Below are positions 1 to 64,000 of a stretch of 64,000 nucleotides of DNA, piece after piece. The number at the start of each line of letters is the position of its first letter. Position 1 is the stretch's first letter. This DNA is from a bacterium. Lineage in GTDB: Bacteria; UBA8248. The translations under genes and the position numbers were made by a program. The notes below the pieces were generated by a model. The model saw only the letters and a list, made by a program, of their open reading frames with translations, was not told where the DNA came from and made no database searches. The stretch covers positions 4,320,001-4,384,000 of the forward strand of contig OZ242260.1 in the NCBI GenBank assembly GCA_965207065.1. The letters are read 5' to 3'.

Positions 1-858
1 TTTCACCTCCACTACCTTGTTCACTCCCTCGCCATCCCGAACAATGGCCAGGGCCAACTCCTTGCACACCCGGTAAAGCCCTTCCTCGAACCGCGTCAGC
101 GCTTCCGCCGTCTCAAGCGCCACGCCGGATGCGCCCGTGGTTGCCAGGATCACCGTGTCGTTCGTCGACGTGTCGCCGTCAATCGTCACGCAGTTGAACG
201 TCTTGCGCACAACAGCCCGCAGGATGGCCTGAAGGTCGGCTTGCGCAACCACGGCGTCGGTGCCGACGTAGGCGAGCATGGTCGCCATATTGGGGGCGAT
301 CATGCCGGCCCCCTTGGTGATGCCGCCAATCCGGTAAACACCCTCCGGGGTGCTGACCTCAACGGCGTACTCCTTGGGCCGCGTGTCGGTCGTCATGATG
401 CCCACCGCCGCCTCGTGGCCGCCTTCCGAGGAAAGGCCGGACACCAGATTGGCGATTTGGGCCTTCATGAGTTCAACCGGGAGCGGAGCGCCGATGAGTC
501 CGGTAGAGGACATGGCGACCTGCGCTTCCGGGCAGTCGAGCGCTTCCGCCACTTCGCCGCAAAGGCTCACGGCGTCTCGATAGCCCTGCTCGCCCGTACA
601 CGCGTTTGCGTTGCCGCTGTTGACGAGGAACGCCCGCAATGGCGATTTCCCGATCCGTTCCCTGCACAGGGTGACGGGAGCGGCGCACACCTTGTTCCGG
701 GTGTAGACGCCCGCAGCAGTGGCCGGGGGGTCGAAAACGAGCAGCACCATATCCGGATTACCGGAATACTTGATGCCCGCCGTCACCGAGGCGGCGCGGA
801 CTCCCTCGGCTGCGCAAACACCACCCTCAATCGCCTGAATGGATTCCTTTTCACTCAC
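1..858 (-). CDS. argJ: Ornithine acetyltransferase / N-acetylglutamate synthase ArgJ (runs off the window's left edge)
   Basis: Not in the ORF track. Manual minus-strand translation from GTG at 858 gives SEKESIQAIEGGVCAAEGVRAASVTAGIKY...GVYTRNKVCAAPV...TKGAGMIAPNMATML, the ArgJ signature. Lies directly downstream of argC. Confidence 0.93.
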   Translation of the reverse strand, partial: MSEKESIQAIEGGVCAAEGVRAASVTAGIKYSGNPDMVLLVFDPPATAAGVYTRNKVCAAPVTLCRERIGKSPLRAFLVNSGNANACTGEQGYRDAVSLCGEVAEALDCPEAQVAMSSTGLIGAPLPVELMKAQIANLVSGLSSEGGHEAAVGIMTTDTRPKEYAVEVSTPEGVYRIGGITKGAGMIAPNMATMLAYVGTDAVVAQADLQAILRAVVRKTFNCVTIDGDTSTNDTVILATTGASGVALETAEALTRFEEGLYRVCKELALAIVRDGEGVNKVVEVK

Positions 859-881
859 TTTCAAGACCCCTTCTTATACGC

Positions 882-1919
882 TTACATCCAGAACCCCGGG
901 TGCAGGAGACCTTGCGTCTCGGGAAGCCCCAGCATCAGGTTCATGTTCTGCACCGCCGCTCCCGAAGCGCCTTTCACCAGATTGTCAATCGCCGCGACAA
1001 TGATGAAGCGCGAGGTGCGCTCATCGTGCGTCAGACCGATGTCCACGTAGTTCGAGCCGGCCACCTGCGTCACGTTGGGAAACGCGCCCTCGGGCATCAG
1101 GCGGATGAACGGCTCGTCCGCATAGACGTCGCGCAGCGCCGCCCGGACCGACGAGGCGTCGGCGCCTCCCTCCCCCTCGGCGTAGATGGTCGAGAGAATA
1201 CCCCGGGTCATGGGCGCCAGATGCGGAGTGAAAGAAACCTGCACCGCCTCCCCGAGAGCGGCGGACAACTCCTGCTCAATTTCGGGCGTATGACGATGGG
1301 TCCCCACGCCATAGGCCTTGAAGCCCTCGTTCACTTCGCTGAACTGGAGGCTCAAGTCCGCTTTTCTTCCCGCGCCTGATACGCCAGATTTCGCATCCAC
1401 GATGATGGAGTCCGGCTTGATGAGTCCCGCCCTCAAAAGCGGGGTCAGGGCCAGAATCGCACCCGTGGGGTAGCAACCCGGGTTCGCAACGAGGCGCGCT
1501 TTTATTATCTCTTCGCGATACAGCTCGGGCACCCCGTAGACGGCGTCCGCTATCCTCTCCGGCGAAGTGTGTTTCGTCTTGTACCAGGCTTCATAAACGC
1601 CGAAATCCCGCAAGCGGTAATCAGCGGAAAAATCCACCACACGATGCCCGGCCTCCAGCAAGGAGGGCACGGTGTTCATCGCCACCCGGTGGGGCAGGCA
1701 GCAGAATACGATGTCGACTCCCTCGCAGACGGCGAGTTCGAACTTCACGAGTGTGCCGCCATGGACAGAAGAAAGAGCGGGAAACACCTCATCCACTCTC
1801 TTGCCGGCATAGGTTTCGGACGTGAGGGCCACCACTTCCACACCCCCGTGCGACCCGAGGAGCCTTAATAACTCAAAACCCGTATATCCCGTAGCTCCGA
1901 CCACGGCGATTTTAGGCAT
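882..1919 (-). CDS. argC: N-acetyl-gamma-glutamyl-phosphate reductase
   Basis: GATGYTG Rossmann motif, VANPGCYPT catalytic motif, SGVSGAGR, IDNLVKGASG. Confidence 0.97.
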   Translation of the reverse strand: MPKIAVVGATGYTGFELLRLLGSHGGVEVVALTSETYAGKRVDEVFPALSSVHGGTLVKFELAVCEGVDIVFCCLPHRVAMNTVPSLLEAGHRVVDFSADYRLRDFGVYEAWYKTKHTSPERIADAVYGVPELYREEIIKARLVANPGCYPTGAILALTPLLRAGLIKPDSIIVDAKSGVSGAGRKADLSLQFSEVNEGFKAYGVGTHRHTPEIEQELSAALGEAVQVSFTPHLAPMTRGILSTIYAEGEGGADASSVRAALRDVYADEPFIRLMPEGAFPNVTQVAGSNYVDIGLTHDERTSRFIIVAAIDNLVKGASGAAVQNMNLMLGLPETQGLLHPGFWM

Positions 1920-2000
1920 CTCCTTATCCCCCAGAATCCTCAGCGATTCGCATCAAACCCTCATCAGAGCGAGTATCCACCACAATTCATTTTTTCGCAC

Positions 2001-2029
2001 AAAAAAAGGGGCCGGCAAAGCCAGCCCCC
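2001..2029 (-). terminator. Intrinsic terminator after rplM-rpsI
   Basis: Minus strand reads GGGGGCTGGC-TTT-GCCGGCCCC-TTTTTTT, about 20 nt after the rpsI stop. Confidence 0.8.
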
Positions 2030-2048
2030 GAATCGACCACCACTGTGG

Positions 2049-2444
2049 TTAGCGCTTGGAGAACTGGAAGCTCTTGCGCGCGCCTTTCAAGCCATATTTT
2101 TTACGCTCTTTGACACGGGAATCACGCGTGATGAGACCCGCTTTTTTGAGAATCGTCCGAAATGCGGGATCCACACTCAGCAGGGCTTTCGAAATGCCGT
2201 GGCGAACAGCGCCCGCCTGACCGGTGAGACCCCCGCCCTTCACGGTAGCCCGCACGTCGTAGCTACCCCACGTCTCGGTAAGCTCGAAGGGCTGCTTGAT
2301 CACCATGAGTGAGGTGTCGCGGAGGAAATACTCGTCCGCCGGCGTATTGTTGACCAGAATTCTGCCGTCGCCCGGTTCTAGCCAGACGCGCGCAACGGCC
2401 GTTTTGCGTTTTCCTGTGGCGTAGTGCTTCGGTATCGTAGCCAT
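2049..2444 (-). CDS. rpsI: 30S ribosomal protein S9
   Basis: [48 protein letters not shown]. Start moved to the ATG at 2444 (MATIPKH). Confidence 0.98.
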
Positions 2445-2469
2445 ATCGAATTCAAAAACCTCTTGGAGT

Positions 2470-2919
2470 TCAGTCCAACTGAATCGCTTCGGGTTGTTGC
2501 GCCTCATGCGGGTGCTTGTCGCCTGCGTACACTTTGAGTTTTTGCAGCAAAGCGCGCCCCAACTTGTTTTTTGGCAACATACCCCGCACAGCGTGTTCTA
2601 TCACGCGCTCGGGATGTGTTTCCAGCATGCGTCCCGCATTCACTTCTTTGAGATGACCAGGGTAGCCGGAGTGGCGGTAATACTTTTTGTCCGAAAGTTT
2701 GCGGCCAGTGAGAACGATGCGCTCCGCATTGATGACGACAACATAATCGCCATTGTCGACATGGGGCGTCCAGTCCGGCTTGTGTTTTCCGCGCAGCAGC
2801 GTCGCCACACGCGTACTAAGACGCCCCAAGGTCTGATCCTTCGCATCCACCAGCACCCAGCCGCGCTGGGCGCTGGCTTGCTCTTTCGTGAGGCTGACTG
2901 TCTTTCGATACATTCTCAT
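2470..2919 (-). CDS. rplM: 50S ribosomal protein L13
   Basis: LGRLST...[41 protein letters not shown]. Confidence 0.98.
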
Positions 2920-3120
2920 TGGTTCTCTTCTCTTCTTCGACTCATAAATTATCTTCTCGGGAGAAGACGAAGGTGTATATAAACCCCAGATGGCCGGGCG
3001 ATGTCAACCGCCTCGGGCGGAATTTTCAGAGAAGGTGTCACACCACACATCTTATTGTTGTTTAACGGGCTAAACACCTCCAGCGCTAACATGCGAGGTC
3101 CTCGCTTGAAGAAAAGCGCA

Positions 3121-4419
3121 TCATAGTTTGAACAATCGGGTGTTTTGCCCGAATTCTGCAAAGGCGTTGCGCGTATCCACGATGCAGTTCGCATGGGCGT
3201 GGATGCACCCTCTATCCAGTGACTTGTGGTTCGCGAGCACGATAACGCAATCGTATTCACGCAGCGCTTCAGCGCTGATGGACTGTGAATGCGCCCTTAT
3301 CGGGGGAGCGTCGATTTCCGGCACATGGGGGTCTGAATAAAATACACTCGCCCCGTGGCTCTCCAAAATGGGCCAGACGTCGAGGGCGGGACTCTCTCTG
3401 ATGTCGGACACGTCCGCCTTGTACGCAACCCCCGCCAGCAGAATCCTCGCACCCTCCAGCGTCTTGCCCGTCTCTTTCAGGACTCTGGACGTGAGCTCCA
3501 CGACAAAACGAGGCATCGATTTGTTCACCGCATCGGCCAGTTCGATGAACCTCGCCTCGAATCCCGCCTGCCGCGCCTTCCAGGACAGATAAACAGGGTC
3601 CACAGGAAGGCAATGACCGCCGAGTCCCGGCCCGGGATAGAAGGGCATGAAACCGAAAGGCTTGGTTCTCGCCGCCTCGATCACCTCCCAGACATCCAGG
3701 TCAAGCGTGTGGCACATCTTCGCCACTTCGTTCACCAGGGCGATGTTGACGCTGCGAAATGTGTTTTCGAGAAGTTTCACCATCTCCGCGACCCGAGGCG
3801 AAGCGACCCTTACAATCCGATCGACAGCACCCTCATACAAGGCGCAGGCGCAATCGGCGCACTTCGGTGTCACGCCACCCACGATTTTCGGTATGTTTCT
3901 TGTTGTATAGCGCTCATTTCCGGGATCCACGCGTTCGGGCGAGAACGCGAGGTGAAACTCCACTCCCGCCCGCCAGCCGCCTTCTGACAAAACGGGCAGT
4001 ACGATTTCCTCGGTCGCCCCCGGATATGCGGTGCTCTCGAGCACGCAGAGCTGTCCCCGTCTCCGATGTCGCTTGATGCTCTCGACCGCTGTTTGCACGA
4101 AGGACAGATCCGGGTCTCCGGTCTTGCCCAACGGCGTGGGAACGCAAATGCTGATGGTGTCCACTTCCGCAAGGAGCCGGTGATCGCAGGCGAACTCGAG
4201 CCGATTCGTTCCCAATGCCTCGGCCAGTGATTCAGAAGAAACATCCAGAATATGACTCTTCGCCACTCGCAGATCGCGAACGAGCCGGGGGTCCGTGTCC
4301 AACCCGATAACCCGGTAGCCCGCGCGAACGAATTCCAGCGCGAGCGGGAGCCCGACGTACCCCAAACCCATCACGCATGCGAGAATCCGTTTTTGCCTGA
4401 TTTTCTCGATGAGTAGCAC
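3121..4419 (-). CDS. UDP-N-acetyl-hexosamine / nucleotide-sugar 6-dehydrogenase (WbpA/WecC family)
   Basis: GLGYVGLPLA, ICVPTP, FSPERVDPGN, KLLENTFRSVNIALVNE, GPGLGGHCLPVDP, YKADVSDIRESP. Likely GTG start at 4419, shorter than the track ORF. Confidence 0.92.
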   Translation of the reverse strand: MLLIEKIRQKRILACVMGLGYVGLPLALEFVRAGYRVIGLDTDPRLVRDLRVAKSHILDVSSESLAEALGTNRLEFACDHRLLAEVDTISICVPTPLGKTGDPDLSFVQTAVESIKRHRRRGQLCVLESTAYPGATEEIVLPVLSEGGWRAGVEFHLAFSPERVDPGNERYTTRNIPKIVGGVTPKCADCACALYEGAVDRIVRVASPRVAEMVKLLENTFRSVNIALVNEVAKMCHTLDLDVWEVIEAARTKPFGFMPFYPGPGLGGHCLPVDPVYLSWKARQAGFEARFIELADAVNKSMPRFVVELTSRVLKETGKTLEGARILLAGVAYKADVSDIRESPALDVWPILESHGASVFYSDPHVPEIDAPPIRAHSQSISAEALREYDCVIVLANHKSLDRGCIHAHANCIVDTRNAFAEFGQNTRLFKL

Positions 4420-4540
4420 GGGACCCTCTGAGAGAGAGAAAATGAGGGTCCTCTGAGAATGATTGTAGTATAGAATAACTACTGGTATTTCCAATATCGT
4501 TACTTCAAGTGAAAGCGTATACATCACGGGAGAATCGAGC

Positions 4541-5509
4541 ATGAAACGGTTTACAGTACTGGTCGCGGGCCTGCTTCTTTGGGCGGGCGCGGCCCATGCG
4601 GCGGAAAAATGGAACATGCCGACGGCGTACGGGAACGCCAACTACCACACGCAAAACGCCAGGCTGTTCGCCAAAGCGGTGGGCGTATGCACCGGGGGGA
4701 AACTCGAGATCGTGGTGCATGGAGGCGGTTCTCTCATCAAGGGCGGCGAGATCAAGCGCGCCGTACAAAACGGGAAGGCTCCCATCGGCGAGCGCCTGCT
4801 GAGCGCGCACCAGAACGAAAACGCCGTCTTCGGGTTCGACTCCGTGCCGCTGCTGGCAACGTCTTTCGAGGCATCCGAGAAGCTCTGGCGTGCGACAAAG
4901 GGCCGGCTGACGAAGATTCTCGCCGCGCAGAATCTCGTGCTGCTTTACTCCGTCCCTTGGCCGCCGCAGGGAATGTACTTCAAGCGCGCGATCGGCGGCG
5001 TCTCCGACATGCGGGGCATCAAGTTCCGCGCCTACAACGCCGCGACGGCGCGTTTCGCCGAACTCGCTGGAATGCCCTCGGTGCACATCGAGCTGGCGGA
5101 ACTCGAACCCGCACTGGCAAGCGGTAAGGTGGAAGCCTATATCTCATCAAGCGCAACCGGCTACGAACTCAAGCAGTGGAAACACGTGAGCCATTTTTAT
5201 GACACTCAAGCCTGGCTGCCGCGTAACTACGTGTTCGCAAACAAGCGCGCCTTCGAGGCGCTCGATGCCCATGCCCAAAACTGCCTGCGCTCCTCGGCGT
5301 TGCTGGCTGAAGCGGCAGGAACGGCGCGGGCGCGCGAGTTGACCGGCTTTTATCTCGACCAACTCGCCGCAGGCGGCATGAGCGTGGAGAAGCCGGGGAA
5401 GCAACTCGCCGCCGATCTCGAAAAAATCGGCGAAATCATGTCTGCCGAATGGACCAAGGCCGCAGGCGCGGAGGGCGCCGCGATCATCAATGCCTTCAGG
5501 GGGAAGTAA
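4541..5509 (+). CDS. TRAP transporter substrate-binding protein (DctP family)
   Basis: Signal peptide ending AHA, then WNMPTAY, YSVPWPPQG and GIKFRAYN motifs typical of DctP-type solute-binding proteins. Confidence 0.88.
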   Translation: MKRFTVLVAGLLLWAGAAHAAEKWNMPTAYGNANYHTQNARLFAKAVGVCTGGKLEIVVHGGGSLIKGGEIKRAVQNGKAPIGERLLSAHQNENAVFGFDSVPLLATSFEASEKLWRATKGRLTKILAAQNLVLLYSVPWPPQGMYFKRAIGGVSDMRGIKFRAYNAATARFAELAGMPSVHIELAELEPALASGKVEAYISSSATGYELKQWKHVSHFYDTQAWLPRNYVFANKRAFEALDAHAQNCLRSSALLAEAAGTARARELTGFYLDQLAAGGMSVEKPGKQLAADLEKIGEIMSAEWTKAAGAEGAAIINAFRGK

Positions 5510-5552
5510 AGGGTTATCAACACCCTTTTGTAAATTTACCGAGGATGTAGCA

Positions 5553-5806
5553 ATGCAACTCAATATCAAAGATGCCGACACCCATGCGCTGGCGAAAAGG
5601 CTCGCGAGCCTAACCGGCGAATCCATGGCCAAGGCCGTCAAGCGCGCCATACAGGAGAGGCTGGCGCAGGTGGAATGATGCAGGGCGGGACCCCGCTTGC
5701 CGATGAACTGGACCGCATCGCTCTGTATTGCGCCAGTCTGCCGAGACGTGACGAGCGAAACAACGATGAGATCATCGGGTATGACGAGAGCGGCCTGCCC
5801 GCGTGA
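5553..5806 (+). pseudogene. vapB: VapB-type antitoxin (Rv0623-like), split by a frameshift
   Basis: 5553-5678 encodes MQLNIKDADTHALAKRLASLTGESMAKAVKRAIQERL. The C-terminal half LADELDRIA...LP...DEIIGYDESGLP continues in another frame at 5678-5806. Confidence 0.8.
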
Positions 5807-5862
5807 TGGTCATCGACACATCGGCTCTTTCAAGGGTATTGGAAAATCAGGAGCGTCTTTGA
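5806..5862 (+). pseudogene. vapC: VapC PIN-domain toxin, only the N-terminal stub remains
   Basis: ATG overlaps the antitoxin stop (TGATG). Reads MVIDTSAL, the PIN N-terminus, then stops after 18 aa. Confidence 0.72.
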
Positions 5863-5891
5863 GGATTACCTCACCGAAGGCACGCGGTGCG

Positions 5892-6566
5892 CTAAATGTT
5901 CATCGAGCGGACCAGGGGCGCGTTCTCGTGCAGGTCGATCACGTTCAAGGCCGCGAAGTCCTGCTCCAGCCGGAAAAAGCTCTCGATCGGAGCGCCCAGC
6001 GCATCGCACAGGATCACCCGGTTCACTGCCGCATGCGCGCAGACGATGACGTTCTTCTCCTTCTCCCGGGCGCAGATATCGCGAAAAGCGGGCAAGACGC
6101 GCCCGGCGAGTTCGGCCACGGATTCCCCGCCGCCGGGTGGCTTGGAGTTGACGAAATTCCTGTAATGTTCGGCCAAACGCTCTGGTTCCTGGTTGCTGAG
6201 GCTTGCGTGCGTCTCCCCTTCCCAATCGCCCAGGTGAAGCTCTGAAATATCGGGAACGATTACGGGCTTGAGGTCCAACCCCATTGCTTCGGATAGAATT
6301 TCCGCCGTTCTAACCGAGCGGGCGAGCGAACTGGCGTAAAGGGCCGTTTCACTCTCCATGAGCCAGCCCTTGACGCGCTCCGCCGCTTCCCGAACCTGCG
6401 CCTCGCCCTCGGCGAGAAGCGGCGCGTCGGTGCTGCCGTAGAAAAACCCCTCTTTTGAGCCCTCCGCCGCGCCGTGCCTGAGCAAAAGGACGCGCGTGGT
6501 GGATTCGGCCTTACGCGGCATGGAAACCGTGGAATCGGCCCGCCTTTGATTCACGCTTTTCTCCAA
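5892..6566 (-). CDS. Histidine phosphatase family protein (CobC / phosphoglycerate mutase-like)
   Basis: LLRHG, SSLARS, ELHLGDWEG, GGES and CAH motifs. Start may be the ATG at 6521. Confidence 0.88.
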   Translation of the reverse strand: MEKSVNQRRADSTVSMPRKAESTTRVLLLRHGAAEGSKEGFFYGSTDAPLLAEGEAQVREAAERVKGWLMESETALYASSLARSVRTAEILSEAMGLDLKPVIVPDISELHLGDWEGETHASLSNQEPERLAEHYRNFVNSKPPGGGESVAELAGRVLPAFRDICAREKEKNVIVCAHAAVNRVILCDALGAPIESFFRLEQDFAALNVIDLHENAPLVRSMNI

Positions 6567-6619
6567 CCTGAAAAGCAGGCGCGGAAGATTTTACACCACG
6601 CCCGAAACCCGTATTCGCG

Positions 6620-7021
6620 CTATTTCGTTGCCAGTGAGATGTCCCGAACGCCCGCTTCCGAGATGAGGCCCATCACCTTGATCACATAACCGTAATCGAG
6701 ACGCTTGTCCGCCTTGATCGTGAGAGATGGCTTGAACTTTCCACTTGCGACGTCAGCTTTCAACCGGCTTTCGAGATCATCGAGCAGCACAGTCTTACCG
6801 TTCAGCGAGATTCGCTTCTCCGCGCCGACTTCGATGAGAAACGATTTTTTCTCCACCACCTCGGCGCTCGATTTGGCTTCCGGAAGTTCGATGTCGAGTC
6901 TGCGGGTGAAATCCACGAAAGAGGTGGAAACCATGAAAAAGATCAGTAGCAAAAAAACGACGTCTATGAGTGATGTGAGCTGGAGGCTGTAGTCTTCCTC
7001 CGAATCGCCCTGAAAGCGCAT
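6620..7021 (-). CDS. exbD: Biopolymer transporter ExbD/TolR
   Basis: LTSLIDVVFLLLIFFMV transmembrane signature and IKADKRLDYG. Confidence 0.92.
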   Translation of the reverse strand: MRFQGDSEEDYSLQLTSLIDVVFLLLIFFMVSTSFVDFTRRLDIELPEAKSSAEVVEKKSFLIEVGAEKRISLNGKTVLLDDLESRLKADVASGKFKPSLTIKADKRLDYGYVIKVMGLISEAGVRDISLATK

Positions 7022-7846
7022 TCACATGTCCTCACGCTGCGGACTCAAGCTCTCCATGCCCTGCGCCTCGTCGTGGAGCGCATCATGCGTGTTCTCGCCG
7101 GGTTCTCCGGATTGCGCCGCCAGGTTCTGTAAAAGCGCCAGTGCGATGGATTCCATCTCGAACAGGAGGCGACCGCTGCGCGAGCGGAAGAAGTGATACG
7201 CCGCAAGGGCGGGAATGCCTATCAAAAGGCCCGCCGCCGTCGTCAAAAGCGCTTCCGAAATCCCCTCCGCTACGAGATTCGGGTTCCCGGTCCCGGCGCG
7301 GCTGATGACGTCGAACGCGCGAATCATACCTACGACGGTGCCGAACAGGCCCAGCATGGGGGCCAGGTTCGCGATGACCCCCAAACCACGGAGGTTGCGT
7401 GACAAGACGGTCGATTCGTGCTGGCCCGCTCCGACCATGGCGCGTTCCATCTCGCCGAGTCCCAACCTCCGCCTCGACAACCCCGCCTGAAGCACGCGCG
7501 CCAGCGGTGAGTCGAACCGCTCGCAAATACTGGAGGCACCCTCGAAATCACCGCTGCGCCAATATCTCTCGGAAGCGTTCACCAGAGAATGGGGCAGGAC
7601 TTTCTTTCGCCTGAGAGTTATGAGCCGCTCGAGCGTCACCATGAGCGCAATGACCGAGCAAAGTCCCAGGGGGATCATCGTGTAGCCCCCCTTTTTCAGA
7701 AGCTCCCAAACCCTGGTCGTAAAACCCCATTCGATAAAGCTCGAAGCCGCGATCGCCTGCTCTGCAGCGAGCAAAACGAAAACGCCCGCCAGACTCGCGG
7801 CGAGGAACCATTTTCCACTTCTGGAATCTCTCGGCTCATGAAACAC
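7022..7846 (-). CDS. exbB: MotA/TolQ/ExbB proton channel protein
   Basis: APMLGLFGTVVGMIRAF and GISEALLTTAAGL. Adjacent to exbD. Confidence 0.92.
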   Translation of the reverse strand: MFHEPRDSRSGKWFLAASLAGVFVLLAAEQAIAASSFIEWGFTTRVWELLKKGGYTMIPLGLCSVIALMVTLERLITLRRKKVLPHSLVNASERYWRSGDFEGASSICERFDSPLARVLQAGLSRRRLGLGEMERAMVGAGQHESTVLSRNLRGLGVIANLAPMLGLFGTVVGMIRAFDVISRAGTGNPNLVAEGISEALLTTAAGLLIGIPALAAYHFFRSRSGRLLFEMESIALALLQNLAAQSGEPGENTHDALHDEAQGMESLSPQREDM

Positions 7847-8529
7847 TTGGAAGTACTCCTGCGACCCGCGCCGGGTCGGTTTCCATCACAACGTGCGCAT
7901 CGAACACGTCCGCGCAAATGGGGATTACATCCTGCGCGAGTTCCGGCAGCAGCGGCGAATCCCCCAGGAGTTTTAAGAGGGAAGTCGTGCGTCCGCCCAC
8001 CTCGCCGCAGGGGTGCATCATCTCGAAATATCTCAGATCAGGCGATGCGTTGAACGAAACACCGTGCATCGTCACCCAGCGTCTCGCACCCACGCCCAAG
8101 GCGAGAATTTTCTCACCACCCACCCAAAGACCCGGATTCCCAGGTTTTCTCTCGGCGTGAAACCCTCTCTTCTCGAGGTAGCGCAGAAAGACCTCCTCAA
8201 GCCTTCTACAGTGGAGGTGCACGTCGCGCTCCCTCTCGCGAAGATCGCAAATGGCATAGAGCATCAACTGGCCCGGGCCGTGAAAGGTCACTTCGCCGCC
8301 CCGGTTGATCCGCACGAGAGGAACCTCCGCACCGTCGACGGGCGAACGACTGAGAAGCACGTTCGCCTCGCTCCCCCCCTTGCCCAGCGTCATGACCGGG
8401 TTGTGTTCCAGAAAGAGGAAAACATCCTCCCCGAGGCGGCCCTCGGCGCGCTCGGTCCACAGGCGCTTTTGCAAATCCCAGGCTTCGTTGAAGGCCACCC
8501 TCCCCAGGAAGGCCGCCCTGATGGATGGT

Positions 8530-8555
<26 letters not shown>
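7836..8555 (-). CDS. lipB: Lipoyl(octanoyl) transferase
   Basis: LEHNPVMTLG, RGGEVTFHGPGQL, KILALGV, MHGVSFN, PCG. Confidence 0.93.
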
Positions 8556-11961
<3,406 letters not shown>

Positions 11962-12121
11962 TTATATTCCCCGGGGGCGGATTTTGATAGGGGCGTGCTT
12001 TTAATACTGGCCTGCTTATACGGGTGTACCAATTGCAGTGAAGCCCATTCAGTTTACTTCTTTCTGCCTCTCGCCGTCATCTTTTTTCGCTGCAAGGCGA
12101 CGCATTTTCGCTCGCGGCGGA

Positions 12122-12487
12122 TTAGCCGCCGTATCCGAATAGCTGGCTGATGAACCGGCCCGGGATCATGGCGAACCCGCCCGCGATGAAGGCGCCTATC
12201 ATCGTACCCGTCATGAACGCCGCGTGCCTCCGCACGTTTCCCCGCCGTATCGAAACAACCGCTACTATCATGCAGAATATCGTCCAGACCGTCAGCAGGT
12301 GAATCCAGCTGAATTCGCCATGGTTGAGCTCTCGTATCCAGAAGGACGAGACCGTGACGTAGGTCATTGTGGCGAGCCAGCACCAGCCGATGATGCGGTG
12401 CCTGCGCGTTCCCTTCGCGGACGCCAGGTTGACGAGACCGAGCCCAATCGCCAGCACCGCCAGAATGAAATGCGTCCATATCAGCAA
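12122..12487 (-). CDS. Small integral membrane protein (DUF2306-like)
   Basis: Four hydrophobic segments, with KGTRRHRIIG, FSWIHLL and PGR motifs. Confidence 0.75.
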   Translation of the reverse strand: MLIWTHFILAVLAIGLGLVNLASAKGTRRHRIIGWCWLATMTYVTVSSFWIRELNHGEFSWIHLLTVWTIFCMIVAVVSIRRGNVRRHAAFMTGTMIGAFIAGGFAMIPGRFISQLFGYGG

Positions 12488-12505
12488 GGATCCGGTCTCC
12501 TGAGC

Positions 12506-13069
12506 CTAGTTGTTGAAATCCTTGAGTACCACCACGTCCTGAACGAGTTTTCCCTTGTAGCTTAATTCCTCGTGCATGTTCGTGTTCAGCGTGACCCTGA
12601 TCTCGAGATTCCCCTTCGGCAGTTGATCCATGAAATAGGAAGCGCCGTACAGTCTCGTCAGCTTCTTGCCGTTCAGGTACAGATGCGCGTGGCCCTCGTT
12701 GATTTTCGAAGTCTTGTTGACCTCATCGGACGCGAAGCGGAAGTTCTCGATGTCCAGAAACAGATTGAGCGCACCCTTGGTGTGGGCGTCTTTCGCCAAG
12801 CGTATCTTAACACTCGGGGGGTTCTTGTAGCCGGCGGGAATGATTTTTACGGAATGCGTCATGCCGCCGCGGCCCTTCTTCATCCCTCTTTCGCCGGCCT
12901 TGTGCATCTGGTGCCCGTGTTCCTTCTGGGCGTGGCCGCTTTGAGCAATGTGCAAGTGAGGATAATTCGCCTCATGGGCATGGGCGCTCGCTCCTGAGAG
13001 AAGCGAAACCAGGAAAAAGATCGGAATTACGTCGAGCGATGTCTTCAATATCCGATACATTTCATTCAA
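12506..13069 (-). CDS. Secreted His-rich hypothetical protein, possibly metal binding
   Basis: Signal peptide ending AHA, a His/Met-rich N-terminal segment, and a conserved-looking EGHAHLYLNGKKLTRLYG...LNTNMH domain. Confidence 0.7.
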   Translation of the reverse strand: MNEMYRILKTSLDVIPIFFLVSLLSGASAHAHEANYPHLHIAQSGHAQKEHGHQMHKAGERGMKKGRGGMTHSVKIIPAGYKNPPSVKIRLAKDAHTKGALNLFLDIENFRFASDEVNKTSKINEGHAHLYLNGKKLTRLYGASYFMDQLPKGNLEIRVTLNTNMHEELSYKGKLVQDVVVLKDFNN

Positions 13070-13257
13070 CTCCTAAAGAGGATTTCAGATGCGGCGGCGG
13101 AATTCACAAAGAAAAACGGGTGAATTTCTTGTAACCCATTGATTCTTAAATCATTAAACCTGAATATACTCTATCTTTTTTTCTTGCTTTTTCATCGAAA
13201 ACATCTAATATTCCGGACATTGTCCCTTTACAGATACTCAATGAAAAGGGAGAAAAA

Positions 13258-14004
13258 ATGTGCAAATTTCTTCTCCTGATTATTATCGTCTTTTTGGCGG
13301 GATGTAAAACATCGTCCGACTTGGTTTCATCCGCCGGGTATTTCGATACGGGCGGCAGAACGACTTATCAAGACAAAGACTGGAACGTCGAATTTTACGA
13401 CAACTGCGACCTGCCGGATTCTTCTTCCGTACGATGGGTGACCGAAGGAAAAGAGACGTTCCTGCGATTTACACTGAAAAACAAACAGGTAGGGGGGTGT
13501 AATACTGACGGTATACACAGGCACGGCGCGCCACACTGGGAGCGGGCGGAGATAAAACAGGCGAGCACTCTGGGGCAGGATGCAGACTATACCTTGACCT
13601 TCAGGGTCCGATTCGTAAAGGGGTTTTCCTACCCAAGAGAAGACTTTTTTCAAATGCACCAATATGTTCAGGGTTGCGATGCCGGCCCTTCCATGATGTT
13701 CAAATTTTCTCATGGTCGTTTGATAACCAACAATTGGGATGAGCGCTTCAAAAGGAATGTCCGCATCAATGAAGTCATCGGGAAATGGATAGACGTAAAG
13801 CTGGAGGTTAAATTCACAGAATCAAAATACAACCTCTATTTCAATGACGAAAAGATATTAGACAAGGCGGTTTTTATTGTGAAGTCATGCGGAGTGCCCC
13901 ATTTCAAATTCGGGATTTACCGGCCCGGCGACGAGAGGGCGACCGGCGAAAGAATTTCCATTGTAGATTTCGATAAAATCAGGCTGACCAAGAAGAAAAA
14001 GTAA
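13258..14004 (+). CDS. Lipoprotein with a polysaccharide lyase / heparin lyase I-like beta-jelly-roll domain
   Basis: Lipobox LAGC, with ERAEI, FFQMH and FKFGIYRPG motifs typical of polysaccharide-lyase jelly-roll folds. AT-rich gene. Confidence 0.68.
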   Translation: MCKFLLLIIIVFLAGCKTSSDLVSSAGYFDTGGRTTYQDKDWNVEFYDNCDLPDSSSVRWVTEGKETFLRFTLKNKQVGGCNTDGIHRHGAPHWERAEIKQASTLGQDADYTLTFRVRFVKGFSYPREDFFQMHQYVQGCDAGPSMMFKFSHGRLITNNWDERFKRNVRINEVIGKWIDVKLEVKFTESKYNLYFNDEKILDKAVFIVKSCGVPHFKFGIYRPGDERATGERISIVDFDKIRLTKKKK

Positions 14005-14040
14005 TTCCTGCTTAAACCTTTGACTTTCTTGCTTTTCCAC

Positions 14041-15570
14041 TCACTCCCACTCGATCGTGCCCGGCGGCTTGGAGGAGACGTCGTAGACCACGCGGTTCAC
14101 GCCGCGCACCTCGTTGATGATGCGCGATGAGGCCTCTGCCAGCAGATCCCCCGGAAGCCTGGCCCAGTCCGCCGTCATCCCGTCCTGGCTGGTGACGGCC
14201 CTGAGCGCGAGAGCGTTCTCATACGTCCTCGCGTCGCCCATCACGCCCACGGTGTTGACGGGCAGAAGCACGGTGAACGCCTGCCAGACTTTGTAGTAAT
14301 AATCGTGCTTGTGGAGCGTTTCGATGAAAATGGCGTCCGCCTCCTGGAGGGTCTGCACGCGCTTCTCCGTCACCTCGCCCAGGACGCGCACGGCGAGGCC
14401 GGGTCCCGGGAACGGATGCCGCCAGAGCATCTCGCGGGGCAGTCCCAACTCCTCGCCCGCCTCGCGCACCTCGTCCTTGAACAACTCGCGCAAGGGCTCG
14501 ATGAGCGCGAGCCGCATCCACTTGGGCAGCCCGCCCACGTTGTGGTGGCTTTTAATGGTCGCCGAAGGCCCCTTGAAGGAAACGCTCTCGATGACGTCGG
14601 GGTAGAGCGTCCCCTGGGCCAGGAACTTCACGTCGCCCAGCCTATTCGCCTCGCGCTCGAACACGCGGATGAATATCTCGCCGATTCTCTTTCTCTTGGC
14701 TTCGGGGTGCGTGACGCCGCGAAGCGCGCCCAGAAAATCACCGCTCGCGTCCACGTGCACGAGTTTGAGCCTGTCGTCGAATGTCTCCACAACCTGCTCG
14801 GCCTCGTTCATTCTGAGCAGGCCGTTGTCCACGAAGATGCACGTGAGCCTATCGCCTATCGCCTCTTTGACGAGCATCGCCGTGACGGAGGAATCCACGC
14901 CGCCCGAGAGGCCGCACACCACGCGCTTGTCCCCGACTTGCTCCCTGATGCGCTCGACCGCCTCCTCGATGAAGGAGCGCATGGTCCAATCGCCCACACA
15001 ACCGCAAATCCTGTGCACGAAGTTGTGGAGAATCTCCTTGCCGCGCGGTGTGTGCGCCACTTCGGGGTGAAACTGAATGCCGTAGCGACGCCCGTCTTCG
15101 GACATCATCGCCGCCACCGGGGAGCCTTCCGAACGCGCGAGCGGCCGATAGCCGGGCGGCGGCTCTTCTATCGTGTCCCCATGGCTCATCCAGACGGTTT
15201 CGGCGCCCGGGGAGCCGAGAAAGATGCCGACGGGCTCTTCGACCACCACTTCCGCGCGCCCGAATTCTCGTTTGGCGTAAGGGCCGACTTTCCCACCGAG
15301 AAGGTGGGTCATGAGCTGCATGCCGTAACAAATCCCCAGAATGGGGAAGTCGCTCTCGAACAGCGCGGGGTCGACCGAGGGAGAGCCGTTCTCGTACACG
15401 CTGTTCGGCCCGCCCGAGAGGATGACGCCTTTCGTGTGCGGACCCGTAATCTCACGCCAGTCACGGGTGCAAGGCTGAATTTCGCAATAGACGTTCAACT
15501 CCCGCACGCGCCGGGCGATGAGCTGCGTATACTGCGAGCCGAAATCGAGAATGAGTATCTGATCGCGCAT
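14041..15570 (-). CDS. guaA: GMP synthase (glutamine-hydrolysing)
   Basis: [43 protein letters not shown]. Confidence 0.98.
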
Positions 15571-15783
15571 CTACATTTCAGGACAAAGCGATACGAACCG
15601 CCTCTTCCCCTCCACACTCAGGCCAACTTTCAAGCCGGACCATCGGCCGGCATCTCGTGCACCGGTTGAATCGGGACCCCACATCCCTCCATATTCGGCG
15701 CTTTCGTCCTGGCGGGCGAAGCGCTCTTCTGTGCGCACACGCCCATGGCGACGCGAGCGGGCGCCCCATCGGGCTATTTTCTA

Positions 15784-17463
<1,680 letters not shown>

Positions 17464-17584
17464 TCAAAAAGGACACGGCATCAAAGGCCTCCCCAGATGG
17501 CCCTCCTTTTTCTTGCCTCGCCATTCTGTTCCGCGCGGGCGCGGGTGTCAAGAGCTTCACCGCCATCGCGGGCGAAAAATCGGC

Positions 17585-19465
17585 TCAACTCCGCAGAAAG
17601 CGCCTCCTCACCGGGGCCGTGCTCATCACGAGCATGATGGGCCGGCCGTGCGGGCAGGTCCATCGGCCCGGTGTTTTCTCGAGTTCCACGACGAGAGCAG
17701 CCACCTCTTCGGGGCGCATGGCCTGCGCCGCCTTCACCGCGCCCCTGCAACTCATCCTCGTGATGATGCCGTCGATAAGGTCTGCGAAACTCACGGGCTG
17801 CTCGAGATCCGCCAAACCTTCCACGATCTGGCGCACTGCGCCTGCGGGATCACGGTCCGCCAGAAGCGCGGGCACGGCCCGAATCCGGTAATCGCCGGGA
17901 CCCGCGCATTCGAGTTCGAAACCCGAGCGCAGCAGATCGTCGCGATGCGCCTCGATGCTCAGCGCCTCCTCGGGCCTGAGCCGAATCTCCTCGGGCACCA
18001 GGCACGCCTGGCTGTCCACGCGGCCCTCCCTGAACTGGTCGCGGAACCGGTTGTAGAGCACGCGCTCATGCGCTGCGTGCTGATCGACGAGCACAAGCCC
18101 CTGTGGCGAGGCGAACAGCAAGAAGCACTCCTCCCACTGTCCGAGATAGCGGCATTCCGACAGAACGACCGGATCGGACGGATGAGGCGGCTCGAGGGTG
18201 CGTTCGAGCGGCGAGGGAGCCGCCGATTCGGATGGGGAACTCGCCGGCGCAGGCAGGTCGGTATCCGCCGCCTCGGCGTCGGGTGCAAGTGGAGAGGCGG
18301 CGAGGGAGCCTCCTTCCTCAGAGGCGCCGTAATCCCCGGCGGCGTCAGCGTTTCCAAAGTATCCGCCGCCGCCCAACAAGGCGGGCGCGGCTCTCTCCTC
18401 TGCGGCGGCGCCCGGAGCCGCGTGGCTCACTTCCTGATGGGCGAAATCGCGCCGCACTCTCTCGGGCCGCGCGCCCAGCACGGCGGCGACGCTCTCGCGC
18501 ACGAGATCGTAGACGTTCGATGCGAAGCGGAAGCGCACCTCCTGCTTGGCGGGGTGGACGTTCACGTCCACGTCCTCGGGCGGCATGTCCAAAAAGAGGA
18601 TAAAGACGGGGTGGCGCTTTACCGGCATGAAGCTGCGGTAGGCCGCATACGCCGCGTGGACGAAAAGACGATCCCGGATGGGGCGTCCGTTCACGAACAG
18701 ATACTGCGCGTCGCGCGTGGAGCGGTTGAGCCCGGGCGCGCCCGCCCATCCGCTGAACGTCATGTTCTCCGAGGCGGCGCGGGGAATCTTAAGCAGTTGA
18801 GAGGCCGCCGCCTCTCCGACGAGTTGGGCTGCGCGCGCCTGAAGTCCTCCCGAGGCGTCGAGGTCGAGCAGCGTCCTCTTCCCGTGGCGCAGAACGAACG
18901 AGACGTTCGGGTTCGCCATGGCCGCCTGATTCGCCACTTCCAGGCAGCGGGCGAGTTCGGTCTCTCTTCTTTTGAGGAATTTGCGCCTCGCCGGCACGTT
19001 GAAGAACAATGAACGCACCTCGACCCTCGTGCCGGGCGCGGCTCCCATTTCGGTGACGCGCTGGAGCTTGCCGCCCTCTATGCGCACCTCCGTACCCAAG
19101 GCGTCCTCCGACCTTCTGGTGGTGATGGTCATCTTCGACACCGCGGCGACGCTCGGCAGCGCCTCACCCCTGAATCCCAGGGTGGCGACGCGGCCCAAGT
19201 CCCAATCCGAGGCAATCTTGCTCGTCGCGTGGCGCTCGAGACTCAAGAGCGCATCGTCCTCGCTCATGCCGTGGCCGTCGTCGACGACCTGCACGCGCGC
19301 GGCGCCGCCTGATGCCAAGTCGATTTCCACCCGCGAGGCGCCGGCGTCGATGCTGTTCTCCACCAACTCCTTGAGGGCGGAGGCGGGGCGCTGCACAACC
19401 TCGCCCGCGGCAATCTGGTTCGCGAGCGACTCCGGGAGTATGCGGATGCGGGATTGTTTTCTCAT
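17585..19465 (-). CDS. mutL: DNA mismatch repair endonuclease MutL
   Basis: NQIAAGEVV, GFRGEAL, DVNVHPAK. C-terminal DQHAAHER and CPHGRP endonuclease motifs. Confidence 0.97.
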   Translation of the reverse strand: MRKQSRIRILPESLANQIAAGEVVQRPASALKELVENSIDAGASRVEIDLASGGAARVQVVDDGHGMSEDDALLSLERHATSKIASDWDLGRVATLGFRGEALPSVAAVSKMTITTRRSEDALGTEVRIEGGKLQRVTEMGAAPGTRVEVRSLFFNVPARRKFLKRRETELARCLEVANQAAMANPNVSFVLRHGKRTLLDLDASGGLQARAAQLVGEAAASQLLKIPRAASENMTFSGWAGAPGLNRSTRDAQYLFVNGRPIRDRLFVHAAYAAYRSFMPVKRHPVFILFLDMPPEDVDVNVHPAKQEVRFRFASNVYDLVRESVAAVLGARPERVRRDFAHQEVSHAAPGAAAEERAAPALLGGGGYFGNADAAGDYGASEEGGSLAASPLAPDAEAADTDLPAPASSPSESAAPSPLERTLEPPHPSDPVVLSECRYLGQWEECFLLFASPQGLVLVDQHAAHERVLYNRFRDQFREGRVDSQACLVPEEIRLRPEEALSIEAHRDDLLRSGFELECAGPGDYRIRAVPALLADRDPAGAVRQIVEGLADLEQPVSFADLIDGIITRMSCRGAVKAAQAMRPEEVAALVVELEKTPGRWTCPHGRPIMLVMSTAPVRRRFLRS

Positions 19466-19814
19466 CGGGGTCCTCGTGTACGGGTCTAAAGCATACTTTC
19501 TCCGAAATCGAAAACCATGTCAAGCAATAACCACAACATTTTGTGTCTTTAAGTACATGATTACGCCATATAATGGGATTTTCACTCACTACGATGTTTA
19601 TTAAAATTGTGTGTAATTCGTGTGCATCATGTGGATTGCATGTGATGAACATTTATGTCATATTCGAATTCCCCAAGGTAGTACACTCGCCCTCTTACAA
19701 TACCTGCACTACCAAACACCCGAGTAGTCTCCAGCGCGCTACATCGCCGCCCGGCAACTACGGTTCTGCTCCCCACGAGGGGCGGGTTCTCCGCTGTGAA
19801 TTTGCGACACGGGA

Positions 19815-22784
19815 GTGAACCGGGAAACCGGTCCCAAAGAATTGAGAAAAGCCAAATACCGAACGGTGATGGTGAGAGTGACGAGCGGAGCGGCACCACG
19901 TCTCCGCCTCGTAAGCGTCCGTTCGAATCGGGGAAGACGCATTCGTGCGTGCGTCGCCTTCTTCCTATCATTCCTCCTCGTCGCCTACGGGTTCTATGGC
20001 ACGAACTCCCTGGCGGACCATCATGAAAATCGCGAATTCTGGGACGGAAACCCGGCGAATGGAACAGTGCAGGTGTCGCTCGATGGAGTGAATGCCAGTT
20101 CGTCTATCTCGCTGACTATCGGCCCGGGAGAGACTAAAACCTACTACATCAGGCTATCTAAACAGCCACTTACGACCGACGACTGGTTCGTATTTATCAG
20201 GGTGCGCGCAAACGGCGTATCGCTCAGTAATAATTACTATCCGACGGAAGCCCCAAACAGAAAAGCGGCAAAGATCATCTGGACACCGTCTCTCTACCGG
20301 ACGTTCAACAAGGAGAGCGGCAAGGACCCGGGTAACCCGACTCGATGGAAGGACGTTGTAATTCAGGCGAATGAGAATCTTTCAGAGTCTGTCACCTTAC
20401 ACATCACGCACGAGGTGTGGGAAGATGATAAATTTTGCCCGATACACGAAGTGGGCAGGGTGGCAGTGAACGCCAACCTCAACTCCGGCGGCAACAACAA
20501 TCCCAACAACATCAATCCCGAGACCACAAACACTGACACCACCACAAACACTGACACCACCACAAACACTGACAACAATAATCCCGATAACAATAACCCC
20601 GGCACCAACAACAACCCCATCACCGACAACCCGGGTGTCAACAACCCCGGAACCAATAATGAAGGCAATGGCGGTGGCGGTGGAAGTGGTGGCGGCGGCG
20701 GTGTGGTTCCCAGAAATCCCGCTCAGCAGAACCCGCCGACACCGGTCAGCGCTAAGGTGGACGGGAACAAGCTGGTCCTCACTTTCAACGAGCTTCTTGA
20801 CAGGGGTTCCGTGCCGGCGCCCGGAGATTTCTCGGTGAGCGCGCATGACGTCGAATCTCTCAGCTTGAGCGGCTCGCGCGTGACGTTCAAACTGGAAACC
20901 CCTGCCATGCCAGGCGAGGAAGTGACGCTCTCCTACACGCCCGGGAAAAATCCGATCAAAAGCATAACCGGGCTCGTGGCCCCGTCTTTCACGAATCTGC
21001 CGGTCGAGAACATCGGGAAAGCGCCGGTGCTGGTGGACGCGAGTGTGCGCGGCAATCAGATAACTTTGACTTACGACGAACCACTGGATGAGACTTCCGT
21101 GCCGACGACGGGCTCTTACACGGTGATGGTTGCCGGTGCGAATCGGCCGATTTCCAAAGTGAGGGTCAAAGGCAAGAAGGTATTTCTGACCCTGGAATCG
21201 GCGGTGGAACCCGGCGAGGAAGTAACGCTCAACTACACTCCCGGCAGCCCTCGCATCGTGGACTTGACCGCGATTCCCGCAGGACCCATCAATAATTTAC
21301 AGATAAACAACTCCGCAGAAACGCCTGAGGTTAGTCTCGAGGGGACGAACGACTGGCTTACGCGCTTCGGGCGCACGGTGGCGAGTCAGGCGGTGGAGAT
21401 GATCGAGAACCGGCTGAAAGCCCCCTCCAAGAGGCAGGAGTCAAGTGTAACGCTCGCCGGACAGGACGTGGATTTCTTTGGCGATGATTCTCCGCTTCCG
21501 CTCTCACAGGACGACCCGGAATTCGCTTCCGCTTCCCGCCTCGCAAGCCGCACCCTGGGCTTCGGCGGTCTTTCCGGAAACGACCCCGCGGCGGAGCACC
21601 GCGAGATATCCATGAGCGATCTTCTGCTTGCGAGTTCGTTCCATCTCACCTCGGCGCAGAATACGGAAACCGGCGGGGGAACGTTGTGGACGACCTGGGG
21701 CCGGGGATCGCGGACGAGCTTCTTTGGAGATGAGGACAGTTCCACCTTCAATGGCGATGTGACGACAGGCACGATCGGGGCCGATTTCGAATGGGGCCGC
21801 ACCATGGTGGGCGTCGCGCTCTCTCACACCCTGGGCGAAGGGTACTTCTCGATCGACGGGAGGCGCAACGACGTGGAAGCCCGCCTCACGGGCGTTTATC
21901 CCTACTTGCGCTACACGGTGAGCGAGCGCCTCACAGTCTGGGGCATGTTCGGCTTCGGGAACGGTGAGTACGCGCAGACCGAACAAGGCGTCGGCGAGGA
22001 GATCGAGACCGACATCTCCATGCGGATGGGGGCGTTCGGTTTTCGCAGTTTCCTCTTCCCGCCGGCGCATCCGAGAGGCTACGACCTAGCCGTGAAGGGC
22101 GACGTGATGGTGGTCGAGATAGAGGCGGATGAGGTGCGCGACAAACTGCTCCCGGTGGATACGAACACGAACCGCTTCCGGCTGCTTCTGGAGGGTTCGC
22201 GCCAATACAAACTCGGGCGTGGCGCATCGCTCACGCCCTCGCTGGAGATGGGCGTACGCTACGATAAGGGCGACGCGGAAGAAGGAGGCGGCATCGAGGT
22301 GGGCGGCGGTTTCCGATACTTCGACCCTTCGCTGGACATGGTGATAGACGTAAATGCGCGCGGTCTGCTGCTGCACGAGGAGAGCAGATTCAGCGAAAAA
22401 GGCGTTTCGGGTTCGGTGCAACTTACCTGGGGCACAAAGAAAAAAGGCCTCTCCGTGCGGGTGGGCTCCTCATGGGGAGACGCCGCGAGCGGGGCGGAGC
22501 GTCTCTGGTCGCAGGCCTCCACGGCGAGTCTGTCCTCGAGTGCACACGGTGAAGGCGCACGTATGGAAGCCGAAGTGGGCTACGGGTTGGACGCGCCCGG
22601 CGGCGGCACCTTCAAGCCCTACGCCGGCCTTGCGCTCGCTGCCAGAGGAAGCGAGTCATATCGCCTGGGCGGGCGTCTACAATTCGACGACCGCGTGAGC
22701 CTGAGGCTCGAGGGGGACCGCCGCGAGCGCGTAGGCGGCAAATCCTCTCACGGCCTCGCCCTGCTGGGCTCTATTCGCTGGTAA
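19815..22784 (+). CDS. Autotransporter-like outer-membrane protein with an Asn/Thr/Gly low-complexity linker and two SwmB-like repeats
   Basis: Hydrophobic signal region. Two repeats of the form V.GN.L.LT(F/Y).E.LD..SVP...V.L.YTPG. C-terminal beta-barrel-like region from WLTRFGR (21354) ending in an aromatic residue (IRW). Exact start uncertain. Confidence 0.8.
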   Translation: MNRETGPKELRKAKYRTVMVRVTSGAAPRLRLVSVRSNRGRRIRACVAFFLSFLLVAYGFYGTNSLADHHENREFWDGNPANGTVQVSLDGVNASSSISLTIGPGETKTYYIRLSKQPLTTDDWFVFIRVRANGVSLSNNYYPTEAPNRKAAKIIWTPSLYRTFNKESGKDPGNPTRWKDVVIQANENLSESVTLHITHEVWEDDKFCPIHEVGRVAVNANLNSGGNNNPNNINPETTNTDTTTNTDTTTNTDNNNPDNNNPGTNNNPITDNPGVNNPGTNNEGNGGGGGSGGGGGVVPRNPAQQNPPTPVSAKVDGNKLVLTFNELLDRGSVPAPGDFSVSAHDVESLSLSGSRVTFKLETPAMPGEEVTLSYTPGKNPIKSITGLVAPSFTNLPVENIGKAPVLVDASVRGNQITLTYDEPLDETSVPTTGSYTVMVAGANRPISKVRVKGKKVFLTLESAVEPGEEVTLNYTPGSPRIVDLTAIPAGPINNLQINNSAETPEVSLEGTNDWLTRFGRTVASQAVEMIENRLKAPSKRQESSVTLAGQDVDFFGDDSPLPLSQDDPEFASASRLASRTLGFGGLSGNDPAAEHREISMSDLLLASSFHLTSAQNTETGGGTLWTTWGRGSRTSFFGDEDSSTFNGDVTTGTIGADFEWGRTMVGVALSHTLGEGYFSIDGRRNDVEARLTGVYPYLRYTVSERLTVWGMFGFGNGEYAQTEQGVGEEIETDISMRMGAFGFRSFLFPPAHPRGYDLAVKGDVMVVEIEADEVRDKLLPVDTNTNRFRLLLEGSRQYKLGRGASLTPSLEMGVRYDKGDAEEGGGIEVGGGFRYFDPSLDMVIDVNARGLLLHEESRFSEKGVSGSVQLTWGTKKKGLSVRVGSSWGDAASGAERLWSQASTASLSSSAHGEGARMEAEVGYGLDAPGGGTFKPYAGLALAARGSESYRLGGRLQFDDRVSLRLEGDRRERVGGKSSHGLALLGSIRW
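20523..20573 (+). repeat. 18-bp coding tandem repeat (about 2.8 copies, TTNTDT)
   Basis: ACCACAAACACTGACACC at 20523 and 20541, partial copy at 20559. Confidence 0.9.
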
Positions 22785-23051
22785 AGTATTCCCTATACGA
22801 ACCCCGTCATTCCGGCGCATGTCCCTATTTCCCTATTGACGAGCGAGGACGAGCATCATGTTTTATCCCGTAGGGGCGGACCTGCGGATCTAATTTCTTC
22901 CGCTCCTCGCCTTCCATCACGACAAATTGCGCTAGCGAGGTTGTGTCGCTCTCCCCTCATGCGATATCCCGGATCGGAGCATAATTGCTTGTTTTCGGCG
23001 GTTGCGCGTATACTGCGGGCGTCGGAATTCCACATTCGTGAGGTCAAGATC

Positions 23052-23855
23052 TTGAGCAAAAATAAAAGCGGTTTCGAGCGCGCTGTGGAGGTCATGGCCC
23101 ATCTCAGAGCGCCGGACGGCTGCCCCTGGGACAAGGAGCAGGATCATCAGAGCCTCAAGCCCTACCTCATCGAGGAAGCCTACGAAGTGATGGAGGCCAT
23201 CGAGGCGGACGACCCGGCGATGCTCAAAGAAGAATTGGGCGACCTCCTGCTTCAGGTGCTCTTCCACTGCCGGCTCGCCGAGGAGAAGGGTCTCTTCGAC
23301 GCCCAGGAGACCGCCCGCGCCCTCGCGCAAAAGATGATAGACCGCCACCCCCACGTGTTCGAGGACACGCTTGCCGAGACCAGCGGCGAGGTGCTCAGGA
23401 ACTGGGAGATCAGCAAGAGAAAGGCCCGCGCGGGGGAGGAGAACGGCGCGGCCTCCATTCTCGACGGCGTGCCCGCCGCCATGCCCGCGCTCCAGCGCGC
23501 CCAGAGGCTTCAGGGAAAGGCCTCGCGCGTGGGCTTCGACTGGCCGGACCCGGCCGGAGCGGCGGAGAAGCTGGAAGAAGAATGGACGGAACTCAAAGAG
23601 GCGATGCGAGAAGGTGACCGCGAGGCGCTTGAGGAGGAGATGGGCGATTTTCTCTTCGCCGCCGTGAACCTCTCCCGAAAGCTCGGCGTGAACGCCGAGG
23701 GGGCGGCCCGCACCTGCATCGGGCGCTTCACGGCGCGTTTTCACTACATGGAAAAGACGCTGCGCGCCCGGGGACTCTCGCCCGAGGACGTATCGCTCGA
23801 AGAACTCGAAGCGCTCTGGAGTGAAGCGAAAAAAGCCGGGAAGAGCGAGGGATGA
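23052..23855 (+). CDS. mazG: Nucleoside triphosphate pyrophosphohydrolase MazG
   Basis: LRAPDGCPWDKEQ, EELGDLLLQV, RHPHVF, GFDW, EEEMGDFLF. TTG start at 23052 after GAGG. Confidence 0.95.
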   Translation: MSKNKSGFERAVEVMAHLRAPDGCPWDKEQDHQSLKPYLIEEAYEVMEAIEADDPAMLKEELGDLLLQVLFHCRLAEEKGLFDAQETARALAQKMIDRHPHVFEDTLAETSGEVLRNWEISKRKARAGEENGAASILDGVPAAMPALQRAQRLQGKASRVGFDWPDPAGAAEKLEEEWTELKEAMREGDREALEEEMGDFLFAAVNLSRKLGVNAEGAARTCIGRFTARFHYMEKTLRARGLSPEDVSLEELEALWSEAKKAGKSEG

Positions 23856-23936
23856 CCTGACTCTCGCCCCGTACCCAGGACACGCGCACCCGATGACGCA
23901 CCGCACCGCCCGCCCGGAAGCCGCCAGGAACTACCG

Positions 23937-26423
23937 ATGACGCGAAAACCCCGAACAACCCGCCCCAGAAGAGGGACCCCACCTCCACAAGCGGGCCTTT
24001 TTCCGCAAGACGGCACCGAACTGACAGGCGCGGTGGAGCGAATTCGCTTCCGCGCGGATGACACCGGCTACACCGTCCTGCTCGTCCAGCCGGACAACGA
24101 GGATTTCCCGCGCGTGGCCGTTGTGGGCTATCTCTCCTCCATCCGCGAGGGCGAGCGCGTGCGCTTCGAGGGCGGCTGGAAGGACCACCCCAGGTTCGGC
24201 CGCCAGTTCCACGCCGATCTCGCGCGTCCTTTGGAGCCTACGACGATCGAGGGAATCGAAAAGTACCTGGCTTCGGGCATCGTGAAGAACATCGGCCCCG
24301 CGCTGGCCAGGAGAATCGTGGCGCGTTTCGGGGAGAAATCTCTCGATATTCTGGACAGCCACCCGGAGCGCCTCATGGAAGTCGCCGGTCTGGGCGCGAA
24401 GAAGCTCGAAGCCATCGTCGAGAGCTGGAAGAGCCAGAGCGAGGTCAAGGAAATCATGCTCTTCCTGCGGCAATACGACGTCCCCCTCCATCTGTCGGAA
24501 AAAATCTTGAGAACCTACGGCGAGGCGTCCATACGGGTACTGCGCGAAGACCCCTTCCGGCTGGCGTCGGAGATTCACGGCGTCGGCTTCAAGAGCGCGG
24601 ACCGCATTGCGCAGAAACTGGGCATCCCGGCGGACTCTCCCAAACGCCTGGCTGCAGGGGCCGTCTACGTGCTCAACCAACTCGCCGAGCGCGAGGGTCA
24701 CTGCTTTCTTCCCTATGGTGATCTGATCGAGACAGCAGCCGAAATGCTCGAGACGGAAGCCGATGCCTTGACACCCGTCCTCGAGAGCCTGGGCCAGGGC
24801 AGCTCGGTGGTGATCGAATCAGCGAACATGGCCGAGAATCTCGCTTCGCCCGAGGGCAAGCGCGTCTACGCACGCCCGCTCTACGCCGCGGAATGCGAGG
24901 TCGCCCGCCGGCTCGCCGCGCTCATCCGCACACCGCGCGACGAGGCGCGCCTCGAGGCCGCCATGCGGGGACAGGGGGCGCCCGGCGCCACGACGAAGGA
25001 GCGCCTGGGCCACCTCGCCCGGCGCGCGCTCGAGGGCGGCATGGCGACCAAAGATCAGGGGGCGGCCATCGAGGGCGCGCTCACGCAGAAGGTGCTCATC
25101 GTCACGGGCGGCCCCGGCACCGGCAAGACGACCATCGTAAGCGCCGTCACGAACCTCTATACGAAACTGGGCCTCCAGGTCATCCTGGGCGCACCCACGG
25201 GACGTGCGGCCAAGCGCCTCTCGGAAGTCACCGGCCACGAGGCGGCCACCATCCACAGATTGCTCGAATACAGCTGGCACTCGGGCGGTTTCACCCGCGA
25301 TGCGGAAAACCCGCTCACGGGCGACATCGTGATCATCGACGAAGCCTCGATGCTCGACGTGCACCTCACAGCCCATCTTCTGCGCGCGGTGCCCGACCCG
25401 GCGACGCTCGTCCTGGTGGGGGACGTGGACCAGCTCCCCTCCGTGGGTCCCGGCAACGTCCTGAGCGACGTCATCACCTCCGATACCCTGCCCGTCGCGC
25501 GGCTCACCGAGGTTTTCCGCCAGGCGCAGGAGAGTCTCATCGTCGAGAACGCCCACCGCGTGAACCGCGGCGAAATGCCCCGAAACGGCAAGGGGGAAAA
25601 AGAAGACGCGCCGCTCGATTACTACTTCATAGAGGAAAGCGAGGCGGAGCGGGGCGCTGACCTCATCATCGAACTGTGCCGCGAGCGCATTCCCGAGCGA
25701 TTCGGCGTCGACGCCATCGCCGATCTCCAGGTCATCTCCCCCATGCAGCGCGGCGTGCTCGGCGTGCAGAGCCTGAACGCCCGCCTACAGGAAGCGCTCA
25801 ACCCTGCCGGAAACGCACCCGCACTCCAGAGCGGAGGCCGCATTTTCCGCACCGGGGACAAGCTCATCCAGGTGCGGAACAACTACGACAAGGACGTGTT
25901 CAACGGCGACATCGGCGTCGTCAAAAGCGTCAAGACCGAAGAGGGCAGCATTCGCGTGGGCTTCGATTCGAACGTCGTCGAATACACGCGTAGCGCGCTC
26001 GATGAGGTGATGCACGCCTACGCCATCACCGTTCACAAGAGCCAGGGCAGCGAATACCCCGCCGTCGTCATTCCGCTCCACACCCAGCATTTTCCGATGC
26101 TGCAGAGAAACCTCGTCTACACCGCGCTCACGCGCGCAAAGCGTCTGGCGGTGTTCGTCGGATCGAAAAAGGCGCTCGGGATGGCGATTGGAAACGCGCG
26201 CGTGAGAAGAAGGTGGAGCGGTCTGCCCGAAAGAATCCGCCGCGAGGCGAATCTCGCCCCGCTCCTCAGGGAGCCCTCCTCTGCCCCGCAGGAGGCAGAA
26301 GCCGATGAGGCGCAATTCACCGAAGACGCCCCGCCGGATGCCCTGTATGAAGATGAAGCGACCGAGGGCGGCGGGGACCCCTCATCCGATGACGAACTGA
26401 CCTACCACCCCGTGGATGAGTAG
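23937..26423 (+). CDS. recD2: ATP-dependent RecD-like DNA helicase (RecD2)
   Basis: N-terminal OB/HhH region, GGPGTGKTT, APTGRAAKR, DEASM, GDVDQLPSV, YAITVHKSQGSEY, and an acidic C-terminal tail. Confidence 0.95.
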   Translation: MTRKPRTTRPRRGTPPPQAGLFPQDGTELTGAVERIRFRADDTGYTVLLVQPDNEDFPRVAVVGYLSSIREGERVRFEGGWKDHPRFGRQFHADLARPLEPTTIEGIEKYLASGIVKNIGPALARRIVARFGEKSLDILDSHPERLMEVAGLGAKKLEAIVESWKSQSEVKEIMLFLRQYDVPLHLSEKILRTYGEASIRVLREDPFRLASEIHGVGFKSADRIAQKLGIPADSPKRLAAGAVYVLNQLAEREGHCFLPYGDLIETAAEMLETEADALTPVLESLGQGSSVVIESANMAENLASPEGKRVYARPLYAAECEVARRLAALIRTPRDEARLEAAMRGQGAPGATTKERLGHLARRALEGGMATKDQGAAIEGALTQKVLIVTGGPGTGKTTIVSAVTNLYTKLGLQVILGAPTGRAAKRLSEVTGHEAATIHRLLEYSWHSGGFTRDAENPLTGDIVIIDEASMLDVHLTAHLLRAVPDPATLVLVGDVDQLPSVGPGNVLSDVITSDTLPVARLTEVFRQAQESLIVENAHRVNRGEMPRNGKGEKEDAPLDYYFIEESEAERGADLIIELCRERIPERFGVDAIADLQVISPMQRGVLGVQSLNARLQEALNPAGNAPALQSGGRIFRTGDKLIQVRNNYDKDVFNGDIGVVKSVKTEEGSIRVGFDSNVVEYTRSALDEVMHAYAITVHKSQGSEYPAVVIPLHTQHFPMLQRNLVYTALTRAKRLAVFVGSKKALGMAIGNARVRRRWSGLPERIRREANLAPLLREPSSAPQEAEADEAQFTEDAPPDALYEDEATEGGGDPSSDDELTYHPVDE

Positions 26424-26438
26424 CGGAGGTTCGCCGCA

Positions 26439-26467
26439 ACAAAAAAACCTGTCCCGGAAGACAGGGG
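26439..26467 (-). terminator. Intrinsic terminator of repeat unit 1 (homologues near 26947-26976 and 27372-27401)
   Basis: Minus strand CCTGTCTTCCGGGACAGG hairpin followed by TTTTTTTGTTG, conserved in all three units. Confidence 0.8.
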
Positions 26468-26491
26468 CGGTATGGCTTGTGGGAAACGCTT

Positions 26492-26770
26492 TTACTTCGC
26501 TGTCCGTTCGATGAGGGTCTTGAGGGCGATCATGGACCCTTCATGGTTTTTCATGTTTTCCTCATGTTTCTTCATGTTTTCTTCGTGCTTCTTCATGTTT
26601 TCGGCATGATTTTTCATGACCTCATCATGGCGTCTCGCGCTTTCCCTTTCCCTCAATTCCGAGGCACGGCTCATCTGCCTGAGGCCCATCAAGATGAGGG
26701 CGCACTGCGCTAGACCGATGAGGGACTGCACGGCGTAGAACCCGAGCGTCGCGATCTGAAATGTCGTCAT
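26492..26770 (-). CDS. Small membrane-anchored coiled-coil protein, copy 1 (92 aa, Met/His heptad expansion)
   Basis: RBS GAGGAAG. Reads MTTFQIATLGFYAVQSLIGLAQCALILMGL (hydrophobic), then RRHDEVMKNHAENMKKHEENMKKHEENMKNHEGSMIALKTLIERTAK. Confidence 0.8.
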   Translation of the reverse strand: MTTFQIATLGFYAVQSLIGLAQCALILMGLRQMSRASELRERESARRHDEVMKNHAENMKKHEENMKKHEENMKNHEGSMIALKTLIERTAK

Positions 26771-26850
26771 TGCTTCTTCCTCGCGGGTCCGTTGTTTTCG
26801 CTCTGCGGACACCATGGCCTCGCGTTCCATGGCCCGCAAGCTCAGACAAA

Positions 26851-26879
26851 ATACTAGTCCCTTTTCCGTTCCCCCGCAA
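26851..26879 (-). promoter_or_regulatory. Putative sigma70 promoter of unit 1 (homologues at about 27276-27304 and 27735-27763)
   Basis: TTGCGG-N17-TAGTAT in unit 1, TTGCGA-N17-TAGTGT in unit 2, TTGCGG-N17-TAGAGT in unit 3. The boxes and 17-bp spacing are conserved while the spacer sequence diverges. Confidence 0.65.
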
Positions 26880-27000
26880 GATTCGGACTATTAGTAATAA
26901 CGATTTGACCTACCACCCAGTGGATGAGTAGGGGAGGTTTGACGCAACAAAAAGCCCCGTCCCGGAGGACAGGGGCGAAATGGCTGGTGGTAGGCGAGGG

Positions 27001-27195
27001 TTACTTCGCAGTCCGTTCGATGAGCGCCTTGAGCGCGGTCATCGACTCCTCATGTCGCCTTGCGCTATCTTTTTCTCTCAATTCCGTGGCGCGGCTCATC
27101 TGCTTCAAGCCCATCAAGATGAGCAGGCACTGCGCGAGGCCGATCAAGGACTGGATAGCGTAGAACCCGAGCGACGCGATTTGAAATGTCGTCAT
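27001..27195 (-). CDS. Small membrane-anchored coiled-coil protein, copy 2 (64 aa)
   Basis: MTTFQIASLGFYAIQSLIGLAQCLLILMGLKQM...RRHEESMTALKALIERTAK. Paralogue of copies 1 and 3. Confidence 0.8.
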   Translation of the reverse strand: MTTFQIASLGFYAIQSLIGLAQCLLILMGLKQMSRATELREKDSARRHEESMTALKALIERTAK

Positions 27196-27425
27196 TTCAT
27201 TTTCCTCACGGGTCTCTTGTTATCACCCGGCGAATTCCATGGCCTCGAATCCCATGGTCCGCAACCCTGGGTAAAACACTATCCCCTATCGCGCTCAATC
27301 GCAAGATTCGGACTTTTAGTGATAACGATTTGACCTACCACCCCGTGGATGAGTAGGGGAGGTTTGACGCAACAAAAAGACCCCGTCCCGGAGGACGGGG
27401 CTGGATAGGTGTTGGGATGCGGAGG

Positions 27426-27653
27426 CTACTTCGCTGTTCTCTCGATGAGCGCCTTGAGCGCCGTCATCGACTCGGCATGTTTTTCGGCATGATTATTCAT
27501 GGCCTCCTCATGCCGCCTCGCGCTCTCTCTTTCCCTCAATTCCGAGGCGCGGCTCATCTGCCTGAGGCCCATCAAGATGAGGGCGCACTGCGCGAGGCCG
27601 ATGAGGGACTGTATGGCGTAGAACCCGAGCGTCGCGATTTGAAACGTCGTCAT
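27426..27653 (-). CDS. Small membrane-anchored coiled-coil protein, copy 3 (75 aa)
   Basis: MTTFQIATLGFYAIQSLIGLAQCALILMGL...RRHEEAMNNHAEKHAESMTALKALIERTAK. Confidence 0.8.
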   Translation of the reverse strand: MTTFQIATLGFYAIQSLIGLAQCALILMGLRQMSRASELRERESARRHEEAMNNHAEKHAESMTALKALIERTAK

Positions 27654-27782
27654 TGCTTCTTCCTCGCGGGTCCATAGTTTTTTCCCTGCGGAACGCCATA
27701 GCCTCGCGCTCCATGGCCCGCAATCCTGGATAAAACTCTATCCCCTTTCGCGCTCAACCGCAAGATTCGGGCCTGCTGCAAC

Positions 27783-28811
27783 TTACGGCTTCAGCACCAC
27801 CTTAAGCGACTCCCCCGCTTCGGCGACGAGGCGGAAGCCCTCCTGCGCCTGCTCGAGCGGGAGCCTGTGGGTGATCATCTCCTCGGCATCGATGCGTCCG
27901 GTGCTGATGAGCGCAAGCGCTTCTTCCAGATCGAGCGGAGCCGCGCCGTATGTGGTGGTGAGGGCGATCTGCTCGCTCCAGATCCGGTTCAAATCCATCG
28001 CGGGGCGGTAGCCCGGCGGCGTGGGAGCGAAAAGTTGCAGGACGCCGCACGTCGCCACGCTTGCCAGAGCCGTCTCCAAGGCCTCTGGCGCGCCGGCGCA
28101 CAGGACGACACGATCCGCCAGACGACCGTCGTTCGCCTCCCGCAAGGCTTCGGCCATATCCTCACACGGAGGCAGTGCGTGCGCGCCGAACCGCTCGACG
28201 GCTTTCAGGCGGTAAGGAGAGATGTCCGTCGCGAAAACAGGGCCCGCGCCCAACAGGCGCGCCGCCTGCACGTGCAGAAGGCCGGACATACCGCTCCCCA
28301 CCACGAGGACGCTCAGGCCCGGCATCATCCGGAAGCGCCGCCAGCCGCGCAGTACGCAACCCATCGGCTCAATGAGCACGCCCGCATCGTCGGACACTCC
28401 ATCGGGCAGGCGGAACGCGCCCCGCTCCACGTTGATGGCCGGCAGACGGATGAACTCGGCGAAACCGCCGGGGTCGAAATTCGTAGATTTCAGCATCTCA
28501 CAAGCCGTGTGGTCGCCGCGTAAACAAAGCGCGCATCGGTTGCACGGCACGTGGTGGGTGACGCAGACGCGGTCGCCGACGCAAAAGCCATCCACCCCCT
28601 CGCCCGCCTCTGCCACGACGCCCGTCACCTCGTGGCCCAGAACCCGCGGCGCGCTCCCCACCCGGTACCACTCCATGACGTCGCTTCCGCAGATGCCGCT
28701 CGCGCGCGTCTCAACCAGAAGCTCACCCGCACCGGCGCGGGGTTTTTCCACTTCCTCGATCCGCACGTCGTCGTTTCGATAATAGACCGCCGCTCGCATG
28801 GTGTCAGGCAT
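27783..28811 (-). CDS. Zinc-dependent alcohol/polyol dehydrogenase (MDR family, iditol dehydrogenase-like)
   Basis: GICGSD, GHEVTG, structural-Zn Cys cluster (CNRCALC...C), GSGMSG. Confidence 0.9.
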   Translation of the reverse strand: MPDTMRAAVYYRNDDVRIEEVEKPRAGAGELLVETRASGICGSDVMEWYRVGSAPRVLGHEVTGVVAEAGEGVDGFCVGDRVCVTHHVPCNRCALCLRGDHTACEMLKSTNFDPGGFAEFIRLPAINVERGAFRLPDGVSDDAGVLIEPMGCVLRGWRRFRMMPGLSVLVVGSGMSGLLHVQAARLLGAGPVFATDISPYRLKAVERFGAHALPPCEDMAEALREANDGRLADRVVLCAGAPEALETALASVATCGVLQLFAPTPPGYRPAMDLNRIWSEQIALTTTYGAAPLDLEEALALISTGRIDAEEMITHRLPLEQAQEGFRLVAEAGESLKVVLKP

Positions 28812-28840
28812 GATAATGCTTCCCGGGTTACGCGCAGACT

Positions 28841-29731
28841 TCAATCCGTGAGGGGCGCAACGCTCAAATCCTCGAACATCTCATAGGCGGCGTCGGGGCT
28901 CAGGTCTTCATGCACGACGGCGCGAACCGCCCGGATCATGGCGACCGGATGCGCGCTCTGGAAGATGTTCCGGCCCATGTCCACGCCCACCGCTCCCTCA
29001 TCGATGGCCCGGCGGCAGAATGCGAGCGCCTCGCGCTCGGGGACCTTCTTGCCCCCCGCGATGACGATGGGCGCGAAACAACCGCGCACCACGCGCTCAA
29101 AACCCTCGCAGTAGTAGGTCTTGACGACGTCCGCCCCGTGCTCGGCCGCGATGCGCGTCGCAAGACCCAGATAGCGGGCGTCGCGCGTCATCTCCTTGCC
29201 CACCGCCGTGATGCCCAAGACGATCAGACCCTCCCGGCGGCCCTCGTCGCTCATGCGGGCGAGGTTCAGGATGGATTCTTTCTGGTAGCGCGCGCCCACG
29301 TAGACCGACACCGAAACGCCCGCCACGCCAAGGCGCGCCGCCTCCGCCGCCGAGACTGTGATGGACTCGTTCGAGAGTTCGCGGTTCACGATTTCATCGG
29401 CGATTTGCCCTCTCAGCGCCTCGCGCGCCGTCTCATCCGCAAGGCCCGCCGACCGGATGCTCAACTCGCGCTCAAGCTCCACGGGGTCTGAATAGACGAT
29501 GGCGTTTCCGCCCGATGCCCGGAGAATTACGGGCGTCTTGCTCTCTGGCGGCATGCAGCGCAGGAAGACGCCCTTCGTGGGACTGACCGCGTCGCACCAG
29601 GCCAACAGGGGTTCGACCGTCTTCCCCGGTTCTTCGAGGCCCGAGGTCGGCCCCTGGAAATAGCCGTGGTCCACCGCCAGCATGACGATGCGCCCCGTCT
29701 TCTCGTTCATGATTTTCATATGGTCAGACAT
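28841..29731 (-). CDS. lsrF: LsrF-like class I aldolase/thiolase
   Basis: MLAVDHGYFQGPTSGLE, TAVGKEMTRDARYLGLATRIAAEHGADVVKTYY, IAGGKK, GVDMGRNIFQS. Confidence 0.85.
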   Translation of the reverse strand: MSDHMKIMNEKTGRIVMLAVDHGYFQGPTSGLEEPGKTVEPLLAWCDAVSPTKGVFLRCMPPESKTPVILRASGGNAIVYSDPVELERELSIRSAGLADETAREALRGQIADEIVNRELSNESITVSAAEAARLGVAGVSVSVYVGARYQKESILNLARMSDEGRREGLIVLGITAVGKEMTRDARYLGLATRIAAEHGADVVKTYYCEGFERVVRGCFAPIVIAGGKKVPEREALAFCRRAIDEGAVGVDMGRNIFQSAHPVAMIRAVRAVVHEDLSPDAAYEMFEDLSVAPLTD

Positions 29732-29796
29732 TTTATGGCTCTCCGGCGGGACGAGCCGCGCTGAAAAAGATGGAACGGGCGAGAGTCACTTGATAC

Positions 29797-30786
29797 TCAT
29801 ACATCCGGTGCATTCTCCGGCGGGAGCGGCGGGCCGCCCTTGTAGAAGACGCGCGCCATCACGTAGTTTTTCGCCGTGAAATCCTCATCCCCCTTATCCT
29901 CGGCCACCGCGCGCTTCAGGATGTTGAACTTCGCATCCATGTCGTCCGCGTAGTGGAGCAGGAGCGCCTCCGCCGACATGGGAACCTTCACCGTGCCCCA
30001 GTCGGGCTGGCCCTGATGCGAGAGGATGAGGTGTTCGAGATGCAGCAGGAAATCCTCGGGCAGCGCCTCGCCTTCTGGGAATACACCCTCGCGCCCCGCC
30101 CACTCGCGGACGATGTCGCGCCCCAGCACGATATGGCCGAGGAGACGGCCGGCGGCGGTGTAGTGCGTGGCGCCCTCGGTGGAGAGTTCCTCCAGTTTAC
30201 CGATGTCGTGCAGGAGCGCGCCCGCGACGAGTAAATCCTTCGAGACGTCGTATTTATCCGCCAGATACAGGCACGTCTTCGTGACTGAGAGGGTGTGCTC
30301 CAGCAGGCCGCCCAGGTAGGGATGGTGAATGCGCTGGGCGGCGGGCCACTCGCGGAATTTCTCCTCATAGGCATCCAGGATGGCGGTGAGATAGGCGGCC
30401 ACGAGCGGGTGGCAGCCGCCCGCGATGCGCTTCGCCTCCTCCCACATGACGTCGATGTCATACGGCGTGCGCTGCACGCAGTCCTCGGGCTTGAAGCCGC
30501 TCTCATAATCCTGCTCGTTCACCCGGCGGACGCGATCCACACGAAGCTGCAGACGGCCCTGGTAGTTCTCGCCCGCGGCGCGCACCTTGACGAAATCGCC
30601 CGCCCCAATCGCGCCCTGCACCTGAGTGGCCGGCTCCCAGACCTTGGCGGGAACCTCGCCCGTGGCGTCTTCGAGCGTCAGATCGAGATACTCCCGGCCC
30701 GCGCGGCTCTGGCGCGCCTCGTATTCCCGGATTTTGAAAAAAGCATCGAACCGCTCGCCTTCTTTCAGCGTCGCAATGTTGGCCAC
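29797..30786 (-). CDS. yhaM: OB-fold + HD-domain 3'-5' exoribonuclease (YhaM/Cbf1 family)
   Basis: N-terminal OB fold (YLDLTLEDATG), PAAQRIHHPYLGGLLEHT, LLHDIGK, HLILSHQG, HYADDMDAK. Confidence 0.87.
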   Translation of the reverse strand: MANIATLKEGERFDAFFKIREYEARQSRAGREYLDLTLEDATGEVPAKVWEPATQVQGAIGAGDFVKVRAAGENYQGRLQLRVDRVRRVNEQDYESGFKPEDCVQRTPYDIDVMWEEAKRIAGGCHPLVAAYLTAILDAYEEKFREWPAAQRIHHPYLGGLLEHTLSVTKTCLYLADKYDVSKDLLVAGALLHDIGKLEELSTEGATHYTAAGRLLGHIVLGRDIVREWAGREGVFPEGEALPEDFLLHLEHLILSHQGQPDWGTVKVPMSAEALLLHYADDMDAKFNILKRAVAEDKGDEDFTAKNYVMARVFYKGGPPLPPENAPDV

Positions 30787-31172
30787 GAATACGCTCCCGA
30801 ACCAAGAAAGGAATATGAACACGCGCGAAATAAACGCGAGGCTTTATTGTAGGGGCAAGGAGGCTTAAGCCGCAATGAAAGGCGCTTTTATACGAGCGAA
30901 ACGCGTAAACCGTCCCGTAGGGTAATCCCGAAAATGGGTATTGGCGTGCTCCTGCGCCCGCCCAGTCGATGCGATTTTTGAAATCACTCCCGCTTGAGGG
31001 TCAGGCCAGGCCCGGCGGCAAGACGAGAACGCCAGTCCGAAGTCACTGCCCTTACGAAACTCACCAAAAGCGCCTTGTGTGGATCAAGAACGGCGGCCGG
31101 CCCGCTCATTCACCCACTCGCGTCACCCGGGGAGCGAAACGGAGCCGGAATCCCCGTAAAGCGCCCCGCCCT

Positions 31173-31424
31173 TCAGATCATCCCGCCGACGAAACCCTGC
31201 TTGCGGGTTCTGGCGACCGGCTCGATAAGCGCTCTTTTGGAGCGGCATTCCCGGCAGCGCAGGAGGGGTTCCAAGTCTTCGACGCGCATTCCCCGGTGCA
31301 CCTTTCCCGTTTCCGGCTTGGCGAGGAGTTCGGCGGGCTCCAGTATCTTCTCCCGGCCGCAGGCCTCGCACACCACGATGAAATACCAGTCTCCCTCGGC
31401 GTAATCGCCCAAAAGAAGCGCCAT
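31173..31424 (-). CDS. Small Zn-ribbon hypothetical protein (83 aa), coupled to the Y-family polymerase
   Basis: ATG overlaps the polymerase stop (TAATG). Two CxxC pairs: CEAC and CREC. Confidence 0.65.
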   Translation of the reverse strand: MALLLGDYAEGDWYFIVVCEACGREKILEPAELLAKPETGKVHRGMRVEDLEPLLRCRECRSKRALIEPVARTRKQGFVGGMI

Positions 31425-32662
31425 TACTGGAAATCCTCCAGCCGGGGAATGCGGCCGTAGGCGATCTTGGCCCCCGCGTAGCCGCCCGGAGGGGCACACC
31501 CGCCGTAGCCGACGAGGGTGCGCGCGTAGCGGCTATTGATCGAGTCGACGGCGGCGTTCAGCCTCATCAGCCTGGGCCTTTCGTCCGGCTCGCCGAGAGG
31601 CAGTTCGAGCTGCATCTCGTCCGAGGGAATGAACCTGTCGAACGAGACGGCGATCCGGAACAGGGCGGCCCGGCCCCGCGCCCTGGCGAGCGCGGCCCAC
31701 AGCTCCGAGAGGGCGCCCAGGCAGGTGAGATCGTCGTTCGCTCTCGCGACGATCGTCGAGGCCGTCCAGGCGGGCGCATCGAGACACTCGGCCGAGAGGC
31801 CGAGCCTGCGGGCGAGGAACCCCTCCCGGCGCAGGCGACGGGCCGCCTTCACCACCAGTTGCCTGGCCATCGGCCGGGCGGCCTTCACGCTGCGCTCCCC
31901 CGGAGGCAGGACCCGGCCATGGCCTATCGAGCCGCGCTTCGTCATCGGCGGCTCCACGGCGTAGCCGTGGAGGGCGTACCAAAAACGCGCGCCGGTCACG
32001 TTGCCCCAGAGCGAAGTCAGCCGTCCGGGATCGGCCTTCCAGATGTCCTCGAGCGTCGCTATCCCGCCGCGTTTCAAACGCGCGCGCATGCGCTCCCCGA
32101 CCCCGGGCAGCGCATCCAGCCCGAGGTGGAGCAGAGGGCCCGGCAGGTCGCCGGGGAGCAGCACCTTGAGGCCGTCGGGCTTGTCCAGGCCGGCGGCGAT
32201 CTTGGCGAGCCACCTGTTGGGCGCGCAGCCGATGGAGCAGGTGATGCGCTCCCCGACGGCTGCCCGTATGCTGTGCTTGATTCTTCCGGCGATCTCCTCG
32301 GGGCGGTCCCGCTCCCCCAGAACGGCGGCGAGTTCATCTATCGAGCAGACGACGTCGACCGGCAGCACGGAGAGCACCGCGGCGATGATCCGGTGGTGGA
32401 TACGGACGTAGAGGTCCGGACGCTGCGGCGAGAGCGTTATCCGGGGGCACAACCGGCCGGCCTCGGCGATCGGCGTCCCGGTCTTGACGCCGAACTTCTT
32501 GGCCGCGGCGTTGGCGGCGATGACGCAGCTGTTGCGGGCCCCCGCAAAGGGTATGACGCCGACGGGGCGGCCGTGCAGGCCGGGGTCCGCCTGCTCCTCG
32601 CAGGACGCGAAAAAGCCGTCGAAATCAATATAGAGCCGCTTCGGTTTGGTCGGGTGTCGCAT
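31424..32662 (-). CDS. Y-family (DinB/UmuC-like) translesion DNA polymerase
   Basis: LYIDFDGFFASCE, AKKFGV and SIDE catalytic motifs, LAKIAAGLDKPDG, HhH LPGVG. Start at the ATG at 32662. Confidence 0.9.
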   Translation of the reverse strand: MRHPTKPKRLYIDFDGFFASCEEQADPGLHGRPVGVIPFAGARNSCVIAANAAAKKFGVKTGTPIAEAGRLCPRITLSPQRPDLYVRIHHRIIAAVLSVLPVDVVCSIDELAAVLGERDRPEEIAGRIKHSIRAAVGERITCSIGCAPNRWLAKIAAGLDKPDGLKVLLPGDLPGPLLHLGLDALPGVGERMRARLKRGGIATLEDIWKADPGRLTSLWGNVTGARFWYALHGYAVEPPMTKRGSIGHGRVLPPGERSVKAARPMARQLVVKAARRLRREGFLARRLGLSAECLDAPAWTASTIVARANDDLTCLGALSELWAALARARGRAALFRIAVSFDRFIPSDEMQLELPLGEPDERPRLMRLNAAVDSINSRYARTLVGYGGCAPPGGYAGAKIAYGRIPRLEDFQ

Positions 32663-32837
32663 GGCCCACTCATACGAATAAAATACGAAAATACCACACC
32701 ATGAACGGCCCATGCAAGATGAAAATCGGCCGGGCGCACGAGACGATTGCCACCGGCTCGCCCCCGAGCCGCCTTGCGGCGTTATCGCCGCCGGCCCGTC
32801 AGTTGATGGGCGACGCCTGACGCATTAGGCTTGAGCA

Positions 32838-32894
32838 ATGACCGCGTCTTTCAAACATCGGGGCCTGAAAGCACTCCAGGATGGCCGGACGCCT
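32838..32894 (+). pseudogene. N-terminal remnant of a HigB/RelE-family toxin
   Basis: MTASFKHRGLKAL resembles the HigB N-terminus MIxSF(K/R)H(K/R)GLK. Similarity is lost after about 18 codons and no higA is visible. Confidence 0.55.
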
Positions 32895-33009
32895 TGCGGC
32901 GCTCGCAGTCGACCGATCCGAATCCAAGCGTCAACACCCGAAAACCCGCGGTCTGACAGGGAGATAACCAATACAGGCAGGCGACCGCGAAAGCAGGAGG
33001 AGAGAGCGG

Positions 33010-33477
33010 ATGAAACCCGAAATCGCGCACGAATTGCAAACCACCGACTGGCTCAACACCGACAACCCGGTCACGCTTGAAACGTTGCGCGGCAAGATTG
33101 TGCTGGTTGAAGCCTTCCAGATGCTTTGCCCGGGATGCGTCTCCCACGCCTTGCCGCAGGCGATGCGCGTGCGGCAGACATTCAGCGCAGACGATGTCGC
33201 CGTGATCGGTTTGCATACGGTGTTCGAGCACCATGCCGCGCAGGGAACCCGCGAGGCGCTGGCCGCGTTCCTCCATGAATACAGGATCGCGTTCCCGGTG
33301 GGCATCGATGCGCCATCGGACGGCGCGGGTCCGCCGAAAACGATGGCCCGCTACGCCATGCAAGGCACGCCGACCATGCTCCTCATCGATCGGGAGGGGC
33401 GCCTGCGCAAGCAGAAGTTCGGTGGCGTGGAAGACCTCACTCTCGGCGCCGAGATCATGTCGCTCCTGCGCGAATGA
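33010..33477 (+). CDS. Thioredoxin-fold redoxin (AhpC/TSA/TlpA-like)
   Basis: WLNT, LRGKIVLVEAFQMLCPGC (CxxC), GLHTVFEHH, GTPT. Confidence 0.88.
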   Translation: MKPEIAHELQTTDWLNTDNPVTLETLRGKIVLVEAFQMLCPGCVSHALPQAMRVRQTFSADDVAVIGLHTVFEHHAAQGTREALAAFLHEYRIAFPVGIDAPSDGAGPPKTMARYAMQGTPTMLLIDREGRLRKQKFGGVEDLTLGAEIMSLLRE

Positions 33478-33514
33478 GCGGCGCGACGCCGACGGGAAAA
33501 CCGCGCCAGGAGGG

Positions 33515-33982
33515 CTAGGGACGAATCTGCAGGGTGAGGATGGTTTCCACCGGCGCGTCGTAGGTGAGTTCGTTGATGTTCAAGGCCGCGCGCGCGTGCT
33601 TTCCCCGCTCCTCGCCGAGTACCTCGACGAGGAGGTCGCTCTCCCCGTTCACCACCCAGGGCGCTTCTGTAAAACCGGGCGCGCTGTTCACGTAGCCTTC
33701 GAGGCGCACGGCCCGGACGATGCGATCGAGATCGCCGCCCAGGCAATGTTTCGCCATGGCGAAGTGGTTCAAGCCGCACAGGCGCGCCGACTGGTAGCCC
33801 TGCTCGACGGTGACTCCGTCGCCGAGCTTCCCCCGGATGGGTATCTCTCCGTTGTACTGGCCGATGGTGCCCGCGAGGAAAAGCACCTCGCCCACCGCGA
33901 CGCCGGGTATGTAGTTCGCCACGGCGGGCGGGACTTCGGGAAGTTCGATGCCGAGTTCTTCCAGCCTCTTTTCAATGCTCAT
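33515..33982 (-). CDS. RidA/YjgF family protein
   Basis: IEKRLEELGIELP, ANY, VVNGESDL, GKHARAA. Start at the ATG at 33982. Confidence 0.87.
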   Translation of the reverse strand: MSIEKRLEELGIELPEVPPAVANYIPGVAVGEVLFLAGTIGQYNGEIPIRGKLGDGVTVEQGYQSARLCGLNHFAMAKHCLGGDLDRIVRAVRLEGYVNSAPGFTEAPWVVNGESDLLVEVLGEERGKHARAALNINELTYDAPVETILTLQIRP

Positions 33983-34175
33983 ATGCGCGCTCCATGCCTG
34001 ATGAGGATACGATTCGGGGAGGCGACCCCGACGCCGGGGCGAATCTCCCGAACCCGCGCCGGGACGCCGAGACAATGGTAGCACAACTTCTCCTGCCTTC
34101 TCTCATATTCTTCGATGAAACCGAGCGCCCGGCGCAAGGGACGGGAATCGAGCACCGTAAAGCAGAGTGGGGACC

Positions 34176-34298
34176 GGCGGTTCCCGGACAGCCCCTACAT
34201 CAGCCGTGGTTTCGGCATTTCAGCAAGGCAGGGACTGCCCCTCCTCGGGGCCGTCCCACAGGTCGCGACTTCGGACAGGCACGGGGACCTGTCCCTAC
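34176..34298 (-). repeat. Cluster of GTAG-type REP-like palindromes
   Basis: Minus strand GTAGGGGCTGTCCGGGAACCGCC (34176-34198) and GTAGGGACAGGTCCCCGTGCCTGTCC (34273-34298), with another hairpin between them. Confidence 0.65.
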
Positions 34299-34435
34299 TT
34301 TCTTGTAACCTGTGTTCATTCGAGAAGAATATACGAATCTGTTGGAACTTACCCCACGCAGGCTGGAGGTGGAGGCGTGGTTCTGAGAGAATGCGCGCGG
34401 AGACGAATTTAACCTGACATTCATGGAGATGACGC

Positions 34436-35122
34436 ATGGCAATCCTCAAGGCACGGCCCCAGGAGGTGGAAATCGACTTGGGGCGAACCGCTTTCATCGT
34501 GGTGGACATGCAGAACGCTTATGCCAAGAAGGGCGGAATGCTCGACCTGGGCGCAGGCATCGACGAATCGCGCACGAACCCCGTCATCGCGGCCAACCAG
34601 CGCCTGCTCACCGCGGCACGCGCGGCCGGCGTGCAAGTATTCTATCTCCAGTTCGGGTACCAGCCTGACTTGAGCGACGCGGGCGGGCCGCAATCGCCCA
34701 ACATCCGCAAGCAGATGGCCATCCGGATGATCAAGGAACGCCCGGCGGACCGCGAGAAGCTCATCATCGAGGGAACGTGGGGGTGGGAGATCATCGACGA
34801 GCTCAAGCCCGAGCCGGACGACCTGGTAGTCAAGAAAGCCCGCTACAGCGGCTTCGCCGGCACGACGCTGGAAAACCAGCTCAACGGCCTCGACATCCGG
34901 CACATTCTCTTCACCGGCGTGGCCACGAACGTCTGCGTGGAGAGCACGGCGCGCGAGGCCTTTTTCCGCGAGTTCTGGCCCATCCTCATCGAGGATGCGA
35001 TGGACCACACCGGGCCGGACTTCACGCGAGAGGCAACGCTCTTCAACTTCGAATCAAAATTCGGCTGGGTGACGAAAACCGAAGACGTGCTGGACATGCT
35101 GGAGCGCAACCAGGCCACCTAG
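34436..35122 (+). CDS. Isochorismatase-family cysteine hydrolase (RutB-like)
   Basis: IVVDMQNAYAKKGG, KARYSGF, FTGVATNVCVESTAR. Confidence 0.88.
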   Translation: MAILKARPQEVEIDLGRTAFIVVDMQNAYAKKGGMLDLGAGIDESRTNPVIAANQRLLTAARAAGVQVFYLQFGYQPDLSDAGGPQSPNIRKQMAIRMIKERPADREKLIIEGTWGWEIIDELKPEPDDLVVKKARYSGFAGTTLENQLNGLDIRHILFTGVATNVCVESTAREAFFREFWPILIEDAMDHTGPDFTREATLFNFESKFGWVTKTEDVLDMLERNQAT

Positions 35123-35478
35123 AATATTTCCCGCAAGACAAATCGGCAAGCCCGTCGAGATGGAAGGCGCCTGGTTCTCGTTTCCATGGCAAGCGCCCGC
35201 CTTCATGAAATACCCGGGATGAACATCACTTAGTCCATATGGATAAAGAGTGCTCTGGTCCGAATTTCAGGTGCTACGCCACTACGCATGCCATCGAGCC
35301 GATGAACGGATTTCCCTGATCCAGGCAGAGAATTACAATCAATCAGGCTCGTTGGAATCCCTCTTCCCGTCTCTTTATCAGGAGCGCATTTTTCCCCGCA
35401 TATCGGAGGCGGGACACCTATGCTACGATGGATATAGCAGGGAGGAATTCTCCTCCCTCAAAGGGAAAAGGATCCCCT

Positions 35479-35868
35479 ATGAAAACGCCTTCGTTTTTGG
35501 CACCCCTGGTTGAAGGAAACTCTTTGAAAAGACTGTTTCAAGGTTTTGCGGCAGGCGCAATTTGCACGGTGATCATCGGCTTTGGTTGGGGCGGATGGGT
35601 ACTCGGCAGCGCTGCTGAGAAAATGGTGGATACAGCAACCGAAACAGCCATGGTCGCGGCTTTGGCGCCCATCTGCGCCGATAAGTTTGAGCGGGCGGTT
35701 AATACCGATAACGGTTTGGTTCCTAAACTCGCAGCGGTCGATTCATGGGAACGGGGCAATCATTTGCTGAAAGCCGGCTGGGCAACTTCACCGGGCGGAG
35801 CAAAGCCGGACAACAATGTGGCGGAAGCGTGCGCCAACTTGCTCAACAAGACATTTAAACTGAAGTAG
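35479..35868 (+). CDS. Conserved hypothetical membrane-anchored protein
   Basis: IIGFGWGGWV transmembrane segment, ALAPICADKF, GWAT.PG, VAEACA. ATG follows an A/G-rich RBS. Confidence 0.7.
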   Translation: MKTPSFLAPLVEGNSLKRLFQGFAAGAICTVIIGFGWGGWVLGSAAEKMVDTATETAMVAALAPICADKFERAVNTDNGLVPKLAAVDSWERGNHLLKAGWATSPGGAKPDNNVAEACANLLNKTFKLK

Positions 35869-35941
35869 GTCGACAAAACCGGCATCTAGCGGAAACCGCC
35901 CCCCGTACGCCCCGGCCCTCGTGGGCCGGGGCGGCGCGTCT

Positions 35942-36553
35942 TCAGTTTTGCTTGGGGATGCCCTTGAAGGCGTGCTCGCCCCAGAGGTTCTTGAGCCTCT
36001 TGTCGCGGCCGCACCTGAAGCGATAGTAGCGGTAGCGGACCGAGTTATTCTGATAATAGTTCTGGTGATAATACTCGGCGGGGTAGAACGTGGCGGCGGC
36101 GAGTATCGGGGTGACGATCGGTTTGTCGAGCAACTTTTGCGCCGCTTTCTTCGAGGCCTCGGCCGCCTTGCGCTGCTTCTCGTTCAGGGCGAAGACGGCT
36201 GTTTTGTAGGAATCGCCCCGGTCGCAGAACTGGCCGCCGTCATCGGTCGGGTCGACCGAATGCCAGAAGGCGGTGAGCAGCGCATCGTAGCTTACCTTCG
36301 CCGGATCGTAGGTGATCTCGACCGCCTCGTAGTGACCCGTGTCGCCATAGGTGACTTGTTTGTAGGTCGGGTTTTTGGTCTTGCCGCCGGTATAGCCCGA
36401 AGTCGTCGAGACCACGCCCGGCACCTTGTCGAAATCAGACTCCACGCACCAGAAGCAGCCGCCGGCGAAAATCGCCTTCTCGAGCTTCTGTGCGCTTGCG
36501 GTGTGAGCGCAGAGTAAAAACACGGCGGCTACCAATAGCATGGTCCGTTTCAT
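35942..36553 (-). CDS. msrA: Periplasmic peptide methionine sulfoxide reductase A
   Basis: Signal peptide, FAGGCFWCVE, GYTGG, GQFCDRG, FYPAEYYHQNYY. Confidence 0.96.
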   Translation of the reverse strand: MKRTMLLVAAVFLLCAHTASAQKLEKAIFAGGCFWCVESDFDKVPGVVSTTSGYTGGKTKNPTYKQVTYGDTGHYEAVEITYDPAKVSYDALLTAFWHSVDPTDDGGQFCDRGDSYKTAVFALNEKQRKAAEASKKAAQKLLDKPIVTPILAAATFYPAEYYHQNYYQNNSVRYRYYRFRCGRDKRLKNLWGEHAFKGIPKQN

Positions 36554-36780
36554 GATGTGTCTCCAAATTGTTGTGGTTCGACCCAGAAATAACTACTCAT
36601 CCGTATCGTCTGTCCCAAACGCAAACCGGCGTCGACTACGCTGCTTTCGTCAGCCGGCGAGTGGGGTCGCCCATGTGAAGTTCATCGATGGCGGCTATGA
36701 AAGTGTGAAAGGCAGGTAATCCACTGGATTCAGGACACCTATGCAACAGAAGTAATAGTAGCCTTACGCCACGCTTCAGA

Positions 36781-37056
36781 TCAACGTCGCGCATAGCCCT
36801 GCCCGCTCAAAGTCGTCTCGAAGGCGAAGCTCTCTCCCTTGCGGACGTGTTCCCTGATTTGGTTCAACACCAGCCTGCCCGCCTGAAAACCGACCAGATG
36901 AGGCCCGGAAGGATTCAGTTTCGCCGCGATGATGTCCGCATTGATGAAAAGCGGGCAGTTCGCCTCATTCGGCAGAAATTCCGTGGCGAACGTCGTCTTT
37001 CCCGCGCCGTTCGGCCCGGCGATGATGTATATCCGCTTCTCGTCCGTATCCGCCAA
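36781..37056 (-). pseudogene. Truncated zeta-toxin-like / AAA_33 P-loop ATPase
   Basis: IIAGPNGAGKTT, FINADIIA, SFAFETTLSG. Stops at 91 aa, roughly half the usual family length. Confidence 0.75.
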
Positions 37057-37275
37057 TGTCAGTCCGCTTCCTTGTAAATACCTTCATACGCAGCGGCGAT
37101 TTTCTCGTCATCCTCATTGTCTCCGCGCCCCGCTCGACATGCAAGGCCGGCCAAAAGCGCATCGGTCATCCCCTGTGGTATATATAACCGCCGAGGGGTT
37201 CATGCGCGGAAATTGTGAGCCTGTGAAAACACGCAAAATTTAGTGATTTCCCTGTAAAGACCGAACGAGGCTGCG

Positions 37276-37761
37276 ATGAAAAAAACGGTTTTGTTGCTGA
37301 GTGTGTTCACGCTCGCCATCGTCATGAGTACACCCGCCTCAGGAGCCGAGCCACGAAAACGCCTCAAAGCGCGCGTCACCAAGGTGTACGACGGGGCGAG
37401 CTTTCAACTCGGCGGCGGCCTGCGCTCCGCCCTGATCGGCGTGGCCGCCCCCGCGCCCGGCGCGCCCGGCTCCGAGCAGGCCCATGCGCTCCTGAAGCGC
37501 CTCATCGAGAACAGGACCGTAACCCTCGAAATCGACGAAAAACCCGTGGACGGCTCCGGGCAGACGCTTTATTACGTTTTCCTGGAAGAAGGCGGCCTCG
37601 TGAACGCCCTCATGGTGCTGCGGGGGCTGGGCCGCGCCCTCGTGAAACACCCCAACGTGCGCTACCGCAAGGAGCTGATAGAGGCCGAAAACCTCGCCAA
37701 GCGATACCGCCGCGGCGTGTGGGGCAGCGAATTCGACCCGCGGGATCCGATAGACCGCTAA
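37276..37761 (+). CDS. Secreted thermonuclease (SNase)-fold protein with a degenerate active site
   Basis: Signal peptide, VTKVYDG, LIGVAAP, VNALMVLRGLG, AENLAKRYRRGVW. Confidence 0.85.
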   Translation: MKKTVLLLSVFTLAIVMSTPASGAEPRKRLKARVTKVYDGASFQLGGGLRSALIGVAAPAPGAPGSEQAHALLKRLIENRTVTLEIDEKPVDGSGQTLYYVFLEEGGLVNALMVLRGLGRALVKHPNVRYRKELIEAENLAKRYRRGVWGSEFDPRDPIDR

Positions 37762-37974
37762 ATTTCATACGGGCAGGTTTTCATACGGGCAGTCTCGGTG
37801 ACGCACCCGAATCCTGTGCAGCCGTTTTGAGAAGGAGTTGTTGACAAACCCCCTCGCGAGAAAAACGCCTGCGGCGCATTCACCTCCCTGACGCGCAATT
37901 CCTCCCTCGTCCCGGAAAGGCCCGAAAACCCGCGCTGAAGAATTCCTCCTTCCTCAGTCGGATTTCACCACTAC

Positions 37975-38063
37975 CGTCATTCCGCCGAAAGCCGGAATGA
38001 CAATGCCTTTGCTCGGTCGATAAACAAGAATATAGCGGACAGGTCCCTGTGCCTGTCCTCTAC
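37975..38063. repeat. REP-like palindromes (CGTC type and GTAG type)
   Basis: CGTCATTCCG-CCGAAAGC-CGGAATGAC at 37975-38001 and GGACAGG-TCCCTGTG-CCTGTCC-TCTAC at 38037-38063. Confidence 0.65.
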
Positions 38064-38169
38064 GGACCCCTCTTCCCGGTTGGCCCCATTCGCCGATTCA
38101 TGAATTTCGGACTTTTCAACAATCCCCTCCTCACGCTTCCCTTCCTCAAAGGCGCGCCGTGGCGAGGTT

Positions 38170-38206
38170 CTTTACGGAATCTTTACGATCTTTACACAAT
38201 CTTTAC
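38170..38206 (+). promoter_or_regulatory. Four phased CTTTAC direct repeats upstream of the SRCR autotransporter
   Basis: CTTTAC at 38170, 38181, 38190 and 38201 (periods 11, 9, 11 bp). Confidence 0.55.
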
Positions 38207-38362
38207 ATTCACTCGCAGCTTCCGCTGATACCATTTTCTTGCCCATTCGGGCCTCGCCGGACGTTCCTGGACGCGAAGGCGAGCCTGCCGCCGGTCTCGA
38301 AATTCCAAACCTGCCGCCTCCTTCCACATCCGCCGCCGCAACAACAGGAAGGGGAACAGACC

Positions 38363-41300
38363 ATGAAAACAGAATGTGGCGACACATCCGACGACGAACC
38401 TGGCGACCAAACCCGGAACAACACCACTTACCAAACACCACACCATCTGCGCATCACCCGGCGCGGCGGCCGTCTCAAGACGGCGCTGCTCGCGTTGCTC
38501 ACCATTTTCTTCTTCATGTCACCCGCCACGCCCGCCACGGCGGAGAAACAAGTCTGGTCCGGGACTCTGACCGCCAAGGAACTCCCCGGCGGCATCCTGG
38601 GCTGCAGCAACGACGTGCTGGCGGGCAGCAGGTGCTCCGAAAGCGCCGTTCTCACGGAGGACGAATTCACCGAAGGCGACGCCACCTACGCCGTTCATGC
38701 GGTCTTCGTCCGCAGCAACGGAAGACTCGAATTTTCCGTCCGGCCCATTCTTCCGGACAACCTGCGCTCGCTCGTCCTGTACGTCGGCGAGAAGACTTAC
38801 GACTTCGACAGCGCGGACATCGCCAACCATGGGTCGGGAACAAGCAGGTGGGCCTGGGACGGCTCCGCCCTCTCCTGGTCCGCGGGCGAAACCATTTCGC
38901 TCCGGCTGACGGACCCCACCTCTGCGTCGAGCGACGCGACCCTGAACACGCTGGGGATTAGCACAGGTTCTCTTAACGAGACGTTCGAGTCGACGACCAC
39001 GAGCTACACCGCCTCGGTGGAGAGCGGCGTCTCGCGAATCACGGTGACGCCGGCGGCGACCGACTCAAGCGCCACCATCTCCTGGCTCGATTCGAACGGC
39101 AGTCCGCTCGCCGACGCGGACGGGAGCACCGAGGGGTTTCAGGTCGATCTCTCGACTGGCGAAAAAGTCGTCAAGATCAAGGTGACCGCCGAGGATACCA
39201 CCACGACGCAGACCTATACGCTCACGATCGTGCGCCAGTCGGAACAAGGCGCAACGCCGACGGTCTCTATCGAGGCGGTGCACGCCAAGGCGGCGCCCAG
39301 GATCGCGCACCCCGAGTTCCGCGTGACGCGCTCTGCGTCTTCCGCCTCCCCCCTCACGGTCAACCTCTCGATAACCCAGGCGGCGAGTTATCTCTCGAAC
39401 ACTTCGCCGAGCGTCACCATTCCGGCGAACGAGACCTCGGCGACGGTGAAGCTCAGAAGCACTTACAGCGGCTCGACGAGCGGGGACATCACGGCGAGTA
39501 TCGCCGCGGGGACGGGCTACGAGGCGGCCGCCGCTCCCGACGACTCGGCGAACGTGGCGATGGTGGCGGCGGACCCGCTCCTCATCGTCAGCTGGGCGCA
39601 GAACGACTACAAGGTGAGAGAGGGCGAGAGCCTGGACGTCGCTATAAAGGCCACGACCGGCGCGAACGTGCCGCAGCCGAGGGAAACCCTAATTTATTCG
39701 GTGAGCGCCCGGGCGGATACAGCGGGAAGCCCCGACGACTATGCGGCGATTTCAGAAATACTGCGCGTCGAACCGGGCGACTATTCGGCGGACGGTAACA
39801 CCTTCTCGGCGACGAAGACGGTGACCGTGCAGACTGTTGCCGACGCCGAAGACGAGGGTGACGAGCAGTTTGGCGTTGTACTCGAAATATTGCCCGGTTC
39901 CCTGATTTCCCCGACCTGCCCCTGCCGCGCATCCGTCATCATCACAGAAGAAGATATCTCCGACGCGACCCTGAGCGCGCTTGCGATAAGCCCCGGTTCG
40001 CTCAACGAGGCGTTCGCGCCCGAGACAACGAGCTACACCGCCTCGGTGGAGAGCGGCGTCGCGCGGGTTACGGTGACGCCGACGACGAGCGACCCGGACG
40101 CGAGCATGGCGTTTTTCGCGTCGGACAATACGGCGCTTACCGACGCGGATACGAGCAGCCCGAACACCTTCGAGGTCGACCTTGCCACGGGCGAGAACGT
40201 CGTCAAGATCAAGGTGACCGCCGAGGATACCACCACGACGCAAACCTATACCCTGCGGGTGACCCGCATCGACGGTGGAATGCTGCGACTGGTGGACGGA
40301 AATACGCCCCATGAGGGCCGCCTCGAGTTATTCCACGGTGGCCAGTGGGGAACGATCTGCGACGACTATTGGACAGATAGCGACGCAGATGTTGCGTGCC
40401 GGCAACTCGGCTTCCCGGAGGGCTCGGTAGGCAACGGCGGTCGTTTCCTCCGGGCGCATTTCGGCGAGGGCGCCGGGCCGATCCATCTGGACGACTTGCT
40501 GTGCCGGGGCAACGAGACAAGCCTGATCGACTGTCCACGCGCGAACAACAATGCGGTGGGCGTCCACAACTGCCGCCACAGCGAGGACGTCGGGGTGCGG
40601 TGCTCGGTCGGCGGGCCGAGAATCTCAGGCGCGCCTTCCTTGAGCGCGCCTGATGCGAACGGGCGCTGGGGGTCGGGCGAGACGCTCGAAGTCACGGTGA
40701 CCTTCAGCATGGCAGTGGAGGTCGACACGACTCGCGGCGTACCGGGCGTCGGGGTACGGCTCGGAGATTCTACAGAGCGCCTCGCCACCTACGACCGGGG
40801 CGGCGGTACGATGGAGCTCGTGTTCGCCTATGCGCTTCGCCCGGATGACGGCGCGCATACGTCCGTGCACGTGAGCGGCGACAGCCTCGATCTCCGTGGC
40901 GGACAGATCCGAAGCGTGGCGTCCGGACGCGACGCGCTGCTCGACCACACAGGCGCGAGCCGCGCAGGAGTGGCGGGCGCTTCGCCCGCCCTCACCGCGG
41001 AGCTCAGGAACCTGCCGGATTCGCACAAGGGACGGGGGAACACGTTCAAATTCGAACTCCACTTCAGCGCCGAGATCCAGATGAACGCCGAGGCGGTGCG
41101 TGAACACCTGCAGCTGAGGAGAGCCCGTGTTTCCGAGGCGCAGAAGCTCTCGCCGCCGAGCAACACGGGCTGGGAAATAACGGTGTCACCCGATTCGTTC
41201 GACGACGTCGTCATCACGCTTCCCGCGACCGCCGACTGCACATCCCCGAACGCGGTTTGCACCCCTGACGGACAGAAACTCGAATCCGGCGTTTCGGCGT

Positions 41301-43087
41301 TGGTGCCGGGAGTTCCGGCGGTCTCGGTGTCCGATACGCAGGTGCAGGAAGGGCCGGGGGCCACACTCGACTTCCTGGTGACCGCCAGCCGGGCGCCTGA
41401 CCGGTTGGTGGCGGTGCGCTATCGCACGGTCGACGGGACGGCGCGGGCGGGGAGCGACTACACGGCGAGTTCGGGACACGTTTTCTTCCGTCCCGGGGTG
41501 ACGACGCGTACGGTGTCGATCCCGGTGCTCGACGACTCGCACGACGAAGGCAGCGAGACGATGCGCCTCGAGCTGTCTCAGGGGTCACATGCAGGCAGCC
41601 ATCGCTTGCGGATCGACGATGGCGAGGCGACGGGGACAATCACGAACACCGACCCGATGCCGAAGGCGTGGCTCGCGCGCTTCGGGCGCGAGGCGGCGGA
41701 GCACGTGACCGACGCGATTGCCGAGCGGCTGCGCGGCGCGCGCACGGGCGTTGTGCTGGGCGGGCAGAGCCTGGCGTTGGGCCGGGACCCTCTCCTCCCG
41801 GCGGACCCGAACGCCCGCCTCGCCTTGGGCGATTACGGAATCGGTAGAGATGGCGCAGGTAATGCTTTCGGCAGCCCAGGCGGCGTTTCGGGTGAGGACG
41901 CTGAAGCTAAGTGGCGCGAAATCGAGATGAGCGAGATGTTGCTCGCTAGTTCGTTCCACATGGCGTCCGCCGAGAAAATGGAGTCAGGACCACGCTGGTC
42001 GGTCTGGGGCCGGGGTGCGCGTTCGAACTTCCAGGGCGCAGAGGACAACCTCACGCTCGACGGCGAGGTGACGACGGCGACGCTGGGCGTGGACTATGAG
42101 CGCGACCGGTGGCTCGTCGGCGTGGCGCTTGCGCGAAGCGCGGGCGATGGTTCGTTCCGCACGAGCGGGGCGTGCACGACCGGCTGCGCGGGCGAGGTGG
42201 AGAGCACACTCATGGGCGTCTACCCCTACGCCCGCTACAGGGTGAGCGAGCGGCTCTCGCTCTGGGGCGCGCTCGGACAGGGGCAAGGCGATCTGACGCT
42301 CTCGCCAGAGGGCGCGCGGCACATCGAGACCGAGGTCGAGATGCGCATGGCGGCGGCGGGAGCGCGCGGCGTGCTCCTGCCCGCCTCCGTGACGGGCGGG
42401 TACGAACTCGCCCTGCGCGCGGACTTGCTCGTGACGCGGACGACCTCGGACGCGGCGGCTGGCCTCGCCGAGGCCGAAGCGGAGACAAGCCGCATCCGCG
42501 TGCTGCTCGAAGGCTCGCGCGCATTCAAGCTGGGAAGCGGTGTGCTCACGCCCTCGCTGGAAGTCGGCCTTCGCTACGACGGGGGCGACGCGGAGACGGG
42601 AAGCGGCCTCGAAGTCGGCGGCTCGATGCGCTATTCGTCAGGAAGCCTCTCGGTGGAGGTGAGCGCGAGCGGCCTCCTCGCCCACGCCGATAACGACTAT
42701 GAGGAATGGGGCGTGAGCGGCTCGGTGCTCTACGCGCCGGGCGCCGACGGGCGCGGGCTGTCCGTGCGCGTGGGCTCCGGCTGGGGAGCGGATTCGGGGA
42801 GCGCGGAGAACCTCTGGGCACAGCGATACGGCGGCATACCCACTGGCGTGTTCGACCCCGAAACGCGGCTCGACGCCGAGGTGGGCTACGGTTTCGACGC
42901 CAGGCGCGGCCTGCTCACGCCCTACGCGGGCGTGGCGATGTCGGATAGCGGAGAGATCTGGCGCGCGGGCGCGCGCTGGCGGATTGCGCACGCCTTCGAC
43001 GTGAGTTTGGAGGCCTCGCTCAAGGAGTCGGAATACGACGAAAAACCCGAAAGCGGCGTGCTGCTGCGCTGTTCGAGGCGGTGGTGA
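38363..43087 (+). CDS. Large autotransporter-like adhesin: two cadherin-like beta-sandwiches, Calx-beta-like domains, an SRCR domain and a C-terminal beta-barrel
   Basis: ATG at 38363 after GGAAGGGG, long signal peptide ending ATA. Repeats SDATL..L.IS.GSLNE.F...TTSYTASV...VKIKVTAED. SRCR at 40280-40606, Calx-beta motif TVDGTARAGSDY, barrel from WLARFGR (41669) ending RRW. Confidence 0.88.
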   Translation: MKTECGDTSDDEPGDQTRNNTTYQTPHHLRITRRGGRLKTALLALLTIFFFMSPATPATAEKQVWSGTLTAKELPGGILGCSNDVLAGSRCSESAVLTEDEFTEGDATYAVHAVFVRSNGRLEFSVRPILPDNLRSLVLYVGEKTYDFDSADIANHGSGTSRWAWDGSALSWSAGETISLRLTDPTSASSDATLNTLGISTGSLNETFESTTTSYTASVESGVSRITVTPAATDSSATISWLDSNGSPLADADGSTEGFQVDLSTGEKVVKIKVTAEDTTTTQTYTLTIVRQSEQGATPTVSIEAVHAKAAPRIAHPEFRVTRSASSASPLTVNLSITQAASYLSNTSPSVTIPANETSATVKLRSTYSGSTSGDITASIAAGTGYEAAAAPDDSANVAMVAADPLLIVSWAQNDYKVREGESLDVAIKATTGANVPQPRETLIYSVSARADTAGSPDDYAAISEILRVEPGDYSADGNTFSATKTVTVQTVADAEDEGDEQFGVVLEILPGSLISPTCPCRASVIITEEDISDATLSALAISPGSLNEAFAPETTSYTASVESGVARVTVTPTTSDPDASMAFFASDNTALTDADTSSPNTFEVDLATGENVVKIKVTAEDTTTTQTYTLRVTRIDGGMLRLVDGNTPHEGRLELFHGGQWGTICDDYWTDSDADVACRQLGFPEGSVGNGGRFLRAHFGEGAGPIHLDDLLCRGNETSLIDCPRANNNAVGVHNCRHSEDVGVRCSVGGPRISGAPSLSAPDANGRWGSGETLEVTVTFSMAVEVDTTRGVPGVGVRLGDSTERLATYDRGGGTMELVFAYALRPDDGAHTSVHVSGDSLDLRGGQIRSVASGRDALLDHTGASRAGVAGASPALTAELRNLPDSHKGRGNTFKFELHFSAEIQMNAEAVREHLQLRRARVSEAQKLSPPSNTGWEITVSPDSFDDVVITLPATADCTSPNAVCTPDGQKLESGVSALVPGVPAVSVSDTQVQEGPGATLDFLVTASRAPDRLVAVRYRTVDGTARAGSDYTASSGHVFFRPGVTTRTVSIPVLDDSHDEGSETMRLELSQGSHAGSHRLRIDDGEATGTITNTDPMPKAWLARFGREAAEHVTDAIAERLRGARTGVVLGGQSLALGRDPLLPADPNARLALGDYGIGRDGAGNAFGSPGGVSGEDAEAKWREIEMSEMLLASSFHMASAEKMESGPRWSVWGRGARSNFQGAEDNLTLDGEVTTATLGVDYERDRWLVGVALARSAGDGSFRTSGACTTGCAGEVESTLMGVYPYARYRVSERLSLWGALGQGQGDLTLSPEGARHIETEVEMRMAAAGARGVLLPASVTGGYELALRADLLVTRTTSDAAAGLAEAEAETSRIRVLLEGSRAFKLGSGVLTPSLEVGLRYDGGDAETGSGLEVGGSMRYSSGSLSVEVSASGLLAHADNDYEEWGVSGSVLYAPGADGRGLSVRVGSGWGADSGSAENLWAQRYGGIPTGVFDPETRLDAEVGYGFDARRGLLTPYAGVAMSDSGEIWRAGARWRIAHAFDVSLEASLKESEYDEKPESGVLLRCSRRW

Positions 43088-43113
43088 TCCATCCTTCGAG
43101 GGGGGGGCCGCAA

Positions 43114-43273
43114 GGACAGGTCGCGACCTGTCCCTACAAGAAATGCGGTTGGCCTGCCGCATCAGAGAGGACGCATCGGCCCTCCCCTGGAAAAATCTTC
43201 CGTCGTTCCCGAGATGCGGGGACAGGCCCCGGCCTCGAAGAAGCACGGACTGACTCCCCCTCAAGGGGGGAGT
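43114..43273. repeat. REP-like palindromes
   Basis: GGACAGGTCGCGACCTGTCC-CTAC (perfect palindrome with GTAG on the minus strand) at 43114-43137 and ACTCCCCC-TCAAG-GGGGGAGT at 43253-43273. Confidence 0.7.
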
Positions 43274-44002
43274 GAACTTCAAAAGCATCCGCGCAACTCA
43301 AAATCGCTTCCAGAGGGTTTTTCAGCAGCCCCTCCTCGCTCGCGTTTGACACGCATTTCCCCGCATTTGCCGTATCCCTGCATTTTCGGAGATTCGGTAT
43401 CGTGCGCGCGGCGCGGGGGAAAGCGAACCCTCCTTCATCAGTCGGGTTCGACCTCTCGCGTTGGTCGGGCAAACCCTCGCTCGGGTTCGACCCCAAGGGA
43501 AAAGAGGCTTACCCATGGAATCAGGCATTCGGGAGAAATTGAAGACGGTGATAACTGCATTCTTCGCCGGAGCGGCCCGTCCATCTTCAGAAGAACACGG
43601 GCAGCCTCGTTCGAACTCCCCCGCTTCGGGGATTTTCGATACCCTCTACAAAAGCGCACACCTGCTCTCCTTACTCCGGTTCGATAATCTCGAAGAGAGG
43701 AACTGCACGGATGGATTCGAGGAAGGCGCAGAAATGAAAATAATCATATTTCCCGTAAATATAGATAAATTCACGGGGTTTTTCGATAAATTCCTGAAAG
43801 GGATGCGCCCTGTAAATGATTGTATTCGAAAGAGTTACCATACAAATCTGAGCGATGAACATTCAGATACGGCGATAAAAATAGTTTCCGGGTTCCCCCG
43901 CATTTGCCCGCAACCGCCCGCATTTCCTCTTGCCCCACATTACGCCGCAAACCCTCCCTCCTCGGTCGGGTTTGACCCCCGCATTTGCCCGCAATTGCGC
44001 GC

Positions 44003-44788
44003 TTAAGCGTCGCCGCCTTCTATCTCTCCTTTGGGCGCGTCGTCCACGCTCGCCTCGATGAAGGGTCTGATCAGGTCGAGCGGCAAGGGGAAGACGATGG
44101 TGGAGTTGTTCTCGGTGGCGACTTCGGAAAGCGTCTGCAGGAAGCGAAGCTGGAGCGCGCCCGGGGCCGTGGCGATGGTGGTGGCGGCCTGGGCCAGCCG
44201 CTCGCTCGCCTGGTATTCGCCCTCCGCGTGAATGACCTTGGCGCGACGCTCACGCTCGGCCTCGGCCTGGCGGGCGATGGCGCGCTGCATCTCGTGGGGA
44301 AGGTCCACGTGCTTGAGCTCCACGTTGGTGACCTTGATGCCCCACGGGTCGGTGGCGTGATCGAGGAGTTCCTGGAGCTGGGAGTTGATCTTCTCGCGCT
44401 CGGAGAGCAGATCGTCCAAATCCATCTGGCCGAGCACGCTCCGGAGCGTCGTCTGGCTCAACTGGCCCGTGGCGTAGAGGAAATCCTCCACCTCGATGAT
44501 AGCGCGCTCGGGATTCAGTACGCGGAAGTAGACCACGGCGTTCACCTTCACCGACACGTTGTCCTTCGTGACGATATCCTGCGGCGGCACGTCCATCGTC
44601 ACCAGCCGCAAGCCTACGCGGGTCATGCGGTCGATCACCGGAAGCACGATGATGAGGCCGGGCCCTTTCGTGGAAAGGAAGCGCCCCAGCCGGAAGATGA
44701 CGCCGCGCTCGTATTCGTTCAGCACCCGGATGGCGCTCGCGAAGAACAACAAGATGATGATGGCGGCAATTATCAAGCTCCAATTCAT
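44003..44788 (-). CDS. Slipin / SPFH (band 7, stomatin-like) protein
   Basis: [59 protein letters not shown]. Confidence 0.94.
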
Positions 44789-46117
44789 TTATCCACCCTC
44801 CTTCTCGACGCGGAGCCTGAGGCCCTCCACCGAGACTACGCGGACTTTGTCCCCGATTTCCAGGGGTTCTCGAGAATCCGCCATCCATATCTCGCCGTGC
44901 ACCCGAACCTGGGCCGGCGATCCTACCCCGGGCGAAGCACTCACAATCCCGGACTGATCGAGCATTCCCTCCGAACCCGAAACCGGCCGCACCCGCTGGG
45001 CGCGGAAACCCATTCCCACGAGCCAGACGAAGAACATGGCCGTGGCGGCGACCGCGGGCAGAATCACTTTCAGGCTGATTTGCAGGTAGGGGTCCGGAGA
45101 ATCGATGAGCATGACCGAACCCAGCGTCATGGCGATGATGCCGCCGATGGTCAGACCCCCGTAGCTGACCACCTTTATCTCCAGGAGAAACATGATGAGG
45201 GCGAGCCCCATCAGGAGAAGCCCCACATAGTTCACCGGCAAGACTTTAAGGGCATAGAGCGCCAGAAGGAGGCTGATGGCCCCCACCACGCCGGGAAGAA
45301 TCGAGCCGGGATTCGAGAGCTCGAAAAACAGCCCATACATGCCCAGCAGCATCAGGATATAGGCGATGTTGGGATCGCTCAAAAGGGTGAGCACTTTCTG
45401 GCGCCAGCTGCGCTCGAGCACGATTTGCGCAGCGCCCCTGGTCGAGAGGGTGACGGTATCGCCGCTGGCGAGCTTTATCTTTTTCCCGTGAACCGCCAGA
45501 AGAAGGGAGCGCACGTCCGCCGCCACCAGGTCGATGACCTTTTGCTTCAGGGCCTCGGCCTCATCCACGGATATCGCCTCGCGGACCGCGCTCTCCGCCC
45601 ATTCGATGTTGCGACCGGTGCGGGAGGCCACCGCGCGCGCGAAAGCGGCCACGTCGTTCATCGCCTTTTTTCGCATATCGCCCTGAATCTGCTTTCCACC
45701 ACCCGAGACAGGAGAAGCGGCGCCGATGTTCGTGCCCGGCGCCATGGCGGCGATGTGGGCCGACATGGTGATGAACGTTCCCGCGGAGGCGGCCCGCGCC
45801 CCTCCCGGAGCGACGTATACAGCCACAGGGACATTCGCGCCGAAAATTTCCTTCACGATATCGCGCGTGCTGGTAACCAGACCGCCAGGGGTATCGAGAC
45901 GAATGACGAGAAGCTGCGCCTGCCTTCGTGTAGCTTCTTCGATGCCGAATGCGATGTATTCCGAAGTGCCGGGCGATATGGCGTCCGCCACGTCCAGCAC
46001 AATGACGGGAGGCGTTTTCTGGGCGGCAGTGGCATGGTAGATGGTCAGTATCGCACCGACAGCCACCAGAGCCAACAGAACCGCCAAATGGATTTTTTTG
46101 TAAAGCTTCCTCCGCAT
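44789..46117 (-). CDS. nfeD: NfeD family membrane-bound serine protease (ClpP class)
   Basis: LDTPGGL, ARAASAG, TNIGAASPV, membrane domain, C-terminal OB fold (VHGEIW). Canonical partner of slipin. Confidence 0.92.
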   Translation of the reverse strand: MRRKLYKKIHLAVLLALVAVGAILTIYHATAAQKTPPVIVLDVADAISPGTSEYIAFGIEEATRRQAQLLVIRLDTPGGLVTSTRDIVKEIFGANVPVAVYVAPGGARAASAGTFITMSAHIAAMAPGTNIGAASPVSGGGKQIQGDMRKKAMNDVAAFARAVASRTGRNIEWAESAVREAISVDEAEALKQKVIDLVAADVRSLLLAVHGKKIKLASGDTVTLSTRGAAQIVLERSWRQKVLTLLSDPNIAYILMLLGMYGLFFELSNPGSILPGVVGAISLLLALYALKVLPVNYVGLLLMGLALIMFLLEIKVVSYGGLTIGGIIAMTLGSVMLIDSPDPYLQISLKVILPAVAATAMFFVWLVGMGFRAQRVRPVSGSEGMLDQSGIVSASPGVGSPAQVRVHGEIWMADSREPLEIGDKVRVVSVEGLRLRVEKEGG

Positions 46118-46198
46118 TCCATACCTCAAAAGCAACTAGATCAATTAAGCTATCTTAACACAAAGGAGAATCTTTTATCGCCCGCCCGATCGAGTCCA

Positions 46199-47542
46199 TT
46201 ATTGTTGCACATCCAGTTCGAGCAACACCTCATCCAAGATGCCCACGGCCGTATCGACCTGCGCTTTATTGATAATCAGAGGAGGCAAAAACGCCAGGAC
46301 GTTCCCGTGGTGTCCTCCCGGATAGATGAGAAGACCTTTTTTCAAGGACATGTCACTCGCCTTCTTGGCGACGCTCAAGGGTTCGCGCGTCGCCCGGTCG
46401 GAAACCAACTCGGCCGCTATCATCAGCCCGCGCCCTCGAACCTCCCCGACGATGGAATGGCGCTCCGACAGCTCCTCCAGCCTTCTCAGGAAATACGAGC
46501 CCATCTCCAGGGAGCGTTCGGAGAGATTCTCCTCCTCATACACCTCGATGGAAGCCAGGCCGGCGGCGCATGCCATGACGTTTCCGGCATAGGTGCTGCT
46601 TTCGGTTCCGGGATTCGAAGCATCCGCGATTTCTTTTTTCGCGACGCAGGCGGCAAGAGGCAATCCGCCTGAAATCGATTTTCCCATCACGATCAGATCG
46701 GGCTCGATATCTTCATACTGGTAGGCGAACATCTTTCCCGTACGGCAAAACCCGCTCATCACTTCATCGATGATGAGCAGCACCCCGTACCGATCACAGA
46801 TATCGCGGAGCGCCTTCAAAAACCCGATGGGGGCCGGAATCATGCCGCCGTTTCCCTGAACCGGCTCGATGATGACGGCGGCCACATCGCCCCAGCCGCT
46901 CACCGGATTCTCAAGAAATTCATTGATGTAACGAATCGTCCCCTCTGTGCATTTCTCCGGACCATCACCAAAGGGGTTCCGATATGGGTATGGATATGGG
47001 ACGTGATGAATGCCCGGAACCAGGGTTCCCAGCCCCTCTCTTTGGTTCTTTCTTCCCATCAGGGCCACGGCCCCTAATGTCCTGCCGTGGAACGCGCCTG
47101 TAAATGCGACGATTTCATTGCGCCCTGTCGCCCGGCGGGCCATCTTGAGGGCGATCTCGGCCGCTTCGCTGCCCGAAGTACCGAGAATCATGCTCTTGGG
47201 AGTTGCGCCCGAATGCAGGGAGAGAACTTTTTCTAGAAATTCATTTCTTGTCCTCGAACCCAGCGACATGGCCTGATGGATCTGCTCCGCTTGTCTTTGC
47301 ATCGCCGAAACAACTTTGGGATGACAATGACCCGCGTTCAAGGATCCAAAACCGGAGACAAAATCCAGAAACAAATTGCCGTCAACGTCTTCGATCACCG
47401 CCCCTTGCGCACGCTCGACAACGACGGTTTCGGGGCTCATCCCGAAGCTGAGGGCAGCGCGGCTCTCCGCCTTCCTGAGACGTTCAAGTTCCTTACGGGT
47501 TTCGGGGCCGGGATGGGGAACCACAATTTTCGGCGCTTCCAA
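46199..47542 (-). CDS. Class III PLP aminotransferase (4-aminobutyrate aminotransferase-like)
   Basis: DVDGNLFLDF, SGSEA, FHGRT, EPVQGNGG, DEVMSGFCRTG, GKSISGG. TTG start at 47542 after GAGGAGG. Confidence 0.9.
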   Translation of the reverse strand: MEAPKIVVPHPGPETRKELERLRKAESRAALSFGMSPETVVVERAQGAVIEDVDGNLFLDFVSGFGSLNAGHCHPKVVSAMQRQAEQIHQAMSLGSRTRNEFLEKVLSLHSGATPKSMILGTSGSEAAEIALKMARRATGRNEIVAFTGAFHGRTLGAVALMGRKNQREGLGTLVPGIHHVPYPYPYRNPFGDGPEKCTEGTIRYINEFLENPVSGWGDVAAVIIEPVQGNGGMIPAPIGFLKALRDICDRYGVLLIIDEVMSGFCRTGKMFAYQYEDIEPDLIVMGKSISGGLPLAACVAKKEIADASNPGTESSTYAGNVMACAAGLASIEVYEEENLSERSLEMGSYFLRRLEELSERHSIVGEVRGRGLMIAAELVSDRATREPLSVAKKASDMSLKKGLLIYPGGHHGNVLAFLPPLIINKAQVDTAVGILDEVLLELDVQQ

Positions 47543-47711
47543 GAGAAACCCTCCTCGTCTTTCACTAACATATCCCTCATGTTTTGAAAAACATGGGGTC
47601 TGCGCGGCGCATTTCGTGCAAATGCGCTCTGGAGCGTGTCTTTCATCTTCGAATGTTATAAACTCTGGCGCAAATGCAAGCCACCCACATCCTACGGATA
47701 CCGAGGCGCCA

Positions 47712-48965
47712 GTGAGCCAAGACGATTCTCCCAAAAAGATATATTACGGCTGGTACATTCTGGCCGGCTGTTTCTTTATGATGTTTTTGGGATTGGCGAC
47801 CAGAAATTCATTCGGTCTTTTCTTAAAACCGATGATTGCGGATTTCAACATCAGCCGCGCCTCATTGTCGCTCCCCTTTTCTCTTTGCCTGATTCTATAC
47901 GGCGCGTCCCAGCCCTTGGGCGGGCTCTTGATGCGCCGCTGGGACCCCAAGACGGTCATCATCTGGGGCTCGGCGTTGACGACCATCGCCATGCTGGGAA
48001 TTTACCAAGTCGACTCCCTTTGGGGCGTGTATCTGTTTTTCGGCATCCTGTTGGGAATCGGCGGAATCGGCAACAGCGTGACGGCCTTCACCCCCTTGGT
48101 GTCGAACTGGTTCCCGGACAGGCGGGGGCTGGGCATGTCCATCATCAGCGCAGGCTCGAGTATGGGTCAGCTCATATTGCTTCCCGTCTTCGCGTATATG
48201 ATCGGCTTTCTGGACTGGAGGACGACCTCGCTCGTCATCGGCATCATTTTCGTGTTCACGCTGATGCCCATTTCGATATTCCTTGTCAAAAACTCCCCCT
48301 CGTCCAAGGATGTCCCCCCGAGCGCGCCCAATTCCGGCAACGGCGTTAAGATGGTCGTCCCGTATGATCTGCACTGGGTCCAGTGCCTTCACAAAATGCC
48401 GTTCGTCCTGTTGCTCACGAGCTTTTTCACCTGCGGCTTCACCGTGACCGTCGTTTCCGTGCACTGGGTGCCGTTTGCGACGGACGTAGGATTTTCCGCA
48501 ACCGTCGCGGCTACATCATTCGCCCTGGGCGGCGGACTCAACACCCTGGGCGTTCTGGCCGTCGGTCCACTATCGGACAAAATCGGCAGGAAAATCCCTT
48601 TGAGCCTGATTTACGCGTTCAGAGGGCTCGGATTTGTCCTGTTCATTTTCTTCAAAAATGATTTCACCGTCTGGGCCACGCCCATGATCATCGGCCTCTC
48701 CTGGATTGCGACCGTTCCGCTCACTTCGGCGCTGACGGGTGATTTCTTCGGCTCCAGAAACGTGGCGATTCTGTTCGGTCTCATCACGTTCAGCCACCAA
48801 CTCGGCTCGGGTTTGAGCGCCTGGCTGAGCGGATACATCTATGACGTGACAGGAAGCTACAACCTCGCATTCGCACTGGCCGCCTACCTTTGCCTGCAGG
48901 CTGCCGTGATAGTCACTTTCATCAACGAAAAAGAGGTCCGAATCACTCAAGTGGCAACTACGTAG
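47712..48965 (+). CDS. MFS transporter
   Basis: YYGWYIL start, about 12 hydrophobic helices, WFPDRRG, GPLSDKIGRK. GTG start at 47712. Confidence 0.9.
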   Translation: MSQDDSPKKIYYGWYILAGCFFMMFLGLATRNSFGLFLKPMIADFNISRASLSLPFSLCLILYGASQPLGGLLMRRWDPKTVIIWGSALTTIAMLGIYQVDSLWGVYLFFGILLGIGGIGNSVTAFTPLVSNWFPDRRGLGMSIISAGSSMGQLILLPVFAYMIGFLDWRTTSLVIGIIFVFTLMPISIFLVKNSPSSKDVPPSAPNSGNGVKMVVPYDLHWVQCLHKMPFVLLLTSFFTCGFTVTVVSVHWVPFATDVGFSATVAATSFALGGGLNTLGVLAVGPLSDKIGRKIPLSLIYAFRGLGFVLFIFFKNDFTVWATPMIIGLSWIATVPLTSALTGDFFGSRNVAILFGLITFSHQLGSGLSAWLSGYIYDVTGSYNLAFALAAYLCLQAAVIVTFINEKEVRITQVATT

Positions 48966-49099
48966 CGCTATTGGAATGGAATTCAGAAAACCGCACAACA
49001 TGAAGTAAATATACAGATTTGCCACCTTAGGTTTCCTTTGCAATAATTCCAACTCCTTCAGGCGAAGCTGGGCTTCGCCTTTAATCTTTTGGTGATGAA

Positions 49100-50443
49100 A
49101 TGGATTGCAACTGCTGGTTCCAATGCATAAACCCAGAATGCGAAGCGACATACTCCATTTTCGACTCCGTTTATCTGTGTCGCGAATGTGAGAGCCTCCT
49201 CGAAGTCACGCACGATCTGGAAACACTGCGGATGCGGAGCGCGTCGGAGTGGCGTCATCTGTTCGACGACCGTTACCAGCGCAACATATGGCCGTACGGC
49301 AGCGGCGTGTGGGGCAAGAAAGAGTGGGTTTGCCCACTGATTGGTGATGAGAACATCATCTCCTTCTACGAAGGGGGGACGAACCTATTCTGGGCGAATC
49401 GTCTGGGCCGAGAACTCGGAATCGGTGAGTTGTGGATCAAGCAATGCGGAAACAGCCATACCGGATCTTTCAAGGACCTCGGCATGACGGTTCTCGTATC
49501 CGCCGCGCAGCAGATGATGGCCGACGGGAGAAAACTTCGCGCCGTCGCCTGCGCATCGACGGGCGATACCTCCGCCGCATTGGCCGCGTACGCAGCAGCG
49601 GCCGATATCCCTTCAATCGTTTTTCTGCCGCGAGAGAAGGTCTCGGTGGCGCAACTCATTCAACCCATCACGAACGGCGCCGTGGTGCTCGCTATCGATA
49701 CGGATTTCGATGGTTGCATGCGGATCGTGAAACAAGTGTGCGAGGAGCAGGGAATTTACCTCGCCAACAGTATGAATTCTCTTCGGATCGAGGGTCAGAA
49801 AACCATCAGTATAGAACTCGTCCAGCAGTTCGACTGGGAGGTTCCCGACTTAATCATCATTCCAGGCGGAAACCTGGGAAACGTGAGCGCGCTGGGCAAG
49901 GGTTTCATGCAGATGCGAGATTTGGGACTTATCGACAAGCTGCCCCGCATCGTTTGCGCCCAGACGGAAAAGGCCAATCCCCTCTATAGGAGTTTCATGA
50001 CCGGATTCCGCGAATTCCAACCCATAGAGGCCGAATCGACGTTGGCGACGGCCATCCAAATCGGGAATCCGGTGAGTATCGAAAGAGCCATCAGGACCCT
50101 GAAAGCATTCGAGGGTTCCGTGGAACAGGCGAGCGAGGAGGAATTATCCAACGCGGCTGCCCGCGCGGATAGAACCGGGATGTACAATTGCCCACAAACC
50201 GGCGTGGCATTGGCTGCTCTCGAAAAAATCATCTCACGCGGAGAAATTAACCCCCAAGACCGAGTGGTGGTCATCTCTACGGCTCATGGGCTGAAGTTCA
50301 CCGAATTCAAGGTTAATTACCATCAAAAAGAAATTCCGGGCGTTGACAGCCGCTTCGCCAACACTCCCATCGAGCTTCCTGAAGACATCAACATGGTTCA
50401 AGATGCCATTGAGAAGAAACTGGGCGCACTATCCGTAGGCTAG
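49100..50443 (+). CDS. thrC: Threonine synthase (plant-like long form)
   Basis: [11 protein letters not shown] (PLP lysine), [36 protein letters not shown]. Confidence 0.93.
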
Positions 50444-50475
50444 CATTCGTTCAGTTTCTTTTTTTCGCTCTGCTC

Positions 50476-51651
50476 ATGAAACAGGAGATGAGTGCATTGT
50501 CGAAAAACATGAGAAGAGACGAGCGAAATCAGGCGAATAAGTCGCTCGCCCCGCCAATCTTCCAGACCGCAACGTTCACTTTTGATGGTTCGGACGATCT
50601 GGCCGCCTTCCACAGCGGCGAGACGGGCGCGTTTTTCTATTCTCGATACGGAAATCCGACGAACGAAGCCGCCGAACGCAGGCTCGCCCTCATCGAAGGC
50701 GCGGAAGCCTCTTTGTTGTATGCCAGCGGCATGGCGGCCGTCTCATCTGTATTTCTCTCGCTCCTGGCCCCTAATGCGCGAATCGTCATCCCGCAGGAAA
50801 GCTACAGACACACAAGGGACATCGCGGAGGGTCTCCTCACTCGCTACGGTGTACGCGTCGATATTCCGGCGGAGAATACAGCGGTATCTCTCGAAGCCCT
50901 TCCGGACGGGCCAGTCCGTGTTCTGTTCGCGGAAATTCCATCCAACCCCACGCTCCGCATACCGGACATCGCGAAAATGGCCGAATGGGCCCGGCTAAGA
51001 AACGCCAGGTTTATCGTTGATTCGACCATCGCAACTCCCGCTCTGTTTCGCCCGCTGGAGCACGGGGCCGATCTAGCGATTCAAAGTGCGACGAAATACA
51101 TCGGCGGCCACAACGACGTCGTGGCAGGCGCGGTTTCAGGCGGCCGGGACATCATCGACGCACTGCGCGAGCAACAAGCATTACTGGGCTCCATTCTCGG
51201 GCCGCAGGAAGCGTTTCTGGTAGATCGGGGACTCAAAACGCTCGAACTACGCGTCCGCCGCATCAGCGACACGGCTCTCAAACTGGCCGAATTTCTCGAA
51301 GGCCACTCCAGGGTCTCCCGGGTTTACTACCCCGGCCTAGAATCCCACCCGGACCACGCGCGGGCAACCGAGTACATGTCGGCGTTTGGCGGGATAATCA
51401 GCTTTGAGCTTGATGGCGACCCCGAGATAGCCGACGAGTTGGTGAATGTCCTCCAAATTCCCGTATTCGCTCCCGGCTTCGGCGGAACGGAGAGTCAAGT
51501 GGAGCATCACGTGAAGATGGCGTATGCGGACATCGGAACAGAAGGCGCCGAGATCCGGGGCGTTTCAGCCGGGCTGATTCGATATTCGGTGGGGCTCGAA
51601 GATTTCGAGGTGTTGAGAGACGACCTCGGCGAGGGACTCAAAAAACTATAG
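50476..51651 (+). CDS. metB: Cystathionine gamma-synthase (Cys/Met PLP family)
   Basis: YSRYGNPT, SGMAA, DSTIATP, SATKYIGGHND, LIRYSVGLED. Confidence 0.82.
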   Translation: MKQEMSALSKNMRRDERNQANKSLAPPIFQTATFTFDGSDDLAAFHSGETGAFFYSRYGNPTNEAAERRLALIEGAEASLLYASGMAAVSSVFLSLLAPNARIVIPQESYRHTRDIAEGLLTRYGVRVDIPAENTAVSLEALPDGPVRVLFAEIPSNPTLRIPDIAKMAEWARLRNARFIVDSTIATPALFRPLEHGADLAIQSATKYIGGHNDVVAGAVSGGRDIIDALREQQALLGSILGPQEAFLVDRGLKTLELRVRRISDTALKLAEFLEGHSRVSRVYYPGLESHPDHARATEYMSAFGGIISFELDGDPEIADELVNVLQIPVFAPGFGGTESQVEHHVKMAYADIGTEGAEIRGVSAGLIRYSVGLEDFEVLRDDLGEGLKKL

Positions 51652-51653
51652 CG

Positions 51654-52286
51654 TCAACTTTTGCCGCCCGTTGCGCGCTTAGGATTCTGCGTCGTAAGCC
51701 AGCGGGTGCGCACCCACATTTTCTTTCCCGCCCATCGGCCCGATTTGACCTCCACACGAGTAAAACCGCGACGGTCGCCGGAAATGACGGTTACACGCGT
51801 TCCTGGTTCCAGCCTGTAGGGATAGCGGGAGCCGCGCGGCACGTCATAGCCACCCGCATAACTCAGTGACAACCCCCGATACGTGCGGCGGATGTATCTC
51901 TCGCCCGCAAATCTTTCGCTTTGACGGACAGGTTTCAAGGCGGATTCCTTTACGCGCGCCGCCTTTGGTGAAACCATCGTCGCCTTGGGTTTCGCCTTTA
52001 CTTCATTCACCGCTTTCTCAAAATTCGATACCGCGTCACGAAGCTGCAATTTGAACTCGTTCAATGACTTTCCATGGTTCGCCAGGATTTGCGTGTGCGC
52101 GAGAAGCTGGCCGCGAATCGACTCGACTTTCTTTTTGCTTTCCTCTTTTTCCTCCTGGTAGTCGGCTTGCATCACCACCAAGCTGCATCCGGAGAGAGCG
52201 GCAATCAGGACGCTAAAGCACACCATGCGCCATGCAAAATACCTTATGCCCGGTGATTTCATTTTCCGCTCACGCATCCAGCTCAT
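51654..52286 (-). CDS. Hypothetical lipoprotein with a coiled coil and an SH3-like C-terminal domain
   Basis: Lipobox LSGC, charged helical middle region, LEPGTRVTVI...TRVEV..G.W...MWV tail. Start uncertain; the ATG at 52286 overlaps the upstream stop. Confidence 0.65.
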   Translation of the reverse strand: MSWMRERKMKSPGIRYFAWRMVCFSVLIAALSGCSLVVMQADYQEEKEESKKKVESIRGQLLAHTQILANHGKSLNEFKLQLRDAVSNFEKAVNEVKAKPKATMVSPKAARVKESALKPVRQSERFAGERYIRRTYRGLSLSYAGGYDVPRGSRYPYRLEPGTRVTVISGDRRGFTRVEVKSGRWAGKKMWVRTRWLTTQNPKRATGGKS

Positions 52287-53116
52287 ACCGGATACCATCC
52301 TTCAATAGGCGGCATTACGACCAACTCGCTGCTCAACGCGACGACTCCATCATATTCTCCGGAAATTGATTCAGCCAATTCTTTTTCTTCATCGCTGTTG
52401 ACGCGCCCGTGCAAGAACAGTTCTCCCGGTCCGAGACACTCTACGACAATACCGCTCGCATCGATTCGCTCATCCGTCATGATTGTAGCTTTGATCTTTT
52501 GCGCAAAAGCCAGATTCTTGAGCTTTTGAGAATCCGATGGCCTTACTTGCGAAAATTGCTCGCTTTTCAGAATGTTCACCAGCAAACGAACCGACGTATC
52601 TTCGTCGAACAGTCCGGTATTCAATATGATGTCGAAGTGGCTCGGCTCTCCCCACCTGACATCGAAAAAATGCCGCGTATAAGCCATTCTTTCATCGTCA
52701 TTGTGGCGTATGAACTGCTCCGCCATAGAAGGAGTTATCCCCTCATTCTTCACCAGCGTCCGTTGGCGATAATCTCTTGGAGCCACGATACGCGCCCGGA
52801 ATATGCCCTCGATTCCCTCCAGGAGGATATGGGAGCCGCGGCCCAATATGACGAAATCATTTTTCAAGGCCGATTCATAAACGATGGCGCGCATGATATC
52901 GAGATACACCAGTTGCCTGTCACGGAAAAAGCGGTCTATCAAACCGGGCTTCCTCTCATCCACCTGCTCGAGTTCGGCTCGAACATAACCATATGATTGC
53001 GCGGCATCGGCAAATCCGTCGTTGTCCAACAAGGCCCATCCCAATTTTTGGGCGATTTTCTTCGCAATAACATCACCACCGCTTCCAAGCTCTCTCGAGA
53101 TTGTCAGAATTCCCAT
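52283..53116 (-). CDS. Cytidylate-kinase-like protein with a C-terminal BON domain
   Basis: TISRELGSGG, VILGRG, FDIILNT, then a BON-like LHGRVNS...GV segment. Confidence 0.82.
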   Translation of the reverse strand: MGILTISRELGSGGDVIAKKIAQKLGWALLDNDGFADAAQSYGYVRAELEQVDERKPGLIDRFFRDRQLVYLDIMRAIVYESALKNDFVILGRGSHILLEGIEGIFRARIVAPRDYRQRTLVKNEGITPSMAEQFIRHNDDERMAYTRHFFDVRWGEPSHFDIILNTGLFDEDTSVRLLVNILKSEQFSQVRPSDSQKLKNLAFAQKIKATIMTDERIDASGIVVECLGPGELFLHGRVNSDEEKELAESISGEYDGVVALSSELVVMPPIEGWYPV

Positions 53117-53300
53117 TTTCAGCCCTCCAGACTAAGGGTGGCGACTACTAGAGGCGGGATGGTCACGCATCACCATCCATTCATATCATTTGCTTACAAT
53201 TATTACATACAACACTTTTATTCATGGCAGGACAAGTGTTCAGTTGTTCAAGCCATGAAGATGCGGCGAATATACACATTCATCCGATCGCTTTCGGGCA

Positions 53301-55043
53301 TCATTTGCGGCTCGCCCTCTTGAATTTTTCCAATTGCAGACGAAAATAGCGACTTCCGGGATCTAATTCAATCGCCCTTTGAATGAGCGGAAGCGCCTTC
53401 ACCGATTCTCCGTTGCGATAATATAACTCCGCCAGCGTATCGAGATACGCCGGCGTATCAGGTTGGAGTTCTAGCGAGCGTTTCGAAAGTTTGATCGCAT
53501 GAACCAAACTTTCCTTATCCTTTCTGTGAAACCACGCCAACCGATTCAACGCTGGCGCTGAATTCTTATCTATCTCAAGCACCTGCATGAACACCTTCTT
53601 CGATTCTTCAGGCTTCCCGGCTTCCCAAAGGAAAACACCTAGTTCCACCAAAACGCGAGACGAACGGGGGTTCTTCTCCAACAAATCCACAAGTATTTTA
53701 TGAGCGAGTTCTTTCCGTTCCCTCGATTTATGAAGATTTGCGATGCGGATTTTCATCTCGATGTCGTTCAAGTCCAGTTGGCCCGCCTTTTCATATAGCG
53801 CAATCGCATCCTTGTCTCGACCCTTGGATTCCAAAAGGGCACCCAAACGTATATATCCATCCAGCCAATCGGGCGATAAAGAAACAACTTTCTTATAAGC
53901 GCGTATTGCTTCGTTCCTACGGTTCATTTGAACCAGGGCGGCGCCCAGCAAGAAATGGAACCTCGCATTTTCCGGTGTTTTTTCGATAGCGCCCCTGAGC
54001 AGGTTCACTGCCCTCGTCGGCTCTTTTCCGGATACAAAGCGCTCTGCATTGATTAAAACCTGGGTTGGATCCAATGCCTCTTGCGCAGGTACGACCGAAT
54101 CGGGCCGTACCGTTCTGACACGGGATTCGACGATTTGGAGCCGCCTTTTCAGGACGATGTCTTCGGGTTCACGCAGAAAAGCTTCTCTGTATATTTCCAG
54201 TGCTTTTGAGAGTTGCCCACTGCGAACATACAAATCACCAAGCAGGATCATCCCTTCGATGTGCCCCGGAGTACGTTGGAGCAGAGATTTTATTTCACGT
54301 ATGGACTCAGCAGTATGATTTTGCTGCGCTAGTATTTTCGCCAAGCGGTACCGGGCCAAATTCTGGCGGCTGCTCTTGAGCGCCAAAGCTTTTCTCAGAC
54401 TGTCTGCAGCTTTTTCGAATTCCCCTTTGCTTTGGTGCCGAGTCGCCTCTGCAATGTATCTTCTTTGTTGTTCTTCTAACTGAAGCTTCGGATTGTTCGG
54501 TTCGCTGGAACCCAGCCAGTCACTAACTCTCGCTTCCCACATTGTGTCGAGGCGCTGCCAGATGTAACGAAAATAATCTGGAGATTCGCGAGAAATCGCC
54601 GTAGTGGCAACACCAGCGGCCAGAAACAACACCAATCCAGCCGCAAGTTGCAGGCGCCTTTTCGATATCCACGGTTTGGGCACAGGGGTCGCAGCGACTT
54701 CGGGCATCATCAATCTACCCTCAAAGCTTGCTTCTGGATCAATATATACTTTACGGGCCGTCACATTCCCCTCATGAAAGCACCCGGCTTTGAATTCAAC
54801 ACGATTCGCCACGAAAATAGAACCTTTGGTATGGCCTTGATTCACCAATTCTTTCGTATGTATCTCACCCGCGGCTTTACCCGTCTCCGTAATCTCAAGA
54901 TGACCATCACCATGGAGTTCGCCTTTGAACTCGCCTGCCACGAGAACTTTGCCCGTGAAAAGCAGCGAGCCTTCCAGGCACACATTCGCTCCGATGAAAG
55001 AGAGATTCGACTGTGGCCTGCCATAGATGCGTTGGTTTTGCAC
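53301..55043 (-). CDS. Bactofilin-transmembrane-TPR fusion protein
   Basis: The N-terminal ~110 aa read as a bactofilin beta-helix (IGANVCLEG...GEFKGEL...GEI...ASFEGRL). One TM helix follows, then many TPRs ending ALNRLAW...YLDTLA. Confidence 0.82.
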   Translation of the reverse strand: MQNQRIYGRPQSNLSFIGANVCLEGSLLFTGKVLVAGEFKGELHGDGHLEITETGKAAGEIHTKELVNQGHTKGSIFVANRVEFKAGCFHEGNVTARKVYIDPEASFEGRLMMPEVAATPVPKPWISKRRLQLAAGLVLFLAAGVATTAISRESPDYFRYIWQRLDTMWEARVSDWLGSSEPNNPKLQLEEQQRRYIAEATRHQSKGEFEKAADSLRKALALKSSRQNLARYRLAKILAQQNHTAESIREIKSLLQRTPGHIEGMILLGDLYVRSGQLSKALEIYREAFLREPEDIVLKRRLQIVESRVRTVRPDSVVPAQEALDPTQVLINAERFVSGKEPTRAVNLLRGAIEKTPENARFHFLLGAALVQMNRRNEAIRAYKKVVSLSPDWLDGYIRLGALLESKGRDKDAIALYEKAGQLDLNDIEMKIRIANLHKSRERKELAHKILVDLLEKNPRSSRVLVELGVFLWEAGKPEESKKVFMQVLEIDKNSAPALNRLAWFHRKDKESLVHAIKLSKRSLELQPDTPAYLDTLAELYYRNGESVKALPLIQRAIELDPGSRYFRLQLEKFKRASRK

Positions 55044-55239
55044 GAGTTCTTCTCATAAAAAGTGTGATTGAAAAGTTCTCAATCAATCCACACGTATCAA
55101 TATATTACCAAAATGTTGAAAACTTGCGCCAATTCATATTTGACGCCTACCCATGATTTTGTCTGTGTGAAATATGACCAGGAGCGAGCAGCAAACGAGC
55201 GAAACTTATGACGTAGGGATGATCAGACGAATCGAAACT

Positions 55240-56073
55240 CTATTGTACGCCGAGGCGCGCAGAATCTATCGCCCGCAACGAGGCGAGAAGAGAATCAAGG
55301 TCTTCGATATCCATCATGTTTGGGCCATCGGATAATGCCTCATCCGGCTTGGGGTGACATTCAATGAAAAATGCGTCGACGCCCACGGCGGCAGCGGCGC
55401 GAGCAAGATGAGGAACCATGCTTCGATCCCCTCCCGAGCTTTCCCCGAGTCCGCCCGGCGACTGAACGCTGTGCGTCGCATCGTAAACGACGGGATATCC
55501 CGATTCACGCATCTTCACGAGCGAACGCATATCGGAGACCAAATTGTGGTAGCCGAAGCTGGTCCCTCTTTCAGTAAGAAGTATCTGGCGGCAATTCACT
55601 TCTTCGAGCTTGCCTACGACGTTTCTCATGTCCTCGGGCGCCATGAACTGTCCTTTCTTGACGTTCACGGGTTTACCCGTTACTCCTGCGGCATGAAGGA
55701 GGTCCGTCTGACGGCATAAAAAAGCAGGAATCTGAAGCGCGTCCAGCACATGTGACGCTCTTTCGGCTTCTTCAGAGCTATGAACGTCCGATATCACCGG
55801 AAGCCCTGTCTCACGTCTTACTAGATCAAGTATTTCCAATCCCTTCTCGATACCGGGTCCACGCGGTGATTTTCCTGAGCTGCGATTTGCCTTGTCATAA
55901 GAAGCCTTGAATACTCCACCGATACCGCATTTTTCTGTCGCTTCTTTTACTTTGTCAGCGCATTTTCTGGTTAATTCCTCATTTTCGATCACACAAGGCC
56001 CTGCGATGACACATATCGTTCCCGGCTCGCCGAAGGCCACATCTCCGATTTTTACTATCTTCTTTTCCGACAT
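55240..56073 (-). CDS. kdsA: KDO-8-phosphate synthase
   Basis: IAGPCVIE, KASYDKANRSS, QIPAFLCRQTDL, KKGQF, DATHSVQ, SDGPN. Confidence 0.97.
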   Translation of the reverse strand: MSEKKIVKIGDVAFGEPGTICVIAGPCVIENEELTRKCADKVKEATEKCGIGGVFKASYDKANRSSGKSPRGPGIEKGLEILDLVRRETGLPVISDVHSSEEAERASHVLDALQIPAFLCRQTDLLHAAGVTGKPVNVKKGQFMAPEDMRNVVGKLEEVNCRQILLTERGTSFGYHNLVSDMRSLVKMRESGYPVVYDATHSVQSPGGLGESSGGDRSMVPHLARAAAAVGVDAFFIECHPKPDEALSDGPNMMDIEDLDSLLASLRAIDSARLGVQ

Positions 56074-56123
56074 TCTTTATCTTTTCCGAGCCTGATGCCG
56101 CATGAACGGCAAGAAAGAACGCA

Positions 56124-58546
<2,423 letters not shown>

Positions 58547-58567
58547 GCTCTCCACCCATGACGCCGT

Positions 58568-60016
58568 CTAATACGCATTGTTGTTTATCAGCCCTTTCCA
58601 GAGGGTAAGCCATAATATCTTGAAATCGAAACCCAAGGACCAGTTCTTGATATAGTGTAAATCGAATTCGATTCTTTTTTCTATTGACGTGTTTCCGCGC
58701 CATCCATTCACCTGCGCCCAGCCCGTTATTCCGGATTTCATCTTGTGGCGCAGCATGTAATCGGGAACGGACGCTCTGAATTTCTCCACGAAAACCGGAC
58801 GCTCGGGTCTCGGACCCACGAGGCTCATTTCACCGCGCAATACGTTGAATAATTGCGGCAACTCATCAAGACTCGTCTTTCTCAGGAATGCGCCGAACCG
58901 AGTGCGCCGCTCATCGTCTTTCCTCGTCCAGACCTCACCTGATTCCGCTTCCGCATCTATCCTCATCGAGCGAAACTTGTACATGCGAAACTGCACGCCG
59001 TCCAGCCCCATTCTTTCCTGCTGATACAGAGCGGGCCCTCGACTCGTACACTTCACGACGAGCGCAATGACCACCATGAGCGGACTGAATGCGAGCAACG
59101 CAAGGGTTCCCAGGAAGTAATCCACCACCACCTTAATCCAGCGATTCCAGCCAGCAAGAGGTGTCTGTGACAAGAGGACCACCGGCAGTCCGTCGAGTTC
59201 CTCGACCCCGGCGTTCAGCCGCATGTGTTCGACGATATCAGGCACCAGGCGGACGTCAACACTGGAGTCCGCCAGGGCTCCCAGCAATTTCTCCTGCGAG
59301 GCGTGCAAATTTGGGGGAAGCGCCACGTATATTTCATGGATTCTCTCTTGCGCTACGACTTCGCGCACCTCCTCAAGTTTCCCGAGCACGGGCGCGACTT
59401 CTGCATCGTCTCCTTCACCCAGATGCCCCACAACCTGAAAACCGAGAAATCGATACATCTCCAAATGAGCAGCGACCCTGCGGGCGATAGGCTTTGTTCC
59501 GGCGATAAGGATGCGCCGCGCGTCCACGCCCCGATTCCTCAAGCGTCGAATAAAGGACCAGGCCAGACGCCGGACCGAAAAAAGAAAAACAGGCCCCAAG
59601 ACAATGAAAAGAACAACAAACAAACGGCTGTAGCTTTGTTCGCGATAGAAAAACGTGAAGAAGGCGAACAACAATATTGTCCAAGCCAACGTGCCTGTGA
59701 GCCGAATGACCTCCTGAGGGCGATTGAGGCCTGCCCTGCAATGGTACAGACGCGTTATGCCAGAAGCGATGAGCCAAATGGGCAGTATCACGAAAAGTGA
59801 GACGAGATAGACACTGAAATCGGGATATCCGGAGTGAACGGGAATTATTTCCGCGACGAAACGCAGCCAATACGCCATGAACCAGGCCGCAATCAGCGCG
59901 ATGACGTCTGCCCCGAACAGAAAAAGCACGTTCAATTGACCGTATTTACGCAACACGACGTGATGTTCCTTGTCGGGTCCGGCCAATAGTTCCTCGTGCA
60001 ATGCACTTTCAAGCAA
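58568..60016 (-). CDS. Undecaprenyl-phosphate glucose phosphotransferase (WcaJ family)
   Basis: N-terminal TM helices, YKFRSM, LRKTSLDELPQLFNVLRGEMSLVGPRPE, GITGWAQVNG. Confidence 0.93.
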   Translation of the reverse strand: MLESALHEELLAGPDKEHHVVLRKYGQLNVLFLFGADVIALIAAWFMAYWLRFVAEIIPVHSGYPDFSVYLVSLFVILPIWLIASGITRLYHCRAGLNRPQEVIRLTGTLAWTILLFAFFTFFYREQSYSRLFVVLFIVLGPVFLFSVRRLAWSFIRRLRNRGVDARRILIAGTKPIARRVAAHLEMYRFLGFQVVGHLGEGDDAEVAPVLGKLEEVREVVAQERIHEIYVALPPNLHASQEKLLGALADSSVDVRLVPDIVEHMRLNAGVEELDGLPVVLLSQTPLAGWNRWIKVVVDYFLGTLALLAFSPLMVVIALVVKCTSRGPALYQQERMGLDGVQFRMYKFRSMRIDAEAESGEVWTRKDDERRTRFGAFLRKTSLDELPQLFNVLRGEMSLVGPRPERPVFVEKFRASVPDYMLRHKMKSGITGWAQVNGWRGNTSIEKRIEFDLHYIKNWSLGFDFKILWLTLWKGLINNNAY

Positions 60017-60044
60017 TCTTAGCTTATCAGTACCATTCTATTTC

Positions 60045-61241
60045 TCAGTATGTTTCTCCAGATTTTTCCAGTTGCTCACGGTGATTCAACCAACCCTGCC
60101 GAAAACGCTCCGCCGCCGCCTTTTTGAAATTCTCGCAAGCGAATCGCTCCGCTTGTCTGCGCGCGGCCTCAGGCGAGAATCGATGCTCTATCTTCTCAAA
60201 CGCCAAGACAGCCTCTTCGATATGCTTCGACTCAGAACTGGAGAAAAACATTCCCGTAGGCGCAACTTCCTCGCCTTCCGCCCCATTCCATGGTGTGAAG
60301 CCCAGCGGCGCTTCATATTCCTGCGCATTCACGCCCACGACGGTTTCGAGCGCGCCGCCCTTGCCCAGAGCGAGAACAGGACGACCGCATGCCTGCGCCT
60401 CGAGCGGGGTGATGCCGAAGTCTTCTTCTCCCGGCAGGATGAAGGCGCGGCATCCGGCATAAAGCTCACGGATGGTATCATCATCTTGCCAACCCAAAAA
60501 CTCCACGTTCGATTTCCCTGTCTCGCGGATGCGATCAAAATCCTGCCCCTCTCCCACCACCTTCAGCGGACGGCCAAGCCCCCCGAACGCCTCGACCGCC
60601 GCATCGACACGCTTATAGGGCGCGAACGCCGTGACCATTAGATAGTAGTCCGAGACGCGCTCGTTACGGGATCGATAGAACTCTGTATCCACCGGCGGGT
60701 AAAGCACCTCCGCCTGCCTGCCGTAATAGATGCGGATGCGTTCTGCTACCGTATGGCTGTTGGCGATAAAATCATGCACCCCCCTGTTGGCTTCGTTATC
60801 CCATTTTCTCAGGTATTCGACGAAGCGGGGGAAAAACCATCTGGCCGCACCATTCAGACGTGCGAGATACTCCTCGTATCCGCTCCAGGCGTAGCGCATC
60901 GGCGTATGGCAATAACTGAGGTGGTAGGTTCCATAACCACCCCTTGCCCCTTTCGCAACGCAATGCGAACTCGACAGAATAAAATCGTATTCCCTGAGGG
61001 AGAACATCCGCACGGCCGTAGGCATGAAGGGAAGCATATAGCGGTAGTGGCGCCTGGCGCCGGGTATCCGCTGCAAGGGGCTGGTATAGATGCGGTGACG
61101 CTCGATAGCCTCAGAAACCGAACCCGGCTGGTGAAACAGCGTGAAGATATCCGCCTCCGGGTATATCTCGCAAAACACCTCGAGACATTTCTCCCCACCT
61201 CTCATGCCCGTGAGCCAATCATGCACGATCGCAACCCGCAT
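60045..61241 (-). CDS. Glycosyltransferase family 4
   Basis: MRVAIVHDWLTGMRGGEK, YCHTPMRY, EDFGITPLEAQACG. Confidence 0.92.
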   Translation of the reverse strand: MRVAIVHDWLTGMRGGEKCLEVFCEIYPEADIFTLFHQPGSVSEAIERHRIYTSPLQRIPGARRHYRYMLPFMPTAVRMFSLREYDFILSSSHCVAKGARGGYGTYHLSYCHTPMRYAWSGYEEYLARLNGAARWFFPRFVEYLRKWDNEANRGVHDFIANSHTVAERIRIYYGRQAEVLYPPVDTEFYRSRNERVSDYYLMVTAFAPYKRVDAAVEAFGGLGRPLKVVGEGQDFDRIRETGKSNVEFLGWQDDDTIRELYAGCRAFILPGEEDFGITPLEAQACGRPVLALGKGGALETVVGVNAQEYEAPLGFTPWNGAEGEEVAPTGMFFSSSESKHIEEAVLAFEKIEHRFSPEAARRQAERFACENFKKAAAERFRQGWLNHREQLEKSGETY

Positions 61242-61257
61242 ATTCGCTCCTAAAGTT

Positions 61258-62388
61258 TCACGATCTGGATACGGACGGCGAAGCGGGAATCCTCCCGGGC
61301 GAATATAAAAGGGCGTCATGGTAGGCGCGTAGCGTTTCAGCGGCAAGTTTTTCCCAGTGAAAAAATCGCGCCCTATCTTTCGATTTTTCCACCAGAACGT
61401 TTCTCAGGCCCGGCTCCCTCAGAACGCGCAACATCGCGTTACGCAGGGCGTCCTTATCCCCTCGCGGAACAATCAGACCGGCATCCCCGACCACCTCTGG
61501 CAGGGAGGCCGCGTCTGAAACAATCGGCGGCACACCGCACGCCATGGCCTCCAGGGGAGGATAGCCGAAACCCTCGTAATGGGAGGGAAACACCAATGCC
61601 AGCGCGGAGCGGTAGACACTCGGCAACGCCTCCAGTGGGATATGCCCCAGAAACACCACCTCCTCGCCGAGTCCCAAAAAGCGCAAATCACTCTCGAGAC
61701 TACTCCGCTCACCCGTCATGACAAGGCGAACACCACTCGTCTCTTTCAGCAAATCCGCAAAGGCATCGAGCAGCAGTGGCAGGTTCTTGTGGCGCTTGTG
61801 GTTTCCCACATACAGAAAATAAGGTGCATTACCGAGCCGCTCCAGGGCCTCTGACCTGGGCGCGCGCCCATCCTCCCAGCCGGGCGGCAGTGCGTTGTAC
61901 GTCACGCGTATCTTTTCATCCGCGACACCCACGTGCTCTATGATGTCCCTTTTCGTGTGTTCGGAAACGGTGAGAATAACACGCGCCCGCCGCGCCGTTC
62001 TTGCGATCACCCATTTGGAAACGCGCCAATGCAGCGGTGAGGGGCATAGCAACGGAAACAACTGATGGATTAAGTCGTGAATCGTAGCCACCATGGGCGT
62101 CTTGCCAAAGAAAGGAGCGAAGTAATGCGGATGGTGGATCAGGTCCAGACGTTCGCGCCGCAAGAGACGGGGCAGCGTCATCTGCTCGGCAAGTGAGTAG
62201 GGCGGCGCTGCGCAATCCACCCTCTTGAAATTACTACCCAGACCGGCGCAAGAATCCATGTCCCTTCCCTGCAGGAACACGACGTATTCCGCATCGTCAC
62301 CGAGTTTGCCCAGCCCGGCGAGCAGGCTTTTCAGATAAGTTCCGATGCCGCCCATCGAGATCATCCGGGCGTCAATTCCTATACGCAT
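61258..62388 (-). CDS. Glycosyltransferase family 4 (group 1)
   Basis: MRIGIDAR, TIHDL, HKNL, YEGFGYPPLEAMACG, SLPEVVG. Confidence 0.93.
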   Translation of the reverse strand: MRIGIDARMISMGGIGTYLKSLLAGLGKLGDDAEYVVFLQGRDMDSCAGLGSNFKRVDCAAPPYSLAEQMTLPRLLRRERLDLIHHPHYFAPFFGKTPMVATIHDLIHQLFPLLCPSPLHWRVSKWVIARTARRARVILTVSEHTKRDIIEHVGVADEKIRVTYNALPPGWEDGRAPRSEALERLGNAPYFLYVGNHKRHKNLPLLLDAFADLLKETSGVRLVMTGERSSLESDLRFLGLGEEVVFLGHIPLEALPSVYRSALALVFPSHYEGFGYPPLEAMACGVPPIVSDAASLPEVVGDAGLIVPRGDKDALRNAMLRVLREPGLRNVLVEKSKDRARFFHWEKLAAETLRAYHDALLYSPGRIPASPSVSRS

Positions 62389-63686
62389 CTCTTCACCGCC
62401 TCATAGACGCGTTCTAGTTCGCGGTTCAACCCGTCCGTACGGATGCTGTGCCCGGAAACGGTACGTTTTCGCAACACCACCACATTCGGGCCACGCGGCC
62501 CCCATACACTCGGCTCGGCCGGCCCCTGGAAAATGCAAATCACGGGAACCCCGAGCGCCGCAGCGATATGGGTGGGGCCCGAGTCGTTGCCGATGAACAA
62601 GCGGCAGGCCTTCATCACCCCCATGAGCGAACGGAGATCCTGAACTTCTTCACACATGTCCAAAATCGTGCCCCGAACACGGACGCCCTTCATGGATTTG
62701 AGTGTCTCATCGACAATTGGCCGATCATCCGGCCCACCAAGCAACAGGACCCTGGCGGGAAGCGTGGAAACGATCCGGCTGATCAACTCTCCATAAAGTT
62801 TCGGACTCCAGATTCTCTCCACTCCCCCAGCTCCCGGATGAATCCCGATGAAAGAGCCCGAGTGATCCTCTGTGTGAGAGGCTATGCACGTTCGCCCTTC
62901 TTCCAACTCTTCTTCAGAGAGCGAAAGCGCGGGGTTTTTCGTATCAAACGGACCCAACCCTGCGTATTCGAGCATATCCAGATTAAATTCCACCTGGTGA
63001 CGTTTAGGGAACTCCGCGACCTCCGCGTCCAGACCGAAGCCGAATCCCCTGATGCCCCGCCCGACCAAATAGCGCACGCCAGCGAGTCTGGCCGTAATTA
63101 TTGACTGAAAATCGCCCGCAAAATCCACCGCCAGATCGTAAGGTCCATCGATTTCCTCGGCTCTGAGTCTCAGCAACCGCCTCAGACGCCGCATCGAACG
63201 AAAACCGAATTTCTTCCTCTTCGGCCTGTCACGCCAGGACGCATTGAAAACGAGAAAATCCACTCCCGCCAATTCTTCGTCGAACTCCCTGAACAAAGAA
63301 CGAGCGGACGAGCGAATAAGGAGGTCGATTTGCGCATCCGGCAGACTGTCACGAAGCGCACGGATTGCGGGCAGCGTGCAGACGACGTCCCCGATATGAT
63401 CGGGGCGCATCAAAAGAACGCGGCGAATTGAAGGGGGTCGTTTTCTCGTCTTGCGAAAAAAAGTCTCCCCCAGCAGGTCGATCGCACGAAACGCCCATCT
63501 AGCCGGAAATCTCTCATAGTGATAGTTGCGCTCGAAAACGGAAAGTTTGCGGCCCCCCTCTGGCCTGAGCGCCTCTCTCATCAAGGGCGAAACAGCTTTG
63601 GGAGGCACGCGCAAGCGAGCCTCATTGATAAAACGCGCCGCATCATGGGACGACTCGCGCATTCCAGCGTTTTCCGAACTGTTCAT
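62379..63686 (-). CDS. Glycosyltransferase family 9 (ADP-heptose:LPS heptosyltransferase-like)
   Basis: RPDHIGDV, IHPGAG, FIGNDSGPTHIAAALG. Confidence 0.9.
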   Translation of the reverse strand: MNSSENAGMRESSHDAARFINEARLRVPPKAVSPLMREALRPEGGRKLSVFERNYHYERFPARWAFRAIDLLGETFFRKTRKRPPSIRRVLLMRPDHIGDVVCTLPAIRALRDSLPDAQIDLLIRSSARSLFREFDEELAGVDFLVFNASWRDRPKRKKFGFRSMRRLRRLLRLRAEEIDGPYDLAVDFAGDFQSIITARLAGVRYLVGRGIRGFGFGLDAEVAEFPKRHQVEFNLDMLEYAGLGPFDTKNPALSLSEEELEEGRTCIASHTEDHSGSFIGIHPGAGGVERIWSPKLYGELISRIVSTLPARVLLLGGPDDRPIVDETLKSMKGVRVRGTILDMCEEVQDLRSLMGVMKACRLFIGNDSGPTHIAAALGVPVICIFQGPAEPSVWGPRGPNVVVLRKRTVSGHSIRTDGLNRELERVYEAVKRCV

Positions 63687-63803
63687 TGTGCGCTCTCAAA
63701 AAAATTCAACCCAACAGATTTCAAAGAATATAACGCGCTTCGCTCCCTAGCGAAATTTCCGCTCCTACCTGCTACTTTCGCGATATTTGCACCACCGCTC
63801 GCA

Positions 63804-63998
63804 TCACCCTGCAAGAATATCTCCATAGAGACAATGGGCCTTATCAGCCAGCACGTCCCAGGTGAATTCCTCGAGCGCTCTTTTGCGGCCCGCTTCCGCC
63901 AGTCGTTCGCGCTCGCGAAGTTCGTTTTGCAGTTTCTGAAGAATTGCTTGCAGAATTTCCACATTATCTTCTGGAAATACGAATCCCTCCGAACCGAT
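63804..63998 (-). CDS. C-terminal end of a GT4 glycosyltransferase (partial, runs off the window's right edge)
   Basis: Manual translation: IGSEGFVFPEDNVEILQAIL...ERLAEAGRKRALEEFTWDVLADK...*, a typical GT4 C-terminus. Confidence 0.75.
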   Translation of the reverse strand: MGSEGFVFPEDNVEILQAILQKLQNELRERERLAEAGRKRALEEFTWDVLADKAHCLYGDILAG

Positions 63999-64000
63999 GA

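What the first reader, a model, noticed from the sequence alone, without database searches (positions are those of the whole stretch)
26398..27770. Tandem array of three self-contained small-protein transcription units (LDR / type I toxin-like architecture)
Seen: three diverged direct repeats (508, 425 and about 440 bp). On the minus strand each carries a TTGCGR-N17-TAGWRT promoter-like element, a ~75-80 nt leader, a GAGGAA RBS, a 64-92 aa ORF with one N-terminal hydrophobic helix and a charged helical tail ending ALK.LIERTAK, and a hairpin plus U-tract terminator. Frames, boxes and terminators are preserved despite many substitutions, which implies all copies are under selection. Known: E. 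coli ldr/rdl (LDR) and ibs/sib type I toxin loci are tandem repeats encoding small hydrophobic proteins with structured leaders. I do not recognise this protein family. Inference: an undescribed multi-copy small membrane protein system (type I toxin-like, anti-phage, or metal-binding).
Basis: partly seen in the sequence, partly recalled or inferred. Interest (0 to 1): 0.82.

Follow-up and report, generated by a model that had tools for sequence, protein, structure and literature searches.

The report
Tandem genes for modular membrane-helix proteins
Three neighbouring copies of a small gene encode one-helix membrane proteins of an undescribed family that has multiplied to about 25 copies in this sponge-associated bacterium; they are real, conserved genes, their function is unknown, and nothing marks them as a toxin-antitoxin locus.

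Summary
Window 26398-27770 carries three diverged direct repeats. Each has conserved promoter-like boxes, a ~75-nt leader, a GAGGAA ribosome site, a minus-strand ORF (75, 64, 92 aa) and a hairpin/T-run terminator. Pairwise dN/dS is 0.14-0.19.

The genes belong to a large unnamed family: 25 frames in this genome and 599 clusters in 1.84 billion representatives. Pfam, NCBIfam, PHROGs, PADLOC, PDB and Rfam give no significant hit.

The same scan met this family before, at another locus of this genome (earlier finding e1-356729).

In 14 relatives the same aldolase-adh-[array]-recD2 locus holds 1-5 units. Protein lengths differ mostly by 7- or 11-residue modules.

AlphaFold models each protein as one long helix. 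It has an N-terminal membrane span and then a salt-bridged rod, cytoplasmic by the positive-inside rule, with a straight His/Met stripe: 283 of 381 His have Met at +4.

The type I toxin reading is not supported. My favoured mechanism, which is inferred and not shown, is a membrane-tethered rod that binds soft metal ions or a partner.

The parts
27426..27653 (-). Unit 1 gene (adh-proximal), 75 aa: membrane span at about residues 6-30, then a charged helix ending ...ALKALIERTAK
   Evidence: AlphaFold2 with a 39-row alignment gives one helix, residues 3-74, mean pLDDT 83.4. dN/dS against the other copies is 0.14-0.15.
27654..27763 (-). Unit 1 control region and leader. -35-like TTGCGG 27763-27758. 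-10-like TAGAGT 27740-27735. Leader hairpin CCATGG/CTATGG 27716-27696 with a CGAGG loop. GGACCC 27673-27668. GAGGAAG 27665-27659.
   Evidence: Sequence. Block conservation in 41 units and in 31 type-1 leaders (25 invariant columns). RNAalifold keeps the 6-bp hairpin; 0 of 8 pairs are compensatory.
27370..27401 (-). Unit 1 intrinsic-terminator-like hairpin plus T-run
   Evidence: 9 pairs, 7 G-C, tail CTTTTTGTTG
27322..27356 (+). Scar: a copy of the last ~35 nt of the recD2 gene (reads ...DLTYHPVDE*), carried inside the repeat unit
   Evidence: D2; recD2-tail score 36 against adh-tail score 7
27001..27195 (-). Unit 2 gene, 64 aa (the minimal form, with no extra module)
27196..27304 (-). Unit 2 control region and leader (-35-like 27304-27299, -10-like 27281-27276)
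26945..26974 (-). Unit 2 terminator-like hairpin plus T-run
26897..26931 (+). Second recD2-tail scar
   Evidence: score 33 against 7
26492..26770 (-). Unit 3 gene, 92 aa, with four extra 7-residue modules (H-E-E-N-M-K-K type) encoded by a 21-nt tandem repeat at 26530-26634
   Evidence: (D3)
26771..26879 (-). Unit 3 control region and leader (-35-like 26879-26874, -10-like 26856-26851)
26438..26465 (-). Unit 3 terminator-like hairpin plus T-run, facing the stop codon of recD2 (26423)
23937..26423 (+). Flank: RecD2-type helicase gene, convergent with the array
   Evidence: HHH_RecD2 1.9e-37, SH3_13, AAA_30
27783..28844 (-). Flank: zinc-type alcohol dehydrogenase gene, upstream of the array and co-directional with it
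   Evidence: ADH_N 1e-23, ADH_zinc_N 3e-16

Best explanation
The three units are separately transcribed paralogous genes of an undescribed family of single-helix membrane proteins.

Each protein has four parts:
- a short N-terminus (M-T-x-F/Y-E/Q), predicted to face outward;
- one membrane span;
- a rod, predicted cytoplasmic, stabilised by salt bridges, whose length changes in helix-phase-preserving steps of 7 or 11 residues; each step carries one H-x-E-x-M module, so His and Met form a straight stripe along the rod;
- an almost invariant C-terminal patch (A-L-x-x-L-I-E-R-T).

Shown here: the genes are real and under purifying selection; the family is large, lineage-restricted and has no match in the six libraries searched; the array is old and varies in copy number; the models are all-helical; the charge pattern and the His/Met pattern are strong.

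Inferred: the N-out/C-in topology, from the positive-inside rule.

Favoured mechanism, inferred only: the rod is a membrane-tethered binding platform. Its HxxxM sites bind soft metal ions (Cu(I)-type). Module number and gene copy number set its capacity or reach, and the C-terminal patch zips rods together or docks a partner.

My odds: real gene family with this architecture, about 0.9; the metal-binding mechanism, about 0.25-0.3.
For: Coding and selection:
- dN/dS is 0.14-0.19 with dS 0.42-0.56; the median is 0.18 over 807 pairs.
- Only 12 of 39 units in multi-copy arrays have their nearest relative in their own array, so the copies are old.

Family:
- 25 frames in the own genome, 21 of them full-length.
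- 76 of 82 candidates at E <= 1e-3 in the 90% clusters; the only name given is 'hypothetical protein'.
- 599 clusters at E <= 1e-3 and 185 at <= 1e-10 among 1.84 billion representatives.
- In a sample of the phylum, 24 of 51 genomes match. That is all 22 other genomes of the genus, 0 of 19 in other genera of the same family, and 1 genome of another family.
- The family is also in three Alphaproteobacteria MAGs. One, of 2.8 Mb, has 26 matches, including tandem runs.

Architecture:
- AlphaFold2 gives one helix, residues 3-74 (pLDDT 83.4). A 176-aa paralog is one helix, residues 3-170 (pLDDT 90.3).
- The best 19-residue window has a mean Kyte-Doolittle score of 1.67. K+R average 0.07 in the N flank and 3.49 in the C flank, and the C flank has more in 59 of 59 proteins.
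- In 98 clean representatives (of the 148 looked at), 283 of 381 tail His have Met at +4, against about 23 expected; 244 are H-x-E-x-M.
- In 70 tails, opposite charges number 652 at i+3 against 381 +/- 16 in shuffles, and 574 at i+4 against 376 +/- 15. The His/Met periodicity peaks at 3.6-3.67.

Modules: the 41 units have lengths 64-100 aa. These differ mostly by a 4-residue insert in the membrane span plus 7- and 11-residue modules.

Precedent for the chemistry:
- HxxxM is named a Cu-binding motif of the importer CcoA (abstract of PMC6362234).
- HXXM and MXXH are named the Ag(I)-binding units of SilE (abstract of PMC11904771). The window heptads also read M-x-x-H.
Against: - No metal-binding, localisation or oligomer data exist.
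- His/Met sites are typical of the periplasm (recalled knowledge), whereas the rod is predicted to be cytoplasmic.
- Family-wide, MxxH is rare (52) beside HxxxM (283), so the SilE-type spacing is not general.
- The paralogs outside the window lie among unrelated ORFs. I judged this by eye only, with no family scan of those neighbours, and I recognised no metal-homeostasis gene.
- Met and His could simply be core or partner-contact residues.
- The promoter boxes fail a strict sigma-70 scan (0 sites).
- Transcription is not shown. Only a 173-nt contig of a metatranscriptome run lies on 26517-26680, and DNA carry-over cannot be excluded.
Confidence: 0.45

Rival explanations
1. Structural spacer or scaffold without metal. 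The rod is a single alpha-helix (SAH-like) or hendecad coiled coil. It holds the conserved C-terminal patch at set distances from the membrane to dock or organise a cytoplasmic partner. His and Met are contact residues.
For: - Strong i+3/i+4 opposite-charge enrichment, the hallmark given for SAH domains (abstracts of PMC5347031 and PMC5812594).
- Only about 10% L+I+V+F in the tails.
- Unbroken helices of 72 and 168 residues in the models.
- Module sizes of 7 and 11 keep the helical phase.
- The C-terminal 15 residues are almost identical between members from Nitrospinota and Alphaproteobacteria.
Against: - No partner gene is linked, and no fused forms of 365 aa or more were found (weak evidence).
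- The near-invariance of the H-x-E-x-M triplet in every module asks for more than a spacer role.
- E+D 18.8% and K+R 18.5% look lower than in classical SAH domains (compared from memory).
Confidence: 0.3
2. Type I toxin-antitoxin-like locus. The small membrane proteins are toxic when made, and unseen antisense RNAs repress them.
For: - Tandem duplication of a short membrane-protein ORF in one intergenic region was used as a search criterion for type I loci (PMC2887945, passages).
- The leaders are conserved, with a hairpin.
- The genes stand alone.
Against: - Sizes of 64-92 aa (up to 208 among the paralogs) against 'under 60' in PMC2887945, and two thirds of each protein is hydrophilic.
- No Pfam hit to any toxin family and no Rfam hit (best E 1.6, far below gathering scores).
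- No plus-strand terminator-like site recurs in the three units.
- Synonymous sites vary along the whole CDS except at codons 2 and 4.
- One to about 30 matches per genome across a whole genus, with 599 diverse clusters.
Confidence: 0.06
3. Holin-like or abortive-infection membrane effector: an N-terminal span plus a helical tail that oligomerises into a pore on a trigger, as in BhlA/XhlA-type proteins.
For: - The overall shape is the same.
- Weak language-model neighbours include a viral cluster in which 28% of members carry Holin_BhlA (score 0.85, below the tool's 0.9 line).
- Sub-threshold XhlA hits (Pfam E 1.2; phrog_1193 E 4.1).
Against: - All of these hits are in the chance range.
- No match in 50,697 phage or 72,556 plasmid records.
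- No lysis, prophage or defence neighbours at the window locus.
- PADLOC gives only a 15-bit hit.
Confidence: 0.07
4. Membrane-anchored hydrophilin (LEA-like) stress protectant. The 11-residue amphipathic repeats would lie on or shield the inner face of the membrane under osmotic or oxidative stress, and the Met residues could scavenge oxidants.
For: - Eleven-residue periodicity: H-to-H spacing of 11 is seen 96 times against 59 for spacing 7.
- Ala/Glu/Arg/Gln-rich composition.
- High copy number.
Against: - No LEA family hit.
- The apolar stripe is very narrow and includes His.
- The strictly conserved C-terminal patch is not expected of a bulk protectant.
Confidence: 0.08

Closest known systems
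E. coli ldr/rdl and ibs/sib type I toxin-antitoxin loci
   Same: Tandem repeats of self-contained units in one intergenic region, each encoding a small protein with one membrane span and a polar C-terminus (PMC2887945, passages).
   Different: The proteins here are 64-208 aa with a long charged helix. No antisense RNA is evident, there is no sequence relation, and the paralogs lie scattered over the genome.
SilE/PcoE periplasmic His/Met 'molecular sponge' proteins
   Same: Repeated His/Met pairs; in SilE, HXXM and MXXH are named the Ag(I)-binding units (abstract of PMC11904771; title of PMC5008109 in the listing). The window heptads contain M-x-x-H as well as H-x-x-x-M.
   Different: No homology. 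The dominant spacing here is i,i+4. There is an N-terminal membrane anchor and no signal peptide. The tail is predicted cytoplasmic and helical rather than disordered.
HxxxM/MxxxM copper-binding motifs of the MFS importer CcoA (CalT family)
   Same: HxxxM on a helix is named a Cu-binding motif (abstract of PMC6362234).
   Different: In CcoA the motifs lie in a multi-helix transporter (the MFS architecture is recalled). Here they are repeated up to about ten times on a soluble rod.
Single alpha-helix (SAH, ER/K) domains
   Same: A long unbroken helix with dense i+3/i+4 salt-bridge pairs, which acts as a connector of set length (abstracts of PMC5347031 and PMC5812594).
   Different: Lower charge density, high Ala, a conserved His/Met stripe and a membrane anchor. 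The monomeric state is not tested.
Borrelia Bdr (direct repeat) proteins
   Same: Recalled from memory, and named by the earlier scan finding e1-356729: a multi-copy family of small helical membrane-anchored proteins whose length varies with the number of short repeats; function unknown.
   Different: Recalled: the Bdr anchor is C-terminal, the repeat motif is different and the genes are plasmid-borne. No homology was tested here. My literature search returned no paper describing them.

Membership tests
Type I toxin-antitoxin system | Toxin under about 60 aa and highly hydrophobic | tested here: not met
   64, 75 and 92 aa in the window; 60-208 aa among the own-genome paralogs. The tail is 18.8% D+E and 18.5% K+R. 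Criterion from a passage of PMC2887945.
Type I toxin-antitoxin system | Antisense small RNA antitoxin that pairs with the toxin mRNA | tested here: inconclusive
   No Rfam family. No plus-strand terminator-like site recurs in the three units. No stretch of suppressed synonymous change beyond codons 2 and 4. Only contigs were available, not stranded reads.
Type I toxin-antitoxin system | Tandem duplication of the unit within one intergenic region | tested here: met
   Three units here; 1-5 units in 14 relatives.
Type I toxin-antitoxin system | Toxic on overexpression | not testable with these tools
   Needs expression in a surrogate host.
SilE/PcoE-type His/Met metal sponge | Repeated HXXM / MXXH units | tested here: inconclusive
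   MxxH is present in the window heptads. Family-wide counts are 52 M..H and 5 H..M against 283 H...M.
SilE/PcoE-type His/Met metal sponge | Exported periplasmic protein | tested here: not met
   No cleavable signal is evident. The charge bias puts the tail in the cytoplasm in 59 of 59 proteins (this is a prediction).
SilE/PcoE-type His/Met metal sponge | Sequence homology | tested here: not met
   No such family among the Pfam or NCBIfam hits.
Single alpha-helix (SAH) domain | Enrichment of oppositely charged residues at i+3 and i+4 | tested here: met
   652 against 381 +/- 16 and 574 against 376 +/- 15 in 70 tails.
Single alpha-helix (SAH) domain | Monomeric and helical in solution | not testable with these tools
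   The AlphaFold monomer models are single helices, but that does not give the oligomeric state.
BhlA/XhlA holin-like proteins | Match to PF10960 or PF10779 | tested here: not met
   XhlA scores E 1.2 and 9.8 bits against a cut-off of 34.7. BhlA appears only as a 28% share of a 0.85-score Atlas neighbour.
Borrelia Bdr family | Homology, C-terminal anchor and Bdr repeat motif (all recalled) | not tested
   No Bdr sequence was fetched. No Bdr-named family appeared among the Pfam hits. The anchor here is N-terminal.

The most novel reading that the evidence does not exclude
The family is a new class of membrane-tethered metal 'rod'. Each H-x-E-x-M module would be one soft-metal (Cu(I)/Ag(I)-type) site on a rigid, salt-bridged helix. 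Rods would be clamped at the membrane span and at the conserved C-terminal patch. Binding capacity would be tuned in evolution by adding 7- or 11-residue modules and by amplifying whole genes. This would have happened in parallel in at least two phyla, with up to about 30 matches per genome.
Probability: 0.2. Interest if true: 0.75.

Novelty: new variant of a known kind. Interest (0 to 1): 0.55.

Why it matters
Small proteins are the least charted part of bacterial genomes. It makes up a visible share of the gene count: 1 to about 30 matches per genome in a Nitrospinota genus whose DNA turns up in sponge metagenome runs, and 26 matches in one 2.8-Mb alphaproteobacterial genome.

Its strictly modular build gives a natural series of length variants. 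That makes questions about helix rulers, metal-site stacking and gene amplification directly testable with peptides and simple expression constructs. It also warns that 'tandem small membrane ORFs' is not a sufficient signature of type I toxins.

Tried and rejected
- **Self-association.** Complex prediction with two copies of unit 1 and a 39-row alignment scored 0.02 against a mark of 0.42. The verdict is no answer, so it counts neither for nor against binding.
- **SD-occluding hairpin as a family feature.** Several paralogs look as if CCCN pairs with NGGG of the SD. However, the mean unpaired probability of the SD is 0.46 in 19 family leaders and 0.39 in 400 control genes (Mann-Whitney p 0.80). 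The window copies are 0.79-0.99 unpaired. Rejected.
- **Leader covariation.** 0 of 8 predicted pairs are compensatory in 31 type-1 leaders; the 10 type-2 leaders among the 41 were left out. Single-sequence folding z-scores are only -2.2, -0.8 and -1.5.
- **Sigma-54 promoter.** Unit 1 resembles GG-N10-GC, but the -24 GG is not conserved in the other units (read). Rejected.
- **'Each array holds only different lengths'.** This is true of 12 of 13 multi-copy arrays, but the permutation P is 0.09. Not significant.
- **Expression.** Only contigs were on offer. Three RNA-labelled runs give 2-6 short contigs scattered over the array and its flanks. This shows neither transcription nor silence, and parts without cover mean nothing.
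- **Other searches that found nothing useful.**
  - ESM Atlas: the best scores are 0.85, in the chance range.
  - Longer fused forms: none at 365-2000 aa (weak evidence).
  - PDB sequences: the best E is 1.5.
  - Plasmid and phage collections: no match (the low-complexity filter may hide repeats).
- **The recD2-tail copies inside the repeat units as functional elements.** They decay in other genomes, and some arrays carry adh-tail copies instead. They are duplication scars.

Full report
**1. What is at the coordinates**

The three direct repeats are real (a 300-nt family with spacing 425/458 and a 94-nt family with spacing 508/425). On the minus strand each unit carries the following:
- a TTGCGR-N17-TAGWRT pair of boxes;
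- a leader of about 75-80 nt;
- GAGGAA 6-8 nt before an ATG;
- an ORF of 75, 64 or 92 aa;
- a G+C-rich hairpin followed by a T-run.

The terminator-like sites are three of 8 found in 26000-28200, against 2.4 +/- 1.9 in shuffles.

The strict sigma-70 scan found no promoter (0 sites), because the -35 box matches the consensus at only 3 of 6 positions. The case for the boxes rests on their conservation in 41 units.

The 92-aa copy owes its length to a 21-nt tandem repeat (D3) that encodes four extra 7-residue modules.

**2. Are they genes?**

Yes. Nei-Gojobori dN/dS between the window copies is 0.150, 0.141 and 0.187, at dS 0.42-0.56. Among 41 units from 15 genomes the median is 0.18 (807 of 820 pairs with dS > 0.1; maximum 0.65).

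The non-coding parts of the units differ by a Jukes-Cantor distance of 0.23-0.37. That is somewhat less than dS, with islands of near-invariance at the boxes, in the leader and at the terminators.

**3. The locus in relatives**

In 14 genomes of the same genus the same place (aldolase, zinc-ADH, array, convergent RecD2 helicase) holds these numbers of units (flanks named by Pfam):

| Units | Loci |
|---|---|
| 1 | 2 |
| 2 | 5 |
| 3 | 3, plus the window |
| 4 | 3 |
| 5 | 1 |

In the 5-unit locus no recD2 match was found in the fetched stretch; transposase-like fragments lie downstream.

Two membrane-span types occur, one 4 residues longer. The window has only the shorter type.

The unit boundaries differ between arrays. 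Of the 26 inter-unit spacers:
- 11 clearly contain a copy of the recD2 3' end, including both window spacers (they read ...DLTYHPVDE* on the plus strand);
- 3 clearly contain a copy of the adh 3' end;
- 12 are too decayed to score.

So the array was built by at least two kinds of unequal duplication, and the plus-strand 'ORFs' in the window are scars.

Only 12 of 39 units have their closest relative in their own array. Copies are therefore mostly older than the species splits.

One DNA run of a natural population has a contig joining 26576 to 27481, that is, an array with fewer units.

**4. The family**

A tblastn search and an iterated HMM search of the six-frame translation of the own genome (4.48 Mb, one contig) find 25 frames, 21 of them full-length. 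They include a second tandem pair at 2.82 Mb. That place was reported earlier by this scan (e1-356729) as an 'unnamed family of modular membrane-helix proteins'. I found the paralogs before reading that note, and my results agree with it.

All members share:
- M-T-x-F/Y-E/Q at the start;
- one hydrophobic span, often with G-x-x-Q-C-x-L-I-x-x-G-L;
- a variable number of charged modules;
- A-L-x-x-L-I-E/R-R-T near the end.

Outside this genome:
- 76 close clusters, whose only name is 'hypothetical protein';
- 599 clusters at E <= 1e-3 among 1.84 billion representatives;
- no names in 10 clusters looked up.

In 51 genomes of the phylum the profile hits G000, all 22 other genomes of the genus (1-32 matches each), none of 19 genomes of other genera of the family, and 1 genome of another family.

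Record titles name Nitrospinota MAGs, and three Alphaproteobacteria MAGs also have members. One of these (2.8 Mb) has 26 matches, including tandem runs. Runs labelled sponge metagenome hold part of the window stretch.

Pfam, NCBIfam, PHROGs, PADLOC, Rfam and PDB sequences give nothing significant. Neither do phage or plasmid records.

**5. Anatomy of the protein**

AlphaFold2 models unit 1 as one helix, residues 3-74 (pLDDT 83.4). It models a 176-aa paralog as one helix, residues 3-170 (pLDDT 90.3), with no fold-back.

The most hydrophobic 19-residue window averages 1.67 on the Kyte-Doolittle scale. Its N flank has 0.07 K+R on average and its C flank 3.49, and the C flank has more in 59 of 59 proteins. 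By the positive-inside rule (established knowledge) the short N-terminus is outside and the rod is in the cytoplasm. This is a prediction.

In the tails of 98 clean representatives (of the 148 I looked at; 50 lacked a recognisable C-terminal motif and were dropped):
- 283 of 381 His have Met four residues on, against about 23 expected;
- 244 are H-x-E-x-M;
- Cys is nearly absent (5 in 7572 residues).

In 70 tails (the rest lacked my membrane-span pattern), oppositely charged pairs are strongly enriched at i+3 and i+4. The His/Met and hydrophobic positions have a period of 3.6-3.67, that is, a straight stripe.

Lengths in the 41 units run from 64 to 100 aa. The differences are almost all sums of 4 (in the span), 7 and 11. 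These steps keep the helical phase. At 1.5 A per residue (inference), the three window proteins would project about 50, 70 and 95 A beyond the membrane.

**6. How it most likely works**

Shown:
- real, old, independently terminated genes;
- a modular all-helix model;
- a His/Met stripe and a salt-bridge pattern;
- a conserved C-terminal patch.

Inferred: the topology.

My favoured mechanism (about 0.25-0.3) is a membrane-tethered rod whose HxxxM modules bind soft metal ions. Gene copies and modules would scale its capacity. HxxxM is named a Cu-binding motif in CcoA (abstract), and HXXM/MXXH are named the Ag(I) units of SilE (abstract).

The main rival (about 0.3) is a metal-free spacer or scaffold of SAH or hendecad type that docks a partner through the C-terminal patch. 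That patch is almost identical in members from the two phyla.

Against the metal idea:
- the rod is predicted to be cytoplasmic;
- I recognised no linked metal genes (neighbours of the other paralogs were judged only by eye);
- there is no assay.

**7. The type I toxin reading**

Tandem small membrane ORFs were indeed used as a search criterion for such loci (PMC2887945, passages). The other criteria fail or are open:
- the size and hydrophobicity criteria are not met;
- no antisense element can be seen;
- the contigs on offer cannot show an antisense RNA either way.

I put this reading at about 0.06, and a holin-like or defence role at about 0.07.

**8. The leader**

In 31 type-1 leaders, 25 columns are invariant and a 6-bp hairpin with a CGAGG-containing loop is kept, but no pair covaries. 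Ten units carry a different (type-2) leader.

Across the otherwise unalignable leaders of the own-genome paralogs, the word GGACCC lies just upstream of the ribosome site, typically 14-26 nt before the ATG. It occurs in 11 of 21 family leaders against 121 of 5708 control upstream regions; GACCC occurs in 16 of 21 against 9.9%. Paralogs are kin, so this is not an independent count.

SD occlusion does not explain the word. A shared regulator is possible but untested.

**9. Novelty**

No paper in my searches describes the family.

It is a new family whose architecture has analogues (SAH rods, His/Met sponges and, from memory, Borrelia Bdr proteins) but no homologue. The scan had already met it at another locus of this genome.

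This report adds:
- the orthologous-locus series;
- the duplication scars;
- the selection figures;
- the HxxxM and salt-bridge statistics;
- the topology prediction;
- the second-phylum expansion;
- the negative tests of the toxin reading.

Noticed in passing
L030:3430-4510; L033:2371-3167; L020:5370-8501: In relatives, the adh-recD2 intergenic locus takes up foreign DNA. One array has a 1.08-kb insert with a 238-aa ORF between two units. Another has a 207-aa ORF between adh and its single unit. In the 5-unit locus, ORFs that look transposase-like by eye stand where recD2 would be expected.
   Followed up: partly
window 26576-27481 (run X8): One DNA-run contig joins 26576 to 27481, skipping 904 nt, at depth 5.3 against about 11-23 nearby. 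This is a natural variant of the array with fewer units.
   Followed up: no
own genome G000, e.g. flanks of the paralogs in L034, L035, L045, L046, L049: The REP-like word TTTTCAACAACCCC occurs 89 times in the genome, counting both strands. Together with poly-G/poly-C tracts it flanks several paralogs.
   Followed up: partly
leaders of the own-genome paralogs; window 27673-27668, 27215-27211, 26790-26785: GGACCC or GACCC lies just upstream of the ribosome site in most paralogs: GGACCC in 11 of 21 leaders against 2.1% of control upstream regions. It is not explained by SD pairing.
   Followed up: partly
G059 (Alphaproteobacteria MAG reached through L066), e.g. C1:2235086-2237559: This 2.8-Mb genome of another phylum has 26 matches to the family profile, several in tandem runs. 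That is a parallel expansion.
   Followed up: partly
window 29797-30822 (-): An HD-domain protein with an OB fold (YhaM-like by architecture, a name recalled from memory) lies downstream of the aldolase. It is ordinary and unrelated to the finding.
   Followed up: no

What the first reader, a model, noticed from the sequence alone, without database searches (positions are those of the whole stretch)
40280..40606. Animal-type scavenger receptor cysteine-rich (SRCR) domain in a bacterial surface protein
Seen: LRLVDG...[20 protein letters not shown]...ADVACRQLGF...[26 protein letters not shown]...HNCRHSEDVGVRC, a complete six-cysteine domain with GC-rich codons like the rest of the gene. Known: this is the group A SRCR pattern of metazoan innate-immune and adhesion receptors, expanded in sponges and echinoderms and rare in bacteria. 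Inference: an assimilated eukaryote-like domain displayed for host mimicry, adhesion or binding other microbes.
Basis: partly seen in the sequence, partly recalled or inferred. Interest (0 to 1): 0.72.

Follow-up and report, generated by a model that had tools for sequence, protein, structure and literature searches.

The report
Animal-type SRCR domain on symbiont adhesin
A bacterium found in marine sponges carries a genuine copy of the animal "scavenger receptor" (SRCR) binding domain on a large cell-surface protein, and closely related copies occur in sponge-associated bacteria of several other phyla, so it is probably a shared tool for sticking to the host or its matrix.

Summary
Window 40280-40606 encodes a complete six-cysteine, group-A SRCR domain (Pfam 93-100 bits over the whole profile; predicted fold TM 0.88-0.92 to human SCARA1, SCARA5 and M2BP).

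It is not a chimera. The genome is one closed 4.48-Mb contig. Contigs from four independent studies, two labelled "sponge metagenome", bridge the domain and both flanks. Its codon use matches the rest of the gene.

The host gene (38363-43087, 1574 aa) reads signal peptide, cadherin-like x2, Calx-beta x2, SRCR, Ig-like spacers, then a C-terminal outer-membrane barrel of autotransporter type. That barrel module is a large paralog family in the genus (up to 24 matches per genome) with exchangeable passengers.

SRCR is rare in bacteria: 4 of 1200 evenly sampled genomes, 0 of 14 controls, but 6 of 23 genomes in this genus. The window's copy lies in an all-bacterial clade spanning four phyla, and one origin for all 51 bacterial domains is not rejected (p-AU 0.83). 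The cation-binding ligand site of animal SRCRs is intact.

Best reading: a eukaryote-like, calcium-dependent adhesin module of sponge symbionts, spread between bacteria by gene transfer. Its function and the direction of transfer are inferred. No paper describing it was found. Unpublished notes of this scan report bacterial SRCRs on other genomes.

The parts
38037..38059 (.). REP-like hairpin upstream of the gene (imperfect GGACAGG...CCTGTCC palindrome)
   Evidence: Sequence read. The family has 160 sites in the genome against 1 for the reversed control. It is the source of the 22-nt 'joints'.
38346..38354 (+). Ribosome-binding site AGGAAGGGG, 8 nt before the ATG
   Evidence: Read from the sequence; inference.
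38363..43087 (+). Coding sequence of the SRCR surface protein, 1574 aa from ATG 38363 (the mechanical ORF starts at GTG 38159)
   Evidence: The ortholog in G014/L013 is collinear from 38113 to 43107 at 86-92% DNA identity.
38363..38542 (+). Long leader: basic stretch, hydrophobic core, then ATPATA/EKQ, read as a Sec signal peptide with an extended N-region
   Evidence: Read by eye from the translation. No signal-peptide predictor was available.
38549..38932 (+). N-terminal passenger domain with no family match
   Evidence: Pfam at E <= 1 gives nothing credible. Similar stretches occur in paralogs of G002, G013 and G022 (query residues about 83-388).
38933..39250 (+). Cadherin-like beta-sandwich domain 1 (PF12733)
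   Evidence: Pfam 108.4 bits with 2 stretches. It is an internal direct repeat of the copy at 39961-40254.
39590..39952 (+). Calx-beta domain 1 (weak copy)
   Evidence: Calx-beta has 2 stretches in the whole protein at 85 bits. This segment alone scores 24.6 bits, below the cut-off of 27.
39971..40267 (+). Cadherin-like beta-sandwich domain 2 (PF12733)
   Evidence: Best Pfam stretch, residues 605-703 of the 1642-aa ORF.
40280..40606 (+). SRCR domain, group-A type, six cysteines, cation-site residues intact
40607..41323 (+). Two probable Ig-like spacer domains (SWM_repeat/Big_5-like)
   Evidence: No Pfam hit. ESM-Atlas feature search scores 0.94 with 199 of 256 shared features to SWM_repeat clusters; this is a lead only.
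41324..41650 (+). Calx-beta domain 2 (PF03160)
   Evidence: Best Pfam stretch, residues 1056-1164, profile positions 11-118 of 119.
41636..41992 (+). Conserved junction motif and linker at the start of the C-terminal module
   Evidence: Invariant residues I2 N4 D6 P7 W12 R15 F16 G17 R18 in 12 of 12 aligned modules from three phyla. The structure is not resolved (pLDDT below 50).
41993..43084 (+). C-terminal outer-membrane beta-barrel of autotransporter type, ending in W
   Evidence: AF2 model shows long antiparallel strands with pLDDT 70-80 in the core. Foldseek's top hits are BrkA 3qq2, EspP 2qom, Hbp 3aeh and NalP 1uyn. An in-window paralog passes Pfam PF03797.
43114..43133 (.). REP-like hairpin GGACAGGTCGCGACCTGTCC, 27 nt after the stop; possibly also a terminator
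19800..22781 (+). Paralogous surface protein in the same window: SWM repeats plus the same C-terminal module, no SRCR
   Evidence: 44% identity to residues 1169-1642. Pfam Autotransporter PF03797 scores 39.3 bits against a cut-off of 26.

Best explanation
The gene at 38363-43087 encodes a modular cell-surface protein of a sponge-associated, double-membraned bacterium.

Shown: one of its passenger modules is a genuine group-A SRCR domain.

Inferred from anatomy: a Sec leader takes the protein to the periplasm. The C-terminal autotransporter-type barrel inserts in the outer membrane and anchors or exports the acidic passenger (cadherin-like, Calx-beta, SRCR, Ig-like spacers).

Inferred from conserved residues: the SRCR keeps the acidic cation-binding cluster through which animal SRCRs bind polyanionic or protein ligands in a calcium-dependent way. 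Together with the calcium-binding Calx-beta and cadherin-like modules, it most likely acts as a calcium-dependent adhesin in calcium-rich seawater and sponge mesohyl. It would bind sponge matrix or cell-surface glycoconjugates, or less likely other microbes.

Evolution: the SRCR is one exchangeable cassette in a genus-wide, much expanded family of proteins that share the C-terminal module. It belongs to a bacterial SRCR lineage passed between unrelated sponge-associated phyla by horizontal transfer. An ultimate animal origin is the more economical guess, but it is not shown.
For: Identity: (see observation check).

Real and bacterial:
- The genome is one contig of 4,476,866 bases.
- Contigs bridge the SRCR and both flanks in 4 of 4 runs laid, from 4 studies: X9 covers 38000-41684, X4 40031-41685, X15 40031-43107 and X18 40031-43200. 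X15 and X18 are labelled 'sponge metagenome'.
- Codon use is not foreign.
- The locus is collinear with the sister species and sits among housekeeping genes: MazG, RecD2, a DinB-type polymerase and SNase.

Surface display:
- The top 5 Foldseek hits of the C-terminal model are autotransporter beta-domains (E 2e-6 to 5e-6, target TM 0.52-0.62).
- A paralog passes Pfam PF03797.
- The protein ends in W and has a leader with an ATA/E site.

Modular family: 19 of 23 genus genomes match the C-terminal module, with up to 24 matches per genome inside open frames of about 800-3000 aa.

Binding site: PMC7043408 (passages read) gives site 2 as D1019/D1020/E1086 and site 3 as D1020/D1058/D1059/N1081, and reports that D1019A or D1020A abolish binding. 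The window has D28, D29, E102 and D29, D71, D72, N97 at matching spacings. The site-2 triad is intact in 45 of 51 bacterial and 111 of 119 animal domains.

Rarity and patchiness: SRCR matches in 0 of 14 control genomes; 6 of 51 genomes of the phylum, all in one genus (6 of 23); 3 of 400, 0 of 400 and 1 of 400 over the cut-off in even samples of three classes.

Spread between phyla:
- An 11-row all-bacterial clade (support 97 in both FastTree and IQ-TREE) joins the window and G014 with Entotheonella, Dehalococcoidia, Alphaproteobacteria and Foliamicus MAGs, most on Mb-scale contigs.
- The Entotheonella and Alphaproteobacteria proteins also share the Calx-beta and barrel module.
- Members of the clade share loop insertions.

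Partner domains elsewhere are classic sponge-symbiont adhesion and ELP modules: cadherin, fn3, LRR and Calx-beta. PMC8163846 reports these as enriched and laterally transferred in sponge MAGs (passages read).
Against: - No experiment or expression data bear on function.
- The C-terminal model is of low overall confidence (mean pLDDT 53.3). This protein itself does not reach Pfam PF03797, only a sub-threshold OMP_b-brl hit of 26.4 bits against 28.7, and NCBIfam finds nothing.
- The model shows more strands than the 12 of a classical type Va barrel, and no pore helix is resolved.
- The SRCR needs long-range disulfides: cysteines 666, 679, 714, 724, 737 and 747, with expected partners about 70 residues apart. 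All other cysteines are tight pairs 2-10 apart. From recalled knowledge, folded disulfide-bonded passengers pass type V barrels poorly, so how the SRCR gets out is unexplained.
Earlier notes of this scan report SRCRs in bacteria not tied to sponges (Myxococcota-type).
- The free FastTree and IQ-TREE trees scatter bacterial SRCRs (7 and 6 label changes), and 103 columns resolve little.
- My mapping of the DMBT1 residues rests on the residue identities and spacings given in the paper, not on a printed alignment.
Confidence: 0.65

Rival explanations
1. Assembly chimera or host contamination: the SRCR exon comes from sponge DNA joined to bacterial sequence by the assembler.
For: SRCR is overwhelmingly an animal domain: all named hits among the 120 listed are Metazoa. 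Real contamination of this kind seems to exist in other MAGs: G221 and G369 carry SRCR matches in exon-sized frames of 114-128 aa.
Against: Here the domain sits in one uninterrupted 1642-aa frame in a closed 4.48-Mb contig. Its codon use matches the gene. It is bridged to both flanks by contigs of 4 independent studies. It is conserved with its flanks in the sister species at 89-93% protein identity.
Confidence: 0.01
2. Microbe-directed function: the SRCR binds other bacteria, phage or free LPS and lipoteichoic acid, as animal SRCRs do. It would serve co-aggregation or biofilm building in the crowded mesohyl, or act as a phage decoy, rather than contact with the host.
For: Animal SRCRs such as DMBT1, MARCO and SR-A bind microbial surfaces through the same cation site (PMC7043408; PMC4850255). 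PMC8163846 notes that symbiont adhesion domains could equally serve bacterium-to-bacterium attachment.
Against: Nothing here distinguishes it from host binding. The partner domains (Calx-beta, cadherin, fn3, LRR) are those usually read as host-matrix adhesins.
Confidence: 0.18
3. Immune decoy or mimic: the passenger, displayed or shed, imitates the host's own SRCR receptors. It would compete for their ligands or mark the cell as 'self', so that sponge amoebocytes do not phagocytose the symbiont.
For: Sponges have expanded SRCR repertoires that are implicated in microbe recognition (PMC4850255; PMC10855680). Symbiont ankyrin ELPs are reported to modulate phagocytosis (Nguyen et al. 2014, as cited in PMC4850255). 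The domain is 42-56% identical to animal SRCRs.
Against: There is no evidence of cleavage or release and no specific affinity to sponge SRCRs: sponge hits are 42-53% identical, no closer than echinoderm or vertebrate hits. The bacterial domains may form their own clade.
Confidence: 0.12
4. Not eukaryote-derived: SRCR is an old bacterial fold that animals inherited or acquired, and the bacterial copies are native.
For: A tree with all 51 bacterial domains held as one clade is not rejected and is 28.7 log-likelihood units better than the free quick tree (p-AU 0.834). Codon use is fully ameliorated. The domain is present in at least six phylum-level groups.
Against: The distribution is extremely patchy: 4 of 1200 in even class samples, 0 of 28 genomes of the phylum outside one genus, and 6 of 23 within the genus. 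Cross-phylum identities of 49-68% are far too high for vertical descent. Both points fit recent spread, not ancient inheritance. SRCR is present throughout Metazoa.
Confidence: 0.1
5. Inert spacer: the SRCR is just one more rigid extracellular module that lengthens the stalk, with no ligand of its own.
For: It sits mid-passenger between Ig-like and cadherin-like modules rather than at the tip. Passengers of this family are highly modular.
Against: The cation-binding and ligand-binding residues are kept in 45 of 51 bacterial copies. A pure spacer need not keep them, and cheaper cysteine-free Ig-like modules are available in the same family.
Confidence: 0.07

Closest known systems
Animal group-A SRCR domains (SCARA1/MSR1, SCARA5, MARCO, Mac-2 binding protein, LOXL2, neurotrypsin)
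   Same: Same Pfam family, full length, same six cysteines and same predicted fold (TM 0.88-0.92, rmsd about 1.4 A). 43-55% identity to solved structures. The acidic cation-site residues are kept.
   Different: Encoded in one uninterrupted bacterial frame with bacterial codon use. Embedded between cadherin-like and Ig-like or Calx-beta modules, and anchored by an outer-membrane barrel instead of a collagenous stalk or transmembrane helix. Two loop insertions are shared with its bacterial clade.
Eukaryote-like proteins (ELPs) and adhesion-domain proteins of sponge symbionts (ankyrin, LRR, TPR, WD40, cadherin, fibronectin III; PMC8163846, PMC4850255)
   Same: A eukaryote-type domain, rare in other bacteria, found in sponge-associated MAGs of many phyla, combined with cadherin, fn3, LRR and Calx-beta modules, and apparently transferred laterally.
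   Different: SRCR is not among the ELP classes named in the passages read. 'SRCR' occurs 0 times in PMC8163846, and the reviews mention SRCR only on the host side. Its supplementary Pfam tables could not be seen.
Type Va autotransporter adhesins (BrkA, EspP, Hbp, NalP, AIDA-I)
   Same: N-terminal leader, long passenger and a C-terminal beta-barrel whose best structural matches are autotransporter beta-domains. The protein ends in an aromatic residue. A paralog passes Pfam PF03797.
   Different: The passenger is built of beads of Ig-like, Calx-beta and SRCR modules rather than a beta-helix. It contains a disulfide-rich domain. The barrel model has more than 12 strands at low confidence, and this protein itself does not hit PF03797.
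The sponge's own adhesion system: aggregation factor (Calx-beta-rich MAFp4) and the putative Geodia aggregation receptor (SRCR plus short consensus repeats)
   Same: It uses the same two extracellular domain types, SRCR and Calx-beta, in a calcium-dependent setting (PMC11670116; PMC4557014). There is a precedent for sponge-to-symbiont transfer of an aggregation-factor domain (wreath domain in a Cycloclasticus symbiont).
   Different: No specific sequence affinity to sponge SRCRs was found. No wreath or SCR domains are present. Any interaction with the aggregation factor is speculation.
Bacterial SRCR proteins noted earlier in this scan (unpublished AI notes e1-914333, e1-1431233, e1-1245355, e1-1402915, e1-1440762)
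   Same: Genuine group-A-type SRCR in exported or surface proteins of uncultured, mostly sponge-type bacteria. One is described as an SRCR-tipped autotransporter adhesin.
   Different: Those are in other genomes (Dadabacteria-type, Myxococcota-type) and other architectures (Cache partner, lipoproteins, SRCR at the tip). Here the SRCR is mid-passenger in a different phylum. I did not re-test those notes.

Membership tests
SRCR domain (Pfam PF00530), group A | Score above the curated Pfam gathering threshold over the full profile | tested here: met
   93.1 bits in the whole protein and 100.2 bits for the domain alone, against 26.1; profile positions 1-100 of 100.
SRCR domain (Pfam PF00530), group A | Six conserved cysteines, without the two extra cysteines of group B (definition as in PMC10855680) | tested here: met
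   C at all six conserved columns; H and F at the two group-B columns. 0 of 51 bacterial domains have Cys at the group-B columns; 12 of 37 chordate rows do.
SRCR domain (Pfam PF00530), group A | Compact fold: curved beta-sheet cradling one alpha-helix | tested here: met
   Prediction only. AF2 pLDDT 92.6 and pTM 0.86. Foldseek TM 0.88-0.92 and rmsd 1.3-1.5 A to 7dpx, 6j02, 7c00 and 1by2.
SRCR domain (Pfam PF00530), group A | Three disulfide bonds actually formed | not testable with these tools
   Needs protein chemistry. It would require oxidation in the periplasm or outside the cell.
SRCR domain (Pfam PF00530), group A | Conserved cation-binding acidic cluster used for ligand binding (PMC7043408) | tested here: met
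   D28, D29, E102 (site 2) and D29, D71, D72, N97 (site 3) are present at the spacings given in the paper. The mapping is by residue identity and spacing, not by a printed alignment to DMBT1.
Type Va (classical) autotransporter | C-terminal outer-membrane beta-barrel translocator (Pfam PF03797; 12 strands) | tested here: inconclusive
   This protein does not hit PF03797 and has no NCBIfam match. The model's top 5 fold matches are autotransporter beta-domains, but mean pLDDT is 53.3 and more than 12 strands are drawn. A paralog with 44% identity passes PF03797 at 39.3 bits against 26.
Type Va (classical) autotransporter | N-terminal Sec signal peptide | tested here: inconclusive
   Basic stretch, hydrophobic core and an ATA/E site were read by eye. 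No predictor was available.
Type Va (classical) autotransporter | Alpha-helical linker inside the barrel pore | tested here: inconclusive
   The linker region is modelled at pLDDT below 50. A strongly conserved junction motif exists.
Type Va (classical) autotransporter | Passenger with few cysteines or only closely spaced pairs (recalled rule of thumb) | tested here: not met
   Outside the SRCR, cysteine pairs are 2-10 residues apart. The SRCR adds six cysteines that need partners about 70 residues apart.
Eukaryote-like proteins of sponge symbionts | Domain typical of eukaryotes and rare in bacteria at large | tested here: met
   0 of 14 control genomes; 3, 0 and 1 of 400 in three even class samples; 0 of 28 genomes of the phylum outside the genus. 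All named hits are Metazoa.
Eukaryote-like proteins of sponge symbionts | Carried by bacteria that live in sponges | tested here: met
   20 runs from 10 studies hold the stretch or part of it; 4 runs are labelled 'sponge metagenome'. Contigs at about 95-97% identity were laid from two of those. Relatives include MAGs titled Entotheonella, a known sponge symbiont.
Eukaryote-like proteins of sponge symbionts | Statistical enrichment in sponge-derived versus free-living genomes | not testable with these tools
   The genome handles carry no habitat, and the supplementary tables of PMC8163846 are closed.
Eukaryote-like proteins of sponge symbionts | Demonstrated effect on the host (adhesion, phagocytosis) | not testable with these tools
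   Requires experiments.

The most novel reading that the evidence does not exclude
Sponge symbionts of at least five phyla share one bacterial lineage of the animal SRCR domain. They display it together with Calx-beta modules, the same two domain types that build the sponge's own aggregation-factor and aggregation-receptor cell-adhesion system. The bacteria would then plug directly into the host's calcium-dependent self-adhesion and self-recognition machinery, and so be retained as 'tissue' rather than eaten. A side effect: some 'host' SRCR counts from sponge transcriptomes or metagenomes may include bacterial genes.
Probability: 0.15. Interest if true: 0.85.

Novelty: new variant of a known kind. 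Interest (0 to 1): 0.56.

Why it matters
Sponges keep dense bacterial communities while feeding on bacteria, and how symbionts are recognised and retained is an open question. SRCR proteins are one of the most expanded receptor families on the host side.

Finding the same domain, with its ligand-binding site intact, on surface proteins of symbionts from several phyla gives a concrete, testable molecule for symbiont-host contact. It adds a domain class to the eukaryote-like protein repertoire that the searched papers do not mention.

It raises a mechanistic question about how a type-V-like system handles a disulfide-rich passenger. It also warns that SRCR genes in holobiont data cannot be assigned to the host by default, nor SRCR hits in MAGs to the bacterium: two likely contaminated MAGs were seen.

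Tried and rejected
1. Chimera or contamination: rejected.

2. 'Joints' skipping the whole gene (38058 to about 43110-43115, sides of 22-23 nt) looked like an empty site or a cassette swap. They come from a REP-like hairpin with 160 genomic sites, so they are not evidence of excision.

3. Expression: no RNA holder was listed. This says nothing either way.

4. NCBIfam gave only a partial sodium/calcium-exchanger (Calx) match and nothing for the C-terminus. Pfam at E <= 1 named nothing in the N-terminal domain, the post-SRCR spacers or the linker.

5. The free trees suggested several bacterial SRCR origins. The AU test does not support that reading (after two unfinished runs). I therefore claim neither polyphyly nor proven monophyly.

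6. Tree sampling:
- Of 942 SRCR domain hits in the 120 listed proteins, only the best 1 full-length domain per protein was used (best 3 for sponge, placozoan, cnidarian, hemichordate and metagenome-only proteins), giving 167 rows.
- Of 65 hits in loci, 51 distinct full-length bacterial domains were kept.
- The 113-row tree used all 51 bacterial rows plus a fixed random subset of 62 animal rows, and left out all 48 metagenome-only rows.
- The animal rows are thus biased towards those most like the bacterial profile.

7. A donor lineage could not be named. Sponge, echinoderm and vertebrate SRCRs are equally close, at 42-56% identity.

8. A residue-by-residue alignment to DMBT1 SRCR8 could not be printed, because the five alignments shown were all CD163.

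9. The taxon of the genome was not checked. 'Nitrospinota-type' comes from earlier unchecked notes. The held set puts it in a phylum of 51 species-level genomes.

10. I did not verify that the MAG label prefixes RHO, IRC and COS refer to the sponge genera named in PMC8163846. The supplements are closed.

11. Two slips of my own: a frame error (corrected), and a start coordinate off by one that spoiled the first composition run (redone).
Full report
OBSERVATION

It lies inside one long ORF, 38159-43087. Pfam scores SRCR (PF00530) at 93.1 bits in the protein and 100.2 bits for the domain alone, against a cut-off of 26.1, end to end over the profile. phmmer against PDB sequences returns 26 SRCR chains at E <= 1e-5. 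The best single-domain hits are neurotrypsin (120.7 bits), LOXL2, MSR1, CD6, SCARA5, Mac-2BP, DMBT1 and MARCO.

In the printed alignments to CD163, a group-B protein, the window has H and F where group B has its two extra cysteines. The six shared cysteines are all present. An AlphaFold2 model on 33 bacterial sequences has mean pLDDT 92.6.

IS IT REAL AND BACTERIAL?

- The window lies in a genome held as a single contig of 4,476,866 bases, with one SRCR copy.
- The stretch 39400-41600 is held, wholly or in part, by 20 public runs from 10 studies. Four of those runs are labelled 'sponge metagenome'; the other organisms are coded.
- I laid four runs from four studies, leaving out the best holder as a possible source. 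Each has a contig that bridges the SRCR and its flanks: X9 38000-41684 (65 differences), X4 40031-41685 (20), X15 40031-43107 (102) and X18 40031-43200 (164). X15 and X18 are 'sponge metagenome'.
- Contig breaks at 39002-39028 and 40031-40057 coincide with the internal cadherin-like repeat.
- GC3 of the SRCR is 0.789, against 0.822 +/- 0.043 for 109-codon windows of the gene. Its codon fit is within the range of 16 background ORFs of the window (one search was in the wrong frame and is void).
- The locus is collinear with the sister species (L013 = G014): flanks at 82-95% and gene at 86-92% DNA identity.
- The neighbours are housekeeping genes.

A chimera with host DNA is excluded.

ANATOMY OF THE GENE

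The likely start is ATG 38363, 8 nt after AGGAAGGGG, giving 1574 aa. The parts in order are:
- A long leader ending ...ATPATA/EKQ (read by eye).
- An unnamed N-terminal domain.
- Cadherin-like 1.
- A weak Calx-beta.
- Cadherin-like 2.
- SRCR.
- About 240 residues with no Pfam match, which the ESM Atlas places near SWM_repeat/Big_5 Ig-like repeats (0.94; a lead only).
- Calx-beta 2.
- A conserved junction motif and linker.
- A C-terminal all-beta region ending in W.

The C-terminal model is weak overall (mean pLDDT 53.3) but reaches 70-80 in the strands. Its five best Foldseek matches are autotransporter beta-domains (BrkA, EspP, Hbp), with NalP, EstA and AIDA-I further down. This protein itself misses Pfam PF03797 and NCBIfam. 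A paralog in the same window (19800-22781, 44% identical over residues 1169-1642) passes PF03797 at 39.3 bits against 26.

The passenger is acidic, with 136 D/E against 73 K/R.

A MODULAR FAMILY

Searching the genus with the whole protein shows a full-length ortholog only in G014 (81-93% identity). The C-terminal module (residues about 1160-1642, often from about 940 or 1050) matches in 19 of 23 genomes: 24 places in G022, 20 in G014, 19 in G002, 15 in G013 and 8 in G000, inside open frames of about 800-3000 aa. So the SRCR is one cassette among many passengers mounted on a common translocator. G014's ortholog has three cadherin-like units where G000 has two.

DISTRIBUTION

PF00530 counts in whole genomes:

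| Set searched | Genomes with a match |
|---|---|
| Well-known control genomes | 0 of 14 |
| Window's phylum, as held | 6 of 51, all in the window's genus (6 of 23) |
| Same phylum, outside the genus | 0 of 28 |
| Other-domain relatives | 0 of 15 |
| Even sample, class of G066 (record titled Gammaproteobacteria) | 3 of 400 others |
| Even sample, class of G070 (Alphaproteobacteria) | 0 of 400 |
| Even sample, class of G067 (Dehalococcoidia) | 1 of 400 over the cut-off, plus one weak hit |

In the Gammaproteobacteria sample, two of the three hits (G221, G369) lie in exon-sized frames of 114-128 aa. In G221 they repeat every about 4.4 kb, which looks like eukaryotic contamination of those MAGs.

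A pattern scan of 185,579 species genomes with peptides from the window's domain gave 29 loci, all in MAGs, at 49-89% identity. The record titles name Alphaproteobacteria, Candidatus Entotheonella, Dehalococcoidia, Azotimanducaceae, Gammaproteobacteria, Pseudomonadales, Foliamicus, Bdellovibrionales, Caldilineaceae, Acidimicrobiales and Rhodospirillaceae. Many are on Mb-scale contigs, so mis-binning cannot explain the spread. The Caldilineaceae and Acidimicrobiales cases are on short contigs and are less secure.

Entotheonella is an established sponge symbiont (titles and abstracts). The bin prefixes RHO, IRC and COS fit host genera named in PMC8163846 (passages), but I could not check this because supplements are closed.

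ARCHITECTURES ELSEWHERE (8 proteins scanned)

- G014 ortholog: same architecture as the window.
- Entotheonella: SRCR, Calx-beta and the same barrel.
- Alphaproteobacteria: Big_9 and cadherin-like arrays, SRCR, Calx-beta, same barrel.
- Dehalococcoidia: 15 Calx-beta plus SRCR, or Calx-beta, SRCR and SWM repeats.
- Gammaproteobacteria: cadherin-like, cadherin, fn3, SRCR, LRR.
- Bdellovibrionales: 5 SRCR, 6 cadherin and LRR in one 2006-aa frame.

These partners are the adhesion and ELR classes that PMC8163846 reports as enriched in, and laterally transferred among, sponge MAGs.

PHYLOGENY

Against 5.8 billion proteins (longer-protein mode), 648 of 684 candidates score E <= 1e-10. Of the 120 listed, every hit that carries an organism name is an animal (echinoderms, sponges, molluscs, cnidarians, placozoans, chordates), at 42-56% identity; 16 are metagenome-only.

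I built a profile from the loci and extracted 51 distinct full-length bacterial domains (of 65 hits) and 167 animal or metagenomic domains. The latter were the best 1-3 per protein out of 942 hits, so they are biased towards the most bacterial-like.

- FastTree (218 rows): the window falls in an 11-row, all-bacterial clade with support 97. Its members are G000, G014, Entotheonella, four Dehalococcoidia, an Alphaproteobacterium and three Foliamicus domains. A second clade of 31 rows (support 86) holds Gammaproteobacteria, Bdellovibrionales, Caldilineaceae, Acidimicrobiales and Rhodospirillaceae. The other copies from the window's genus (G005, G021, G022, G018 and the extra G014 copies) fall elsewhere.
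- IQ-TREE with a mixture model (113 rows; all 48 metagenome-only rows left out) recovers the 11-row clade (SH-aLRT 97). It needs 6 changes of the 'bacterial' label, but starred branches force only 1.
- The AU test of 'all 51 bacterial domains on one side of a branch' finds a constrained tree 28.7 log-likelihood units better than the free quick tree, with p-AU 0.834.

With 103 columns the deep order is unresolved. What is solid is the cross-phylum clade around the window, also marked by shared loop insertions, and that a single bacterial origin is not rejected. Cross-phylum identities of 62-68% in that clade, together with the shared Calx-beta and barrel module in three phyla, point to transfer of the gene or its 3' half between co-resident bacteria. 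The tree is unrooted, so it gives no direction. Patchiness in bacteria against ubiquity in animals favours an animal source.

MECHANISM

PMC7043408 (passages read) shows that DMBT1 SRCR8 binds hydroxyapatite, heparin and a streptococcal protein through surface cations. These are held by D1019, D1020 and E1086 (site 2) and by D1020, D1058, D1059 and N1081 (site 3). D1019A or D1020A abolish binding, binding needs calcium, and the paper says the site is shared with MARCO, CD6 and CD163.

The window's domain has D28, D29 and E102, and D29, D71, D72 and N97, with the same spacings (DD then +7 D; DD followed by a hydrophobic residue; N then +5 E). The site-2 triad is intact in 31 of 31, 8 of 11 and 6 of 9 domains of the three bacterial groups (45 of 51 overall), against 111 of 119 animal domains.

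I therefore infer a calcium-dependent binding module on a calcium-binding stalk (Calx-beta, cadherin-like), exposed by a type-V-like anchor. Its likeliest targets are polyanionic glycoconjugates of the sponge matrix or cell surface.

The host's own adhesion system uses the same two domain types: a Calx-beta-rich aggregation factor (PMC11670116) and a putative SRCR-bearing aggregation receptor (PMC4557014 citing Blumbach 1998). The same PNAS paper reports an aggregation-factor wreath domain in a sponge-symbiotic Cycloclasticus. This motivates, but does not show, the mimicry reading.

OPEN PROBLEM

All cysteines outside the SRCR are tight pairs (81/91, 519/521, 959/966, 1271/1275). The SRCR's six (666, 679, 714, 724, 737, 747) need partners about 70 residues apart. 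From recalled knowledge, folded disulfide loops are poor type-V cargo. So either the domain crosses in reduced form, or the barrel is wider than the classical 12 strands, or the passenger is not translocated as assumed.

PRIOR KNOWLEDGE

Nine literature searches found SRCR discussed only as a host or animal domain.
- 'SRCR' with 'sponge-associated' and 'MAGs': 0 papers.
- 'SRCR' with 'autotransporter': 1 paper, whose title (nanobodies in animal infectious disease) suggests it is unrelated; I did not open it.
- PMC8163846 has 0 occurrences of 'SRCR'.
- PMC10855680 has 0 occurrences of 'prokaryot' or 'contamina'.

The library lacks most subscription journals, and supplements were closed, so an earlier mention in a Pfam table cannot be excluded.

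Within this scan, unpublished AI notes already describe bacterial SRCR proteins on other genomes, including an 'SRCR-tipped autotransporter adhesin' in a Dadabacteria-type bacterium and SRCR lipoproteins. Other notes call the present genome a sponge-type Nitrospinota. I did not test the taxon. The sponge link is supported.

VERDICT

This is a genuine, chromosomally fixed, animal-type SRCR module in a surface protein of a sponge-associated bacterium. It is best filed as a new domain class within the known phenomenon of eukaryote-like adhesion proteins of sponge symbionts, mounted on an autotransporter-type anchor.

- Identity is near certain.
- Surface display is likely.
- Calcium-dependent adhesion to host material is the favoured, untested function.
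- Overall confidence in the composite explanation is 0.65. Interest is 0.56.

Noticed in passing
window 38037-38059 and 43114-43133; genome-wide: A REP-like palindromic hairpin (GGACAGG, 4-12 nt, CCTGTCC) has 160 sites in the genome against 1 for the reversed control. Copies flank the SRCR gene and create false 'joints' when contigs are laid on it.
   Followed up: partly
window about 37976-38001: A second, different hairpin repeat (arms around CATTCCG...CGGAATG) lies just upstream. The same sequence appears as loose ends of contigs in runs X9 and X18, so it is probably another dispersed repeat.
   Followed up: no
window 38170-38206: Four copies of CTTTAC spaced 11, 9 and 11 nt apart sit in the leader about 160-190 nt upstream of the start codon. 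This could be a regulator-binding array or promoter element of the surface-protein gene.
   Followed up: no
window 19800-22781 (+); genus-wide: The autotransporter-type C-terminal module is a strongly expanded paralog family, with up to 24 matches per genome in the genus and varied passengers. The in-window paralog carries SWM repeats and passes Pfam PF03797.
   Followed up: partly
L013 (G014 ortholog), 2851-8136 and 8160-10469: The sister species' ortholog has three cadherin-like units where the window has two, so the unit number of the roughly 1030-nt internal repeat varies. It also has about 2.3 kb of extra DNA just downstream of the gene.
   Followed up: partly
G221:C4 (67-360, 4429-4722, 13137-13430, 17499-17792) and G369:C279:745-1050: SRCR matches in exon-sized open frames of 114-128 aa. 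In G221 they recur several kb apart (about 4.3-8.7 kb) on one contig. This looks like animal DNA binned into bacterial MAGs.
   Followed up: no
L027:1852-7869 and L029:3001-12300 (MAGs titled Bdellovibrionales): Giant frames with 5 SRCR, 6 cadherin and LRR (2006 aa) and at least 4 SRCR (3100 aa or more, running off the locus). These are the densest bacterial SRCR arrays seen here.
   Followed up: partly
window 12001-14000 and 52001-56000: GC drops to about 0.49-0.50 against 0.58-0.66 elsewhere in the window. These may be islands or foreign DNA.
   Followed up: no
window 43985-46672 (+): An 895-aa ORF downstream of the SRCR gene has no Pfam match and an odd codon-position GC pattern (GC1 0.77, GC3 0.63). 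The frame may be wrong or the gene unusual. The region is conserved in G014 (92% DNA identity).
   Followed up: no
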